64,000 bases of DNA, taken from the NCBI GenBank assembly GCA_963681965.1, contig OY820579.1, forward strand, positions 3,360,001 through 3,424,000, read 5' to 3'. Below are positions 1-64,000 of the stretch, one piece after another. The stretch is from a bacterium. GTDB taxonomy: Bacteria > Electryoneota > JAOADG01. Numbering within the stretch: the stretch's first letter is position 1; each line of letters opens with the position of its first letter. Below the pieces are notes generated by a model. That model was given only the letters and a program-made list of their open reading frames with translations. It made no database searches and had not been told where the DNA came from. The translations under genes were made by a program, and so were the position numbers.

Positions 1-1277
1 TTCTCTTCGTCATCACTCTATCCATGCTGATTGTCTTATCGGGATGGGCACAGGATAGTAGCGGGGTTAATTGTTTGAATCGCTTCCAAATTAGATCGCG
101 AAGCGTCAAAGTGAGCGATGATTATGCCTATATAACTGCAGATTCTGTTCTAACTATTTTAAATATTAGAAATATCGATAGTTGTTTCATAACAGGAAGC
201 TGTAATTTACCCGCTGAAATACTTGGATTCGACAAATCTGGTAATAATTTATTCATTGCGACAGATTCTGCTGGGTTAGTCGTACTCGATGTTTCCAATC
301 CCCTCCATCCTTCAATTACAACTTCACTTTCGCAAATTGTGTGCAATGATATCGCCATTCATGGTAATTTTGCTTTTATTGCAACGCTGCAAGGGTATTC
401 AGTGATTAATATTCAAAATCCCGACAGTATTCGTATGATTGATTCACAAATAATCGGATTCGGTGGGTCAAAAATTGCCGTGAATGCCAATAAAGTATAT
501 TTATTGGCACCCAATTTTTATGGTAATAATGATATGGATATTTTCGATATAACCAATCCGATTTCTCCGCGTTTTGTTAGAACACTTATGAGTGGTTACT
601 CATCTGGTTTCACTGCTGTCAATTGCGATAATATTCGAACGTTTGTAGGATCGATGGAAAGATATACTGACAGTCACGGATTTGAGCATAGAACTTACAC
701 TTTTAATATTCTAGACATATCTGAAACAGGTGATGTAGTTGTCGAAGGCAGTTGTAATGTTTCAGGCTCTATTTCTACGATTAAATTAACAAATGAATTC
801 GCACTGATCGTCGATGCGACACAACGATTAACAGTGTTAAATATTTCAAATCACTCTAATCCAGAAGTCATTGGTTACTATGACACTCCAGGAATCCCAA
901 GTGATGTAGCAATTGTGGGTAATGTCGCATTCGTCGCTGAAGAAAATCAATTAGCTATCTATGATTGTTCCCAAATACTCAGTGTCGAGAAACGCTTCAG
1001 CGAAACGAACCCAATTTCTTTCGCATTTCTGCCGAATTATCCCAACCCCTTCAATGCCACAACAACCATCAAGTATGCGATTGCACAGACCGGGAAAGTG
1101 TCGCTGAAGGTCTTTGATTTGACTGGCAGGGAAGTCACGTCGCTGGTCGATTTCCGGCAGGATCCCGGCGAGTACTCCGTCAAATTCGACGGTAGTCGTC
1201 TGGCAGCAGGGACATATTTTGTGCGATTGCAGGCGGGTGCGTTTAGTAAGACGCAGAAGATTGTGCTGTTAAAGTAG
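1..1277 (+). CDS. LVIVD-repeat beta-propeller protein with C-terminal T9SS type-A-like sorting domain (start probably upstream of window)
   Basis: Repeats such as GLVVLDVSNP, MDIFDITNP, LTVLNISNHSNP; C-terminus NYPNPFNATT...GTYFVRL...KIVLLK. Frame is open from nt 3 (LFVITLSMLIVLSGWAQ, signal-peptide-like). Confidence 0.85.
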   Translation, partial: LFVITLSMLIVLSGWAQDSSGVNCLNRFQIRSRSVKVSDDYAYITADSVLTILNIRNIDSCFITGSCNLPAEILGFDKSGNNLFIATDSAGLVVLDVSNPLHPSITTSLSQIVCNDIAIHGNFAFIATLQGYSVINIQNPDSIRMIDSQIIGFGGSKIAVNANKVYLLAPNFYGNNDMDIFDITNPISPRFVRTLMSGYSSGFTAVNCDNIRTFVGSMERYTDSHGFEHRTYTFNILDISETGDVVVEGSCNVSGSISTIKLTNEFALIVDATQRLTVLNISNHSNPEVIGYYDTPGIPSDVAIVGNVAFVAEENQLAIYDCSQILSVEKRFSETNPISFAFLPNYPNPFNATTTIKYAIAQTGKVSLKVFDLTGREVTSLVDFRQDPGEYSVKFDGSRLAAGTYFVRLQAGAFSKTQKIVLLK

Positions 1278-1965
1278 GGGCGACCCACTGCGGTCGCCCA
1301 CATTATTTTGGGTAGGGGCGGACTCCCGTGTCCGCCAGCATTATTTTATGGTAGGGGCGGTTCGCGAACCGCCCGTATCGCCTGAAGGTTGCACAAATTT
1401 TTATTATATGCACGGGATATAACAGCATTATTTTAATTGTGAATCCGATTACGATCGTTTATCTAGATCAGACACGGGCGGTTCGCGAACCGCCCGTGTC
1501 TATTCAAGATGCACAAACCGAAAATGAGGAGATTACCTTCGGTGAGCCCTTCGGAGTTGCTTCGTCATTCCACTTCGGAAGTGCTTCGCACGTTCCTACG
1601 TTCGTTCCTCGCAAAGACAAAATCAGGATACAAGATACCTGAAGATTGCTTCGTCACTTCGCTACGGCTATCCGCCTACGGCGGATGATCCTTCGCTGCG
1701 CTCCTCGCAAAGACAAAATCAGGACACAAGATACAAGAGTAGATTGCCACAACCGCCGATGGCGGCTTCGCAACGACAAATCAAGATACAAGATTCAAGA
1801 ACAGGTTGCCACAGCCGCCGATGGCGGCTTCGCAACGACAAATCAGGATACAGGAAACAAGATTCAAGAAAAAAGATATAAGAGCGGGCGGGCGTGGGAG
1901 CCCGCCCCTACCGAAGAAGATGAAAAATATACAAGAGCGGGCGGGCGTGGGATCCCGCCCCTACT
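1274..1965. repeat. Cluster of REP-like palindromic repeats of two families
   Basis: GTAGGGGCG..CGCCC hairpins at 1274, 1312, 1351 (+) and inverted copies at ~1885-1911 and ~1939-1965; perfect 32-bp palindrome at 1470-1501; four (A/G)TTGC...TCGCAA(A/C)GACA hairpins at ~1555-1840 separated by AAATCA(G/A)GATACAAG-like spacers. Confidence 0.8.
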
Positions 1966-2188
1966 AGAATACAAAATGCGGGAGCGCGCACCGATGTGAA
2001 AGATTGCGATTGAATCGCATGCATTAATGCTGTAACGAGCAATATAATCCACGAATTCAAATCTGGTTACAACCGTTATTTTAAATTCTCATAATAAATT
2101 CGTGATTATTTTGTTAACTGCCTATCAAAGCGTATGTTTTAATTAATCAATTGCATCATCTGCTTTCCTCAACCAATCAGGGTGACAT

Positions 2189-4723
2189 ATGAAAACTATT
2201 CCGGTCGTCATCGCTTTCATTCTCGCACTGCTGCTCGCATCTTCCGTTCTGGCACAAATTCCGACACTGACCACTACGGTTCCCCTCGATGTGTACGGAA
2301 CGTCCTGTACATCAATCGTGTCTTCCTATCCACCAATGCTGAACGGATATGTCTGGCGAGGCACACTGGCGGGACGCATCGCCCTGAATGGTGCCACAGT
2401 GAGTTCGGTATCGTTCCAACACGGACCCACTACCAGCTATGGGCAGGAGATCGTTACAACGGCTTACGGAACTGCAACCAACGGCGATCGTGTTTACGGT
2501 GCAGATATCCAAGTTGCCGGTTTCTCGCTCTATTATCACTATCGTCTAAAGGTAGTTACCGAGACCGGAACCTACTACGGAAACGATCTCACCTTCGTGC
2601 CGATCTACCCGGTCTGTGCCGGTTTCACCATAGAACGTCCGTGCAGCGATAGTCCAACGATGGCTGTTTACAGCACGGTCAATCGATCCCCGTACACTAT
2701 CACTGCCCAATTCCAGAGTAACGCGATCCAAAACGAAATTATTTGTCTACCCGGTAGTATAAACGAAGTTTATGGCTACAAATACGCGGTTGCGAGTTTT
2801 CAATTTACGGTGCTAAGTGAAACCTATTTGCTGCAATACTTAAGCAACAATCAAAGCTGTATGGAAGACCCCAACCAGGCGAATAACGTCTTTATCAACC
2901 CGCTGGGTCGGACATACTGGAATGAAAATGGCGAAAACCGTAATATCGCAATTTTTGAAATTTATAATCGGAATACGATTGACATGCCACTGCAAATTCT
3001 ATCCGCAACGAGTCTATATTCGGTTACCGTTCCATCCATGTCTCGCGTAATAGTTTTTACTGAAGATATGGCCGAACTTTCCTTTAATGGCGAAACATTT
3101 ATCGCTGCGAATGTTTCGACAATGCCTTGGCCGGGCATTGCAACCGTTACCGCCGTCGCCGGCAATTCGACTTCGAATTCGGCAACCTTTACCATCAGCA
3201 ACAACGACGCGGTAGCACATGACGTCAAGTTGGCCAATACCACGGGACTGTCGCACAGCTATTCACTGGCGGCGTATGCATCGCAAACGGTAACAATCGA
3301 ACGCTCGAACTGGAACCTCAAATTGCTACTTCCCAATTCGATCGAGATTGGATCGGTCGATAATTATCTCACTGTCGGGACGGTAGCACCGGGTCCGAGC
3401 ACAGGAATTTCCGTTTCACCAGATTTGCTGACGGTACCCTGCAATAGCTCGACCCGCACTCTTAGTGTATCGAATCCCGGATCCTGGACGGCTACCAGCA
3501 ATCAAACCTGGGCGACAATCAGTGCCGGTTCGGGAAGTGGTAATGCAAGCATGACAGTCAATTTTGCCACGAACAATTCCTCATCTCGCACTGCAATGAT
3601 CTTGTTTGTCGGCGGTGACAACTCCCGCGATTCAGTATTAATCACACAGGAACCGTTGGTTGCCAATGCGCTCAATTTCGACGGTGTCGACGATTATATC
3701 AGTGGTGCGACCAACTGCGACACAACGTTGGCAAACGGGTACACGATCGAAGCGTGGGTTAATCGCGACGGTATCACCACTCCCGCTGCTATTCAATTCA
3801 TCTCCGCGAAGGGTATGGAACAGTTGGAAATCCATCTGAATTATCCCTCGAATAATTTCCGGTTCATTCCTACCACCAGAGTCTATATCGATGCCACTTG
3901 TTCTTTGCCGCTGAATGAGTGGGTACATATTGCCTGCAGTTATAATCCGATCACTGCGGAAGCACATTGTTACGTGAATGCGGTTGAAGTTCCTTCGACG
4001 AACAATGGCAGTAATCCGTTGACCACGTCAGTGAACCGTTCGGGTGCTCCACTTACCCTGGGGAAGCGAACATACGGTGGCTACCAGTTCAAAGGGAGCA
4101 TCGATGAATACCGGCTCTGGTCAGGGATTCGTACGCGCGAACAGATTTCAGCAAACATGAATACCCATCTCATTCCCGCTACCAATCCGACATTAGTATG
4201 TAGTTACAGTTTCGATCAAGGTGACGGGGGTGGTCCGAATAGCGGCAGAACGTCAGTATTTGATGCGACCATCAATAATTATGAACTGATGTTGAATAAT
4301 TTTGCGCTTACCGGAGCTACGTCGAATTGGGTTACCAGCGAAGCGCAGAGCGGGAACAATACCGATCCATTGGCGCCGGCAAGCCTGTCGGCAGCAGTCA
4401 CGGGTTATAATGTGAACCTCAACTGGTTGCGCGTGAATATGGATACCTACGGCAATCCGGTGACAGTCACCAATTATCTGATCTATTTCCGGAACAGCAA
4501 TACAATTCCGTGGCAATTTCTCGCTTATACGAGTGGCGCGGATGCGACCAGTTATGCACATAACGGGGTGGTCCGATTCAGTCCGAGCATGTATTATCAT
4601 GTCACCGCCTTCTCCGGCAGTGGTTTAAGCAGCTCGACCGATGCATTGCGTGCTCTGCGACCGGGAATGACCAAGATGCAGGTGGAACGGCAGCTCTACG
4701 GCAGGTTCCATACAACGAAATAA
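2189..4723 (+). CDS. Secreted protein with BACON-like and LamG-like jellyroll domains and a C-terminal Fn3-like domain
   Basis: Signal peptide MKTIPVV..SVLA; BACON-like WTATSNQTWATIS..GSGNA; LamG ALNFDGVDDYI..YTIEAWV..WVHIACSY..FKGSIDEYRLW. Confidence 0.75.
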   Translation: MKTIPVVIAFILALLLASSVLAQIPTLTTTVPLDVYGTSCTSIVSSYPPMLNGYVWRGTLAGRIALNGATVSSVSFQHGPTTSYGQEIVTTAYGTATNGDRVYGADIQVAGFSLYYHYRLKVVTETGTYYGNDLTFVPIYPVCAGFTIERPCSDSPTMAVYSTVNRSPYTITAQFQSNAIQNEIICLPGSINEVYGYKYAVASFQFTVLSETYLLQYLSNNQSCMEDPNQANNVFINPLGRTYWNENGENRNIAIFEIYNRNTIDMPLQILSATSLYSVTVPSMSRVIVFTEDMAELSFNGETFIAANVSTMPWPGIATVTAVAGNSTSNSATFTISNNDAVAHDVKLANTTGLSHSYSLAAYASQTVTIERSNWNLKLLLPNSIEIGSVDNYLTVGTVAPGPSTGISVSPDLLTVPCNSSTRTLSVSNPGSWTATSNQTWATISAGSGSGNASMTVNFATNNSSSRTAMILFVGGDNSRDSVLITQEPLVANALNFDGVDDYISGATNCDTTLANGYTIEAWVNRDGITTPAAIQFISAKGMEQLEIHLNYPSNNFRFIPTTRVYIDATCSLPLNEWVHIACSYNPITAEAHCYVNAVEVPSTNNGSNPLTTSVNRSGAPLTLGKRTYGGYQFKGSIDEYRLWSGIRTREQISANMNTHLIPATNPTLVCSYSFDQGDGGGPNSGRTSVFDATINNYELMLNNFALTGATSNWVTSEAQSGNNTDPLAPASLSAAVTGYNVNLNWLRVNMDTYGNPVTVTNYLIYFRNSNTIPWQFLAYTSGADATSYAHNGVVRFSPSMYYHVTAFSGSGLSSSTDALRALRPGMTKMQVERQLYGRFHTTK

Positions 4724-4821
4724 TTTTTCAATGATAGTGTCTATTTATTTCTAATTGTTGTTGTTTCAGTGTAATGTTTCGCCTGATCTCGGGCTAACTA
4801 CAGGATAGAAAATACAAGATT

Positions 4822-4890
4822 CGGGCGACCGCGGAGGGTCGCCCCTACTACAAGACACAAGAACGGGCGGACACGGGGGTCCGCCCCTAC
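4822..4890 (-). repeat. Two GTAG-type REP palindromes
   Basis: gggcgaccgcggagggtcgcccctac and gggcggacacgggggtccgcccctac are reverse-complement relatives of the repeats at 1274 and 1312. Confidence 0.8.
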
Positions 4891-4990
4891 TTTCGATTTC
4901 AACCTTTACATGAGAACCACGACTTTATGCAATGGGCGGCAAGATTGCCGCCCTTTCGATGTAAAACGGTCTTCGAATCGTATATTGTAC

Positions 4991-5671
4991 ATGATGACTA
5001 CACCGGCACAATTGCGGATCGACCCGCTCCCCATCCCCTACCCTGACGCGTATCGCGAGCAGCAACGGTTGGTTGCGCTTCGTCAGCAGCAAGAGATTCC
5101 CGATACGTTCTGGCTGCTGGAACACCCTCCTGTGTATACATTTGGTCGCAGCGCCGGGACCGATGCCGAGGCACTGGAGAATCTGCGCTGGAACGAACAG
5201 CAGCGGATTGCGGCTGGGATTGAGTTGTTCGAGACCGATCGCGGCGGCGACATCACCTATCATGGACCCGGTCAGATTGTTGGCTACGGCATCGTCGATC
5301 TGCAACCGCGCGGAAACGACATTCACCGCTATCTCCGCGATCTGGAAGAGGTCATTATCCTGTCACTGGCGGCGTTCGATCTGCACGGCGAGCGCGTAGC
5401 GGGTCGGACAGGCGTCTGGGTGCGTGGTGCAAAGGTGTGTGCGATGGGAATTCGCATCTCGCGCTGGGTGACGATGCATGGCTTTGCGCTGAATGTGCAT
5501 CCGAATCTTGCGCATTTTACCGGGATCGTGCCGTGCGGGATCGGCGATGCACCGGTGACTTCGCTCTCGCTACTTTTGCAACGTGAAGTAACACTGGATG
5601 AGGTAAAGCCCGTATTGATCCGCTCACTCGCCGAAATATTCGAATGGGATTTCGTTCACAAACCCACCTAA
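4991..5671 (+). CDS. lipB: Lipoyl(octanoyl) transferase LipB
   Basis: WLLEHPPVYTFG, DRGGDITYHGPGQIVGY, KVCAMG..WVTMHGFALNV, IVPCG. Start moved to ATG 4991 because the upstream extension is non-LipB-like and runs through a palindrome. Confidence 0.95.
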   Translation: MMTTPAQLRIDPLPIPYPDAYREQQRLVALRQQQEIPDTFWLLEHPPVYTFGRSAGTDAEALENLRWNEQQRIAAGIELFETDRGGDITYHGPGQIVGYGIVDLQPRGNDIHRYLRDLEEVIILSLAAFDLHGERVAGRTGVWVRGAKVCAMGIRISRWVTMHGFALNVHPNLAHFTGIVPCGIGDAPVTSLSLLLQREVTLDEVKPVLIRSLAEIFEWDFVHKPT

Positions 5672-5781
5672 ATTTCTTCATTAAAAAAATTCTTCGCCAT
5701 TTCCATCCAGCAAAATTGGGTATATTATACCTACCTCAATGGTATTCAGTTCTCATTCATAATCACTGGAGCGAAACCAGT

Positions 5782-7311
5782 ATGTCCACGAAAAATATCA
5801 TTGTTCATTCCCCGGAAAACTGCGATCACTGCGGTGTGTGTGTGTCGGTTTGTCCCGAAATAGTTTACCGTCAGTCCGATCCGAAAGCAGCCCTCGAAAT
5901 CGCTCATCCCGATCGTTGTTTCGGGTGTATGGCGTGTGAAGAAGATTGCAAGCAGGGAGCTCTTCAAATCTACCGGCTGCCGGATACGATGTCGATGAGT
6001 GACCTTCCAGCGCCGGGTGCTGAGTTGGTGCCCGACCAATGTTACGAGCTCGTTATCGTCGGTGCCGGTCCAGCCGGACTGGGTGCGGCAATTCGCGGAC
6101 GGATGCTCGGTCTGACAGTGGCGGTTCTGGAACGATTACCCTCGGCGAAACGCGCACATCATCCCGATGGCGGCGTGCTCTTTTCACCGAAGGATGTCTA
6201 CACCATGACGGTCTCCGATGCCGGTTTCCGGTTGGAAGAACTCGCAATCGATTTCCCCCGCTCGATCATTCACGAAACCTTGTACGATTTCATGTTCATG
6301 GGTCCGGAAGGGCAGCGAACAGCACCGCGCACCACGAAATGGGACGGGTTCATCGTCGTCGATAAACACGGTTATTGCGAAACCATGGCACAGAAAGCAC
6401 TACAACTAGGTGCGACGATTGCCTACAATACCCGGGTGAAAGCGATATCCCAACCCAATCCCGACGGCACGCGCACGGTAACGATGGCGAACGGTTTGAG
6501 TGTACAAGGTAAAGTTGTTATTTCGGCGGAAGGGATTTCCGGTCAGTTGACACATGAAGCCGGTTTGAAAGTGAATGCGGAGAAAATCGGTTGGGGATTT
6601 GCACCGTATGCCAGTTTTCCAGCGTTAGCAAAACCAAACCTGACAGCGGGATTTATGGTCGGACCGGGACCCGGTAAAACACCCGATCATCCGATACCCT
6701 ATTTGTCTTATCTCTCCAGTGGTCCCCATGCCACCCATTTCGCCACAGGACCGATGCAACAGTCCAAGGTGCGACAACCGACAGAACCGTCCTCGGTTAT
6801 TCTTAAACGGCTAGTGGAAAGCGACCGGCGGGTTGTTGCAGTATTCGGCGATAAACCCGATCTCGCGAATGTGGAAATCGACGGGTGTCGGGCGCTGGTT
6901 CGGAAATTACCGAAACGCTTGGTGGCAGACAGTCTGATTGGTGTCGGGGATGCGATCACCACGTGCGGGATGATCACGAATGTGATGGCTGTGAAAACCG
7001 GCGATCTGGCGGCACAAGCGGCGCACAAGGCGATTGCCGGGGGAGATGTGTCGGCGGCGGGATTGCAGTCGTATGAAACAGCGATCTGGAAACTTCAGAT
7101 GTACAAAGGGATGTCGTGGATGAACAAACTGCTGTTTGAAGCCCCGTTGCAGCTTCCGGAACGTGAATTGAACGACATCTACAACGCGATGAAGCCGCTG
7201 CAACTGGGTCGAATGCAGGCGGGTGAGTTGATGCCGTTGCTCACATTCTATTTGGGTTTACTACCGAAAATGATCATGAATAAATCGTTCCGGTATTATT
7301 TCACTCCGTGA
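5782..7311 (+). CDS. Geranylgeranyl-reductase/FixC-family FAD oxidoreductase with N-terminal 2x[4Fe-4S] ferredoxin domain
   Basis: CDHCGVCVSVCP and CFGCMACEEDC; Rossmann IVGAGPAG; VVISAEG; IGVGDA; GGAG RBS before ATG 5782. Confidence 0.75.
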   Translation: MSTKNIIVHSPENCDHCGVCVSVCPEIVYRQSDPKAALEIAHPDRCFGCMACEEDCKQGALQIYRLPDTMSMSDLPAPGAELVPDQCYELVIVGAGPAGLGAAIRGRMLGLTVAVLERLPSAKRAHHPDGGVLFSPKDVYTMTVSDAGFRLEELAIDFPRSIIHETLYDFMFMGPEGQRTAPRTTKWDGFIVVDKHGYCETMAQKALQLGATIAYNTRVKAISQPNPDGTRTVTMANGLSVQGKVVISAEGISGQLTHEAGLKVNAEKIGWGFAPYASFPALAKPNLTAGFMVGPGPGKTPDHPIPYLSYLSSGPHATHFATGPMQQSKVRQPTEPSSVILKRLVESDRRVVAVFGDKPDLANVEIDGCRALVRKLPKRLVADSLIGVGDAITTCGMITNVMAVKTGDLAAQAAHKAIAGGDVSAAGLQSYETAIWKLQMYKGMSWMNKLLFEAPLQLPERELNDIYNAMKPLQLGRMQAGELMPLLTFYLGLLPKMIMNKSFRYYFTP

Positions 7312-7378
7312 TTGATTTTTAAGGGTAAGTAGCGATTAATTGGGGTGATTGACCCTCCTTTTAACGACTTCCGGCACC

Positions 7379-7407
7379 TTGACAATAGATGTTAAAGCGA
7401 GTACATT
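7379..7407 (+). promoter_or_regulatory. Sigma70-type promoter for tRNA-Thr
   Basis: TTGACA-N17-TACATT, about 60 nt upstream of the tRNA. Confidence 0.65.
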
Positions 7408-7468
7408 GGGTATCGCAAACCGACGGGTGCTGGTTTCGTCGGTATGCCTAAATTTTGCATGTGTTTTC

Positions 7469-7541
7469 GCCACCTTAGCTCAGTTGGTAGAGCAGCTGAT
7501 TCGTAATCAGCAGGTCTGCGGTTCGAGTCCGCAAGGTGGCT
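7469..7541 (+). tRNA. tRNA-Thr(CGT), CCA not encoded
   Basis: Acceptor stem GCCACCT/AGGTGGC, D-arm TAGCTCAGTTGGTAGAGC, anticodon arm GCTGA-TTCGTAA-TCAGC, T-arm GGTTCGAGTCC. Confidence 0.95.
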
Positions 7542-7626
7542 CTAGTTGGGGATTAGGTGGTGGGTGTTGGGGAAAGATAGTAGTTGGTGATTGGTGATTG
7601 GTGCTTAGTTATAAGATGAAGATTTT

Positions 7627-7652
7627 GCGCGACTCGATGGGTCGCGTTTTTC
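7627..7652. terminator. Intrinsic terminator after tRNA-Thr (possibly bidirectional)
   Basis: gcgcgactc-gat-gggtcgcgt followed by a T-run; a convergent gene ends at 7672. Confidence 0.65.
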
Positions 7653-7671
7653 ATTGATTGAAGTTGACCTC

Positions 7672-8655
7672 CTATCGAATTCGTTCGGGGTAAACGATGT
7701 TTAGCGCAGATGTCTGAATTCGAGCAAAATCTTTAATAAACTTCTCTCGAATTTGTGATCTTTGAAAGAATTTATAGCCTCGAACCGTATCGATATCCGC
7801 TGCGATGATTTGTTGATCAAATATCCATATCTCGGAAATACATGTTTTGGCAAGATTCACCAGCGAGTCTTTATTCACAGTCGGAAATGGTTTAAATCGC
7901 TCCCATCGCAAAGTATCGGTCACGAATGAATCGAAAGCACTCAGAACAGGCGGTTCGAACAGCAACAACCATTTGCGAATTAAGGAATCTTGACTTGGAG
8001 TATAGATCGTGGGAATTTGAGTGTAATCGATTAGATGAAGTGAGCGATACAAGCCGTAACAATCTAAATAAAACGGTTTCGGATAGTTCACAGAATCGAC
8101 ACCAAATTCTCTAATCAATTCAGAGTGCCTTCGATTAAACTCACGCTGCCAAAGAACTGAATCTGGATAAATCAGCGAATCCTGAATTGAAGTTTGCAAT
8201 ACATTGAAATCGCGAAATTTTGCAATCGTATCCTCTCGAGCATAAAAGTAAATATCGCTGCAAAGCGGTAATCTGGTTACTAATTGAGGATCACTAACAT
8301 TATACATATCAAATTCTGTAGAAATGTGATAGATACCAGGCTGATTAATTTGAATTTCCAAATCTAATGAATCCAAATGTTTGCCGTTCATAGATCCTCG
8401 CCAAATGGTATTTCCGCTTAATAGAGTTAAATTTTCAGGTAGAGTAACCTTGATTTGACAAGAATCGGCGTGAATAGAATATCCATACTCGACATATAGA
8501 TGAAAGGGAGTGGCAAAGTGAAGCGGGTAGGATGTATACAAAGCTGTCCCATAACTCATCTTGAGACTCGCATAACAATTCTTGTTCACTGTGAATACAC
8601 CAGTAATTACGGTGAACAAAAACGTTAATAAAAAAAAAGGTATCTTCCCTCGCAT
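7672..8655 (-). CDS. Hypothetical secreted/membrane-anchored protein
   Basis: 327-aa ORF, AGGAGG RBS, hydrophobic N-terminus; no family recognised. Confidence 0.65.
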   Translation of the reverse strand: MRGKIPFFLLTFLFTVITGVFTVNKNCYASLKMSYGTALYTSYPLHFATPFHLYVEYGYSIHADSCQIKVTLPENLTLLSGNTIWRGSMNGKHLDSLDLEIQINQPGIYHISTEFDMYNVSDPQLVTRLPLCSDIYFYAREDTIAKFRDFNVLQTSIQDSLIYPDSVLWQREFNRRHSELIREFGVDSVNYPKPFYLDCYGLYRSLHLIDYTQIPTIYTPSQDSLIRKWLLLFEPPVLSAFDSFVTDTLRWERFKPFPTVNKDSLVNLAKTCISEIWIFDQQIIAADIDTVRGYKFFQRSQIREKFIKDFARIQTSALNIVYPERIR

Positions 8656-8861
8656 ATTACCTCCTAAATAATTGATCTAGTTTATAAAATATTGCTTGAT
8701 GATTGTGTCGCATGTGTAAACATTATCATACGATACTAAGCATCTGAAAATCTACTAAATAATGAATAATATATCTTCACACATGCGACACTACTTCTTA
8801 GCAAAGGTCTAAATCATATCAAAATGCGCGCATATCGCATTTCGACAAATCAACTACCAGA

Positions 8862-9041
8862 CTACTTCAGCAACACAGCTTTCTTTGTTGCAACAAATTC
8901 CGGTGACTTCATCGTAATGAAGTAGATACCGGTGCTGACTTTCATTCCGCTGGAATTATTGCCATCCCAGGTGATGCGATAGCTGCCGGTAGTATAGTCT
9001 TTATCGGCGAGCGTCTTCACCAACCGACCCAATGCATCGTA
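8862..9041 (-). pseudogene. Orphan 3' fragment of a T9SS-CTD (FlgD-Ig-like) gene
   Basis: VYDALGRLVKTL...WDGNNSSGMKVSTGIYF...KKAVLLK* with no upstream gene body; abuts an IS630 fragment. Confidence 0.8.
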
Positions 9042-9303
9042 TACCGATACCACTAGCATTCCGAAGTTGAATCAAGCGTTGAAACGACCGCAAGTCAACT
9101 GATAGAGCTTTGCAAACCTGATCCTTGGAAAATCCCAACAAGAGCATTTTGATGCCTTGAAAACGACAGTGCTCGTCGTGATCGACCGAACTTCGAAGGG
9201 TCTCCTCGATGTCGTCCAAAGTACCATTCGCAGGATTAGGAGATAAAGGTCGCATGAAATAAAGATAAGAAACAATGCGACACTATTTATGAGAAGCGGT
9301 ATA
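9040..9303 (-). mobile_element. Truncated IS630-family element (5' end with TIR)
   Basis: MRPLSPNPANGTLDDIEETLR.. matches the transposase at 46922-47926; TIR ...GAGAAGCGGTATA at ~9272-9303. Confidence 0.9.
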
Positions 9304-9493
9304 ATGGTAATTGCGTTAAGAGCCACATTGTCTCAGTTAGACATTTATCGCGAGCAGCGTTATCGAATTTATGTTCGATTGCAGAAATCGATGCCTGAGC
9401 AATTTGAGGGGAATCTGCCCCACAATCGAGCAAATTCTTTACTTCAGTCCATTTGCGGGTGTTTGGAAGTTTGCCTAATCTTAAATGTCCCAT
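9302..9493 (-). pseudogene. 5' fragment of an uncharacterised gene (MGHLRLGKLPNTRKW...) cut by IS630 at a TA
   Basis: Protein-like helical N-terminus runs directly into the IS630 TIR. Confidence 0.55.
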
Positions 9494-9553
9494 CAATTCA
9501 CCCAACCTTTACTAGATGAATAATCAAGAACTAATGATATAGGACTAAGAGTG

Positions 9554-9587
9554 AAGCAACCGCCCCACCTTGCGGCAGGGCGGTTTT
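9554..9587 (-). terminator. Terminator-like hairpin after T9SS gene; 31 bp identical to 16438-16468
   Basis: aaccgccc-caccttgcggca-gggcggtt, about 20 nt downstream of the stop at 9607. Confidence 0.7.
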
Positions 9588-9606
9588 AATAAGAGCAACA
9601 ATAAAT

Positions 9607-12600
9607 TTACTTCAGAAGCACAACTTTCTTGATTGCGTGATAATTATTGCTCTGAAGTTTCAGGAAATAAACTCCACTTCCTACTTTGTTGCCAGTTGCC
9701 GACATGCCATCCCACCGCGCGTCGAATTTGCCGGCGGATAGAACTCCTAATTTGTGATTGTACACTTCGCGACCCAATGCATCGAAAATGGAAAATTGCG
9801 TTGCACCAGCTTGAGGCAATGTAAACTGGAATACTATGGTTGAATTGAATGGGTTGGGATAAGGATCGCTCAAAGTATATTTCAATGGAATTGTTGAAAA
9901 TTCCTTTGTAGTAGTAGTTTTCGAATACAGCAATTGGTGCAAAGCGTCGATATGGTCTTCACGGCGAACATATTTTACCATCTCCATCGCTTCGCTACTC
10001 TGTTTCTCTTCCGGACCCATCACCGGTTCCAGAATTGCCATCGCAATCACTGCTGCTACAGAATCCTCGAAGCTAATCGGTGCGATCTGGAATTGACGAT
10101 AGACGATATATGCCTTTTTTGGATCGCTGTGCAGCAGTGCGAGTAGTGGTTTGTAGTTCCGAACCACGGGGAACATATCGGTTCCCTCATAGCGATGCTG
10201 CAAGCTATCCAAGAGTTTCATATTGTCATCGAAAGACCACCCAAGTTCCCTGTTGGCGACGAACAATAACGGAACTGCATTGGCTCGCAACGACCAATCG
10301 CCCCGGTCGTCGGTCAATAATGATAGGAAATAATTCGACGCTGATCGGAAATCGCCTCGCGCCATATACTCGATTCCGGTAGTATCGTTGACTGGATAGG
10401 GCCACATTGGATCGTCTGGAGGAAATGGCAAACGATTGCGGAACAGTGAAACGGGATTGTGAATTTGCTCTCCATCGGGGTGCAACCCGTACATTTTTCC
10501 GGCAATTATATCGGTGTCGCGAGTACCCCACCAGATGCCGTTGTACTTATGATCGATTGCGACTGGAAGCATTAAATTCGTTCTTCGAACCAGTGGAATT
10601 TCATCCTCCAAATGCGTTCGGAAGATTGAGTTGTAAGTCATATTGGGTGCGGGTTCTTCCTCCGAAATCGCCCGCTGGAAGACTTCTGCAGCCCCATATT
10701 CGAATCGACGAGGATCGCCGTTGTAGTGGATGGGATGTTGTGCGTTGTCGAAGACGTGATTTCCATGATGGTGGATTATATTCCATAAATATGGACTTCC
10801 ACCTCCGGTCATTAGGATGCCATTTTGGTCGTTACTGTCGATCGAGCATTCTACAAACGTCGGCATTGCATTATCGGAAACAAGAACTCCGTTTCCAACG
10901 TTCGGATCTGTCGATTCTTCGTACCGGTTGCTTTTTGCGAACCGAGAATAATAAATCTTGTTGTAGCTTTGAGCCAGAGGGACAAGCTCCACCGTGAGCG
11001 CATTGCCGTGATGAATGTTCAATACCGTATCGCGAGTCAATGTGAACGTGGACTGGCGGAGATGAATGCCAGACGCATTGCTGGAGATATCATTGATATA
11101 CTGACTTTCACCATAGATTTTGGCATCTATCAACGTTATCGAACTGAGGTCGGAATTGGGAGTAATTACCGGTGATAATCCATCGTTGTTACCTCCGGTG
11201 TTGTCACAAAAGACGTATTTCGAATAGTGTCGGTGAAAGTAAGCATCATTTTCATTCATAAACAACCGGTTAACTTTTAACCAGGTATCTTGCCAGTACC
11301 GGGTTGCCGGCACTTGGCCTAAGTTTTCTTTCAACCATATCCCGTACAATCTCGTAAAGCCATTTGAGTTCTGAAATCGGTACAGAGCGAGAGAGTCGAT
11401 GTATACCGGGCGGTTTTCAATTCGAAGACCACTATAAATCGAGTCGGTCGTTCCCTCCGTTGAGTCGGGGATAATTACTAGTTGAAAAAATCGCAAGGTG
11501 TCCAACAGTTGTCGATTTGAACCTAAGATCGTTAATCCACGCCTGACGTTATCCAACTTGATTCGGTAATTAGTTCGAGGCGAGGACGACGTCTGTTCCA
11601 TTCTCAGGAAAGGCCAATCATTAACGAAGAACGATGGACGTAAATTGTTAAAACGTTTCCAAGTTCCCCCGGTAAACCGATGCCATCCTGCGACCGAATC
11701 GTTGAAATAATATGGGTTGGTAGAGGTTGAGCTACCATGTGCATAGAGTGTACCTTTTACAATGACAGTATCGCGGGATCGCTGGAATATTACTGTACCT
11801 GCCTCGATATCCAGTTGTCCTTCGCTAGGAACGTTCCAGTTGTTAATTGTCTGATAGGTATTGCTTTTTAGTTGACCCTCAACTTTAATCGAGCTGGTCG
11901 ATTGTGCATTGGTACCGATGATCGATACGCTGCCAGCGCGCCAATGTTCCCGATAATTGTTAAAGTTGGTCGGTGAAGGGTTCGATGAATTGTAACCTTC
12001 TCCACCAAATGCACCGAGATCGCCTCGAGTACCATCGTAGTCGCGAGTGGTGCTGGCTGTGGTACTTCCAGCATTGATCGCAGCCGAATTCCACAGCAAG
12101 TGGTATCGGAAACCCTCGTTGTCTGCGTTCACGTCGGTTAGCACTTTCGCATCGCCAACAGTGTGTGTGGTCTGTGGTAAATTCGAGGGAACAACCAACG
12201 TTGCCCAGGTTGGTGTGATACCTGCCAAATCGTTCCATGCCTGACAATAGGAAAAGGCTGCAGGGATGGAATTCAGGAATTTGTAAGCTGTAGAAGCGGT
12301 ACTATGGATTTGCGAGATATTTCCATAACAAGTGGTTGAACCGGCACCAGTCGACCGATCGACGTAAACGTTGTCGACCTGCGCGGAGACCGATAAAAAA
12401 GTGTTTTGACGAATGAAGGATTGAGTCGTATTGGACTGGTCGACAATTTTCAATCCAAAATATGTGGGATTGTGCACGACATTTCGTTCGAAGTATGTCG
12501 GCGGAGTACGAAGATAGACACCACCTCGCGCTCCGATAAACTCGTTATATCTCATGATCAACGGATTTCCGCCATTCGCTGCCGACCAGATAAAATTGGT

Positions 12601-15521
12601 GTCGGTATTATTGATAAACCGGCAGTAATTCACATAAATTCGATTCAAGTCGGGAGGGGTAAACGAGCTGGCGATGTCGACGCCATTTCTCGCGTTGCTT
12701 TGAAAAGTGGCAGCTACGAAATAGATCGAGTGACAACTTGGTGGTGTTGTTTCATCGATTCGAACACCACTACCGCCATTTGAAAAAATCCACGGACCAG
12801 CATTGCCTTCGAGTACGTTGGTGGGGTACATCAGGACACCGAATTGAGCGTAAGGTACTAAGTGCAACGATGTGGCGATCGCATTTTGATCCAGATAAAT
12901 TCCATGCGACAGGTGCCCGGAAATAGCGCCACCAGCGACTACAATCGAAGCGGTATTCCCGGTTTCCAGAATGCCGACATTTTGAAAGGGACCATTGAAG
13001 ATGCAGTTGGTGTCTATCAAAGTGCTGTGCCAATCGTTCATCCAAATTCCCGCTCGGGCAAACGGTCGTTCATTGGGATCGGTGGCTCGATTATTACAGA
13101 TAAATTTGCTGTTTCGCACGACGACCGAATCCAATCCAAAATTCAATGTGGCGACCATATTGGGTTGCGATGAAACCAGATACCATTGTAATTGTTGTCT
13201 GATATTTGTGCACTATTTGTCTCCACATAATTGTCGCCAAGATGATCGGTTCTGCGACCGGTTAGCGGTAGAGCATCGACATAGATTCCGTTGTGAAGGT
13301 TCGCTAGGATAAAAGCGCTGTTAATTATCGCGCGGTTCATATATCCGCAGATGTAGATACCATCGGCAGTGTGATTGATAATTTTGGTGAATCCGGCAAA
13401 TCTAAAGATTACCGGATCATTACCGCAACCACCCATCAACATTTCAATTGAACCGGTTCGCTGAATATCGATATCGTTCCGCTCGGCATAATCGGAATTC
13501 AACGCAATTCCGTGTTCCAATACTTGGGAGTTGCCGGCATTTCCTTTGAGTGTGACGTACCCGAAATGCTTAAACGCATTATCGCGAAATCCGTAGACCT
13601 GATTCCCCGCGATATCGCTTTGGAAAATCACACTGCCTAACTGGTTGGCATTGAAGTAAACTGAATCGAACTCGCTCGCACCACCCGCCAGAATAATCCG
13701 GTTGGAATCTGCCGAATTATATCGCTCATTGGCGGTCGTCCGAATTAGGATGCCTGCCAGTTGGTTGTTGCGAACGCGGCTATTGAGTGTCCTGGTCTGA
13801 GCAGTTTGTGCATTCGATTTAAGGATGATTTCGTGTTTATCGCCCAGTACATCAATACCACTCTGCGCGTTGTCATCGATCGAACACCCGGTAAGATACA
13901 TCGTACCATTGTAGATATTTGCCATGTTACGAGGATGATTATCGTCGTTTTGATCGTTGCTGCGCTGGTAGCAGCCTTGTCCTCGAACAGCGATACCCGA
14001 GCCTTTATTATTGGCTACGCTGGCATCGTACATGGTTAGACGATGAATGCTCGTGGTAAACGGCCAATCGTTAGCTGCTTTAAAATAACCCAATCGAATA
14101 CCGTGAATCTGATCGTCAGAGGGATCGTGCTGAACTTGATTATTGAACTCAGTTCCACAGCCTTGAATGGTTGCCCAAACCGGAGCCGGCAAAATGGGAT
14201 CGGGTAGGTTTTCGGTAGAAATGCGTTGGAATTTAAAACATGAAAAGCGAGCAGCGGTTCCCGCCGGGATGTTGTTTTCTTCATAGTCGTCGTAAATCTT
14301 AATACCATTCGAGAACACATTTTTAATGACAGTATTCTCGATTCTCGCCATTATCGTCCCACGGACAAAATTAATTCCATTAGCTTCGTGAGCCGGGGCA
14401 TTTACCTGCAACGCTCCCACATTATAAATTCGGCTACTGGAGATAAAAACATTCCGATCACCATCTTCATTGGGATCCGTCCCATCGGGGTAAACCCAAT
14501 TCGTTCCGATCCGAATCGCATCGAATCCTGTTGAATCGATAGCCAAACCCGAAAGAACGATTGAATCTGGGGAATTATTATCATGTAGCTGAACCATGTC
14601 TAAATAAATCCCCGAACCGGACAGGTTTTGAAACAATACCGAGTCTGTCGGACTTTCTGCCGGTGGGTGGATATTCAGTGAATAATCCACAAGAGTATCG
14701 GAACAGAAAATACCATTTCCGCAATGATCGATTGCCGGTTGGTCGCGCCTGATGGATCCGATTATCTCGGTATACTGCTTACCTCTACCTACGCGACGTA
14801 GAACAGAACCCATCAGAGACGGTTGCGTGGCACCCTGGTTGTATCCGAAATTAGTGAAACGGCAATTCTGTAAGATCACGTGTGCATTGAGGCTATTCTG
14901 GAAATCTGTAGCGGTTCCGTTAATAAGGATACCGTCCGATTGAGAGTTGGGGAATCCTTGAATTTGACTATTCGTCAGCGACAATGTCAATGTAAGTGGA
15001 TTCTGCTGCAACTGATGCACGTAGATTCCATTTCCCTGAATGCGATCGAAGACCGAATTGGAAATGTTCAATGTCAATTGTCGATTGGGTATGAATGTTT
15101 CAATTATAATCAAACCTTGAAGCGGATTCGTGCTTCCAAGATCTGAAAAGTTACAGTAAGAAAAAGTGTGAGTCTGGATAATATTGGTGTTAGCACTGTC
15201 TCGTAATCCGAAGAAATTTTCGCCGGGAGATGTTGTGGTCGCATAGATTGGATTTCTCTCGGTACCATTCAAACTGAGCGCCCCACCATTCAATATAATT
15301 TTTCCCGAAGGTCCAAAATTGAGCTGAAAAGGGGTATCCGTTGAATTGATCGTGAAACTATGTCCATTGTGAATGATCCAGGTACACATTATATCCAGGC
15401 TGGAGCCAGTTGCGACGTAGTCGAAATCGATATCTACGGTTTGTGAATATACGTTGGATTGAAAAAGCAGTACCGGTAATAAAAGCAGTAAAAACGAGAA
15501 TTTCTTCAACTTATTCTTCAT
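9607..15521 (-). pseudogene. Giant secreted parallel beta-helix protein with T9SS CTD, split by a frameshift near 13173 (ORFs 15521-13143 and 13158-9607)
   Basis: The first ORF has a signal peptide and the second has the CTD (PYPNPFNST..KKVVLLK); together they are colinear with the paralog at 16491-22757. Could be a sequencing error. Confidence 0.8.
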
Positions 15522-16022
15522 AGTTTACTCCTTGGTTGTTGTAGGATGATCTTGTAAAGAGCAGTGAATTCTAGGTAATCTAACGAAGTGTGTGGGCAGT
15601 GCGGGGAGTACAAATGCACGAGACAGTGCATAAATTAATGTAAAATATTATGTTTTCCAATTGTTTGAGTGTGCGAGCTGATTTCGATTGTCTTTGCTTT
15701 ACATTATGACATTTCGATCCAACAAAATCTCATGTTAGGAGTGTGGTTTATAAGAGCCCATTTATATACTTCTGATCTAACCTGATTTCTTGTACGAGTG
15801 TTAGTGGCAGAGGAGTCGATTTCCACTGGATGTGACCATTGTCAGTTAGTTTGCGATACCAGATAGTACCCCGCATAAACAAAGATAACGGCATTGCAGA
15901 CCCTTTCTTGGTTGGAATATCTCCAATCTTGGGTGAAGATTCCGACCACTCAAAGCAGACGCGACTCGGAAAAGCGCTTAATCGAATTAAGGGACGCATC
16001 TTCGGGAATCTTCAAATCGAGA

Positions 16023-16385
16023 TTATACACGATAACATGCCTTCCCACGATAAACTGCCTGAATTAGCTCCGACGGAGTCGGTTGCTTCTGCTCAGTTGC
16101 AGCATAGTTTGCTAGCAGTACCGGGTTCGAGTAGTTCGCATTTTCCAATAGCAACTCATACCCATCTTCGCTGGCAAGATCGGAAATCAAGTGCAAGTCG
16201 CAGACCAATTTGTCGGAAAGCTGCTCATCGCTTTGAAGTAATTTCTCGAGTATCTCTTTTCCATTTTGTTCGCCCAATTTCAGATCGTGAGTCTCCGGAA
16301 AGCACTAGAATAATTCGGTTAATAGCGGTTGTGGAATTCCATTCAGTACGCGCTGATTCGTGAAGTAATTGACATTCTTACGCAT
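16023..16385 (-). pseudogene. Decayed hypothetical gene with internal stop; paralog of the 23503-23736 remnant
   Basis: AAGGAG RBS, MRKNVNYFTNQRVLNGIPQPLLTELF*CFPETHDLKL...LSDKLVCDLHLISD; in-frame TAG at 16305-16307. Confidence 0.6.
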
Positions 16386-16437
16386 CGTTAATCTCCTTTA
16401 CTTCATCTCGTTGCAATATTTTCATTCTCTATAAAAC

Positions 16438-16470
16438 AAGCAACCGCCCCACCTTGCGGCAGGGCGGTCT
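16438..16470 (-). terminator. Terminator-like hairpin after T9SS gene
   Basis: Same hairpin as 9554-9584, about 20 nt after the stop at 16491. Confidence 0.7.
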
Positions 16471-16490
16471 TGAACTGTGAAATTCGGTCG

Positions 16491-19400
16491 TTACTTCAAC
16501 AGCACAGCTTTCTTCGTTGCAACAAATCCCGGCGCTTTCATTGATACAAAGTAGACACCGGATGCCATCCGATCGGCATGCCATGAAATTTCATGGGATC
16601 CCGCCGTCAGATTTCCTTCATGCAACACTTCTGCTTGCCGCCCTTGTGCATCGTAGAGAATTATCGAGACCCGATCGTTCTTCGGTACATCGAACCGGAT
16701 ATGCAATGTCGAGTTGAAAGGATTCGGATAAACCGAGTTCAACGCGAAGGTTGCCGGAATCGTAACAAGATGACCTTCGGAAGGTGGTTGGGATTGCGTT
16801 CTCCTTGCCTCATTAATCGTATGCATTACTTCATCGACTCGATTTACATGACGACTCATTGCAGCCAATTCTGAGGTTACGCTGAATAATTCCGATTCGG
16901 GTCCCATTACTGGATCCAAAATGGCTAATGCATATATCGCCGATAACGAATCTTCTAGACTTAATGGCGCAATACGGAATTGCTCGTATTTCTCCATCGC
17001 TTTATCGGGATCGTCGTTCAAGAGACATAGCAACGGTCCGTAATTCCTTACCGCTGGAAACATATCGGTTCCGGAAAAATCCTTTTCCATTGTCTCTTGA
17101 ATGGCAAGATTATCCTTATAGGATATTCCCCGATATTTATTGGCGACAAAATAAAGTGGTACAGAATGCGACCGAATGTGCAACGGCAATTCTTCATTGT
17201 ATATCGCATCATAGAAACATTGCGCTGCTCCGGGATAATCCCCATTCTGCAGCTTCCCGATTCCGTCAATGGTTCGATATCCATAGAAACCGCTTCCAGG
17301 GATGCATGGCAGTGGATTGCTGTACATCGTTCGGTCGTGTGTGTTCGGATCGGGAGGTTCGGGTAGCATTGCGCGTGATTCGTCTACATCCCGGACATAG
17401 TACATTCGTTTGTGCAAATTCGTTGTATCTGATCGGGGATCCATCATCGGTGGTGTGTTCGGATCCAGTTGGTTCCAGAATACCGCGTTGTAGAACGAAG
17501 CAGTCGGGTTGTCGTCGCTGTAGTTCATTCTCCGAATCAACGGGTTTTCACGAACCTCGTTGAATGTTGTATAGATCGAGTTATTATCGAACATCGGTGC
17601 TGCTTCGGTTGAAAGGGTTGCAGCATGAAAAACTTGCGCTTTCAACAATTCGCGACCATTTTCGGCGTTTTCGAAGTTGTCGTATACTTCACTTCCAAGA
17701 TTTTGAAGAGACGTATTGACAAAAGCAGGATGCGATCCCATTTGCGAGAATAAACCGTAAGAAGCATTTCGGTAAATTTGGCATTGTATGAAAGTCGGAT
17801 ACGAATTGGAATAACATACGACTCCATTACCGTCATGCGTCCTGCTTCCATTTTCATCCGTTGTCGTCGATCGCGCGAAGGTACTATTCGAAATAGTATT
17901 ACAAAGTGGGTATAAATTGGCTATTTGAGATAGTTCCAACGCATTTCCTTGCTCGATTCCTTGAATTTCGACATTGTCCATCATGAATGTGGAATTTTCG
18001 ATTCGAATACCCGAATTGGAAACCCAGCCCATGCGTGGATCGATTTGAGGCGAATGCCCTTCTCGAGGAGTTATCTGAGCATTGGACAATATGAATGAGT
18101 TGCGATCGTCATTTGGCAATGGATTTGGATTGCCCTGAACGCAACTCAATAAATTCTGGCAATAGATATAGCGATTGTAGTTGTTAAATTGATAGTTAAA
18201 AGTGAGATTCGAGATCGACACTTTGGTGTCTTGCCAAGGGGGTTCCCGATTCGTGTTTTCACTCATCCAAATCCCGAAAAAGGGAACTGGTTCGGAATTT
18301 TGATATTGATGAATCACCAACCCGTTGAAAGCTGCTTCACGATTCCTGATATGCAATGCATAGCCGTAATCCTCATTCGGAATGCGTAACCAATTTTCAG
18401 GAATGATTTCGACATCGTTAAATGACAATCCATACCCTAACTGGTTGGTCGGACCAAGTATCGAAACACCAGATGTTATTTTCTCGACTAGAAGATGAAC
18501 AATCGGGAGCTGAGCTAAATTTCCATTCCCATCGAAAATCATCGTCTGCCAATTCGATGGCTCGAATGCAGCGTAAGTCAACCGTTCTCCTTCGCGCCCG
18601 CCATATCGATTGAGACGATCATGCTGATAAACATTTTTACCCCATTGACCACCGGTGAATCGATGAATTCCCGGATTGACAACTGCCATCCGGTAACCAT
18701 TGACTCCTTCGAAGCAGGAGGGTGCATCTTCGATCATATTAACCACGCCGCTGAAAGTTATATTGGAGCGTTGCGGTTGATAATCGACAAAGTCCCCTTC
18801 GATGGTTATTGAGGCATTGGCGGGAACTCGCCAACTGTTTGCAGCTTGATAGGTACCACTCTTAAGGTTGGATGTTATTTCAATCACTTGATTTGGGTTG
18901 TTATCGGCGATAAGGAGCACATTCCCAGCCCGCCAGTGGCTGCGTTTGTTTTCAGAAATCAACGGATTTGGAATAGGTGGATAGAGCAATTCAGAATTTG
19001 TCGGATCGGGAAAACTTGGGACGAAATTCCCGCTGAAAGCTCCCAAGTCACCACGAGTCCCATCGGCATCGCGCGAACTAGGATCTACAACAGATCCCGC
19101 GTTGATCGCATCGGAATTCCATAACAGGTGGTATTTGTACTTTTCGAGCAGCTCGCTAGAATTGATAAATACCCGAGGATTGCCTGTTCGATGTGTCTCT
19201 GGGCTAATCGTTCTTGGAAGAACCAACTCCGTCCACGGTCGAGTTCCATCCCACGCCAAACAATACGAGAAATCAAAACCGGTTGGATTATCGGGATTGA
19301 ATTCATAAGCATTTGGTTGACTGGGATTGTTCGGACTGACCACACTGATATTCCCGTAAACAGTCGTCAAACCTGTAAATGGCTGTAGCCGTTCAAAATG

Positions 19401-22400
19401 CAAACCGGTTGCTCCAGTCTGATTACAAAGAACAGTATTCTGAATGACTTTGGAATCAGATGCCAGCACTTCTGAGATCGATATCCCACATATACTCGGA
19501 TTATCGATCACATTATTTTGAATAGTTTTGTAGGGTGCGTTTATCTGGATACCGTATCCAGCACCTACAAATTCATTAAAACTCACATAGAGATTCCGAT
19601 AGCCCAGTGACGTATTCAGCTTGAGGTTCGCCGAATTGGGATAAGTAGTACTACTATTGTTAACGAACCTACAATTGTTAATTAAACTGTTTCCAGTATG
19701 CGGCATAGGATCTAATTGGAGCCAATACGGAAACCGGGGTATTGGAGGTCGAGTTCGCATGCTCGAAAGCATGGCGTTACACTCCACACCACCTTGAGGA
19801 TTATCTCGGAAAGTCGCCAATTTTAAGTACAACGCATGCGGCAACGGATTCTCACATGACTGAGCATCGACTTGAATTCCTCGAATCGAATTGTTGTAAA
19901 ATTCCGGTCCAACGTTCACTTTACTGGGTGTTCCCTGGTAAGTTGCAGGATAGTATAGCACGGATTGAAAAAAATTGTTATCCATTGCCAATTGAACGTC
20001 GGATGCGTTTTCATCGATGTGAAAACCGTACAGTTGGTCGTAAAAAGCCCCACCCATAATCAGGTAATCGTTTGCGACACCCGATTCAAGTAAACCGTTT
20101 CGCTGCGGTGTACCGTAAAATGCGTTACCATTTCCTTCGAACCGTCCACCATTTTGACACATCCAGACCCCAGCTCGGGCGTCATTTGTCAACAACCGGT
20201 TATTGTGCGAAAATGTACATACATTTACGATCAGATAGGAATAACCAAACATCGGATTGACTGAACAATCGGTTCGAGATACTACATACATACCGTTCAA
20301 CCCGTTGCCGTCAACCAGACAATTTCCCATATTGATTTCGTGATATCCAGCACCGTCTTCACGATTTTGATTGGAATCAGGGCGTTCTTCAAATCGTAAC
20401 CCGTTCCAATAATTACCCGAGATTTCAGCTTCGATATAGAATAAATTACCACGTCCTTTGCTCATCACCCCATCTCGAGTGTGATCATATATTTGAACTC
20501 TTCCCATAAAAGAGTATGTTTGAGTTGGATGCTTTGGAAGTTCTATTCCTATATAAGATCCCGATGGTAATATTTTAGCTTGATTACGATCAGCGAATTC
20601 GGAATTCAAAGCAAATCCGTACTCAGCAGGTTCATGTTGATTAGTTGTTAAAATTCCTTGGATTTTCACACCACCAAAGACATAAAACCCGTTTTGGTAA
20701 AACCCGAATTCACCTAAATCGCCATCACCAAATTCTTCGGCGATTATTCCACCACCCTGATTATGACGAATTTCAACAGGTACACTGTCAAGCGCACCAC
20801 CAACCAAAATCCGATTGTTATTCGGTATCGCGTAATTCGGTTGATAAACAAACATCGTATCTAGGAGAATTCCTTTACCTAAATTATTTCTGATAAAGGC
20901 ATGAAGATTACGAAAATTATCCGTCTGTTGTATGCGGGCTTGAGAATGAACGAAGACACTGTTATCGATGCCCTTAATGTGAATACCGTGTTGTTCGTTG
21001 TTGTCGGTAGCGCAGCCATTCAATTCGATACTGCCATAATATTTCGCATTTTCTGTTGGATAAGTATTATGCGAAATTTCACCGGTATTCGGATTGATAT
21101 AATACGAAAAGCCCTGCCCCCGCATCGCAACACCTGAACCGCTATTTTGCATGATCGCAGCATCGTAACAGTGAAGTCGACCGAAGGTTTTAAAGACCGG
21201 CTGATTCAGTTCATTTACCCATGGATACGACCCCGTCCTGATTCCATGGTTTTGGTCATAAATCGGTGGATTTGCTGGTGTAAATCGATACCCGCACTGT
21301 TGAATTACAGCCCAGGGATAAATGGTTGGTTCGACAGCAGGATCCAATACAACCGAGTTGTCTGTAATCTTGCGCCTAAAACTAAGATTGGAATAAGTGG
21401 GCGCTTTCCACCAACTTGCAGGACGACCTGCCGGGAAAACTTCGGTATAAAACTTGATACCGTTGGAATACACATATTCGATTCGGGAATTGACGACATC
21501 GCATTCGATCGAACCACGATAACAATAAATACCATTGGCTTCGAAATGCTCGTCATTGTCACCGGTTTGAAGGGAACCGATCTGTGAAATCGAACAATCC
21601 TCGAGATACATCCTTCCTTCGTGTCCACCGGGTGAAAGAAATCTATAATCGGTTGTGGTCGTAACGAATTCTGTTCCTACTCGGATACCATCGAGACCGG
21701 TATTGAAAAGACTTAAATTGTAGGCAGTGATTCCGTCGGCAGCAAATCCTAGCGATCCGATCCAGCCAGCATCAACCCAAATACCGCTTCCCGACAAATC
21801 ACTGAAGGTCGTGGTTGCCCGAGGATTACCTGGCTGAATATTGATAGAAGCTTTAAGTTTGTCGCCACGACAGGATATGCCGTTGCCACAATTTTGAATC
21901 ACAGGCATCGTTAGGACTTCATTACTGACATAATCGCCATTCCGAATCGCGATCTCCTGTGTACCCGCTCCAATTCGCTCGATTGCCGATCCAAATGGTC
22001 GATCAGTCGAATAAATTTCGTTTCGAACCGGTTGTCCGTAGCCAAAATTATCAATATGGCTTTGTTCCATTTCAATTGAACAAGATAAACCGATTGAAAA
22101 TGCTGGATCAGTTGCCAATCCATCGTCGGCTCGAATATAGAATCCGGAAAAAAGCGGATCTGCACCTGAACCGCTCATATACGAATGTAGAAATGAAATA
22201 TTTATCGATCGAAGAGTCGTAGTTCCGGTTGGATGTTGTTGGATTACCGATATACCGTGGGATGGACAGCTATTGAAAGTACAATGATTGAAAGTAAGTT
22301 GCGGTGTCGTGGGTGGGTTTGCTTCAGACCTAGACATTTTGACCTTTATCACCGCATTCCCTTCTTCTACAGCGTTTGGTGTAGAAGGGTTAGCGCCTAA

Positions 22401-22757
22401 TCCCCAGAAAGTACAATATTGAAAGGTCCCATTTGTTACATTCCGTGGATCTGAATCTTTCATCATAATAAATCCACCAGAAGTACCTTCTGCTTGAACA
22501 ACGTTGATTCCATACAGCGAATTACCGATGAATTCAATGCTATAACCATTCATCTGAAGACAGGCGTTATCGAAGAAAGTAATCGTGATTGGCCAGCTAT
22601 CGGTTTCAACGTGAATATTGTGATCCATTTCGATTACCCCATGTACTTCAGGGTAATCGGGCCATGGTAGCGGTTGAGCGAAAACAGATGGGATAAACAA
22701 TAAAACCACCATTAGAAAAAAGAGGAAAATCAAATTGCATTTGTTACACATTCTCAA
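16491..22757 (-). CDS. Giant (2088 aa) secreted parallel beta-helix repeat protein with helical pre-CTD region and T9SS type-A-like CTD
   Basis: Signal peptide ..PSVFAQ; many N-x-x-G-I/V turns; YHLLWNSDAINAG..RDADGTRGDLGAF; VYPNPFNST..KKAVLLK. Confidence 0.85.
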   Translation of the reverse strand: MRMCNKCNLIFLFFLMVVLLFIPSVFAQPLPWPDYPEVHGVIEMDHNIHVETDSWPITITFFDNACLQMNGYSIEFIGNSLYGINVVQAEGTSGGFIMMKDSDPRNVTNGTFQYCTFWGLGANPSTPNAVEEGNAVIKVKMSRSEANPPTTPQLTFNHCTFNSCPSHGISVIQQHPTGTTTLRSINISFLHSYMSGSGADPLFSGFYIRADDGLATDPAFSIGLSCSIEMEQSHIDNFGYGQPVRNEIYSTDRPFGSAIERIGAGTQEIAIRNGDYVSNEVLTMPVIQNCGNGISCRGDKLKASINIQPGNPRATTTFSDLSGSGIWVDAGWIGSLGFAADGITAYNLSLFNTGLDGIRVGTEFVTTTTDYRFLSPGGHEGRMYLEDCSISQIGSLQTGDNDEHFEANGIYCYRGSIECDVVNSRIEYVYSNGIKFYTEVFPAGRPASWWKAPTYSNLSFRRKITDNSVVLDPAVEPTIYPWAVIQQCGYRFTPANPPIYDQNHGIRTGSYPWVNELNQPVFKTFGRLHCYDAAIMQNSGSGVAMRGQGFSYYINPNTGEISHNTYPTENAKYYGSIELNGCATDNNEQHGIHIKGIDNSVFVHSQARIQQTDNFRNLHAFIRNNLGKGILLDTMFVYQPNYAIPNNNRILVGGALDSVPVEIRHNQGGGIIAEEFGDGDLGEFGFYQNGFYVFGGVKIQGILTTNQHEPAEYGFALNSEFADRNQAKILPSGSYIGIELPKHPTQTYSFMGRVQIYDHTRDGVMSKGRGNLFYIEAEISGNYWNGLRFEERPDSNQNREDGAGYHEINMGNCLVDGNGLNGMYVVSRTDCSVNPMFGYSYLIVNVCTFSHNNRLLTNDARAGVWMCQNGGRFEGNGNAFYGTPQRNGLLESGVANDYLIMGGAFYDQLYGFHIDENASDVQLAMDNNFFQSVLYYPATYQGTPSKVNVGPEFYNNSIRGIQVDAQSCENPLPHALYLKLATFRDNPQGGVECNAMLSSMRTRPPIPRFPYWLQLDPMPHTGNSLINNCRFVNNSSTTYPNSANLKLNTSLGYRNLYVSFNEFVGAGYGIQINAPYKTIQNNVIDNPSICGISISEVLASDSKVIQNTVLCNQTGATGLHFERLQPFTGLTTVYGNISVVSPNNPSQPNAYEFNPDNPTGFDFSYCLAWDGTRPWTELVLPRTISPETHRTGNPRVFINSSELLEKYKYHLLWNSDAINAGSVVDPSSRDADGTRGDLGAFSGNFVPSFPDPTNSELLYPPIPNPLISENKRSHWRAGNVLLIADNNPNQVIEITSNLKSGTYQAANSWRVPANASITIEGDFVDYQPQRSNITFSGVVNMIEDAPSCFEGVNGYRMAVVNPGIHRFTGGQWGKNVYQHDRLNRYGGREGERLTYAAFEPSNWQTMIFDGNGNLAQLPIVHLLVEKITSGVSILGPTNQLGYGLSFNDVEIIPENWLRIPNEDYGYALHIRNREAAFNGLVIHQYQNSEPVPFFGIWMSENTNREPPWQDTKVSISNLTFNYQFNNYNRYIYCQNLLSCVQGNPNPLPNDDRNSFILSNAQITPREGHSPQIDPRMGWVSNSGIRIENSTFMMDNVEIQGIEQGNALELSQIANLYPLCNTISNSTFARSTTTDENGSRTHDGNGVVCYSNSYPTFIQCQIYRNASYGLFSQMGSHPAFVNTSLQNLGSEVYDNFENAENGRELLKAQVFHAATLSTEAAPMFDNNSIYTTFNEVRENPLIRRMNYSDDNPTASFYNAVFWNQLDPNTPPMMDPRSDTTNLHKRMYYVRDVDESRAMLPEPPDPNTHDRTMYSNPLPCIPGSGFYGYRTIDGIGKLQNGDYPGAAQCFYDAIYNEELPLHIRSHSVPLYFVANKYRGISYKDNLAIQETMEKDFSGTDMFPAVRNYGPLLCLLNDDPDKAMEKYEQFRIAPLSLEDSLSAIYALAILDPVMGPESELFSVTSELAAMSRHVNRVDEVMHTINEARRTQSQPPSEGHLVTIPATFALNSVYPNPFNSTLHIRFDVPKNDRVSIILYDAQGRQAEVLHEGNLTAGSHEISWHADRMASGVYFVSMKAPGFVATKKAVLLK

Positions 22758-23502
22758 TCTCCTTTATTGTTCTCGGTTCGAGAATTGAAAAAATGAATTT
22801 CTGATTGAATTGTTCAGTTGTAAAGGTGAGTAGCTAAAAAAATCGTTTCCAGATTAGTTCGATTGTATTGATTCGCTCTATAGAAATAATATTATGATTC
22901 GAAGTTGAACATTAAGCCCAATTTCGAGAATCACAATAAAGTTAGTAACAAAAAATAAATTACTTAGACTATCAAGACGTAGTGAGTCTGCAAATTGATA
23001 GCTAAAGGCTTGATGATGGGAAATGGATTATTAACCCAACAATAATGATCGATGCAATTCTCAATAAAACGAACCGTATTTCTGAGTATTCGCACTTATC
23101 TTGCTGGATTCATTAATCCTTATCTCGCCGATCCTCATTTATTTTAAGCTGAAATGTAGGAGATCAAATCGACTTTTATAAGTCGTAGTATCGGTCGAAA
23201 ACTTACTCATTGAGCATTAAATATTATTGTCATGTGAAAGGTAGCAATTCACGTTTATCTATGCAATGAGTTATCAATTAAGACAAATGATTAATTAATT
23301 TTTGTTTAATATCTTATATCAACGTATTATATTTCAATACAAGTATATTTTTATTTAGTTGACAATAAGACTTATTATCGCAACTCCAACCATTCTACAG
23401 ACGTCAACAGGTAACATTTCAATGATTAACCTGAGGTGAACAATCGTCGGATGAAAATAAATTTGCGTAGAAACAATCGAGATCTATGTGAACGGTTCAC
23501 TT

Positions 23503-23736
23503 TCATATTCGTCGATCGCTGAGTTGATGCAACCGAAAGTACAACTCGTCGGAAAGCATCTCCTCATTTTGGATAAACGCATCATCAAGAACTTTGTTGG
23601 TCTTATCGAAAAGGTCTAAGTGACGGGTCTCTGGGAACCGATCGAAGAATCTAGTGAGTAGCTCTTGGGAAATCCCTGACAGGAAACGCTGACTACGAAC
23701 GGACTGACGGATCTGGACATTGCAAAATCTCATCAT
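23503..23736 (-). pseudogene. Remnant of hypothetical gene, paralog of 16023-16385
   Basis: QRFLSGISQELLTRFFDRFPETRHLDL...LSDELYFRLHQLSD aligns with the 16 kb remnant. Confidence 0.55.
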
Positions 23737-23895
23737 AAGTAATGAATAACTACCGCATGAAGATTAACTAAGATTAAATAATTATTATATAATATAAATG
23801 CTTATGCAAAATTATACACATAAGTATTAATGGTAATAATAATATGATTGTTAACAGTTTTTGGAACACAGTCACTGTCGATAAAAGATAAAACG

Positions 23896-23924
23896 ACCGC
23901 CCCACATTCCTGTGAGGCGGTTTT
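23896..23924 (-). terminator. Terminator-like hairpin of the ACCGCC..GGCGGT family
   Basis: accgccccacattcctgtgaggcggtttt, downstream of a decayed CTD fragment. Confidence 0.6.
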
Positions 23925-23937
23925 AACTAGAGCTGTA

Positions 23938-24362
23938 ATTACTTTACATCTTACTTCGTGGCGACAAATCCTGGTTACTTCATCGTGATGAAATAAATAC
24001 CGTTACTAACCTTCATACCGCTGGAGTTATTGCCATCCCAGGTGATGCGATAGCTGCCGGTAGTAAAGTCCTTATCGGTGAGTGTCTTCACCAACCGACC
24101 TAACGCATCGTATACCGATACCACTAGCATTCCGAAGTTGAATCAAGCGTTGTGACGACCGCAAGTCAACTGGTAGAGCTTTCCTTGGAAAATCCCAACA
24201 AAAGCATTTTGATGCCTTGAAAACGGCAATGCTCGTCGTGATCGACCGAACTTCGAAGGGTCTCCTCGATGTCGTCTAAAGTCCCGTTCTCGGGATTCGG
24301 AAATAGTGAGCGCATGACATAAGATAATAAAACATGCTACTAGATTTATGAGAACCGGTATA
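23938..24362 (-). mobile_element. Second copy of the T9SS-CTD fragment + truncated IS630 chimera
   Basis: Colinear with 8862-9303, including the junction gcatcgtataccgataccactagcattcc; TIR-like end ..gagaaccggtata. Confidence 0.85.
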
Positions 24363-24543
24363 ATTGTTCAGTTCTTCGAGAATTTTCGCGACTCGACAAC
24401 TTGATTGATCGAAATTGCTGCATCCTTTCATCAATGTACCGAGCAGATAGTATCAGGTGTCAGTTGTGTAACAAAACACACTCATGGTTTCTTCGAATCG
24501 GACAAAAGCGATATTTTTGAATCAGTATTATTTGGGCACAAAG

Positions 24544-24574
24544 AAACCGCCTCACTTATTGATGAGGCGGTTTT
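24544..24574 (-). terminator. Terminator for the hydrogenase-MCP operon
   Basis: aaaccgcctca-cttattga-tgaggcggttt, about 110 nt after the MCP stop. Confidence 0.65.
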
Positions 24575-24686
24575 AATAATTTTTATAAGTGATTCTTTGA
24601 ACTGTGTCGATCTGATCAATGAAAAACCGGAAATGCCGATTCGGCAAAGAACCGAATATTTTTAGATCATCGTCGTATTCAAGATG

Positions 24687-26357
24687 CTAGTGATTATTAC
24701 GCTCTAACGTAAATTGTTCGACGGCTTTAGATAATACTACCGTTTCATTTGCCAATTTCGCTGCTGCAGTAGCAGATTTTTCCGTTATTTGTGAATAGCT
24801 CTCGGATAATTGCGTCGCTTCGGCAACCACTTCTCTAATACTATTCACATCTGAAACTTGCTCTTGGCTTGCATTCGAAATCCAATCGATTAATTTACTG
24901 ACTTGATTAACCGATTCGACGATTTCGATCAATGCACGATAAACGGCATTGGTTAGTTCCTCACCCTCTTTTACTCGCTGAATGGAACTCTGAATCAGCG
25001 TATCCGTTTTCGCCGACGAACCGTGCGATTGTTCAGCGAGATTCTGAATATTCTTCGTTAATTCCTCGAAGCCGACACCTGCCGAATCTACGTGTGCCGC
25101 TTCGACAGCGGCGTTGATCGCAAGGAAATTGGATTCAAAAGCAATTTTATTCATTTCCTTAGTTAGTGTAACGATCGAATCTTGACTGATTGTATTGCTA
25201 GAAGTCGATGTTGTCGAAGATGTTGAAAAATCGTCTTCGATTAAATTCGCCAGTTCCTTACATCGTAACGATAATTTTCGAACTTCTCCTGCAACGACAG
25301 CAAAACCGCGAGCAGAGGCACCTACTTTTCCCGCTTCAGTAGAGGCATTCTTGGTCAATGAATCAGTCTGAGCTGTCACCGAATTGATTTCCTGCAAAAT
25401 GACTTTCGTACCCTCTGATGTCTTTAAAATATCGGTCATCGCTTTGCGTAACGAATTCATTGCTTCGTTACCCTTGTCAACCGAAGCTTTGGCTTGGTTG
25501 GAGATTTGCTTGCTTTGAAGTGCGCTTTCCGAAGTCTGCTTTGTTCTAGTGCTAATTTGTGCAAGATTATCCGAAGAAGATCGTAAGAGATTCGATTGTT
25601 GAATAGCGCCGAACATTACTTCTTGATTTGACGCAGTAATCTGTTCACCGACCATCGAAACGTTGACGACAGCAGATGCAACTTGCGAAAATGCCGAATG
25701 CAATGCAGTTAGCGACTTATTGAGAGCCTTCTTGATCTGAGCATGTTCGCCGCGGTATTTTCCATTCATCCGAATAGTCAGGTCGTAATCGGAAAGCTTG
25801 TTAAGCACATTATTGGCTTCTCGAACCGGATCGATCGTAGCGTCCAGGATTTCATTAATCCCCATGATCAGATCTTTCCAATTGCCATCGTAATCCCAGT
25901 CGTTGCCTCGGGTTTGCAATTTTCCTTCTTTGACGGCACGAATCAAATTTTGCATTTCGTGATGCATTCCGTATAGCACCGCTAAAAAGGTATTCAGGTT
26001 TCGTTTGATATCGTTATATTCACCGACGTATTCGTCGACGATAAAATCGGGAATCTTCCCGTGTGCAATTTGTTCAATTTGATTTGCCGTTAATCGTAAC
26101 GGATTGACCAGCGAATCCAGCATCGAATTAACGGCTGTAATCAATTGTGCCGAAGTTCCGGAAAATTGATCGGGATCGCCTCGTTCGCTTAGTATGCCGT
26201 TATTCATAGCCTCAGTCAAGCGGATAATCTCTTTAACGGCAAGGTCAACTTCGGAATGATTTTGGGTCAAATCTGATTTTCGATCGTTGTCTTTTTTAAC
26301 GGAAACAACCGAAGATTTTGATTTTGACGCTTTGACAGAGGGCATTTTACCGTTCAT
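24687..26357 (-). CDS. Soluble methyl-accepting chemotaxis protein (poly-HAMP, atypical duplicated signalling tip)
   Basis: No TM helices; HAMP-like repeats; GFAVVAGEVRKL and IAFESNFLAINAAVEAA motifs. Start taken as ATG 26357. Confidence 0.85.
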   Translation of the reverse strand: MNGKMPSVKASKSKSSVVSVKKDNDRKSDLTQNHSEVDLAVKEIIRLTEAMNNGILSERGDPDQFSGTSAQLITAVNSMLDSLVNPLRLTANQIEQIAHGKIPDFIVDEYVGEYNDIKRNLNTFLAVLYGMHHEMQNLIRAVKEGKLQTRGNDWDYDGNWKDLIMGINEILDATIDPVREANNVLNKLSDYDLTIRMNGKYRGEHAQIKKALNKSLTALHSAFSQVASAVVNVSMVGEQITASNQEVMFGAIQQSNLLRSSSDNLAQISTRTKQTSESALQSKQISNQAKASVDKGNEAMNSLRKAMTDILKTSEGTKVILQEINSVTAQTDSLTKNASTEAGKVGASARGFAVVAGEVRKLSLRCKELANLIEDDFSTSSTTSTSSNTISQDSIVTLTKEMNKIAFESNFLAINAAVEAAHVDSAGVGFEELTKNIQNLAEQSHGSSAKTDTLIQSSIQRVKEGEELTNAVYRALIEIVESVNQVSKLIDWISNASQEQVSDVNSIREVVAEATQLSESYSQITEKSATAAAKLANETVVLSKAVEQFTLERNNH

Positions 26358-26405
26358 TTTATTCTCGCTTGAAAATGTGAATAGGCAAATAGTAGTAATC
26401 AATCG

Positions 26406-26933
26406 TTACGATAGTTCACTCAATTCAATCAGATTACTCTGTTTGAGAATTCGAATTACAGTATCCATTGTCGGTTGAATTGCATCGACGACACATTCAT
26501 GCATTTCGGATCCCAATTCATCGAAGTTGCGCCCTTCAACCCCGATAAAAATCGTTCGATTCGGTTTTGTTTCGGGCGCGAGTGACGAAGCAATATCCAA
26601 CGCTTCTTTCAGACCAATTCCGTGGATTGATACGGCTGCATCGGACCGAAAAGGCAGATCGTCACCCTCTAGGATCGAAATTGTACCTGGTGCGTTACCG
26701 AACCGAACTGCATCGATAACAATCAATAAATCTTGCCCGGTTAGCAAATCGATCAATTCAAAACCGCCAACACTGAGAAATAACAATTGTACCGATGATG
26801 GTAACGACCGACCGATTAGTTTCCGGTAGATATGCCAACCGACAGCATCGTCGCCAACCAGTTCATTCCCAATGCATACTATCAGGACATTGTTAGACAA
26901 TGGTCTCACCGAATTTTCATGTGAGTGCGGCAT
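26406..26933 (-). CDS. Hydrogenase maturation endopeptidase (HycI/HyaD family); true start may be slightly downstream
   Basis: IGNELVGDDAVG, VIDAV, SIHGIGL motifs. Confidence 0.92.
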   Translation of the reverse strand: MPHSHENSVRPLSNNVLIVCIGNELVGDDAVGWHIYRKLIGRSLPSSVQLLFLSVGGFELIDLLTGQDLLIVIDAVRFGNAPGTISILEGDDLPFRSDAAVSIHGIGLKEALDIASSLAPETKPNRTIFIGVEGRNFDELGSEMHECVVDAIQPTMDTVIRILKQSNLIELSELS

Positions 26934-27364
26934 TTCTTGGCATCTGGTTCAACGTCGGATTTTACCGGTCGAAAAGTCAACTCATTGACAATACCGTCTA
27001 AATAACTGTGAAATAATTTACACAACGGTCCGCCAATCGGAAGATTCCGGTTTTCACAAACAGCCCGAATGGCACACCGTTCAATTCGCATCTCGATATT
27101 GTGGTCTTGACAAACGTAAGCGAGGTCGAAACCGTGTTTGAAGTATTCGGAAACCGATTGCATCACATTTTCGGCGTTCGGATCTGCCAGATAGATCGGG
27201 ATTTTCTTCGCCATCTCGCGACCGGTAATTCGACCGACCGAACCGGTTGCACCACCCATTAAATCGTCGATCGTATCGGAAAATATGTCCAGCAAAAAAG
27301 ACAATTCTGCGAACGCATTTTCGTGATCGACCATCGTGAGATCTTTTTCTGTTCCGGCGTTCAT
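26906..27364 (-). CDS. V4R-like small-ligand-binding protein
   Basis: GSVGRITGREMA, ERCAIRAVC, LCKLFHSYLDG and a terminal Cys match the V4R Cys pattern. Confidence 0.7.
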   Translation of the reverse strand: MNAGTEKDLTMVDHENAFAELSFLLDIFSDTIDDLMGGATGSVGRITGREMAKKIPIYLADPNAENVMQSVSEYFKHGFDLAYVCQDHNIEMRIERCAIRAVCENRNLPIGGPLCKLFHSYLDGIVNELTFRPVKSDVEPDAKKCRTHMKIR

Positions 27365-27612
27365 AGAAATTTTCCTATCCGGTCGGTAAATTCACGATCG
27401 CGGTAAAAGTTCTTAGTGATATGGTATTCGAAATGCGTGATAGCATGAGACGGGCAAAGATAAGAGCAACTTAAACAGGCAATGCAGTCCTCGACTGTTT
27501 TCACACTGGCTTTCATCGTCATGTCATCGAATGCGAATACATCCGTTGGACAAATATCGACACACATCTGACACCCACGACATGCTTTGTCGTGAATTTC
27601 AATTCGCAGCAT
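27361..27612 (-). CDS. 2x[4Fe-4S] ferredoxin
   Basis: CRGCQMCVDICP and CIACLSCSYLCP. Confidence 0.92.
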   Translation of the reverse strand: MLRIEIHDKACRGCQMCVDICPTDVFAFDDMTMKASVKTVEDCIACLSCSYLCPSHAITHFEYHITKNFYRDREFTDRIGKFL

Positions 27613-29029
27613 CGACTACCCTCCCGATTTGTCGAATCGTTTCGCCATTTCGACGAATATCGATCGTTAACGGCATTTTTCCAGCAGCATGAGTAGCACA
27701 TGAGAGACAGGGATCGTAGCACCGAATGGCAAACTCTACCGCATTTAGTATTTCTTTGTCATTTTTTCTTAAGACATGCGAAGTCGCTGCCTGCATAATA
27801 CCACGATTGATTGCGGTGTAATTCTGTTGGGTCGCAACGATAAGATTTGCCGATCGTACGATACCGTCTTCGTCGATTTCATAATCGTGAATCAAGGTAC
27901 CACGTGCCGCTTCGACATGACCGACACCGCGACTGCCACGGAATTTCACCGGGATCCGGGTTTCACCCCAGATTGCCGAATTGTCGACAAGGCGTCGCGC
28001 GTTTTCACAGACATAAATTAATTCGATAGCTCGGGCATAAATATGCATGATCGAGCAGTGACAGGGATGACCGAATTCCGCCCGAAAATCAAGCATTTCT
28101 TTGTTCGCGAGCGGGGTGTCGATCGAATCGATACTATTAATTCTACTCAACGTACCAACGCGGTAAGATTGCTGTTCGCTACCATTCAGAACAAACATGG
28201 GTTTCATGTAAGACCAATCCAGTGCCGTTTCTGCGATGTATTGGCAGTAATCCTTGGCAGCATATTCGTGTTTTGTAACCCCTTTATCATCAATGATGCG
28301 TAACTTCCCGTCATATAAATTCATGCGACCATCTTGAACTGTCCCCATATACCAACAGGGAATATTCCAAGTGGCAAGAATTTCTGGATTCGCCTCCATT
28401 AGTTTTCGGAAGAGCGATTTAATCACGGGAAGAAGCTCACAAGCTAACTTGAGTGCTTCGTCGGTCCATTCGACCAACGTCTTGTGTTTTTCATGATCGA
28501 GAGTAAATGAAATTCCTCCAGCAACCGACGTTACTGGGTGAATACCGCGACCACCGATCATTTCGTTGATTTTTTGACCGAGTGTTCGAAGTCGGAGTGC
28601 TTTTTTAGCGATCTCCGGTACGGCATTCACTACCCCGACTATATTTCGGGTTGCCGGATCGGAATCTAATCCCATCACCAAATCGGGACCTGACAAGACA
28701 AACAGCGATAAAACATGGGAATGAATGATGTGACCCATATATAACAGTTCACGGAGAATTTTCGCAGCGGGTGGCGGAGTGACGCCAGCGGCTTCATCAA
28801 GCGCTTTGGAAGCTGCTAGGTGATGTGCAGATGGGCAAACACCGCAAATTCTGGCAGTGATCAAAGGAACACGATCGGCTTCGACACCGACGAGGATCCG
28901 CTCAAAGCCACGCAGCTCGTTTACAACCAAGCCACCATTGATTAATTTTCCATCGTCGTCAATATCGAGAAATACCTGAGCATGACCCTCGATGCGAGTC
29001 ACTGGATCAATTGCTATTGTCCTACTCAC
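27599..29029 (-). CDS. [NiFe] hydrogenase large subunit, group 3 (MvhA/group 3c-like)
   Basis: PVTRIEGH, L1 RICGVCPSAH, L2 DPCLSCATH plus cleavable C-terminal tail; GTG start overlaps the small-subunit TGA; GAGGAG RBS. Confidence 0.93.
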   Translation of the reverse strand: MSRTIAIDPVTRIEGHAQVFLDIDDDGKLINGGLVVNELRGFERILVGVEADRVPLITARICGVCPSAHHLAASKALDEAAGVTPPPAAKILRELLYMGHIIHSHVLSLFVLSGPDLVMGLDSDPATRNIVGVVNAVPEIAKKALRLRTLGQKINEMIGGRGIHPVTSVAGGISFTLDHEKHKTLVEWTDEALKLACELLPVIKSLFRKLMEANPEILATWNIPCWYMGTVQDGRMNLYDGKLRIIDDKGVTKHEYAAKDYCQYIAETALDWSYMKPMFVLNGSEQQSYRVGTLSRINSIDSIDTPLANKEMLDFRAEFGHPCHCSIMHIYARAIELIYVCENARRLVDNSAIWGETRIPVKFRGSRGVGHVEAARGTLIHDYEIDEDGIVRSANLIVATQQNYTAINRGIMQAATSHVLRKNDKEILNAVEFAIRCYDPCLSCATHAAGKMPLTIDIRRNGETIRQIGRVVDAAN

Positions 29030-29964
29030 AGTTTCTCCTCTTCTACTTCTTCGATCCATTTCTTGATCAGAAAGGTCGGTTTTTGTCCGATCATTTTCGA
29101 AGCCATAGCATAGGCATAATGCGATTTTGCTTGACGTTCGATCGTTCGTTTGATATCTGTATCGGGAATCTTAGTCAACCGGCTCATTCGATCTGCCAAC
29201 TCGGTTCTGATGTCGCGATTCGGTTCGGTTAGCACTTGCATCGTCGGTCCAGCGCATCCGGTACAGGTTACGCCGTTGATGGGACAAGGAGCTAAGCAGC
29301 GATCCAAAGTAATCGAACCGAGACATAAATATCCTTGGCTCAATAAACAAGTCTCTTTTTCCGGTATCCCATCGTGATTTTGTTTCAATTTCGATACGTC
29401 GGTTTTCTTCATCGTCCGTTCACAACTCGCACAAACCGATTCATCTTTCGCCTTAGGCGCTCGATCGTTCACCAGAGCTAGTAGCGCATCGAAGATAAAC
29501 GCGGCGTGTGGCGGACAACCCGGTAAATACAGATCGACCGGTATTACTTCGTCTAGCGGTGTTACCAGTTTCTCAAGTTTGGAGACTTTCGACATCGGCG
29601 ATGTGTGGGTTACCGTGGTTTTATTCTCTACGTATACGGTATTCAAAATATCTTCGCGAGAATAAACAATGCTTGCGCCGGGAATTCCACCGTAAGCAGC
29701 ACAGGTTCCGAATGCTACGATCTTCTTGCAGCTTTTACGCATTTCGATCGCGGCATGACGATCATGCTCGCTACGGATAGCTCCCGAAACTAATCCCAAG
29801 TCGGCGGGAGGATAATCTTTGATATCCGTTAAAACGGGACAGTGTTGAATCTCGGCAACGCCCAGGATATCCAGAATCTTTTCATGTAAATCGACGATAC
29901 CGACATGACATCCGCCACAATCGCTCAACCATTCAATGTTGATTTTAATTTTTTGAGCGCTCAT
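29026..29964 (-). CDS. [NiFe] hydrogenase small subunit (MvhG-like)
   Basis: WLSDCGGCH, FGTCA, PGCPP, distal CASC..CLLSQGYLCLG..C..CP..CTGC. Confidence 0.93.
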   Translation of the reverse strand: MSAQKIKINIEWLSDCGGCHVGIVDLHEKILDILGVAEIQHCPVLTDIKDYPPADLGLVSGAIRSEHDRHAAIEMRKSCKKIVAFGTCAAYGGIPGASIVYSREDILNTVYVENKTTVTHTSPMSKVSKLEKLVTPLDEVIPVDLYLPGCPPHAAFIFDALLALVNDRAPKAKDESVCASCERTMKKTDVSKLKQNHDGIPEKETCLLSQGYLCLGSITLDRCLAPCPINGVTCTGCAGPTMQVLTEPNRDIRTELADRMSRLTKIPDTDIKRTIERQAKSHYAYAMASKMIGQKPTFLIKKWIEEVEEEKL

Positions 29965-29990
29965 TTGTCGTCTACTCCAGTATAAGTCAA

Positions 29991-30512
29991 TTATGATTGC
30001 ATTGGTTGGGAACCGTTTTTAGTAGTGTCAACAGTAACTCGTTTATAACACGCATTCTCACCAGCGTGAATAATCTCCAAGGTCGATAGATGACCGGTGA
30101 TCGATTCCAATGCTGCTGAAATAAACCCGTTTGAGATATGACACAGCGAGCCTTTTTGCGGGTGACCGTATCGGAACAGTGCTTGTCTAATCATACAATC
30201 GCGAAAGACCAGCATCACTTCGTAACCATTCTCTTTAACGACTTTGAGTTCGGGTTGAGTAGAAGGTTTAAAACACTCGATGTGCCACATACATTTATTG
30301 GCTATGAGTAACTCATTGACTTCGAGCAACGCATCTTGGATATCGTCGGTGTGCTTCGCATTTTGCGATAAGTTCTGACCTAATTTCTCGCCTGCTTTAT
30401 AACAGATACTGGTTGCGGTTTCGCCTAACGTTTCCTCCATCCCACATGCTAAGGCACCGAGAAAATTCATCGTTTCTTGAACTAGTTGTCGCTGAGTTTC
30501 CAGGTTATCCAT
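29991..30512 (-). CDS. V4R-domain protein
   Basis: AGEKLG, FRDCMIRQ, LCHISNGFISAALE, HAGENACY; GAGGTG RBS before ATG 30512. Confidence 0.75.
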   Translation of the reverse strand: MDNLETQRQLVQETMNFLGALACGMEETLGETATSICYKAGEKLGQNLSQNAKHTDDIQDALLEVNELLIANKCMWHIECFKPSTQPELKVVKENGYEVMLVFRDCMIRQALFRYGHPQKGSLCHISNGFISAALESITGHLSTLEIIHAGENACYKRVTVDTTKNGSQPMQS

Positions 30513-31280
30513 CTGCGTCACCTCTTGAGAGATAAGTCGTGCAATTTCGCCATCTCGATATGAATGAGATCTTCCGATCAATATTTCCGTTTTAGCTTAC
30601 AGTCGGTATCGGCTTTGTCAGTTTACGCAGGTAGGATAGGACGATTAGTTGTAAACGATTGAGTCGTGGCTGTAGTATTATTGGTTGATTAGATGAGATC
30701 GCATTCACCCTTTCAAAGTAGTTCGTGGATTTAAAGAAGGACAATTGAAATCGTCTAATGTTAAAGCGAGATCAGGGCTGTCACAAGTATTTTCGGAGAA
30801 AACGGAAGAATTCTTTACGCTCATTTACAAAATATTTCATATTGTTACTGTTTTAATTTAATTTGTACTGTATACTAATTGTAATCTTAGCGAATTTATA
30901 TCGGTGCTGATGAAATTTTTATGTAACATAGATCAACATTTCTTGTTCATTTTCGACTGATACAGTAATTTGTGAAACGATATTGAACACAACATATCAG
31001 TAAGAATCTGACTGAGTCATTTTAAATTGTGGCTACTTATACTTGCATAACGGATGCCCAATTGGCACTGACAAAAACTCTTCTTCCCCCACAATTCACT
31101 ACAGGTCGTCGTTATTCCGATTTACTGATCACACGTGATCAATCGTCACAGAAGAACTGCTTGACTTCGACTCGAATTTGTCTAGATTAGTACAATTGGA
31201 TTAAAGTTCAAAGTCACCTATATCCGTTAGCAGTCGATTTTTGAAATCCATATTTGACACCACTTCCGGGAATCAAAAAA

Positions 31281-31435
31281 GTAGAGCAGCTGATACATAA
31301 TCAGCAGGTCTGCGGTTCGAGTCCGCAAGGTGGCTCTAATTGGGTGGTGGGTGATGGGTGGTGGGAAAAGATGGTAGTTGGTGATTAGTGCTTGGTAAAA
31401 AATTAGATGCGGCTCATTGGGTTGCGTTTTTCATT
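31281..31435 (+). repeat. attR-like duplicate: 3' part of tRNA-Thr plus homologous trailer and terminator
   Basis: 56/58 match to 7487-7544; G/T-rich trailer and gcggctcattgggttgcgttttt hairpin parallel 7545-7652. Confidence 0.85.
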
Positions 31436-31862
31436 TTAGATCTATTGCAATCGTGCAAGAATATCTGCGGTTCATGGGCAAGAATCTGATTAAAGTGGCT
31501 TCGGATATCTTTCACCACGCAATCGACTGATAGCGAAATTGAGACTGTTAATACAATAATACAATGCGAATATGGAAGCGATAGCGAAATAAGCTTGATA
31601 TTTCACCATAACATCCCCGGAACGAACTATCTACTGGGCATTTCCACGTTATCCCGGTTTCTCCATCTTATTATGATCCAGCTAACAGCAAAATCGTGCT
31701 AAAAAACAACACAACTAGTGCATTTTATCCCTACATTGTCTTATCTTTAATATTACTAATATTGCCAATTACTGTCCTGTAGAGTGGATAGCACGATAGC
31801 CCTTTGAATTTTAGACCTGATTTCCACCTAATTCGCATCTCGACTCAACGCCCGGAGTCCTT

Positions 31863-34800
31863 ATGGTACGATCTTTACGACGGCTGTACTGCTACACCGC
31901 CCCCGCTGGAAAACGCTCTCTGCTGTCGATCGCGCTACTGGTGCTGGTATTCTGCTCGCTTCATCCTGCGATGGCAGCTTCTTCACCACGCTCTCCCGCG
32001 ACATCTGCACTAAGTGCCACTCGTCCACAATACTCGATCGATCGGGTAATGACCGGTACGTTAACAATTGGTGCATCGGGTTGCGATTACACCACATTCA
32101 CGGCAGCAATCGCCGATCTGCAAACATTCGGTGTCCAACCGGGTGGGGTGACCTTCCTCGTCAATCCGGGCAATTATCCCGAATTTGTTAATGTTACCCC
32201 GTTCACCGGGATGGGTAGCGGGAATCCGGTTGTATTCCGTGCCAATGGTGGGACAGTCACGGTCAATCCCACTCCGACCAGCTCCAGTTTCAATGTCGCC
32301 ATCAATTTGATTGGTTGTCAATACGTTACGTTCGACGGAATCAATGTGAACGATCCCAGCACAGGATCCTTCTTCCTTAACGATGGCTATCGCTTGACCA
32401 ACCAGACCGCCACTCTAGGGGCACAACATAACACGATCAAGAATGCGACCATCCTGATGCGGAAAATTTCCACTAGTGCCGGAGTGGAACAGACTCCACT
32501 CACGACACCGACTTCGGCTGAAGGGGCACAAAGCTATAACACCTATCTGAATCTGAAAATATCCAAAGTGTTGTGTGGATTGTATGCGATTGGGAACCCC
32601 ACTTATCCCGACCTCAATACCGAGATCGGTAGCGATAGCGTAGGTCTCAACTACTCAAAACGTTTTACCATCGGCGCGATGCCCAACGACACAATTGGTA
32701 GGTACGGTATTGTTTGCGCCGGGCAAATTGGATTAACTATTCACGATTGCGATATTTCTCGCATCCGTAACACCAGTAATACGATCTATGGGATCCAACT
32801 CCAGCAAGCCAATTTACAATCGAACGAAAATTGTGTGATCAAAAACAATCGTATCTACGATTTGTTATTAACTTCCTCCGGAAACTTCTATAATGTGGTC
32901 GGAATCTATCACGATGCGAACAATACCAATGCATCGGTCAAGTATATCAACAACATGATCTACGGTTTGCAGTCGACGACAACTGGTAATCAAAACACTC
33001 CGAACTACGCTGTTTACGGTATTTATTCGGCGCAGAAAGCTACTTTCAGCCACAATACGATCTGGCTCGATCAAGGTAGTGGTAACGCGTTGAATTGCAG
33101 TTCTACTTGTATCTACTTGTCATCTGGGAGCCAGAACGATACCATTCGAAATAATATTTTTGTGAATACAACTGCCAACCAGACTGGTAACCAAAGACAT
33201 AATGGTCTGACAATTAACTTTACCTCGACGACTTACCGATCGGATTACAATCTCATTTATGTCCCGATTACTGCCAGTGGTAATGCCGTTTATGATCTTT
33301 ATAATTCAATTGCCTACTCCACGCTTAGTGGATGGCAGGCAACCGGTAAGGATACTCATTCACTATCCGGCGATCCCCAGTTTATCAGTACTAGTACTCC
33401 TTACGATGTACACATTCTGCCATATTTAGCGGCATTGAGTTACCGCACCGGCACTCCGATCGCAGAAGTTACCACCGACATCGATGGTCATACGCGCAAT
33501 GCTGCGACACCCGATCTTGGTGCGGACGAATTTACCGCTCTTCCAGGTCTGACCGGTACGAAGACGATTGGTGCGACTGGTTGCGATTATCCGACATTCG
33601 CTGCTGCGATCACCGATCTAACGAATCGAACCGTTGGTGCTGGAGGGGTGACATTTAACGTCAGTTCCGGCAATTATCCGGAATTTGTGACCGTACCACG
33701 GATCTCTGGCATGGGGAGCGGTTCACCGGTCACGTTCCGTGCGAATGGCGGGACGGTAACAGTGAATCCGACGCCAACTGGCGCTGGCACCGAGGTGGGT
33801 ATCGCATTTCGTGGTTGCCAGTATGTGACTTTTGAAGGAATAAACGTTACCGATCCCAGCACGGGAAGTTATTGGCTGGGAGACGGGTATCGCGTCACCA
33901 ATTCATCGGCAACAACCGGTTCGCAGAATATCACGATTAAAAACGCCACGATCACTCTACGGAAAGATTTCCAGTCGTATGGTATTCGGCAGAACTGCTC
34001 CTTTACCCCAACCTCGAGTGCCGGGGCGCAAAGCAATAATCGCTATTTTAATCTGAAGATTTCTAAATGTTATTCTGGACTCTATCTCGATGCGAATAGC
34101 AGTTATCCCGATCTAAACACCGAAATTGGGAGCGACAGTGCCGGGTTGAATTATACGAACCGGTTCACAATCGGAGCTTTGGCGAACGATACGATCGCTT
34201 ATGCAGGGATCTATGCAAATTCGGTTAGTGGTTTATCGATCCATGATATCGATGTTCGGAATGTTACTTCTTTCAGTGGCACTCATGCATACGGTATCTA
34301 TCTAATCCATCCTGTGGCAAGTGGTACGGTAAGGGTATCGAATAACCGGATCAATAATATCGCTGCAATCGGTACGACTGCTTTTTTCCGACCGGTCGGG
34401 ATTTATCAGAACAACGATAATAATGCGCCGTGTTATTATTATAACAATTTCGTTTATTCGTTGTCTTCGATTGCTCCCTCGGCGCCTGTTACAGTCGATT
34501 TGATGATAACTGGATTTTATAGTTTGGGTGGTCGTTGCAACCTCGATAACAACACCTTCCTGATCGATCAGGGCAGTGGAAATAGTCTACAGTTTTGCTC
34601 GGCAGATATCTATCTCTATAATCAGGTGCAAGGTGCCGACACGCTCCGCAATAACGTGATCGCCAATATCACTGGAACGCAATCGGGAACAGTGTACCAT
34701 GTAGGTATCTACAATTCAGGGGTTACTTCGGTCTATTCCAACAATAATTGTTTTTACATTCCGAGCAGTGGTAATGGTTACATCGGCGATATCAGTGGTA

Positions 34801-37800
34801 CAAACTACGCTTCTTTGACCTCTTGGCGCACAGCCAGTGGTCAAGATGCAAATTCGACCGCTTCCGATCCTCGTTTTCTCGTTACAACATCCCCCTGCGA
34901 TCTTCATGTCCAGCCATATCTTACGTCTCCGATTAACGGTACTGGAACGGCAATTTCGTATGTCACAACCGATATCGACGGTGATCTCCGCAGCAGTACT
35001 ACCCCCGACATCGGTGCCGATGAATTTACACCTCTGCCCGGGCTTACAGGTACGAAGACAATCGGTGCTTCGGGATGCGATTACACGACTTTCAATGCCG
35101 CCATCACCGACCTGCAGAATCGAACCGTTGGATCTGGAGGCGTGACCTTCCTGGTAAGTCCGGGTATTTATTCCGAATTTGTGACCATCACTCCGATCAC
35201 TGGAATGGGAAGTGCAAATCCGGTAGTATTCCGTGCCAATGGGGGAACCGTCACGGTCAATCCGACCCCGACCACTGCCGGAACACAAATTGCCATCACC
35301 TTGAAAGGATGCCGGTACGTAACATTTGACGGCATTAACGTGATCGATCCCAGTACCGGATCCTTCTGGCTTGCCGATGCCTATCGCCTGACCAACCTCA
35401 CCACGACGCAAGGGGCGCAACACTGTACGATCAAGAATTCGACCATGGTGATGCGCAAGGATTTCAACAGCTCCGGAGTTGAACAGAGCGCTTCTTATAC
35501 TCCAGCCTCGGCGGAAGGGGCAGAGAGTTACAACACCTATCTGAATTTGAAGATCTCGAAAGTCGCATCCGGTATGTATATGATGGGATATAGCACTTAT
35601 CCGGATATCAATACCGAAATCGGCAGCGATAGCGTTGGTCTTACTTATTCGAAGCGGTTTACCGTCGGTGCCATGGCAAACGATACAATTACCTGGGTGG
35701 GGATATATTGCACATCCCAGATCGGATTAAATATCCACGATTGCGATATCACCCGGGTTCGCTACACTGCTGGCAATATCTACGGCATCCAGATCCTCCA
35801 GAATAATCTTACATCAAGCGCACTCAGTGTGGTAAAGAACAATCGCATCTACGATATGTTGTCAAGTACGTCTGGTACGTTTAATCTGGTATACGGTATC
35901 GATCACGAAGGGAACAATTCCAATCCTTCGGTGCGCTTCATCAACAATATGATTTATAATTTGCAGTCAACTACTACATCGTCAATGTACACCAGCACCA
36001 ATTCTGTGGTCGGTATTTATTCACAACAGTCGGCAGTTATCGACCACAATACGATCTGGATCGATCAGGGTAGCGATCATGCGTTGAATTGCAGTTCCTC
36101 AGCGATCACACTTTCCAACGGTAGTCAGAATGATACCCTTCGAAATAACATTATCATCAACACCACCGCCAATCAAACCAGCTCAGCCAAGCATCGCGGC
36201 ATTACTATTGGTGTGACTCTGACAAATTTTCTTGCCGATAACAATCTTTACTACGTCCCGAATGCAGCCAACGGAAGCTACGTCTATATCAGTTCTGGAG
36301 GTACGACCTATTCGACGCTCAGTGCGTGGCAGGCAACGGGTAGGGACGCGCACTCGGTTACGGGAGATCCCCGGTTTATCAGTCCCAGTGTACCTTATGA
36401 CCTCCACATTCAACCCTATCAGACGGTGCCAGGAAACAACGCCGGAACCACCTCACCGTATGCGACTACCGACATCGATGGAGATTTGCGCAACAGTACG
36501 ACACCGGATATCGGTGCCGACGAATTCACCGCACTGCCAACGATCACGGGAATCAAGACCATTGGCGCCGCGGGATGCGATTATCCGACCTTTTCCGCTG
36601 CCATTTCGGATATGATGAATCGTTCCGTCGGTACCGGCGGGGTCACGTTCAATGTGAGTTCAGGTACTTACAACGAACATCTGTTTATCAATCCGATTCC
36701 CGGTGTTTCAGCCACCAATCCGGTGATCTTCCAAAAAGCATCGGGAACGGTCGAAATCGCCTGCAGTGGGACTTCCGCTACATCTGGATCGAGTGACGTA
36801 ATCGTCTACCTCAACGGTTGCGATTATATCACATTCGATGGCATTAACGTTCGCGATGCCGGAACTAGTACATCCAACTACAATGAATTCGGTTATTACA
36901 TCCACAACTACAATTCAATCGATGGGGCGACCAATCTAGTTTTAAAGAATCTTTCGGTTTCGCTGAACCGCGCCGATTCCAATAGTATTGGCATTTATCA
37001 AGTGTGCGATACTCCCACCAATGCAACGGGTACCAATAGCAATAACCGTTATCTCAATCTGAAAATCTCCGACTGTCAGGTCGGTATCGAATTATTCAGT
37101 ACCAGTAGCTCTTATTGGGATAACGGCAATGAAATCGGGAGTTTATCGACTTCGCTCACCGACACCAGTCGCTTCACTATCGGCGCTACCGGAACCAATT
37201 CGATCGGTGGCGCTGCCGATGCTTGCGGAGTCAGTATCTGGCGGCAAGGCACTGTGAATATTCACGATTGCGATATCTCCAATATTTATTCAGAGTCGGG
37301 TAAAGCTTTCGGCATTTTAATGTCGGGATGCAGTGGTACCGGCGAGATTAAACGGAATCGGATTTTCAATATCTATTCAGCAAGCAATGCTGTAAATGGA
37401 ATGGATATTCTGTCAGGAAGCACCCTCACCACTAAAATCTATAGCAATTTCATCTACAATCTGAATGCAATATCCGGTCTTTCAGCAACGCAAAATACCT
37501 ACGGTATTATTGTTGAAACGGGAACGACCTACATCGATCATAACTCGATCCTGATGAATACGACCAATCCCAATGGTTGGGTTAGTTGCGTCCAGATTCT
37601 CTATTCGACAAATGCGACCTTCCACAACAACATCTTCTATAATAAGCCTGCGCAAGGTGCCGCATCGGTAAATTACACAATTGACTTCGATTATCGCGCG
37701 ACACTGGCTGCTTCCGATAACAATCTATTCTACGATGGCGGTTACGGTCTCTTTGCCTATTATGGTGTAAGTGGTGGCAATTGCGGATCACTGGCTAACT

Positions 37801-40800
37801 GGAGATCAAATACGGGCAATGATGCCAATTCCCGCTACGGCAACCCGTACTTCGTCGCCGATACGGGAGCGATCGATTTGCATGTCCAACCGTATCGTCC
37901 ACAGAATACGTCAAATTTCGGTACACCCGTTTCTTGGGTAACCACTGACATTGACGGCGATTCCCGAAATTTCTCAATACCGGATATTGGCGCGGATGAA
38001 TATGACTTGCAGACATTGACTCTGACCCGTCCGAATGGCGTTGAGATTTGCCATGTTGGGTCTGCCGATACGATTTTGTGGTCTTCGACCGCATTGTCCG
38101 GAAATGTGCAAATCCAACTGAATCGCAACTACCCCTCTGGTTCATGGGAAACGATTATTGCGAACACTGCCAACACCGGTAGCTACACATGGACGGTTAC
38201 CACTCCCGAAAGTCGAGTTGCGCGAATCCGGCTGTTATCGATCGCCAATCCGTTGATTGGTGATACCTCCGATGCCAATTTTACGGTCCGACAGGATAGT
38301 CTCAATATTTCTCGAGTTGGTCAATTCAACACTTCCGTTCATGCATATGAAACAGCCGTCTCAGGTAATTACCAATATGTTGCTACTTCGACTGCCGGTT
38401 TACGGGTAGTGAATATCGCTAATCCGGCAAGTCCGGTAGAGGTCGGTAGTTATACATCGAGTGGATTCCAGATTCAGAATCTGCAAGTGGTCGGCAACTA
38501 CGTTTATGCGACCGATTATTATTCCGGCTTGTATATTTTCAATATCAGCAATCCCACCAGCCCTCAGTTGGTCGGTACGCGCACGTTAGAACATCCCCGG
38601 GGTCTCGCGATTTCCGGTAACTACGCTTACATCGCAGATTACTCCAATTTGCGAATTATCAACATTTCGAATCCAGCCAATCCGACCCAAACGCAAACCT
38701 TTGCGATCCCTGGTCATGGTTTTGATATTGCGGTGCAAGGGAATTATGCATACGTAACGACCGGTGGTGGCGGACTACGAATCGTTGATATCAGTAATCC
38801 CTCGTTACCCAGTGGTGTGGGTTATTTCAATAGTACTCTTTCCAATGGTTCGATCTTAGGAATTGCAGTTGCCGGTAACCAAGCGTATATCACCGATTGT
38901 TCGGAAGACGAGAAATCTTTCCGGGTCATCAACATTAGCAACCCGGCAAGTCCACAACTCGTTACTTCGACCGAAATCGGAGTTAGCGGTACAAGTATTT
39001 ATCTGGCTCGAAATTACGCATATCTCTGTGGCGATTGGGGTTGCCGGGTCATCGACTTAAACGTTCCAACAACACTGACGACGACAGGTTTTTACAATGA
39101 GTTTACCGATGCCTACCAAGTTACGGGTAATGGTATATACGCTTACGTCAGCGATCTTACCGGTGTTCATATTCTAAATACTGCCCTCGCAAATCCATTG
39201 TTGTCGATTACTGCGCCGAACGGTTCCGAACAGTTTACGATTGGTTCGAATCGGAATGTAACTTGGAATGCTTATGGTTTTTCTTCGCCGGTTTCGATTT
39301 CATTAGATCGCAATTATCCATCCGGTAACTGGGAAACTATCCGCGCGAATACAGATAACACCGGTAGCTACGCTTGGACAGTCACAGGTTCCACCACGAC
39401 TACAACCGCCCGAATTCGCATTATTTCGGTCGATAATCCGTTAATCGGCGATACTAGCGACGTCAATTTTACAATCATGGGAACGTTGACGCTAACACGT
39501 CCCGTGAATATGGATTGGATGACCATCGGCAATGCCGATTCTATCTGCTGGACTTCCTCGGGTGTTTCAGGAAATATCATTATCGAATTGAACCGCAATT
39601 ACCCGAACGGTAGTTGGGACACAGTTTCACGGAGTACATCCAATATCGGCTCATTCAATTGGATTGTATCGGGACCTCCCACCGCACACGCTCGCGCGCG
39701 TATCTCGTCAGTTAATTTTCCCGCGGTGCGTGATAGCTCCCTGTGGTGGTCATTCATCATGCCGCCGTACAGCAGTTATCTGGTATGGCAATCACCACTG
39801 ACAGGAACTGCGACCGCGCGGATCGATGTAGGTACCGGCAGTAACATGTATGCCGCCAGTGTCGATCAGCATTTTTATTACTCCACTGACAATGGTGCTA
39901 ATTGGACGGCAGGATCGACAGTATTCGGTTCGACACCCAGTGCAGTGCATTACTTCAATGGATATATTTACGTTGCCACCACCGGCAGCGGTATCTATCG
40001 CTCCAACAATGGCGGCGTATCGTTCTCACAAATCAATATTGGTCTGACCGATCTCACTGTAAACGAATTGGCATACAACAACGGATACCTGTTCGCCGCT
40101 ACGCGAGGAGGTCTGAACCGTTCCACGAATGGCGGCACTACCTGGTTTACTTTGACGTCGGAAGCTGCTGCGACAGCAGCCTTATCGCCATATGATAATA
40201 AACTTTGGGTGGTCTCAGGAACGGGTAATACCGTCTACTATTCAACGAACAATGGGGTCTCTTGGACTACTGCCAACAGTGGAATCAATAGCGCCCCGGT
40301 CGTTTCGTTTGCCTTTACTCCGGTCGCGATTTATGCCGGTACCAGTGACGGTCGCATCTTCGTAACAACAAATGGCGGGACAAGTTGGACCCAGTCGTTG
40401 CAAGTGCCTGGTGCTGGGTTTTACAGCGGACTCGGCTTCAATAGTAATCGTATCTTCTTTGCCGATTGGCTTGGTGCAGGGGTATTTGGATCGGCGGATA
40501 ATGGTACCAATTGGACTGCTGCCGATAGCGGAATTGTTAGCATGCTGGTCTTTGGTCTAGCACGAAGCAACGATGGTTCGATGTTGGCAGCAACCTATGC
40601 CGGCATCCAAAAGACCAACCATGTTCAGGATTCGTATTTGACCTTATCCAACAACAACGGATCCGATCTGCTTCGCTACGGTGTCAACGATACGATCCGC
40701 TGGAGTGGGTTAGGCTTCACAGGAAATGTCAGTATTCAGTTAAACCGCAATTATCCCACTAGCACCTGGGACACCGTGGCAGCCAATGTTGCAAATACCG

Positions 40801-43502
40801 GTTCCTATATTTGGAATGTCAATGGTGCATCAACTACTACTGCGCGAATGCGGATCGCTTCGATATCTACTCCGACACTTGCCGATACCAGTGATGCGAA
40901 TCTTGCAATCGTACATCCGCAACTTACCGTCACGGCACCGAATAGTGTGATCATTCTGCAACGCGGTGGTATCGACACGATCCGCTGGACGGCTTCCGAG
41001 CTGACTGGTAATGTCCGGATTGAAGTAAATCGGAATTATCCCGGTGGCACTTGGGATTCAATTTCGACGCAACCGGCAGGTAACGGTCAATATCTCTGGG
41101 CAATTACTTCTCTACCTACAACTACTGCACGGATCCGCATCAGCAGTCTGACGTTTCCCGATGTCGTCGATCTTTCCGATACTAACTTTACAATCTTTGA
41201 AGGTGTATTCCTGACGCATCCGAATGGAGGTGAATACCTGCAGATCGGTATCACGGACACGATTACCTGGATAACCGGCGCAATTACCGATTCAATTCGA
41301 ATCGAACTCAACCGGAATTATCCGACTGGCAGTTGGGATTCGATCACGACGGTCGCGAATACCGGCAACTACCTCTGGCGGGCTTCCAACCCCGCTACTA
41401 CGACTGCGCGGATACGATTGGTATCGAAAATAACGAATAATGTTTTGGCTCAATCGGCGGCAAATTTCGAGATTTACCATCCTTTGATTTATCCCAATGG
41501 CGGCGAGTCGTTTACGTTGGCGATGCCCGATACGATCCGGTGGAACTTCCACAATTATACCGGCAATATTTACGTGCAGTACACCCGGAATTATCCCGGT
41601 TCGTTTTCGACCATTTCGATGAGTGGTGCGATCCCGGCATCGCGCGGGTATTATGTCTGGACGCCAACGCAATATCCCACATCCACTTACCGGATTCGTC
41701 TGTATCCGATTTCGCGCCCGGAATTGTCCGATACTTCCGATGCGAACTTTGTTGTCGATTCATTACCGCAATTGACGTTGCTGACGCCGAACGGTGACGA
41801 TAATATTCTCGTGGGTGTTCCCGACACGATCCGGTGGACGACGTCTTACAATAGTCATATCTCGATTTACTTGTACCGGAATGGCGTTTCCGGTGCCGAA
41901 GAAGCAATCTCGAATGCCGATACAATACTGACACGGTCGGGGATGTTTGTCTGGACACCGACTGGTCCGTTATCCAATCGCGCGTTTATTCGAATCGTCG
42001 ATAATATGATCGGGGTCGAGGATTATTCGAATAGTGCCTTCCATATCGTGAATTCAAAGATCACCGTCACCCGTCCGAATGGTTTCGAACCGTTTGTTTT
42101 GGGATTACTCGATACGATCCGGTGGACTTCGGTGAATGTGAACGACAGTCTGCAAATCGACGTGAAGCGCGGCAACGGTGCGTGGGATACGATCCGGACG
42201 CGGATACCGAATACGGGATCTTTTGTCTGGCGTGTCGATGGCGCCGCTGCCGGAGCCGCCTGGATTCGTATCCGGTCGATGGCGGACAGTACGATCAGCG
42301 ATGTTTCCGATTCGTCGTTTACCATCTTCTATTTTAATTGGGCGAATACCTATCGAACGCATAATCCTAACGAAAATCCCCAGCAGACCTGGTCGCCGGA
42401 AATCCCGTACGATGCTTCGACATCGGATCGTCCGCCGGCAGATATTTATTTCGCAGCGCAATCGGGCAGTTGTGTCAATCCGGACAGTCTCGGTGTGCAC
42501 TACGTTCGCAGCGCTTCGGACGATATCTCGACCTCGACGGTCAATCGCGAATGGGATTTAACAGCTTCGAATGCGAGCTTCCAGAATGCTCAGGTGACGT
42601 TGCGCTTTACCTCGGCAGATCTACCGACCGGTATAACCGATCCGACAGTTCCGTCGGCGGGAGTGATGGCAGTCCGTTCGGAAGACGAAGGGAACAGTTG
42701 GATTTATCAACCGGGCGGGATGTGTTTTGTCGACGGCGCTGCACATAACTCCAGCGGTTCGACCACTTACCAGTTCTTCGTTACAGCGGTATCGCGGATG
42801 GCACGGTGGAAACTGATCAACAGCGGTCTTAATCCAGTGATGACAATGCCGGATAGCGGACGTCGCTGCACGATCGGTACGGTCGATACGATCCGGTGGA
42901 ATTCGGCGATCGGTGGCGGTTCGGTGAAGATCGAACTGAATCGCAATTTCCCGTCTGGCAATTGGGAGACGATCATTACCGAAACACCGAATAATGGAAT
43001 GTATCTCTGGACGGTCCCGAATTCAGCGACGACAACGGCGCGAATCCGCATCACGTCATATTGGGGCAATCCGAATGCATTGTACCCGACCGATTGCGAT
43101 ACCTGTAACGTGAACTTCTTGATCGTACCGTCCTACAGCCCGAAGCCGACAGCACCCGCCAGATTATCGGCAGAGCTAAACAGCAATGATATGATTCTGA
43201 ACTGGTCAGCGGTCACGACCGATACGACTGGTGCCGCGCTGACACCGGACGGCTACCGGATCTACTCGAGTACTACCGCGCTGGCGCCGTGGACGCTCTT
43301 GGCGACGGTCGGTGGCAGTATCACCACCTGGACCGATACTAATATCGTAGCGTCGCAATACCGGTTTTATCAGGTGCGTGCCTATTTCGGCATGTCATCC
43401 AGTTCATCGAGTACAGCCGGATCAGGGCACATCGATGATGAACGAGTCGGAACTGATGGTTCCACCACCGGATCAGTTACTCGCGCCAAGGGAGGTTGGT
43501 AA
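31863..43502 (+). CDS. Giant (3879 aa) modular surface protein: 4 tandem ~500-aa beta-helix units, ~10 PNGGE-type Ig-like domains, LVIVD propeller, BNR/YCF48-like propeller, C-terminal Fn3-like domain
   Basis: Signal peptide ..HPAMA; units TGTKTIGAxGCDY...TTDIDG..R..PDIGADEF x4; PNG(G)E..IxW..LNRNYP.G.W repeats; GLRVVNIANP repeats; S(T/N)(D/N)(N/G)GxxW Asp-box repeats. Confidence 0.85.
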   Translation: MVRSLRRLYCYTAPAGKRSLLSIALLVLVFCSLHPAMAASSPRSPATSALSATRPQYSIDRVMTGTLTIGASGCDYTTFTAAIADLQTFGVQPGGVTFLVNPGNYPEFVNVTPFTGMGSGNPVVFRANGGTVTVNPTPTSSSFNVAINLIGCQYVTFDGINVNDPSTGSFFLNDGYRLTNQTATLGAQHNTIKNATILMRKISTSAGVEQTPLTTPTSAEGAQSYNTYLNLKISKVLCGLYAIGNPTYPDLNTEIGSDSVGLNYSKRFTIGAMPNDTIGRYGIVCAGQIGLTIHDCDISRIRNTSNTIYGIQLQQANLQSNENCVIKNNRIYDLLLTSSGNFYNVVGIYHDANNTNASVKYINNMIYGLQSTTTGNQNTPNYAVYGIYSAQKATFSHNTIWLDQGSGNALNCSSTCIYLSSGSQNDTIRNNIFVNTTANQTGNQRHNGLTINFTSTTYRSDYNLIYVPITASGNAVYDLYNSIAYSTLSGWQATGKDTHSLSGDPQFISTSTPYDVHILPYLAALSYRTGTPIAEVTTDIDGHTRNAATPDLGADEFTALPGLTGTKTIGATGCDYPTFAAAITDLTNRTVGAGGVTFNVSSGNYPEFVTVPRISGMGSGSPVTFRANGGTVTVNPTPTGAGTEVGIAFRGCQYVTFEGINVTDPSTGSYWLGDGYRVTNSSATTGSQNITIKNATITLRKDFQSYGIRQNCSFTPTSSAGAQSNNRYFNLKISKCYSGLYLDANSSYPDLNTEIGSDSAGLNYTNRFTIGALANDTIAYAGIYANSVSGLSIHDIDVRNVTSFSGTHAYGIYLIHPVASGTVRVSNNRINNIAAIGTTAFFRPVGIYQNNDNNAPCYYYNNFVYSLSSIAPSAPVTVDLMITGFYSLGGRCNLDNNTFLIDQGSGNSLQFCSADIYLYNQVQGADTLRNNVIANITGTQSGTVYHVGIYNSGVTSVYSNNNCFYIPSSGNGYIGDISGTNYASLTSWRTASGQDANSTASDPRFLVTTSPCDLHVQPYLTSPINGTGTAISYVTTDIDGDLRSSTTPDIGADEFTPLPGLTGTKTIGASGCDYTTFNAAITDLQNRTVGSGGVTFLVSPGIYSEFVTITPITGMGSANPVVFRANGGTVTVNPTPTTAGTQIAITLKGCRYVTFDGINVIDPSTGSFWLADAYRLTNLTTTQGAQHCTIKNSTMVMRKDFNSSGVEQSASYTPASAEGAESYNTYLNLKISKVASGMYMMGYSTYPDINTEIGSDSVGLTYSKRFTVGAMANDTITWVGIYCTSQIGLNIHDCDITRVRYTAGNIYGIQILQNNLTSSALSVVKNNRIYDMLSSTSGTFNLVYGIDHEGNNSNPSVRFINNMIYNLQSTTTSSMYTSTNSVVGIYSQQSAVIDHNTIWIDQGSDHALNCSSSAITLSNGSQNDTLRNNIIINTTANQTSSAKHRGITIGVTLTNFLADNNLYYVPNAANGSYVYISSGGTTYSTLSAWQATGRDAHSVTGDPRFISPSVPYDLHIQPYQTVPGNNAGTTSPYATTDIDGDLRNSTTPDIGADEFTALPTITGIKTIGAAGCDYPTFSAAISDMMNRSVGTGGVTFNVSSGTYNEHLFINPIPGVSATNPVIFQKASGTVEIACSGTSATSGSSDVIVYLNGCDYITFDGINVRDAGTSTSNYNEFGYYIHNYNSIDGATNLVLKNLSVSLNRADSNSIGIYQVCDTPTNATGTNSNNRYLNLKISDCQVGIELFSTSSSYWDNGNEIGSLSTSLTDTSRFTIGATGTNSIGGAADACGVSIWRQGTVNIHDCDISNIYSESGKAFGILMSGCSGTGEIKRNRIFNIYSASNAVNGMDILSGSTLTTKIYSNFIYNLNAISGLSATQNTYGIIVETGTTYIDHNSILMNTTNPNGWVSCVQILYSTNATFHNNIFYNKPAQGAASVNYTIDFDYRATLAASDNNLFYDGGYGLFAYYGVSGGNCGSLANWRSNTGNDANSRYGNPYFVADTGAIDLHVQPYRPQNTSNFGTPVSWVTTDIDGDSRNFSIPDIGADEYDLQTLTLTRPNGVEICHVGSADTILWSSTALSGNVQIQLNRNYPSGSWETIIANTANTGSYTWTVTTPESRVARIRLLSIANPLIGDTSDANFTVRQDSLNISRVGQFNTSVHAYETAVSGNYQYVATSTAGLRVVNIANPASPVEVGSYTSSGFQIQNLQVVGNYVYATDYYSGLYIFNISNPTSPQLVGTRTLEHPRGLAISGNYAYIADYSNLRIINISNPANPTQTQTFAIPGHGFDIAVQGNYAYVTTGGGGLRIVDISNPSLPSGVGYFNSTLSNGSILGIAVAGNQAYITDCSEDEKSFRVINISNPASPQLVTSTEIGVSGTSIYLARNYAYLCGDWGCRVIDLNVPTTLTTTGFYNEFTDAYQVTGNGIYAYVSDLTGVHILNTALANPLLSITAPNGSEQFTIGSNRNVTWNAYGFSSPVSISLDRNYPSGNWETIRANTDNTGSYAWTVTGSTTTTTARIRIISVDNPLIGDTSDVNFTIMGTLTLTRPVNMDWMTIGNADSICWTSSGVSGNIIIELNRNYPNGSWDTVSRSTSNIGSFNWIVSGPPTAHARARISSVNFPAVRDSSLWWSFIMPPYSSYLVWQSPLTGTATARIDVGTGSNMYAASVDQHFYYSTDNGANWTAGSTVFGSTPSAVHYFNGYIYVATTGSGIYRSNNGGVSFSQINIGLTDLTVNELAYNNGYLFAATRGGLNRSTNGGTTWFTLTSEAAATAALSPYDNKLWVVSGTGNTVYYSTNNGVSWTTANSGINSAPVVSFAFTPVAIYAGTSDGRIFVTTNGGTSWTQSLQVPGAGFYSGLGFNSNRIFFADWLGAGVFGSADNGTNWTAADSGIVSMLVFGLARSNDGSMLAATYAGIQKTNHVQDSYLTLSNNNGSDLLRYGVNDTIRWSGLGFTGNVSIQLNRNYPTSTWDTVAANVANTGSYIWNVNGASTTTARMRIASISTPTLADTSDANLAIVHPQLTVTAPNSVIILQRGGIDTIRWTASELTGNVRIEVNRNYPGGTWDSISTQPAGNGQYLWAITSLPTTTARIRISSLTFPDVVDLSDTNFTIFEGVFLTHPNGGEYLQIGITDTITWITGAITDSIRIELNRNYPTGSWDSITTVANTGNYLWRASNPATTTARIRLVSKITNNVLAQSAANFEIYHPLIYPNGGESFTLAMPDTIRWNFHNYTGNIYVQYTRNYPGSFSTISMSGAIPASRGYYVWTPTQYPTSTYRIRLYPISRPELSDTSDANFVVDSLPQLTLLTPNGDDNILVGVPDTIRWTTSYNSHISIYLYRNGVSGAEEAISNADTILTRSGMFVWTPTGPLSNRAFIRIVDNMIGVEDYSNSAFHIVNSKITVTRPNGFEPFVLGLLDTIRWTSVNVNDSLQIDVKRGNGAWDTIRTRIPNTGSFVWRVDGAAAGAAWIRIRSMADSTISDVSDSSFTIFYFNWANTYRTHNPNENPQQTWSPEIPYDASTSDRPPADIYFAAQSGSCVNPDSLGVHYVRSASDDISTSTVNREWDLTASNASFQNAQVTLRFTSADLPTGITDPTVPSAGVMAVRSEDEGNSWIYQPGGMCFVDGAAHNSSGSTTYQFFVTAVSRMARWKLINSGLNPVMTMPDSGRRCTIGTVDTIRWNSAIGGGSVKIELNRNFPSGNWETIITETPNNGMYLWTVPNSATTTARIRITSYWGNPNALYPTDCDTCNVNFLIVPSYSPKPTAPARLSAELNSNDMILNWSAVTTDTTGAALTPDGYRIYSSTTALAPWTLLATVGGSITTWTDTNIVASQYRFYQVRAYFGMSSSSSSTAGSGHIDDERVGTDGSTTGSVTRAKGGW

Positions 43503-46435
43503 TGAGTGAGCAATTGCTTGCCTCACTTGCGGCACAACTAAAAAAACTGGGAAGTACCGGCGAAAAAGCCGGTAACCCAACTCCGAAGCTGGTTCCCGGA
43601 GAGCGTCGCGAAATTGCAATCATCTTTCTCGATCTTAAGGGGTTCACGGCACTATCGGAAAAGTTGAACGATCCGGAAGCGATCAATGCGATTATCAACG
43701 GTCCGAGCGGTATCATGACGGTGCTGCATCAGATCGTCGAACGGCATGGCGGTTATGTCGACAAGTACGAAGGCGATCTGATTATGGCACTGTTCGGTGC
43801 GAAAGTCGCTTCGGAAAACGACGCCTACCGCGCCGTTAGTTGCGGCATGAAGTTGATCGAAGCAGTGTTGACGGTGGACGAAGCAGTCTCTGAACTTGGG
43901 ATTAGGATTGGTGCCCGGTGCGGAATCAATTTCGGTTGGGCGACGTTTGGTCCTGATCCATCCGGTCACCACACTGCGATGGGTACGGCAGTCAATGTCG
44001 CATCGCGTATGGAATCGAGTGCGGCGGTCAACAGCGTACAGGTCACCAGCAGGGTCGTGAAAATGACTCACGACAGCTTTATCTGGGAGGATCTCGGCGG
44101 TATCGAAGTGAAAGGTGTGGCAAAACCGGTCCACTCTTATCGACTGATCGGCTACGGCGATATTCATAAAGCGCGCTGGGAGCGGACATCGTGGATGCAG
44201 TCGGTACCATTGATCGGACGTCAGGACGAATTCGATTTTCTTTACCAGCATTGGTTATCGCTCGAAGAAGAAGTCGAGGAGAATCCCCGTGGTGGTGCGA
44301 TCCACAAGATGATTGGATTGCGTGCCGATCCCGGGTGCGGTAAATCGCGATTGGTGTTCGAATTGGTGAAGCGAGTCCAGCAAGAAAATGAGATAACATT
44401 CTTGCGCGGTCACACGATGTCGGTGGCACAACCACCGTTTTATCTCTGGGCGAATCTGTTGCGCAATTTCTTCCGGATTGTCGACGATAAACATGAGCAT
44501 ACCCGGTTCGAACAACTCTATACGGAATTCGGCTCAGCCTATGGATTGACGGATAATGCCGATTTCAACAGTTGTTATCCTTATCTATGTCATATCCTCG
44601 GATTTCATGTCGAAGAATTGTCGGAACTGGCAGATCGCGTTTTATTTCAGCAAACGAAGATGGCAATCCGCAATTTCATGCAAGTACTGGCACAGCAACT
44701 GCCGAAGCTGGTGATCTTCCTCGACGACCTGCACTGGCTCGATTCCGGATCGCAGGAAATTCTCGAATTCGTGCTGCTGAATTGCGATGCCACGCGACCG
44801 ATGTTTATCCTCACGACATTTCGACCGGATCGCGACGACGGTCAGCAGTTGGAATTGGATCTTCACGATTCGTATGTCGAATACCATGAGCGGATGCTGA
44901 CACCATTGACGCTGGAGCTGACGCACCAGCATGTGAAAGCGATGCTGGCGGCTTACAGCCCTAATACCGAAGCGTGCGATCTCGATCCAGTCGTGGTGGA
45001 GCGGATCTTCGACTTCTCGCAAGGTAATCCATTTTATACGGAAGAATTTGTGCTGGATTGGCTTGAGACCGATGCCTTGCAATTGAATGAGAACTGCTGG
45101 TCGCTGGCGCCGAACCATCACGGCGATCTCCCGAACAGCATTACCAGTTTAGTTCGGTCGCGGGTCGATCGACTGCCGCTGGAAGAGAAGCAAGTATTGC
45201 AGCAATGTTCGGTCATGGGACTGGATTTCTCGCTGCGGTTATTCCAACGGGTGAAGGCGAAGCTGGCGCAATCGGATAATGCCGAGCCACTGTTGAATGG
45301 ATTGGTGTTTCGCGATTTTCTCCGCAATGTTCGATCGTTGAAAGAAACCTCATACAAATTCAAGCTGACAATCTCGCGGACGGTCGCCTACCAGACACTA
45401 TTGCGGGAGAATCGCACACTCTTGCATCGCCTGACCGCCGAAGCGCTGGAAGAGCTGCTCGCGACCGATACCGATTATTACGCCGGAGTCTTGGCGGAAC
45501 ACTGGTTCCATGCCGGTGATCTGAACAAGGCGTTCGATTACGGTATTCGGTCGGTGAAATATTTACGACGAGCGTGGCACAATCGCGAAGCGGTCAAGCT
45601 GGGTGAGGCGATCCTGAATTGGTTCCCACCACACGACGATTATCGCCAGAATCCACACGCACAAACATATTTCGATTTGATTTATCAGCTCGAAACGATC
45701 TATGCGATCCTGGGCAAGCGAACCGAGCAGAAGCGACTGCTCGATCAATTGCAGGAATTCGTATTGATCCCGCCATTCGACGACCATGCCGCAGCAATCG
45801 TGAATCGGATGGGAAATTATCATTATTTAACCGGTGATATTTCGGATGCTGCCGAGTGTTACGAGCTGTGTCGGGAAGTGGCACAGGCGCGTGGCGATAC
45901 GAAGATTGCAGCGCAAGCGATCGGAAATCTCGGATTGATCTCGATTCAATTCCGTCGTATCGACGAAGCCGAAGCGCTCCTGAAACAATCGATCGAGATG
46001 TTGCACTCGATCGACGATCAGCACGCGGTGAATGATTTCGAGTTGAATCTCGCCGGGTTGTTTTACGAGAAGAAGGAACCGGCGGAAAGCGAGCGCTTGC
46101 TGGAACAATGCCGGGAGCGGTCGAAACGACTGCACGATCGGAGCGCCGAAGCGCGGTTATCGATCAATCTCTCAACGCTGAATCTAGAATTGGAGCAATT
46201 CGATTCAGCGATCGAAAATGCGACGATTGCATATCGTATCTTCAACGAAATCGGGGAACGAAAGAGCGAAGGGGTTGCGTTGGCTAATTTGGGGCGCGTC
46301 TATTTGCGAAAGGAGAATCGGGAAAAGGCGCGCGAGTGTCTCGAACTTGCGTTGACGATCCACCGCGAAGTGAACGACAGCAGTGCGGAAAAACGAACAC
46401 TTAAAAATTTAACCGAATTGAGTGGCAATACTTGA
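43502..46435 (+). CDS. Class III adenylate/guanylate cyclase - STAND (AAA) ATPase - TPR protein
   Basis: FLDLKGFT, DKYEGD, GTAVNVASRME (cyclase); DPGCGKS and IFLDDLHW (Walker A/B); GNPFY; C-terminal TPRs. ATG overlaps the upstream TAA; GGAGG RBS. Confidence 0.9.
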   Translation: MSEQLLASLAAQLKKLGSTGEKAGNPTPKLVPGERREIAIIFLDLKGFTALSEKLNDPEAINAIINGPSGIMTVLHQIVERHGGYVDKYEGDLIMALFGAKVASENDAYRAVSCGMKLIEAVLTVDEAVSELGIRIGARCGINFGWATFGPDPSGHHTAMGTAVNVASRMESSAAVNSVQVTSRVVKMTHDSFIWEDLGGIEVKGVAKPVHSYRLIGYGDIHKARWERTSWMQSVPLIGRQDEFDFLYQHWLSLEEEVEENPRGGAIHKMIGLRADPGCGKSRLVFELVKRVQQENEITFLRGHTMSVAQPPFYLWANLLRNFFRIVDDKHEHTRFEQLYTEFGSAYGLTDNADFNSCYPYLCHILGFHVEELSELADRVLFQQTKMAIRNFMQVLAQQLPKLVIFLDDLHWLDSGSQEILEFVLLNCDATRPMFILTTFRPDRDDGQQLELDLHDSYVEYHERMLTPLTLELTHQHVKAMLAAYSPNTEACDLDPVVVERIFDFSQGNPFYTEEFVLDWLETDALQLNENCWSLAPNHHGDLPNSITSLVRSRVDRLPLEEKQVLQQCSVMGLDFSLRLFQRVKAKLAQSDNAEPLLNGLVFRDFLRNVRSLKETSYKFKLTISRTVAYQTLLRENRTLLHRLTAEALEELLATDTDYYAGVLAEHWFHAGDLNKAFDYGIRSVKYLRRAWHNREAVKLGEAILNWFPPHDDYRQNPHAQTYFDLIYQLETIYAILGKRTEQKRLLDQLQEFVLIPPFDDHAAAIVNRMGNYHYLTGDISDAAECYELCREVAQARGDTKIAAQAIGNLGLISIQFRRIDEAEALLKQSIEMLHSIDDQHAVNDFELNLAGLFYEKKEPAESERLLEQCRERSKRLHDRSAEARLSINLSTLNLELEQFDSAIENATIAYRIFNEIGERKSEGVALANLGRVYLRKENREKARECLELALTIHREVNDSSAEKRTLKNLTELSGNT

Positions 46436-46789
46436 TCGATTGTTACTTCTTCCGCTACAATGTCATACAACACAATATCTTGACCGATTGCCACCCATTT
46501 TTCCTGATTAAGTAGTCTGGGCTTTGGAAGCTTGGAAATACTCGCACTGCTTTGAAATCGACTTCACATTAAGAGCAACAACTGTCAACTAGTATATAAA
46601 TATTTAAATTCATGTTTCATGACTAATTTCGAGTTGATAGCACAAGTGACAAATTATCAAATCTATGATCAATTATCACGGGAAAGGTGCATGATTTCGA
46701 CGAGATTTTGTCGAGATTAATACGATTGGTTTAAAGTTCAAAATCACCGATAACTGTTAGTGGTATCGTCTGGTAACATTCTGTATTTC

Positions 46790-46858
46790 GCTAAGTATAG
46801 ATCAGAGCATCTGATTTTGGATCGAGAAAGTTGGGGTACGAATAATCCCTCAAAGCGC
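46790..46858 (+). pseudogene. Degenerate tRNA-like remnant (resembles tRNA-Arg), possible second att site
   Basis: gctaagtatagatcagagcatctgattttggatcgagaaagttggggtacgaataatccctcaaagcgc resembles GCTCAG..GGATAGAGCATCTGAnTnCGGATCAGAAGGTCGGGGGTTCGAATCCCTC..GCGC. Confidence 0.5.
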
Positions 46859-46880
46859 TTTCTATTCGGGATGTTAGGTA

Positions 46881-47974
46881 TATACCATTTCTTGAAAATC
46901 GTGTCGCATTGTGATTTACTCTCACACTCGTGTTACAGATTTTACAATTTCTGGTTGATTGAGTAGCTGTTGTATTGCCCATGTTACCCGATCTCTTAGT
47001 TCTTCTCTGGACTTGCTGTACCAATGGTTGAAGTAATGCTCTTTGATATACAACCACAATCGTTCTATCGGGTTGAGATCGGGTGAATAGGGTGGCAAGA
47101 ATATTGGTTGAATATGATGCCAGTTTAACGATTTAATCTTGTGCCAACTGGCATTGTCCAGCACCATTGTTACCCTTTCGCCCTTGGTATATTCGGCGAA
47201 GTGGTCAAGGAAAATCTGGAACAGTTCCCGATCCACTTCCGGCATTTGCAGCGAAAACAACCGACCGGATAAGGGTTGTACCGCGCCCAAAATGTTTTCC
47301 CGCAAATGGGTGCCGGTAAAGGGAACCGTTTGTCGTTCTCCTTTCCGCATCCAGCGTCGGCGCGGGCGTGGATCGCCGGTAATGCCGCTTTCGTCGTAGA
47401 ACCAAATCCGATTGGGATCGCTGGCAAGCAGCGACGACAGCAGTTCTGTGAAAGCCAACCGGGCCTCGGCATCCTGTTTTGCCGGCCAGGATCGCGGCAT
47501 ATTCAAGGCAAATCGTTCATCGCGAACAAGACGGGCGAGCGTGGAATAGCCCAATTCGATGCGTAGTTCGCTACGCAATACGCCATGCAACTTGCGTAGT
47601 GTCCAGTGTGTCTGTCCGTGCTGCTCGGGATGGGTAAGCCAATCGACAACCAGAAACCGTTGTTCTTTGTTAGCTTTGCGCGGTCGTCCCGGTCGCGGTA
47701 TCCGTTTCAAACGGTCAATGCCACCGGCGTTCCAATGCTGAACCCACCGCTGTAAAGATCGCGGTACAACCGACAACACTTGACAAACTTGATTGTCCGG
47801 TAACCCTAACAAGAGCATTTTAATCCCTTGAAAGCGACAGTGCTCGTCATGGTCAACCGAACAACGAAGGGCTTCTTCGATCTCGTCCAAAGTACCATTC
47901 GCAGGATTAGGAGATAAAGGTCGCATGAAATAAAGATAAGAAACAATGCGACACTATTTATGAGAAACGGTATA
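46881..47974 (-). mobile_element. Intact IS630-family insertion sequence (~1.09 kb) with TA ends
   Basis: Imperfect TIRs TATACCATTTCTTGAAAATCGTGTCGCATTGT / TATACCGTTTCTCATAAATAGTGTCGCATTGT. Confidence 0.92.
46922..47926 (-). CDS. IS630-family DDE transposase
   Basis: N-terminal HTH, PRPGRPRK, FYDES, VLDNASWH, LPPYSPDLNPIERLW. Confidence 0.95.
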   Translation of the reverse strand: MRPLSPNPANGTLDEIEEALRCSVDHDEHCRFQGIKMLLLGLPDNQVCQVLSVVPRSLQRWVQHWNAGGIDRLKRIPRPGRPRKANKEQRFLVVDWLTHPEQHGQTHWTLRKLHGVLRSELRIELGYSTLARLVRDERFALNMPRSWPAKQDAEARLAFTELLSSLLASDPNRIWFYDESGITGDPRPRRRWMRKGERQTVPFTGTHLRENILGAVQPLSGRLFSLQMPEVDRELFQIFLDHFAEYTKGERVTMVLDNASWHKIKSLNWHHIQPIFLPPYSPDLNPIERLWLYIKEHYFNHWYSKSREELRDRVTWAIQQLLNQPEIVKSVTRV

Positions 47975-48062
47975 AGCCATTTTATTTGTCTCGAAATCAG
48001 CCCCCTAACTTAAAATAGAAGAGAAAGCTAGGTATTAAAAAAATGAGATGCTAAAGACTCAT

Positions 48063-51000
48063 TTACGCTGATCCGATTGGTTTCTTAAACGTGTCTAGCG
48101 TATCTCGAACCTTTATTGCTAATGTTTGGATTGAAAAAGGCTTCTGGATAAAATTTACCCCTTTATCGAGAACTCCATGATAAGCTATCACATCTGCTGT
48201 GTATCCAGACATGAATAAATACTTCAGATTGTCGCGATGTGCGATTAATTTCTTTGCAAGATCTCTGCCATTTAAATTCGGCATGACTACATCGGTAATA
48301 AGCAAATGGATATCTTCTTCGAATTCCTCGGAAAGTTGAATCGCATCAAGCGGTTTCGATGCAATTAACACCCGATAGCCAAGTTGCTCAAGCATTAGCT
48401 TTGTCAGGTTCAAGATCGTTGGCTCATCTTCCACGAGCAGGATCGTTTCGTTACCGTTAGGCGGAGGAACAAGTGAATCGTTTTCTATCTTCGACGATTT
48501 GCTTACATATCTCGGTAAATAAATTTTAAAAGTTGTTCCCAATCCTGGTTCACTATATACATTGATAAATCCATTGTTCTGCTTGACAATACCATACACT
48601 GTTGCTAGACCAAGACCAGTACCTTTGCCAATATCTTTAGTTGTATAAAACGGTTCAAATAGTTTTTTTAATACTTCTTTGTTCATCCCACAGCCATTAT
48701 CGCTGACGGTCAGCAGGACAAATTCTCCACTGACTGCCTCCGGATGCTCGGAACAATAAAAATGATCGACGAGAATTGTATGTGTTTCGATCGATATTTT
48801 TCCGATATCATTGATTGCATCTCGAGCATTGACACAAAGATTCGCCAATATTTGATCGATCTGCGAAGGATCGATATTTACCTGCCATTCCGCTGCTCCC
48901 GGTAACCAAGTAAGATCGATATCTTCACCGATTAATCGTCGCAGCATCTTCAGCATCCCTTCCACAGTCTCATCCAAATTGAGAACTTTGGGATTGACCG
49001 TTTGCTTACGTGCGAACGCCAGCAGTTGATGCGTTAGATTTGCCGAACGTTCGGCTGCTTTCTGAATTTCATCTAAATTGGCAATAACACGATTAGGCTG
49101 ATCAATTTGGCTCAGAGCAATCTCCGAGTGTCCTAAAATTACCCCAAGCATATTATTAAAATCATGCGCAATTCCACCAGCCAATTGACCGATCGCTTCC
49201 ATCTTTTGTGCTTGTCGAAGCTGTTCTTCCAGACGTTTATGTTCAGTGATATCTTCTTTTACAGCAACAAAATGAGTGATCGTACCCGATCCGTCAAAAA
49301 TCGGTGATATCGAAGCAAACTCCCAATAGAGTTCGCCATTTTTTTTCTTGTTATGGAATTCTCCGCGCCACTCCATTCCAGAAGTAATCGTATCCCACAA
49401 CCGTTTGTAGGTTTCCGGCGATTGTTCACCCGATTTTAACAGTCGAACGTTTTTTCCGATGACTTCCGACTGTAAATATTCGGTTATCTCGGTAAATTTT
49501 GGATTGACATACTCGATATTTCCGATAGTATCCGTAATCACAATGGAAGCCGGACTTTGTTCGACTGCATGGGATAGTTTTCGCAGTGATTCCTCGGCAT
49601 GAATTCGCTCAGTAATGTTTTCGACGATTCCTTCCAGAAACGCCGGGTGCCCCACAGCATCGAATACCAGTTTTACATACAAATTGACAGTAAATTCAGT
49701 TCCATCATTTTTTCTGAATTGGGTTTGAAATTGGATATTATTCGTCGAATTCAGAAGCTGCGCGATTACTTGGCGACGATCTTCGGTATGGACATACACT
49801 TGCTTGCCGATATCCTGGATTTCGTGGATTACCGTGTCGGGCGAAACAAAACCTAACATCTGAGCCAACGACGTATTCACTTCGAGAAATCGACCTTCGA
49901 TTGTGGAGCGAAAAATCCCCAGTGGAGAGTTATTGAATATTGTTCGATACTTTTCTTCACTTTCGCGAAGTGCTTCTTCAGCGTGTTTTCGCTCAGTGAT
50001 ATCGCGACCGATCGCCATTGCACCGATTATTATATCATCGTTGTTGTACTCCGGAACGAATCGAATGTTAAATGTTTGGCTCTCACATGAAGAATTTCTA
50101 GTATTGAGTTCCAATTCGTCAGAAAGACCACTGTCAATCACTTTTTTGAGTTTTATAAAGTACTGATCAAGATCGTCGGACAAAGGATGTTGTTCCGAGA
50201 GATTTTCTGGTGGTAAAAACCCTTCAAATGATAGAATTGAACTCAAGTTACGATTGTTATAAACCTCTTGACACAGCGTATTGTACCGGACTATGATATC
50301 AGGCGAACTTTCCGCAAGCGATCGATACTTATGTTCACTTTCAATTAGTTTTTGTTCGGCTTGTTTGCGTCTAGTGATATCACGGGTTATTGTAATTATT
50401 CCTGACGGATGGAGTTGACTATCCCGCACGAACGATGCCGCGAGTTCAACCCATTTCGTCGATCCATCCTTACAATACTCCTCAAGTTCAAGTAATACTG
50501 TTCTCGATGGATCGACATTTCCGGATTGTTCCAATACCATTTGATCGGAATAGACTGATTGCACCTTTTGTAGCGAAGCAGGAGTCAAAATCCGATCCAA
50601 CGATTCCGATAATGCTTCTTGAACAGTAATACCACGTAATTTCTGAATCGACGGACTGACAAAAACCGGCTTCAGATTCATGTCAAATACCGATATCGTA
50701 TCGGCAGTGTTATCAGCAATCAGTCGGTAACGGTCTTCACTTTCGCGGATTGCTTGTTCCGCAAGATCTTTCTTCGCCCTTACTCGCAATGCAGTTATTC
50801 CAAAAGTCAAATCACCGGCTAGCTCTTTCAAAGTGTTTACTTCTTTTAAATTGAATGCATTGGGTACTGATGAATAAACGCTCAGAGTACCAATCGTCTC
50901 ATTTTCACCAATCAGTGGCATTACTACCATCGATTTACAACCTTGTTTACTCAATGTCTTTTGCCACGGCTCGGTAAACAATTGCGATTCGAAATTATGC

Positions 51001-52070
51001 TCGACAAATGGGTTTCCCGACGCAATGGAAATTTGCACTGGACCCTGATTGGGATCGAGATCGGCAAAATTCACTCGATTAGAAATCGAATTTTCATTAT
51101 TGAATTCGCTCTGCGCGACTATATGCATCGTATCGATGTCATCGTGCTCAATGTAATCGACTCGCGCATATAGGTAATCCCCGACTTCAACAACAATCCG
51201 GCATACTTCCGTCAATAGCGATTGTTCATCGCTAAAGTGAATTAAAGCTTGATTGGAGGCACTTAGCATATGTAGCGTACGATTTACTCTGAGTAATTCA
51301 TCTTCAATCAATTTCTGGTCTTCCAAAAGAGACAGTAACGCCCGTCTGGATTGCTCGGATTTGTCCAATAGCGATTGAATTTGTTCCTCGTTTCTTCGCA
51401 ACTCTGCGTTGGCGAGTTTTAGATGTTCAGTTCGATCAGCAACTGTTTTTTCCAGTGCGGTATTGGACAATTTTAATTTTTCATCTAGCGCCTTCCGGAT
51501 TTCCATTTCCTTTTCGAGATCGTCATACGCTTTTTTCAACTGGGTATGCCCATGGATCTCATGTTTCAAGACAAGTGCGACATAGTTGAAAAATGTCGGT
51601 AATTGTTGAGCTAACTCTTGCATCGATAAGTGCAGACTCTCGATTTTGAGCACACCGATTAAATCGGTTCCGACTATCAGCGGTACTATCCAGGTATATG
51701 CTTTGGAAAATTCTGGTGTGAGCATACGGGTATCACTGAAAGTATGTTCAAACTCAAGCGGTTCGTGAGTATCGAATACTTGTTTAACACGATCATCATC
51801 CAGAGTCTCGATTTGTTTTTTGATCCCTGCGATGTCGACATAATTTAAAATCTGATCGATGTGGTAGATGAGTACTAGATTTACTCCACCGATCACATCG
51901 CCGATCGCATGCAAGATGTTCTCAACGGTATTCTCTAATCCCGGTACGGAGCTGATCCGATTCATCAGTTGAATGATCAACTGAAGATTCGATTTTTCTG
52001 CAGCAAGCTTGTTGAGCCGATCTTCTAGATTTACAAGCTTTGACTGTGAATTATACTTATCGTTGATCAT
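48063..52070 (-). CDS. Cytoplasmic hybrid sensor histidine kinase (GAF-like, GAF, 4 PAS, HisKA, HATPase, REC)
   Basis: AGGIAHDFNN, NLCVNARDA, DNGCGM, FEPFYTTK..GTGLGL, LLVEDE..TDVVMP..IQKPF. Confidence 0.93.
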   Translation of the reverse strand: MINDKYNSQSKLVNLEDRLNKLAAEKSNLQLIIQLMNRISSVPGLENTVENILHAIGDVIGGVNLVLIYHIDQILNYVDIAGIKKQIETLDDDRVKQVFDTHEPLEFEHTFSDTRMLTPEFSKAYTWIVPLIVGTDLIGVLKIESLHLSMQELAQQLPTFFNYVALVLKHEIHGHTQLKKAYDDLEKEMEIRKALDEKLKLSNTALEKTVADRTEHLKLANAELRRNEEQIQSLLDKSEQSRRALLSLLEDQKLIEDELLRVNRTLHMLSASNQALIHFSDEQSLLTEVCRIVVEVGDYLYARVDYIEHDDIDTMHIVAQSEFNNENSISNRVNFADLDPNQGPVQISIASGNPFVEHNFESQLFTEPWQKTLSKQGCKSMVVMPLIGENETIGTLSVYSSVPNAFNLKEVNTLKELAGDLTFGITALRVRAKKDLAEQAIRESEDRYRLIADNTADTISVFDMNLKPVFVSPSIQKLRGITVQEALSESLDRILTPASLQKVQSVYSDQMVLEQSGNVDPSRTVLLELEEYCKDGSTKWVELAASFVRDSQLHPSGIITITRDITRRKQAEQKLIESEHKYRSLAESSPDIIVRYNTLCQEVYNNRNLSSILSFEGFLPPENLSEQHPLSDDLDQYFIKLKKVIDSGLSDELELNTRNSSCESQTFNIRFVPEYNNDDIIIGAMAIGRDITERKHAEEALRESEEKYRTIFNNSPLGIFRSTIEGRFLEVNTSLAQMLGFVSPDTVIHEIQDIGKQVYVHTEDRRQVIAQLLNSTNNIQFQTQFRKNDGTEFTVNLYVKLVFDAVGHPAFLEGIVENITERIHAEESLRKLSHAVEQSPASIVITDTIGNIEYVNPKFTEITEYLQSEVIGKNVRLLKSGEQSPETYKRLWDTITSGMEWRGEFHNKKKNGELYWEFASISPIFDGSGTITHFVAVKEDITEHKRLEEQLRQAQKMEAIGQLAGGIAHDFNNMLGVILGHSEIALSQIDQPNRVIANLDEIQKAAERSANLTHQLLAFARKQTVNPKVLNLDETVEGMLKMLRRLIGEDIDLTWLPGAAEWQVNIDPSQIDQILANLCVNARDAINDIGKISIETHTILVDHFYCSEHPEAVSGEFVLLTVSDNGCGMNKEVLKKLFEPFYTTKDIGKGTGLGLATVYGIVKQNNGFINVYSEPGLGTTFKIYLPRYVSKSSKIENDSLVPPPNGNETILLVEDEPTILNLTKLMLEQLGYRVLIASKPLDAIQLSEEFEEDIHLLITDVVMPNLNGRDLAKKLIAHRDNLKYLFMSGYTADVIAYHGVLDKGVNFIQKPFSIQTLAIKVRDTLDTFKKPIGSA

Positions 52071-53113
52071 TTCTTCACAACTTTCTCGACACTACCAAAT
52101 TCGAACGCAGCTTCAAGCATTGTTCGAATATTCTTCTCGGGAATACAGTATGGCATGACTCCCGTTCCGAAGAGAAATTTGCCTCCGGGCAAACCAGCCT
52201 CAATGATCCTTTTTACTTCGCTTCGGATAATTTCCCGAGACCAGTCAATGAGTCGGATGTCATTGATGATACCACAAGTAAGCGCTCGCCCTGCAAGGAT
52301 CGTCTTACTTTCAATAATATCGTCGAAAGGTCCTAAATAATATGCTTTGATGCCCGTTCGATCGATGACCTGAGCAATTATCGGGTTGAGTTGTGATGTT
52401 CCGGCATAATACACTAATCCCGGTACGCCAGCACCTTGAACATCTTTCTCAATCCATGGCAGCGAAACCTCCTGGAAAAACCGAAATGGAACGGTATCAG
52501 TCGAACCGAACGGGTTGGAATAAACCAGTACATCGGCTCCAGCGTTGCGATAGGCAACAATCTCTTTCACAAAAAAATCATGACACTTGTTTAACAGCTC
52601 ATCACGTACGGTTACCGGTCCCCAAAAGAGCAATTCCATCCATTTGTCCATGCCCATTAATATTGCCGGTAACGACATCGAGGAAGTGATGTAGGCACAG
52701 ATCGGATACTTGCCGCCGACCTCTTTTTTAAGAATATGGAGGCATTTCAGACCTTCCGCGAATGCGGGATGAGATGTTAAATCGTCCGGTATCTGAAGAT
52801 GAAGGATATCGTCATATGAGTTGATTACCCATTCTTCGACATTCGGTGGTCCATCGTTAGAAAAAAGTATTTTTCGGCAGCCCAGCAATTCCGCTTCTTT
52901 ACCAACGTAAAAAAGACTCCAGACATTGTCGTAACCATATTTCTCGCGCATTGCAAGTTGAGCCGTAGCAACTAATTCGCCATCATTGTAATATTCCTTC
53001 AGCGCTATTCCCAACTCTTTCGCACCTTGATCCAGCAAATTGCAGAATACTGGAATTCGATCGATAATTGAACCATCGATTGCGGCTGTGAGACGTTCCA
53101 TTCCGGTTGTCAT
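52067..53113 (-). CDS. UroD/MtaA(MtbA)-fold protein (methylcobamide:CoM methyltransferase-like, degenerate)
   Basis: ERLTAAIDG..DRIPV, KYGYDNV, EAELLGC, AGADVL, IPEKNIRTM typical of the UroD/MtaA fold. Confidence 0.8.
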   Translation of the reverse strand: MTTGMERLTAAIDGSIIDRIPVFCNLLDQGAKELGIALKEYYNDGELVATAQLAMREKYGYDNVWSLFYVGKEAELLGCRKILFSNDGPPNVEEWVINSYDDILHLQIPDDLTSHPAFAEGLKCLHILKKEVGGKYPICAYITSSMSLPAILMGMDKWMELLFWGPVTVRDELLNKCHDFFVKEIVAYRNAGADVLVYSNPFGSTDTVPFRFFQEVSLPWIEKDVQGAGVPGLVYYAGTSQLNPIIAQVIDRTGIKAYYLGPFDDIIESKTILAGRALTCGIINDIRLIDWSREIIRSEVKRIIEAGLPGGKFLFGTGVMPYCIPEKNIRTMLEAAFEFGSVEKVVKK

Positions 53114-53781
53114 GACTGCACCTCATGAATGAGTTTGGTGATTACCTTTCCGGCACTTATTCCGTCCGCAGCCCACGCATCGGCTTTTACCTGTAGAAAG
53201 AGATTTGGATCGAAGCGGAAAGCCGCTCCTCCCACGATAATTTTTATTCGATGTTCGAGATCCATTTCTTTGAGAATTTGTCGAACCTTCAAACAACCAT
53301 TTTCACCGCGAGCAGTGTGTACCATCATTGCCGAAATACCGATAACTTGAGCATCGTGAGTTAACGCTTCTGAAACGAAACGCTCAGCCGGCACGTTGAC
53401 ACCCAAATCGAAGCACTCGATCATTTGTGCCCGAAGGCAACCCATTACAATTTTCTTACCAAGTGTATGAAGGTCGCCTTGCGCATTACCGATTACAATT
53501 CGACCTATGGTTTCAAACGGTTTTTGAAATAATGGTATCAATTCATTCGAAATTTCAGATACGATTTGTGAAATCATGAAGTACTGTGCAAGGCTCATAT
53601 CGATAGTCTTATTAGCAATTGTTACTTTTAACTCTAATGCGGGTATGATTGCTTCGAAAACGATCACCTCAGGCAAGATTCCTTCTTCCAAAGCTTCACG
53701 AACGACCCGGATAGCTTGGTTTCGATTCGTGTCGATTAAAGCTTCGTTGAATGAATCAATGAGTTTCTGTAGCCGATTCAT
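53110..53781 (-). CDS. Corrinoid (B12-binding) protein, MtaC/MttC-like
   Basis: Cap domain plus GDLHTLGK (DxHxxG), DLGVNVP, GISAMM, IVGGA. Confidence 0.9.
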   Translation of the reverse strand: MNRLQKLIDSFNEALIDTNRNQAIRVVREALEEGILPEVIVFEAIIPALELKVTIANKTIDMSLAQYFMISQIVSEISNELIPLFQKPFETIGRIVIGNAQGDLHTLGKKIVMGCLRAQMIECFDLGVNVPAERFVSEALTHDAQVIGISAMMVHTARGENGCLKVRQILKEMDLEHRIKIIVGGAAFRFDPNLFLQVKADAWAADGISAGKVITKLIHEVQS

Positions 53782-54830
53782 TATTGACTCTGATATTTAG
53801 GGGGTTCTTTTATTCGAAGTAACAATTCATTTACTTCCTGTTTTAAATCTAGAATACGCTCTTCTCGATTCAGCGTAACATCGGACCACCGTTGCAATTC
53901 ATCGAAGCGTTTCTGGAGTTCGATCTCGGAACGTCTGCGATCGGTGATGTCTCGAACTACCGCCAGCACTTCCTCGGTCGACAATGCGATGATGCGTGCC
54001 TCGTAATAACATCGTTGACCTTTCATAATCAGATCGTACTCAAAAGTCACGACTTCGTTTACATTATGCGCTCTATCGATAGCTTCCGACGCTAATCTTG
54101 ATACTTCCGGTGGCAATATGTCGTAGTAGGTTTTATATAAAAATTTGTTTGGAGGAACATATAGTTCCATATTTTCAGGTTTTCGGTAATCGGTGATAAC
54201 GCCGTCTTTCGCGATGCGAAACAAAAGATCCGGAACAGCATTAATGATCGCGCGGTTTTCAACTTCGCTTTTACATAGATTCTGGAATATCAGCAAACTG
54301 GTTAACGAATCGCATAGACGATGACCAATCTCATCGAATAATCTTTCTTCCTCCGGTGACCAAATCCGCGCGTAAGCGCACTGATGAATTCCAAAAACCC
54401 ATGGTTTTCCAACCTTTGGATAAAGCGTCGAAGCTATTTGCGATTGAACTGCAAATCCATCGGCGATCGAAGCAGGAATTTGACTCTCTAACTTCTGACT
54501 GAATTTCACCGGTGTACTTGAAGACAGCAGCGATCGGAATACTTGTACCGTTTCCAGATCGGTCGGAATCTCGATACCGATTGCAAATGCCCCAGGATAT
54601 TCCGGACGGGTGCGTTCCATCGGTACACTCCAAGTCACGGTATCAGGGTCACACGGATAAACCAGCCAGGCGCGGTCGCAGCTGAAAATCGACAATACTT
54701 CATCGAGCACATTGTGCATCATCTGTTCAAGATCGTTCACACCCTGTATCGCTCGATTGATTCGATCCATGCTCTCGTAGAAACACAATTCACTGATCTG
54801 TACATCCTGGGATAGCATTTTTTCCCCCAT
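53781..54830 (-). CDS. GAF-PAS sensor protein with C-terminal coiled coil and no catalytic output domain
   Basis: CDRAWLVYPCDP..FGIHQCAYARIW (GAF); AIINAVPDLLF..VRDITDRR (PAS); ends REERILDLKQEVNELL. Confidence 0.8.
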   Translation of the reverse strand: MGEKMLSQDVQISELCFYESMDRINRAIQGVNDLEQMMHNVLDEVLSIFSCDRAWLVYPCDPDTVTWSVPMERTRPEYPGAFAIGIEIPTDLETVQVFRSLLSSSTPVKFSQKLESQIPASIADGFAVQSQIASTLYPKVGKPWVFGIHQCAYARIWSPEEERLFDEIGHRLCDSLTSLLIFQNLCKSEVENRAIINAVPDLLFRIAKDGVITDYRKPENMELYVPPNKFLYKTYYDILPPEVSRLASEAIDRAHNVNEVVTFEYDLIMKGQRCYYEARIIALSTEEVLAVVRDITDRRRSEIELQKRFDELQRWSDVTLNREERILDLKQEVNELLLRIKEPPKYQSQ

Positions 54831-54989
54831 AACTCACTACATTCGACATAATACAGTTAAGATCAATAAGTGTCGTTGACTTCGAGATCGCACCTCTTAC
54901 TGGATATTCCATTTAATCGTTTGAACCGAATGGGGAGTGTCCCCCAAAAAACGATCTCCCCACCCGGTTCCTGTATTGCGACTGATTCA

Positions 54990-55469
54990 TCATACAGCAA
55001 TACTGCTGGTACTGGTAATGATGTCGATATCTTCCTTGTTTGATAAAACACGATCGATGTCCAGTAGGAGAATAACGTGCTCCTTCATTTTTCCGATTCC
55101 AGTAAGAAATGAACTGTCGAATCCATTTCCCCAATTGAGCGGCGGTTCGATATTGTTGGGATCGATATTCAATACTTCGGTAACGCTATCAACCATCATC
55201 CCAATTTGAATTTCCTTGAAATCGACAACTACGATACAGGTTTCTTCCGTTGCGTTTACAACCGGTAATCCAAATTTCGCTCGCAAATCCACAACAGGAA
55301 TCACTTTGCCGCGTAGATTCACAATACCCAATATGTACTGTGGTGTTTGAGGCACCTTAGTAATAGTCATTAGTTTGATTATTTCCCGCACTTTCAAGAT
55401 TTCAATGCCGAATAATTCAGCGGCAATTTGAAATGTGAGAAATTTGCCAATTGGCGGTGGATTGATCAT
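54990..55469 (-). CDS. cheW: Chemotaxis coupling protein CheW
   Basis: FLTFQI..FGIEILKVREI, ILGIVNLRGKVIPVVDLR, GMMVDSV. Confidence 0.93.
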   Translation of the reverse strand: MINPPPIGKFLTFQIAAELFGIEILKVREIIKLMTITKVPQTPQYILGIVNLRGKVIPVVDLRAKFGLPVVNATEETCIVVVDFKEIQIGMMVDSVTEVLNIDPNNIEPPLNWGNGFDSSFLTGIGKMKEHVILLLDIDRVLSNKEDIDIITSTSSIAV

Positions 55470-55521
55470 GACATACTCCTCGATATTACAAACAAGCTTC
55501 TACTTGTTGTATTGGTATTTA

Positions 55522-58518
55522 TTAAAAATCTCGTAAATCGGCTTCTTCGAGTTGAACGATCTCATTTGGACGAACCAGACGCGAAGTATTTCGATTTGGA
55601 GTTTGCCCTAATAAATTGCGACGATCTCGCGACGATGGTTGAACCGACAGCGATTGTTTCCGTGCCATATTGATCGTTCCATTGTGTCCGTTGTGTCCAT
55701 TGTGATCAAATCGACCTTGTCTGGAAAGATGAAAGGATTCAATAAGACTTCTTTCTTCGTCGGCTTGACTTGACATCGTTTCGGCAGCACTAGCCGATTC
55801 TTCGCTATTCGCGGCATTTTCCTGTGTCACGGCATTCAACTGTGAAACAGCCGTTGCGACTTGATTAATCCCTTGCGATTGCTCCTTCGAAGCCACAGCA
55901 ATACTTTCGGCGATTCCGTTTACATGGGTGATATCTTTCAGAATTTCGACAAAATGCTTTGCAACAGTGCTGGTAATCTGCACTCCTCCTTCGGCATTCT
56001 TGCGGGATTCTTCGATTAACTCCGAAGTATTCTTTGCTGCAGCAGCACTTCGTTGAGCAAGATTGCGAACTTCTTCCGCAACAACTGCAAATCCCTTCCC
56101 GGCTTCTCCGGCACGTGCAGCTTCCACTGCGGCATTGAGAGCCAGCAGATTTGTTTGGAACGCGATTTCGTCGATGGTTTTAATAATCTTGGCTGTTTGA
56201 TCGGCTGACTGTTTGATCTTTCCGATTTCCTTCGTCATCTGGTCGACTGCTTGATTGCCTACTTGCGCATTGTGAAGAGTGTTATCCAATAACGACTTGG
56301 CATCTTGCGAGCTGCTGGCATTTTGCTTGGTCATTGCCGACATTTCCTCAAGCGTTGCCGAGATTTCTTCCAACGACGATGCCTGTTCCGATGCACCTTG
56401 TGCCATCATTTGACTACCCCTGCTAACTTGCTCGGCACCGGTCATTACCTGTTCCACTGCTACTTGAACCTGTTGTAATCCATCATCAAGATTTCCAACT
56501 GCGGTGTTAAGGGCTTCCTTGATACGCGCGTAGTCACCCCGGTATTCACCATTCATACGAGCTGCCAGATCCTTTTCGGCGATTCGTTCCAATACTCTCG
56601 TGGCTTCATTGATCGGGTTGGTGATTGCATCCAAGACCGCATTGATGCCCTGCACCATATCCTTGAAGCTGTAAGAGAATTTCATTGCATCGCCACGAGC
56701 TGCCAACTCTCCAGCTTGTGCTTTCGCGACCAAAGTGATGATTTCATCGTTTAGCGAAAGCATATTGGCTTTTACGTGATCGATAGCTTCGGTAATTCTT
56801 GCTTTTTGTCCCGGTAACCGATCCATATCGATCGAAAAATCACCTTGCGCATATTTACCTACAACTTCCACAACACGCATCTTAACAGAAATATGGGATT
56901 GAACAAGTTTATTGATGCGCAATGCCATTTCGGCATAGGAGCCTTCGAATTTCGATACCGGCATTTCGAAATCGAGTGCTCCCTTATCGTGTTGTTGTGA
57001 CATTTCAGCCTGCGCCAGCAATAAATTGTTCAAGGTGTCGATGCATTGATTCAGATTGTTCTTAATTGTATTGAAATCACCATAGTAAGTATCGGTGATC
57101 TTCGGTGGAATACTGCCGTGAGAAATCTTGTCGACGTAATCGGCTGCGACATTCAACGGATTGATCACAGCATCCAGTGTATCGTTCACGCCCTGAACGA
57201 TCTTGCGGAAGTCGCCTTGATGCTTCGAAGCGTCGGCACGCGTTGCCAATCGACCGGCTACGGCTGCTTGAGCCAACATATTGGCATCTTCAACCATCAG
57301 ATTTACCGCGATAATCGCTTGGTTCAGGTTATTCTTTATAACATTGAAGTCACCGTTGTAATTGTCACTGATTTTCATTGGAATATTGCCTTTCGAAATT
57401 CTGTCGACATAATCGGCGGCGATATTCAATGGACCGATTACGGCATCTAATGTATCGTTGACACCTTGAACGATTGCTTTGTAACCACCTTGGAATCGTT
57501 GCGTATCGCCACGTGTACTTAATCGACCTTCGACAGCAGCTAAGGTGAGTAACTCGGCTTCTGCTACCAATCCCTGTAAATTAATGACGGTTTCATTCAG
57601 AGCCGGAGCGATTTCATCTTGTTGATCGGCAGGTGGAATATTTACTTTCAAGTCACCATGACTGATTTTCTTCAATCCATCGACTAGATTGACGAGTCGA
57701 TCGGTAAACGAATCCATGGCTCGTGCTAAAATCCCGATCTCATCACCTTGTGTCATATTCAATCGTGCTTGAAGATGACCTTTCTCCATTTCTTGCATCA
57801 TTTCCAAACCCTTTTTGAGAGGTCGAGTGATGCTTATCGTTAGAATTGACCCTAAGACCAGCGCGAGAATGGCATCGAAAATAATCAACATCCACGTGTT
57901 TCGAGACCCACGCTCTGCAATAACATCGGCATTGGCACAGAATTCATCGATCTGTTTCTCGTTCAACGAACAAATTGCATCCAAATGCGCTGTTACACTG
58001 TTGCGCAGTGGTCGAATATCTTCGCCCATCTTCCAAATCTGTTTATCGACTTCTTCAATCCGAGACGCATTCTTTTTAGGATCGCTGTTGATTAACTCGT
58101 CGCGATTGTGATTAATCGCGATAAACTTGTCATCAAGTAATCGCCATACTTTCACTACCGGTAACATCTGTTCCCACTCCTGCTTCTCTTCGGGAGAATG
58201 TGAATATTTTTCGTAATTGGTTTTCGAATCTTCGAATTTCTTCCAGCAGGTTTCCATTTTACCATACTGCGAGAATCGCTCCTCGCCAACCATTCGCCTA
58301 AGCATCAACGCTCGTTCTTTTGTGTTCAGATCGTACAGTGCCGATTGCATTTTAAGCGCCGACATTGAACTTGGAGTTAGTTCGGATCCGACTTTATCAA
58401 GTGCCGACATCGTCGAATTTTGAACCGACCCTGCGTAAAAACCTACAACAATCGTAATGACAACGATGGCGACAAAACCGGCTATCAGTTTCGTTCCAAT
58501 TTTCACAATGCCTAGCAT
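55522..58518 (-). CDS. Membrane methyl-accepting chemotaxis protein (4HB sensor, poly-HAMP, MA domain)
   Basis: Two TM helices flanking a helical periplasmic domain; repeated HAMP units; [34 protein letters not shown]. Confidence 0.95.
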
Positions 58519-58588
58519 GACATCTCCTTACGAATTTAATTTTGACTGAATATTCTTCGACGATCTCTGCTGAAAAGCTATCTAATCA

Positions 58589-59017
58589 TTATTCCAAGGG
58601 TGGATCTTTTCTAGTTTCACGTTCTAATCGGATGTTTGTGACAATTTCTTTCAAACGAAAACAGTCGGTTTTCACCAACCAATGATTCACATTACCGATA
58701 AACGATGGCAATTGCGAAGCATCAAAATCAAAATCTGACAGTACGATCACGATCGGTGAATTTCGAACACTTTTGATCTGCAGCAACAGCGATGAAGCAT
58801 GCAATTCGATCAAGTCCAGATCGAGAATAACAACATCGGGATGCACTGTCTGAATTAAGTCCATCACTTTTGTCGCTTCCTGCACACAACCGAAAACACT
58901 CAATCCATCGATGTCCGACAGAAGTGCCGTGATGCTCTCATTTACTGCTACTCCGCCATCCGCAACCAGGACTCGAAGTAAAATAAACGGACGATGAACG
59001 TGCTCGTTGGGTACCAT
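58589..59017 (-). CDS. Stand-alone receiver (REC) domain protein, atypical acidic pocket
   Basis: RVLVADGG, PDVVILDL, VIVLS, WLVK; start uncertain. Confidence 0.7.
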   Translation of the reverse strand: MVPNEHVHRPFILLRVLVADGGVAVNESITALLSDIDGLSVFGCVQEATKVMDLIQTVHPDVVILDLDLIELHASSLLLQIKSVRNSPIVIVLSDFDFDASQLPSFIGNVNHWLVKTDCFRLKEIVTNIRLERETRKDPPLE

Positions 59018-59072
59018 GATAGAAGAAAACAATATTGAAAGGTTCTCGCAATTGGGTGATTGCTGAATATTT

Positions 59073-59090
59073 TGTAGGTGTAAGCCTACA
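59073..59090. promoter_or_regulatory. GacA/UvrY-box-like inverted repeat
   Basis: TGTAGG-N6-CCTACA between the response regulator and the REC-MCP-cheW operon. Confidence 0.6.
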
Positions 59091-59339
59091 TTATATCGGC
59101 TTTCATCGACGTTTGTAGTAAGCGGATTTGTATAAGAGATGGATTGTCAAATCGTTGTTGGAGATATAACAAAACTGAAATCTAGATTGTAGAATTTAAT
59201 GAAGTATCAAATTGTTGCAGTGTTTCGAAATAAATCGAAAGGTACTCGGATGACGATCAAATATAATATTGTAATTCGAGTTGAACGAAAATACCATGCA
59301 ATTGAACAGAATATTTTAGTCAACGTCAGGGAGTTTGAA

Positions 59340-59984
59340 TTAATTGTTTCCTGTTGAATTGCCGATTAATCCGTGATCCAGCGCATAACGCACCATCTTT
59401 ACGTCGTTGTCGACATGAAACTTTTCCCAAATTCTGGTGTGGTACGTACTCACGGTTTTTGGACTGATAAACAATTCATCGGCAATCTCCTTAATTGACT
59501 TTCCGGACGAGAGAAGCTGTAATACAGCATACTCGCGATCGGTTAATTCGGTATGCGAATGCTGAGTCGCGTAACTAATTTCCGCTGCAAGACGCTCAGC
59601 GGTTGCAGCACTGACGTATCGCTCGCCATACAGTATTTTCTTGACAGCTTTGTACAATTCTTCCGGTGCTGTTTGCTTATTTAAAAAACCGTTCGCTCCC
59701 AATTTCAACACCCGGATCGCCAATTGTTCCTCCGGAGCACTACTTAAAACCAGTACGGGTAGTTTCGGATACAAGCGCCGAATATCCAGCAAAACATCGA
59801 GTCCGCTTCTTCCAGGCATAAAAATATCCAAAACTAAAATGTCCCAACTTTGTTGCGACAAGCATTCCAACGTTTCAGCAGAATTTCCCGCTTCGCCGAA
59901 TTGAGCATCAGGATATTTATCGACTAGAATCTGAATTAGACCTCTCCGTAATAATTGGTGATCGTCTGCGATTAAAATCTTCAT
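59340..59984 (-). CDS. NarL/LuxR-family response regulator (GacA/UvrY-like)
   Basis: ILIADDH, VLDIFMPG, LTDREYAV, ISPKTVSTY HTH. Confidence 0.93.
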   Translation of the reverse strand: MKILIADDHQLLRRGLIQILVDKYPDAQFGEAGNSAETLECLSQQSWDILVLDIFMPGRSGLDVLLDIRRLYPKLPVLVLSSAPEEQLAIRVLKLGANGFLNKQTAPEELYKAVKKILYGERYVSAATAERLAAEISYATQHSHTELTDREYAVLQLLSSGKSIKEIADELFISPKTVSTYHTRIWEKFHVDNDVKMVRYALDHGLIGNSTGNN

Positions 59985-59989
59985 CGTTA

Positions 59990-62900
59990 TTACTCCTGTG
60001 CATCGATCTTGCTATTGAGTGGAACGGACACGTTGATCGTGGTTCCGATTTGTTGCTGACTCGAAATATCAAAATTACCATTCAACAATAAGGCACGTTC
60101 CCGCATTCCCACCAATCCGATCGACATCGGACTATTCAGTATTTCTGTTGATATTCCTCTTCCATTGTCTCGAACAGTAAGCTCGACATGATCGCAAGTG
60201 TGGACCAGTCTAATATCGACCTGAGTCGCGTGAGAGTGTCGCAATATGTTTGTCAAGCTTTCCTGAAGAATGCGGAAGATGGTGGTTGATGAATTTCGAT
60301 CCGGAGACTGTCCCTCTTCTACGATATCGGTGCGACATGCAATCCCGCAACGGGTTTGAAAATCGTGAGCCAACCATTCCACCGCTGCACTTAATCCAAG
60401 ACTGTCGAGAACTGCAGGTCTAAGTTCGGTAGCGATCTCTTGTACCGAACGAATTGCTTCGTCAGTCATTTGACTCATTTCGATGACGCGATTGGCTAAT
60501 GCTTCCATTGAAAAATTCTTCGATGTATCGCTCATTCTTCCATTCAACCATACTAAATCGATTTTTAATCGTGTCAAGATTTGAGATAATACGTCATGAA
60601 TTTCACGAGCGATATGCGTGCGTTCCTCTTCGCGCGCCACTTGCAATCTTGCAGCCAATGTACGCATTTGATGATGGGAAATTCGAAGCTCTTCCTCGGC
60701 ACGTTTGTGTTCGGTGATATCGCGCGAGATGCCGATAAGTCTAGAAACACGTCCGGTTTCGTCCTTTGCCGGTATTATGACCGATTGAAAACAATGTCGT
60801 CCGCTAGGAAGATCCAATTCAACTTCTTCTTCTATCGGAAGTTCTGTTTCCACACACCGACGGTATTTGGCATTAACGATGGCAGCAACTTCAGGTGGAA
60901 CAGTTTCCTCCTGAGTCTTCCCAACGGAAAAAGATCGGGGAATCCCGGTAGATCGCTCGAGAGCGGGATTAACTTCAACGGTGCGGAATCGTCCGTCATC
61001 GGTTACATCAATCAAGTATAAACTGTCGAGAACATTGTCGAATATATCGCGATACCGTCGTTCACTCTCGCGAATCGCTTCTTCGGCATGCTTGTGTTCC
61101 GTGATATCGCGAAGGAACATGACCAGTTGTCCACTTTCGATGTCGTGATATTTTACACTAACTTCAACATCGAAAACACTGCCATCCCTGCGACGATGTC
61201 TAGTTTCAAAGCGATCTTCACCTTGTTCGATAACCTTGCGAATATGAGTGGCAACATCACTTTTTGATTCGACATCTTCGAGGTCGGAAATGCTCATCTT
61301 GAGGAGTGTAGACTCATTAAAGCAGATCATTCGGCAATAGGCATCGTTGACTTTCAATAAACGACCGGACAAATCCGTCATCCAGAAACCATCCATTGCA
61401 GTTTTGAGGATTGTGCTGTAGAGTCTTTCACTCCGAAGCAGCGCGTTTTCGATCCGTTTACGCTCGGATATGTCCTCGACAATTCCGTCAAGGAAAAGAA
61501 TCCGACCTTCGGTATCGCATACTTTTTTTAAGTAAAGATTGGCGTCGAATTGACTTCCATTTTTTCTGCGGTATTTGTTTTGGATCTGAATCGATTCGTC
61601 CGAGTGAAATAATCGGTCGATTATTAGACTGCGGTCAGTTTCATTCGCATATACTTGTTTGCCGATATCGTGAATTTCATGAATTACCGTTTCGGGTGAA
61701 TCGTAACCGAGCATGTCGGCAAATGCCGGATTGACTTCAAGAAACTTTCCTTCGATTGTCGACCGGAAAATTCCGAGGGCTGAATTCGTGAATATTGTTC
61801 GATATTTTTCTTCGCTTTTGCGTAACTCTTCTTCAATTTGTTTATGATCGGTGATATCTTGCAACGAACCAAAAAGCCGCCGAACATTTCCGACGGAATC
61901 GAATTCAGCATGTCCTCGAGCCAAACATATTCTCATTTCACCGTCAGTTCGGAAAGCGCGTAGTTCCAACTCGTAAGGTGTTCCATCCGACAATGCCTTC
62001 GCTACGGCTACTTTCAACTGAACCATGTCTTCAGGATGGTAGAGTTCGGGATGTTCTGCAAAGGATGGGGCTTTTCCCGCTGGGTTACGATCAAATATCC
62101 GATACAATTCTTCCGACCAAGTCACTGAGTCGGTTGCCACTTCCCATTCCCAACTCCCAATATGTGCAATACTCTCAGTTCGCTCCAGCATAATTTGTTT
62201 ATGCTGAAGTGTTTCTTGAGATAGATCGTTTTGTGCTCTCATTCGCAGAGAAGTGATTCCAAATGCCAGATCGCCAGCAAGTTCCTCAAGCAATCGAATT
62301 TCATCAGGAGTAAATGTATTGGGTTTTGAAGAATAGATATTGAATATTCCAAAAGTAAGATTGCGTTCGTCTTTGAGCGGTAGTGCAATACTCGAGCGGT
62401 AATTCTGTTTCAGCGCATTGTCTCGCCAAGGACCAGCGATCGGATCGGAGTCGAAATCTTGAATGGTCGCGGTTGTTCCACTACGGATCGCCATTCCACT
62501 TGGTCCATTTCCTCGTTCAGTTGCTGCCCAAGACAATTTTGCTCGCTTAAGAAAGCCATCCTCAGCTCCAGCACAACTGACTACTTGTATTGACTTTGCT
62601 TCGTCATTAACAGGATATCCGACCCAAGCCATGCGGTAACCAGCTTCGTCGCACACAATATGGCATATTTCGCTAAGTAATGTTGCTTCGTCTTTCGCGC
62701 GAACCAAGATCTGGTTGCAATTGCTGATTGCACGCAACTCGCGATTCAATAGGTGTAAAGCTTCTTCAGCTTGTTCTTTTTTTGCTTTAGTTCGTAAAGT
62801 CGAGATGCCAAATCCAAGGTCACCTGCCAACTCGACTAAAATATCAACCTCATTTTTATCAAAGGAATTTTTATTGGCAGAGTAGATACCTAGCGCACCG

Positions 62901-64000
62901 ATTGTTTCACTCTCGCAAATGAGTGGTAATGCAATTAGAGAATTAAAACCGCGTTGAATTGCTGATTCTCGCCATGGGACAAAATTAGAATCAGTCAAGA
63001 TGTCTCGGACAATACACGGTTTCCCAGATCGAATTGCAGAACCTCCAGGACCTCGCCCACGTTCGTTCTCTCCCCAACTAATTTTGGCAGATTCAATATA
63101 CCCGGAATCGAAACCAGCATGTGCTACCGGTTGTAAGGTTTGATCTTCATCATGCTCGGCAAACCCCACCCAGGCTATGCGGTAACCACCTATTTCAACG
63201 ATAATTCGACAAACCTCGTCCAGTAGTGAACCTTCGTCCTTAATACGAATCAGTGCTTGATTAACATCGCTTAGCATACGCAGGTTTCGGTTTAAATTTT
63301 CAATATTTGATTCAGCGAGTTTACGTTCGGTGATATCGACAAAGGATACAAGTATCTGCTCGATTTCGCCCGTTTCGTCGAATTCAGGCTCAGCATTCAC
63401 CAACACCCAAGTGATTTCATCCCGATCAGGACAACTGATTCCGGCTAAATAATCCCTTAGCGGTTGATTAGATTTAAGTACTCGACCAATAGGGTATTCC
63501 GCGATCGGCATGATCGAACCGTCTTCTCGCAGAAAGTGCCAATCGGGATCGATTAACTCCTTGCCCTGTAACTGTTCCTCTGTAAGTCCGAGTAGTCGTT
63601 GTGCTAGAGGATTACTTGTCAGGATGCGACCCTGATTGTCGTGAAGTACAATCGCTGCTTGAACCTTCTGAATTAGTGACCGGTATTTTTCCGCACTAGT
63701 TCGTAATTCCACCTCAAGCTCAGCAAGCGTATCCAACATAATATTGAACTCACTTGCAATCGTGGCTGCTTCATCTTTTCCAGAGACTTTAGAACGTGCA
63801 GTTCTATTTCCGGTGCGTATTTCGCCGATCGTGTTTTGAACTACGTAAAGTCTTCGGGTAATGCGTCGTCCCATTTGCCAAGCGATCAACACACCAATTG
63901 CAATTGCCGCAAGTGCATAGAACGCACCGTAGAGTATGATTTCAGTTAATCTTTTACTGGCAGTATTTTGACCCAGACCGACACGTGCCCAACCCACTAG
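59990..64000 (-). CDS. Membrane sensor histidine kinase (TM-HAMP, PAS, 2 GAF, 4 PAS, HisKA_3, HATPase); 5' end outside window
   Basis: REEERTHIAREIHD, FRILQESLTNILRHS, DNGRG, GLVGMRER; frame open to the window edge. Confidence 0.93.
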   Translation of the reverse strand, partial: LVGWARVGLGQNTASKRLTEIILYGAFYALAAIAIGVLIAWQMGRRITRRLYVVQNTIGEIRTGNRTARSKVSGKDEAATIASEFNIMLDTLAELEVELRTSAEKYRSLIQKVQAAIVLHDNQGRILTSNPLAQRLLGLTEEQLQGKELIDPDWHFLREDGSIMPIAEYPIGRVLKSNQPLRDYLAGISCPDRDEITWVLVNAEPEFDETGEIEQILVSFVDITERKLAESNIENLNRNLRMLSDVNQALIRIKDEGSLLDEVCRIIVEIGGYRIAWVGFAEHDEDQTLQPVAHAGFDSGYIESAKISWGENERGRGPGGSAIRSGKPCIVRDILTDSNFVPWRESAIQRGFNSLIALPLICESETIGALGIYSANKNSFDKNEVDILVELAGDLGFGISTLRTKAKKEQAEEALHLLNRELRAISNCNQILVRAKDEATLLSEICHIVCDEAGYRMAWVGYPVNDEAKSIQVVSCAGAEDGFLKRAKLSWAATERGNGPSGMAIRSGTTATIQDFDSDPIAGPWRDNALKQNYRSSIALPLKDERNLTFGIFNIYSSKPNTFTPDEIRLLEELAGDLAFGITSLRMRAQNDLSQETLQHKQIMLERTESIAHIGSWEWEVATDSVTWSEELYRIFDRNPAGKAPSFAEHPELYHPEDMVQLKVAVAKALSDGTPYELELRAFRTDGEMRICLARGHAEFDSVGNVRRLFGSLQDITDHKQIEEELRKSEEKYRTIFTNSALGIFRSTIEGKFLEVNPAFADMLGYDSPETVIHEIHDIGKQVYANETDRSLIIDRLFHSDESIQIQNKYRRKNGSQFDANLYLKKVCDTEGRILFLDGIVEDISERKRIENALLRSERLYSTILKTAMDGFWMTDLSGRLLKVNDAYCRMICFNESTLLKMSISDLEDVESKSDVATHIRKVIEQGEDRFETRHRRRDGSVFDVEVSVKYHDIESGQLVMFLRDITEHKHAEEAIRESERRYRDIFDNVLDSLYLIDVTDDGRFRTVEVNPALERSTGIPRSFSVGKTQEETVPPEVAAIVNAKYRRCVETELPIEEEVELDLPSGRHCFQSVIIPAKDETGRVSRLIGISRDITEHKRAEEELRISHHQMRTLAARLQVAREEERTHIAREIHDVLSQILTRLKIDLVWLNGRMSDTSKNFSMEALANRVIEMSQMTDEAIRSVQEIATELRPAVLDSLGLSAAVEWLAHDFQTRCGIACRTDIVEEGQSPDRNSSTTIFRILQESLTNILRHSHATQVDIRLVHTCDHVELTVRDNGRGISTEILNSPMSIGLVGMRERALLLNGNFDISSQQQIGTTINVSVPLNSKIDAQE

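Follow-up and report, generated by a model that had tools for sequence, protein, structure and literature searches.

A conserved corrinoid and UroD/MtaA-fold protein pair as candidate input module of a B12-dependent signalling system

Introduction

Among the closest described counterparts of the module reported here are the methanogen MtaA/MtaC systems (MtaABC, MtbA, MtsA), in which the same two folds, a UroD/MtaA-fold protein and a corrinoid protein, are paired in the same way. Methanosarcina also encodes sensor kinases, MsmS and RdmS, beside corrinoid methyltransferase genes, as in this module; these kinases sense via haem and regulate true methyl-sulfide methyltransferases, and the corrinoid proteins are their regulated target and not the sensor input. 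In the MtaA/CmuA family a His-Cys-Cys zinc site activates a thiol (Kountz and Balskus, PMC10418091). Type 1 mlp clusters, which likewise combine MtaA-like and corrinoid proteins outside methanogens, are widespread, lack a tetrahydrofolate methyltransferase and have spread horizontally; they consist of two or three Mlps with His-Cys-Cys sites and a Ram/RACE activase, are found chiefly in Firmicutes and have been interpreted as serving methyl-sulfur or methyl-selenide metabolism (PMC10418091). The accessible parts of that paper mention no sensor linkage in these clusters, with 0 occurrences of "histidine kinase". B12-binding domains serve as the sensing element of signalling proteins in CarH/LitR and a photocobilin-diguanylate cyclase (PMC10979010), where the domain is fused to its output and senses light unaided. 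In the split methionine synthase of Phaeobacter inhibens, DUF1638 adjoins a stand-alone B12-binding protein and is genetically tied to the function of the corrinoid enzyme, which depends on it; this system makes methionine, uses methyltransferases that bind pterin and homocysteine, and is found together with a RamA-like activase (Price et al. 2018, PMC5764234).

Here, we analyse a 64,000-nucleotide stretch of bacterial DNA (the window) in which a corrinoid gene and a UroD/MtaA-like gene are adjacent and translationally coupled within a sensor-kinase operon. In contrast to MtaA/MtaC, all family cut-offs are missed, the His/Cys/Cys zinc site is absent, the genome lacks a substrate methyltransferase, RamA and a methylotrophic pathway, and the pair is followed by a signalling protein at nearly all related loci. 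Unlike CarH/LitR and the photocobilins, the B12 protein is separate from its output and has an enzyme-like partner and a putative GAF reader; the MerR-type DNA-binding domain of CarH/LitR is absent. Compared with P. inhibens, RamA is missing, the corrinoid protein is partnered by a UroD-fold protein and a kinase serves as output. Like the mlp clusters, the module is widespread and has no tetrahydrofolate methyltransferase. To our knowledge, the recognised roles of B12 in signalling are limited to those of riboswitch ligand and light-sensitive chromophore, and a literature search whose coverage stopped short of subscription journals and bioRxiv supplements found no description of the module. 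On balance, and with slightly better than even confidence, we favour the view that the pair acts as the input of a cytoplasmic signalling system that depends on B12 and feeds the kinase; the module most probably represents a B12-based sensing device that has yet to be described, rather than a nutrient pathway.

Organization of the operon

The operon and its neighbours lie on the minus strand of the window, as follows.

55522-58518, minus: multi-HAMP MCP (Pfam)
54990-55469, minus: CheW (Pfam)
53781-54830, minus: PAS protein P0001, 349 aa; Pfam PAS_4 only (residues 197-300), N-terminal domain without assignment
53110-53781, minus: corrinoid (B12-binding) protein P0002, 223 aa; Pfam B12-binding (E 3e-22) and B12-binding_2
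52067-53113, minus: UroD/MtaA-fold protein P0003, 348 aa; Pfam URO-D (E 1.7e-39)
48063-52070, minus: hybrid sensor histidine kinase P0004, 1335 aa (Pfam)
51426-52070, minus: module-specific GAF-fold domain P0124, kinase residues 1-215 (predicted fold)
46922-47926, minus: IS630-like DDE transposase just downstream of the kinase; Pfam DDE_3 and HTH domains

Read directly from the sequence, the PAS and corrinoid genes overlap by TAATG (caaTAATGaat), the corrinoid and UroD-like genes by ATGA (cagtcATGAcaa), and the kinase start overlaps the UroD-like stop by ATGA (gaaATGAtc). The first-pass annotation, which had described the four genes as translationally coupled and as lying downstream of cheW/MCP, is thus accurate at each junction and in its placement of the operon, with a gap of 159 nt between CheW and the PAS gene. 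Promoter and terminator scans of the window returned sites no more numerous than in shuffled sequence.

The genes upstream of the pair are less constant. In six of 80 related loci (L005, L022, L027, L032, L038, L041) the gene immediately upstream of the corrinoid gene encodes an MCP, and all of these loci except L005 also carry CheW; judged from gene order, CheW and MCP are possible but not general partners of the module. The N-terminal 190 residues of P0001 had no Pfam or PDB sequence match, nor did a PDB sequence search with P0001 return one, so the GAF part of the GAF-PAS label in the first-pass annotation lacks confirmation. This domain (residues 4-188) turns up inside module-linked sensors in 5/80 loci (L003, L005, L035, L036, L060). 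As a gene in its own right, P0001 does not belong to the conserved module.

The pair is linked to signalling proteins across phyla

We surveyed 80 of 202 related loci, which span more than 15 phyla, and found the corrinoid gene directly upstream of the UroD-like gene in every one; in nine the two form a single open frame. Because this gene order recurs in all 80 related loci, the operon arrangement is beyond chance. A signalling protein follows downstream on the same strand in 75 of the 80, four of the remaining five loci ending at contig ends and one having only a convergent kinase. Domain scans of 56 downstream proteins detected signalling domains in 54: 34 have HATPase_c, two GGDEF, one HD, and the rest PAS, GAF or HisKA. 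A single input joined to differing outputs is what sensory modules typically show. The module has no conserved DNA-binding regulator as a neighbour. The neighbourhood survey therefore agrees with the earlier proposal that the pair is hard-wired to signalling, and its homologues reside in loci with signalling proteins and not mostly in metabolic operons lacking kinases. The accompanying tree was a quick version built from 70 of 81 rows, duplicates and short matches having been left out.

The corrinoid protein and a possible but improbable role in light sensing

P0002 combines a B12-binding Rossmann domain (PF02310) with a helical cap (PF02607, 22.5 bits, slightly below the cut-off of 23), matching the architecture of corrinoid proteins. 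Its DxHxxG motif reads DLHTLG, intact as first annotated, and D103, H105, G108, S150 and G184-G185 are invariant in 32 corrinoid orthologues. Known families are approached and not reached: P0002 scored 81.3 bits against TIGR02370, the methyltransferase cognate corrinoid protein model (cut-off 215.3), matched the MtgC, MtbC and MtaC models weakly, and had 1y80 as its best PDB sequence match. Pfam detected no DNA-binding domain in the protein.

P0002 also has weak matches (E 1.5e-7 to 1.8e-3) to the photocobilin-type chains 8j2y, 8j2w and 8j2x, which fits the idea that the module is a B12 photoreceptor. Light would photolyse an alkyl-cobalamin, and the UroD-like protein, with DUF1638, would re-alkylate it to give a rechargeable light switch for the kinase. 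Retention of a methyltransferase-like partner would make sense if that enzyme writes the Co-C bond, and B12-binding domains do sense light in CarH and the photocobilins, including a diguanylate-cyclase fusion (PMC10979010). We nonetheless consider this quite improbable, as P0002 scores 26.8 bits against the CarH model NF052513 (cut-off 400), there is no bilin or globin module, and the record titles of many carriers point to dark habitats (groundwater, a UASB reactor, an anaerobic membrane bioreactor).

The UroD-like protein lacks the MtaA zinc site and has a conserved active-site-like face

Foldseek searches with the predicted model of P0003 (pLDDT 92) gave MtaA 4ay7 (TM 0.82) and UroDs (TM about 0.8) as top matches. 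Sequence identity is 20% to MtaA and 14-19% to UroDs, and MtaA 4ay7 was the only phmmer match in the PDB (E 4e-13). P0003 fell below the cut-offs of the MtaA/CmuA NCBIfam models TIGR01463 (90.2 vs 235.4 bits), NF040654 (69.9 vs 400) and NF041608 (69.4 vs 600). The URO-D fold is shared with HemE, and the context of P0003 is a corrinoid protein and a sensor, not haem genes. The only long protein found with a UroD-like domain was P0152 (720 aa), which holds two URO-D stretches in tandem; no fusion to a sensor came up, which is weak evidence of absence.

Alignment to 4ay7 set VYYAG opposite lHiCG and FGTGVMP opposite PGCGiaP, with Y235, A237 and T317 at the positions of the His/Cys/Cys zinc ligands. 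These are the H-x-C and late Cys sites at which ligand loss had been suspected from the sequence, and the alignment with MtaA confirms it at all three positions. Homologues do not keep the site either: in 189 distinct relatives the His and the second Cys occur in none, and the first Cys in 163.

The first-pass annotation had gone on to describe the pair as a non-catalytic sensor feeding the kinase. Its tie to signalling stands, given the 75 linked loci; "non-catalytic" is not supported. Relatives across phyla are 59-76% identical, and the near-invariant residues Y141, Y198, F202-G203-S204, Y235, N284-D285, T317 and M320-P321 map, in the predicted model, to the C-terminal strand ends of the barrel, the usual active-site face of a TIM-type barrel. 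Four cysteines (C24, C79, C124, C177) are near-invariant as well. Since O-methyltransferases of the UroD superfamily likewise lack one or both Cys ligands (PMC10418091) and the catalytic face is conserved, the missing zinc site does not support a non-catalytic role, nor do the first Cys kept in most relatives and the DUF1638 genes described below.

The fold admits a further interpretation, a sensor of B12 supply or corrinoid type in which the signal would be whether the corrinoid protein is apo or holo, and the UroD-like protein would bind tetrapyrrole as a chaperone or loader and not act as a methyltransferase. UroD-fold proteins bind tetrapyrroles, the P0003 model matches UroDs as well as MtaA, the MtaA zinc site is lost, and the genome uses B12, as indicated by its eight B12-binding domain matches. 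An Rfam scan of the window detected only a tRNA and no riboswitch, cobalamin riboswitches included, which would also suit such a sensor. Yet a simple binding sensor would need neither three conserved proteins nor a DUF1638 with invariant Cys and His residues, and both the higher identity to MtaA and the single phmmer match point away from the UroDs. We regard this interpretation as very unlikely.

DUF1638 is a frequent third component

In 65/80 loci the UroD-like gene and the sensor are separated by a DUF1638 gene. DUF1638 is fused to the GAF sensor in two cases, once with PAS (L054) and once with HisKA-HATPase (P0228). C14, H42, C71, H72 and C92 are invariant, and an atlas search with DUF1638 returned DUF1638 clusters only. 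As in 14/80 loci, DUF1638 is absent from the window, where the UroD-like gene overlaps the kinase directly; without a cis copy, either DUF1638 is dispensable or the window's module works differently. The only DUF1638 of the genome is 277 kb away in a second module (corrinoid, UroD and DUF1638), which also holds the only other UroD-family gene; its DUF1638 protein carries a signalling-type C-terminal extension.

A GAF domain dedicated to the module heads the kinase

Pfam and fold prediction together give P0004 the order module-specific GAF, GAF, three or more PAS, HisKA (E 9.8e-6, 26.0 bits against a cut-off of 26.9), HATPase_c (E 5.9e-21) and REC (Response_reg, E 3.6e-16). No Pfam GAF model matches residues 1-280, and the first domain, P0124, was recognised from its predicted fold, a GAF between two long helices (pLDDT 83.6) whose model matches the GAF domains 4g3k, 3mf0, 8jrc and others with E down to 8e-7.

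This domain heads the downstream protein in 59 of the 80 loci. The 21 loci without it count against the reading favoured here; 13 of them have in common another conserved N-terminal domain, of PAS type, with 42-62% identity between Methylococcaceae and Gallionella/Nitrosomonadales-type loci. Short orthologues of GAF-HisKA-HATPase form, about 485 aa long, occur at two loci (L004, L050). In six of six whole genomes (the window's and five others) the GAF domain occurs once, at the module. A profile search of 1.84 billion proteins, which superseded a word-based search yielding 25 proteins, found 469 clusters, with the domain at the extreme N-terminus in 149 of the 150 clusters listed.

In a sample of 101 genomes from one order, the domain was present in all 20 genomes with a UroD-like gene, and it lay 0.59-0.77 kb downstream on the same strand in 23 of 24 UroD-like matches, the 24th being at a contig edge. 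Four of the 29 GAF matches fell in genomes without a UroD-like gene (G084, G089, G093, G097), with no module gene near the match in the first three; the domain can therefore work without the module. That of G089 belongs to a PAS-SpoIIE phosphatase and adjoins a class I Trp/Tyr-type tRNA synthetase gene. BLASTP of the domain against P0001 and P0150 returned nothing, and its profile aligned with the middle of the second module's DUF1638 protein only at hhalign E 0.053 (probability 1%). Complex prediction for the corrinoid protein, the UroD-like protein and the GAF domain (residues 1-190) scored 0.00, a value obtained without controls that counts neither way.

The genome lacks a methylotrophic pathway

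The genome is complete (one contig, 99.91% complete), and searches of all of it for MtaB, MttB and the RamA/RACo C-terminal domain came back empty; the absence of MtaB, MttB and RamA noted earlier for the vicinity of the operon thus extends to the whole genome. Pterin-binding domains occur only in open frames of 316 aa and 1154 aa, the latter also with a B12-binding match and read, from this domain content, as a putative MetH.

These results weigh on an alternative reading, an ordinary two-protein corrinoid methyltransferase (for demethylation or methyl scavenging) merely co-transcribed with, or regulated by, a two-component system whose kinase perceives a different cue through its own PAS and GAF domains. 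It is common for an operon to place an enzyme pair beside its regulator, the kinase contains numerous additional sensor domains, and the conserved active-site-like face, with its invariant residues and very high identity across phyla, suits an ordinary enzyme equally well. UroD-superfamily O-methyltransferases without Cys ligands (PMC10418091) and the DUF1638 requirement of a real corrinoid enzyme in Phaeobacter (PMC5764234) also fit. Against it, each module has one methyltransferase and the genome supplies neither a second one nor RamA, no conserved DNA-binding regulator accompanies the module, a constant input domain is combined with different outputs (kinase, GGDEF, HD), DUF1638-GAF fusions exist, and the GAF domain is confined to the module in the six whole genomes. 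We judge this alternative rather unlikely.

A proposed model for B12-dependent signalling

If the pair is instead the input module of the kinase, the corrinoid protein would hold cobalamin His-on, and the UroD-like protein would dock on it as MtaA does on MtaC to set or clear the cobalt's upper ligand or redox state. The reaction is most likely methyl transfer involving a non-thiol donor or acceptor, and the DUF1638 metalloprotein may assist in most relatives. The dedicated N-terminal GAF domain would read the state of the module and pass it through the PAS/GAF array to HisKA, HATPase and REC. The sequences establish the gene layout, its conserved linkage, the specificity of the GAF domain, the loss of the MtaA zinc site and the lack of a methylotrophic pathway; contact between the proteins, the cobalt state as signal and the external stimulus (a methyl donor, redox or an oxidant, or light) are inferred.

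A more specific and more tentative version holds that the signal is an enzyme-written state of protein-bound cobalamin, methyl-Co(III) versus Co(II)/Co(I), which the UroD-like protein would write or erase in response to a methyl donor, oxidant or light and DUF1638 would help to reset, with the GAF domain reading it to drive kinases, diguanylate cyclases or phosphatases. Were this correct, it would be the first case of a corrinoid methyl-transfer module that serves sensing and not metabolism. A corrinoid methyltransferase pair feeding kinases and c-di-GMP enzymes would mean that B12 chemistry also perceives the chemical or redox environment, and would give first functions to a very conserved UroD-like clade, to DUF1638 and to a sharply bounded GAF family.

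Distribution

Carriers of the module include metal reducers, iron oxidisers, methanotrophs, anammox bacteria, Nitrospirota, Verrucomicrobiota and Chloroflexota, with Methylobacter tundripaludum SV96, Mariprofundus sp. KV and Methylocucumis oryzae among the cultured ones. It occurs in one of 79 genomes of the window's own phylum, which makes co-occurrence within the phylum uninformative. The transposase beside the operon provides a context for horizontal acquisition.

A conserved corrinoid–UroD-like–sensor operon

The operon spans 48063–54830 on the minus strand and consists of four ORFs with the following Pfam content:

53781–54830, minus: P0001, 349 aa, PAS protein (PAS_4 only)
53110–53781, minus: P0002, 223 aa, corrinoid protein (B12-binding and cap domain)
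52067–53113, minus: P0003, 348 aa, UroD/MtaA-fold ("UroD-like") protein (URO-D, E 1.7e-39)
48063–52070, minus: P0004, 1335 aa, hybrid sensor histidine kinase (GAF, several PAS domains, HisKA, HATPase_c, receiver domain)

The three junctions read TAATG, ATGA and ATGA, matching the gene overlaps described in the first-pass annotation, and Pfam places the reported cheW/MCP pair (CheW and a multi-HAMP MCP) upstream across a 159-nt gap. P0001 had been called GAF-PAS; the PAS part stands, while the GAF half found no confirming match. The stretch around the operon is a signalling-gene island. Pfam detects an IS630-like transposase downstream and, past it and convergent to the operon, lies a 979-aa adenylate/guanylate cyclase-AAA-TPR protein (43496–46435, plus). 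A separate two-component pair (59340–63997, minus) combines a HAMP-PAS-GAF HisKA_3 kinase with a LuxR-type response regulator; this kinase also has 1335 aa, a coincidental match to P0004, and one GAF is 40% identical. The sole Rfam match within the window is a tRNA gene (7469–7541, plus).

A pattern scan with one genome per species yielded 202 relatives, 80 of whose loci we analysed. They represent Verrucomicrobiota, Chloroflexota, Thermodesulfobacteriota, Nitrospirota, Spirochaetota, Bacteroidota, Acidobacteriota, Planctomycetota (anammox), Ignavibacteriota, Lentisphaerota, Hydrogenedentota, Moduliflexota and Eisenbacteria, as well as Alpha-, Beta-, Gamma- and Zetaproteobacteria. The linkage of corrinoid, UroD-like and signalling genes proposed earlier was borne out: in our own ORF predictions the gene immediately 5' of the UroD-like gene is a P0002 homologue in 80/80 loci, the two forming a single open frame of about 563 aa in nine (Gallionella/Nitrosomonadales type), and a signalling protein follows on the same strand in 75/80. 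The other five comprise four loci that end at contig ends and one with only a convergent kinase. Pfam scans of 56 downstream proteins found signalling domains in 54 (34 HATPase_c, two GGDEF, one HD, the others PAS/GAF/HisKA, some of them truncated where the locus ends); of the remaining two, one is the N-terminal domain by itself (268 aa) and the other a phosphonate-type binding protein 5' of a HAMP kinase. The upstream gene of P0001 type is not conserved, its N-terminal domain recurring only as an internal sensor domain, in 5/80 loci. An MCP directly precedes the module in six loci, five of them with CheW, an arrangement that is suggestive for some lineages and not general.

A module-specific GAF domain

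Residues 1–215 of P0004, to which Pfam assigns no domain, head the downstream protein in 59/80 loci. They are predicted (pLDDT 83.6) to adopt a GAF fold flanked by two long helices, with GAF domains as the best Foldseek matches. A profile of 32 copies, searched against 1.84 billion representatives, matched 469 clusters at E <= 0.001 (438 at E <= 1e-10), and among 150 clusters listed the domain sits at the very N-terminus in 149; the exception, P0228, is DUF1638-GAF-HisKA-HATPase. A protein at locus L054 is likewise DUF1638-GAF-PAS. The profile has one match in the window's genome and one in each of five other whole genomes, all at the module. Of the 21 loci that do not carry this GAF, 13 share another conserved PAS-type N-terminal domain.

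In 101 sampled genomes of one Geobacter-type order, a group for which similar clusters had been suggested, the UroD-like gene occurs in 20 (24 matches) and the GAF in 26 (29 matches), including all 20. The GAF lies 0.59–0.77 kb 3' of the UroD-like gene on the same strand for 23 of the 24 matches, the last being at a contig edge. Six GAF matches lack a UroD-like gene: two lie at contig starts and four in genomes that do not carry it, and these count against exclusivity to the module. In three such genomes (G084, G089, G093) the 7 kb covered at the GAF gene hold no corrinoid, UroD-like or DUF1638 gene; the G089 protein, the one scanned with Pfam, is a GAF-PAS-SpoIIE phosphatase, adjoining a class I Trp/Tyr-type tRNA synthetase gene. 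A diverged GAF subclade comprises L094:4868-6616 (G089), L095:618-2369 and L096:556-2346, all three loci again with no module gene close by.

The UroD-like protein departs from the MtaA zinc site

In a PDB phmmer search P0003 matched MtaA alone (4ay7, E 4e-13), and it falls below every curated MtaA, MtbA and CmuA cut-off. Its model (pLDDT 92.2) is about as similar to MtaA (TM 0.82, 20% identity) as to true UroDs (TM about 0.8, 14–19% identity). UroD-superfamily S-methyltransferases are described with a His-Cys-Cys sphere, and O-methyltransferases with one or both Cys ligands replaced (PMC10418091). Tyr235, Ala237 and Thr317 of P0003 align under the MtaA motifs HiCG and GCG. Across 189 distinct relatives (119 database proteins plus locus genes) the His position holds Tyr (187), Ser (1) or Phe (1), the first Cys position Cys (163), Val (19), Ala (4) or Gly (3), and the second Thr (187), Ser (1) or Asn (1). 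The predicted ligand loss is thus upheld, with no His and no second Cys, and the whole clade is without the canonical site, most members keeping one of three ligands.

The accompanying proposal that the pair is non-catalytic found no support. Clade members are 59–76% identical across phyla, and Y141, Y198, F202-G203-S204, Y235, N284-D285, T317 and M320-P321 are near-invariant. In the predicted barrel these residues map to the C-terminal strand ends, the usual location of the active site in TIM barrels. C24, C79, C124 and C177 are each kept in 187–188 of 189 sequences. One database protein, P0152 (720 aa), carries two URO-D stretches in tandem, 57% identical to P0003, and is the sole long form found.

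DUF1638 and a second module

A DUF1638 gene (about 200 aa) lies 3' of the UroD-like gene in 65/80 loci; it is missing in 14, as in the window, and one locus is cut by a contig end. C14, H42, C71-H72 and C92 are invariant in 64 module DUF1638 sequences, which suggests a candidate metal site, and genetic evidence links DUF1638 to the function of corrinoid enzymes (PMC5764234; PMC12478193). DUF1638 is twice fused to the GAF sensor, which makes it the likeliest contact point in most relatives.

The window's genome (one contig, 4.24 Mb, 99.91% complete) has a second module outside the window, 277 kb away:

G000:C1:3133968-3136956 (L084:7969-10957): corrinoid protein P0151, UroD-like protein P0149, DUF1638 protein P0150

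P0149 is 27% identical to P0003 and keeps the MtaA His, both Cys being missing. The window's own module must operate without DUF1638 or borrow P0150, a 442-aa protein whose Cys-rich C-terminal stretch, with no Pfam match, reappears at the C-terminus of the L054 fusion protein and of a small protein adjoining the L025 sensor:

P0150 residues 360-430 (L084:9629-10957)
L054:7998-9872, residues 544-614
L025:7764-8414, residues 148-210

The stretch is a candidate for an as yet unrecognised output domain. Downstream of the second module lies a 1710-aa protein that has a Por secretion tail, and at L011 a module of this kind comes directly after the sensor.

The lack of C1 genes noted near the operon extends genome-wide, with no MtaB, MttB or RamA/RACo domain in the complete genome. 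Pterin-binding domains are confined to two open frames, of 316 and 1154 aa; the longer one, probably MetH, also has a B12-binding match. The genome has eight B12-binding matches. Its only two URO-D family genes both sit in modules, and therefore no canonical hemE was seen. Given the recurrence of the P0150 Cys-rich end with the L054 and L025 sensors and the L011 arrangement, both corrinoid modules look sensory, with no methylotrophic pathway to serve.

Proposed function and spread

We consider it probable that the module is dedicated to sensing, and on balance lean towards a module that supplies B12-dependent input to cytoplasmic signalling proteins as the best-supported reading. More tentatively, the UroD-like protein would set the methyl or redox state of cobalt and the GAF domain would read it; candidate stimuli are methyl donors, oxidants or redox state, and light. 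The closest known systems, MtaA/MtaC pairs, B12 photoreceptors, the DUF1638-dependent split methionine synthase and mlp clusters, do not combine these parts with a sensor. A search of openly available papers and preprint main texts found no description of the module.

The module is present in 1/79 genomes of the window's phylum. In a quickly computed gene tree covering 70 of 81 rows, phyla are freely intermixed, and loci without DUF1638 are scattered at several separate places among those bearing it. Together with the flanking transposase, this rarity and mixing fit horizontal transfer of the whole package with repeated DUF1638 loss. Three near-identical loci (L030, L034 and L039; branch lengths 0–0.07) come from an Alphaproteobacteria, a Bacteroidales and a Prolixibacteraceae MAG, reflecting either very recent transfer or binning error.
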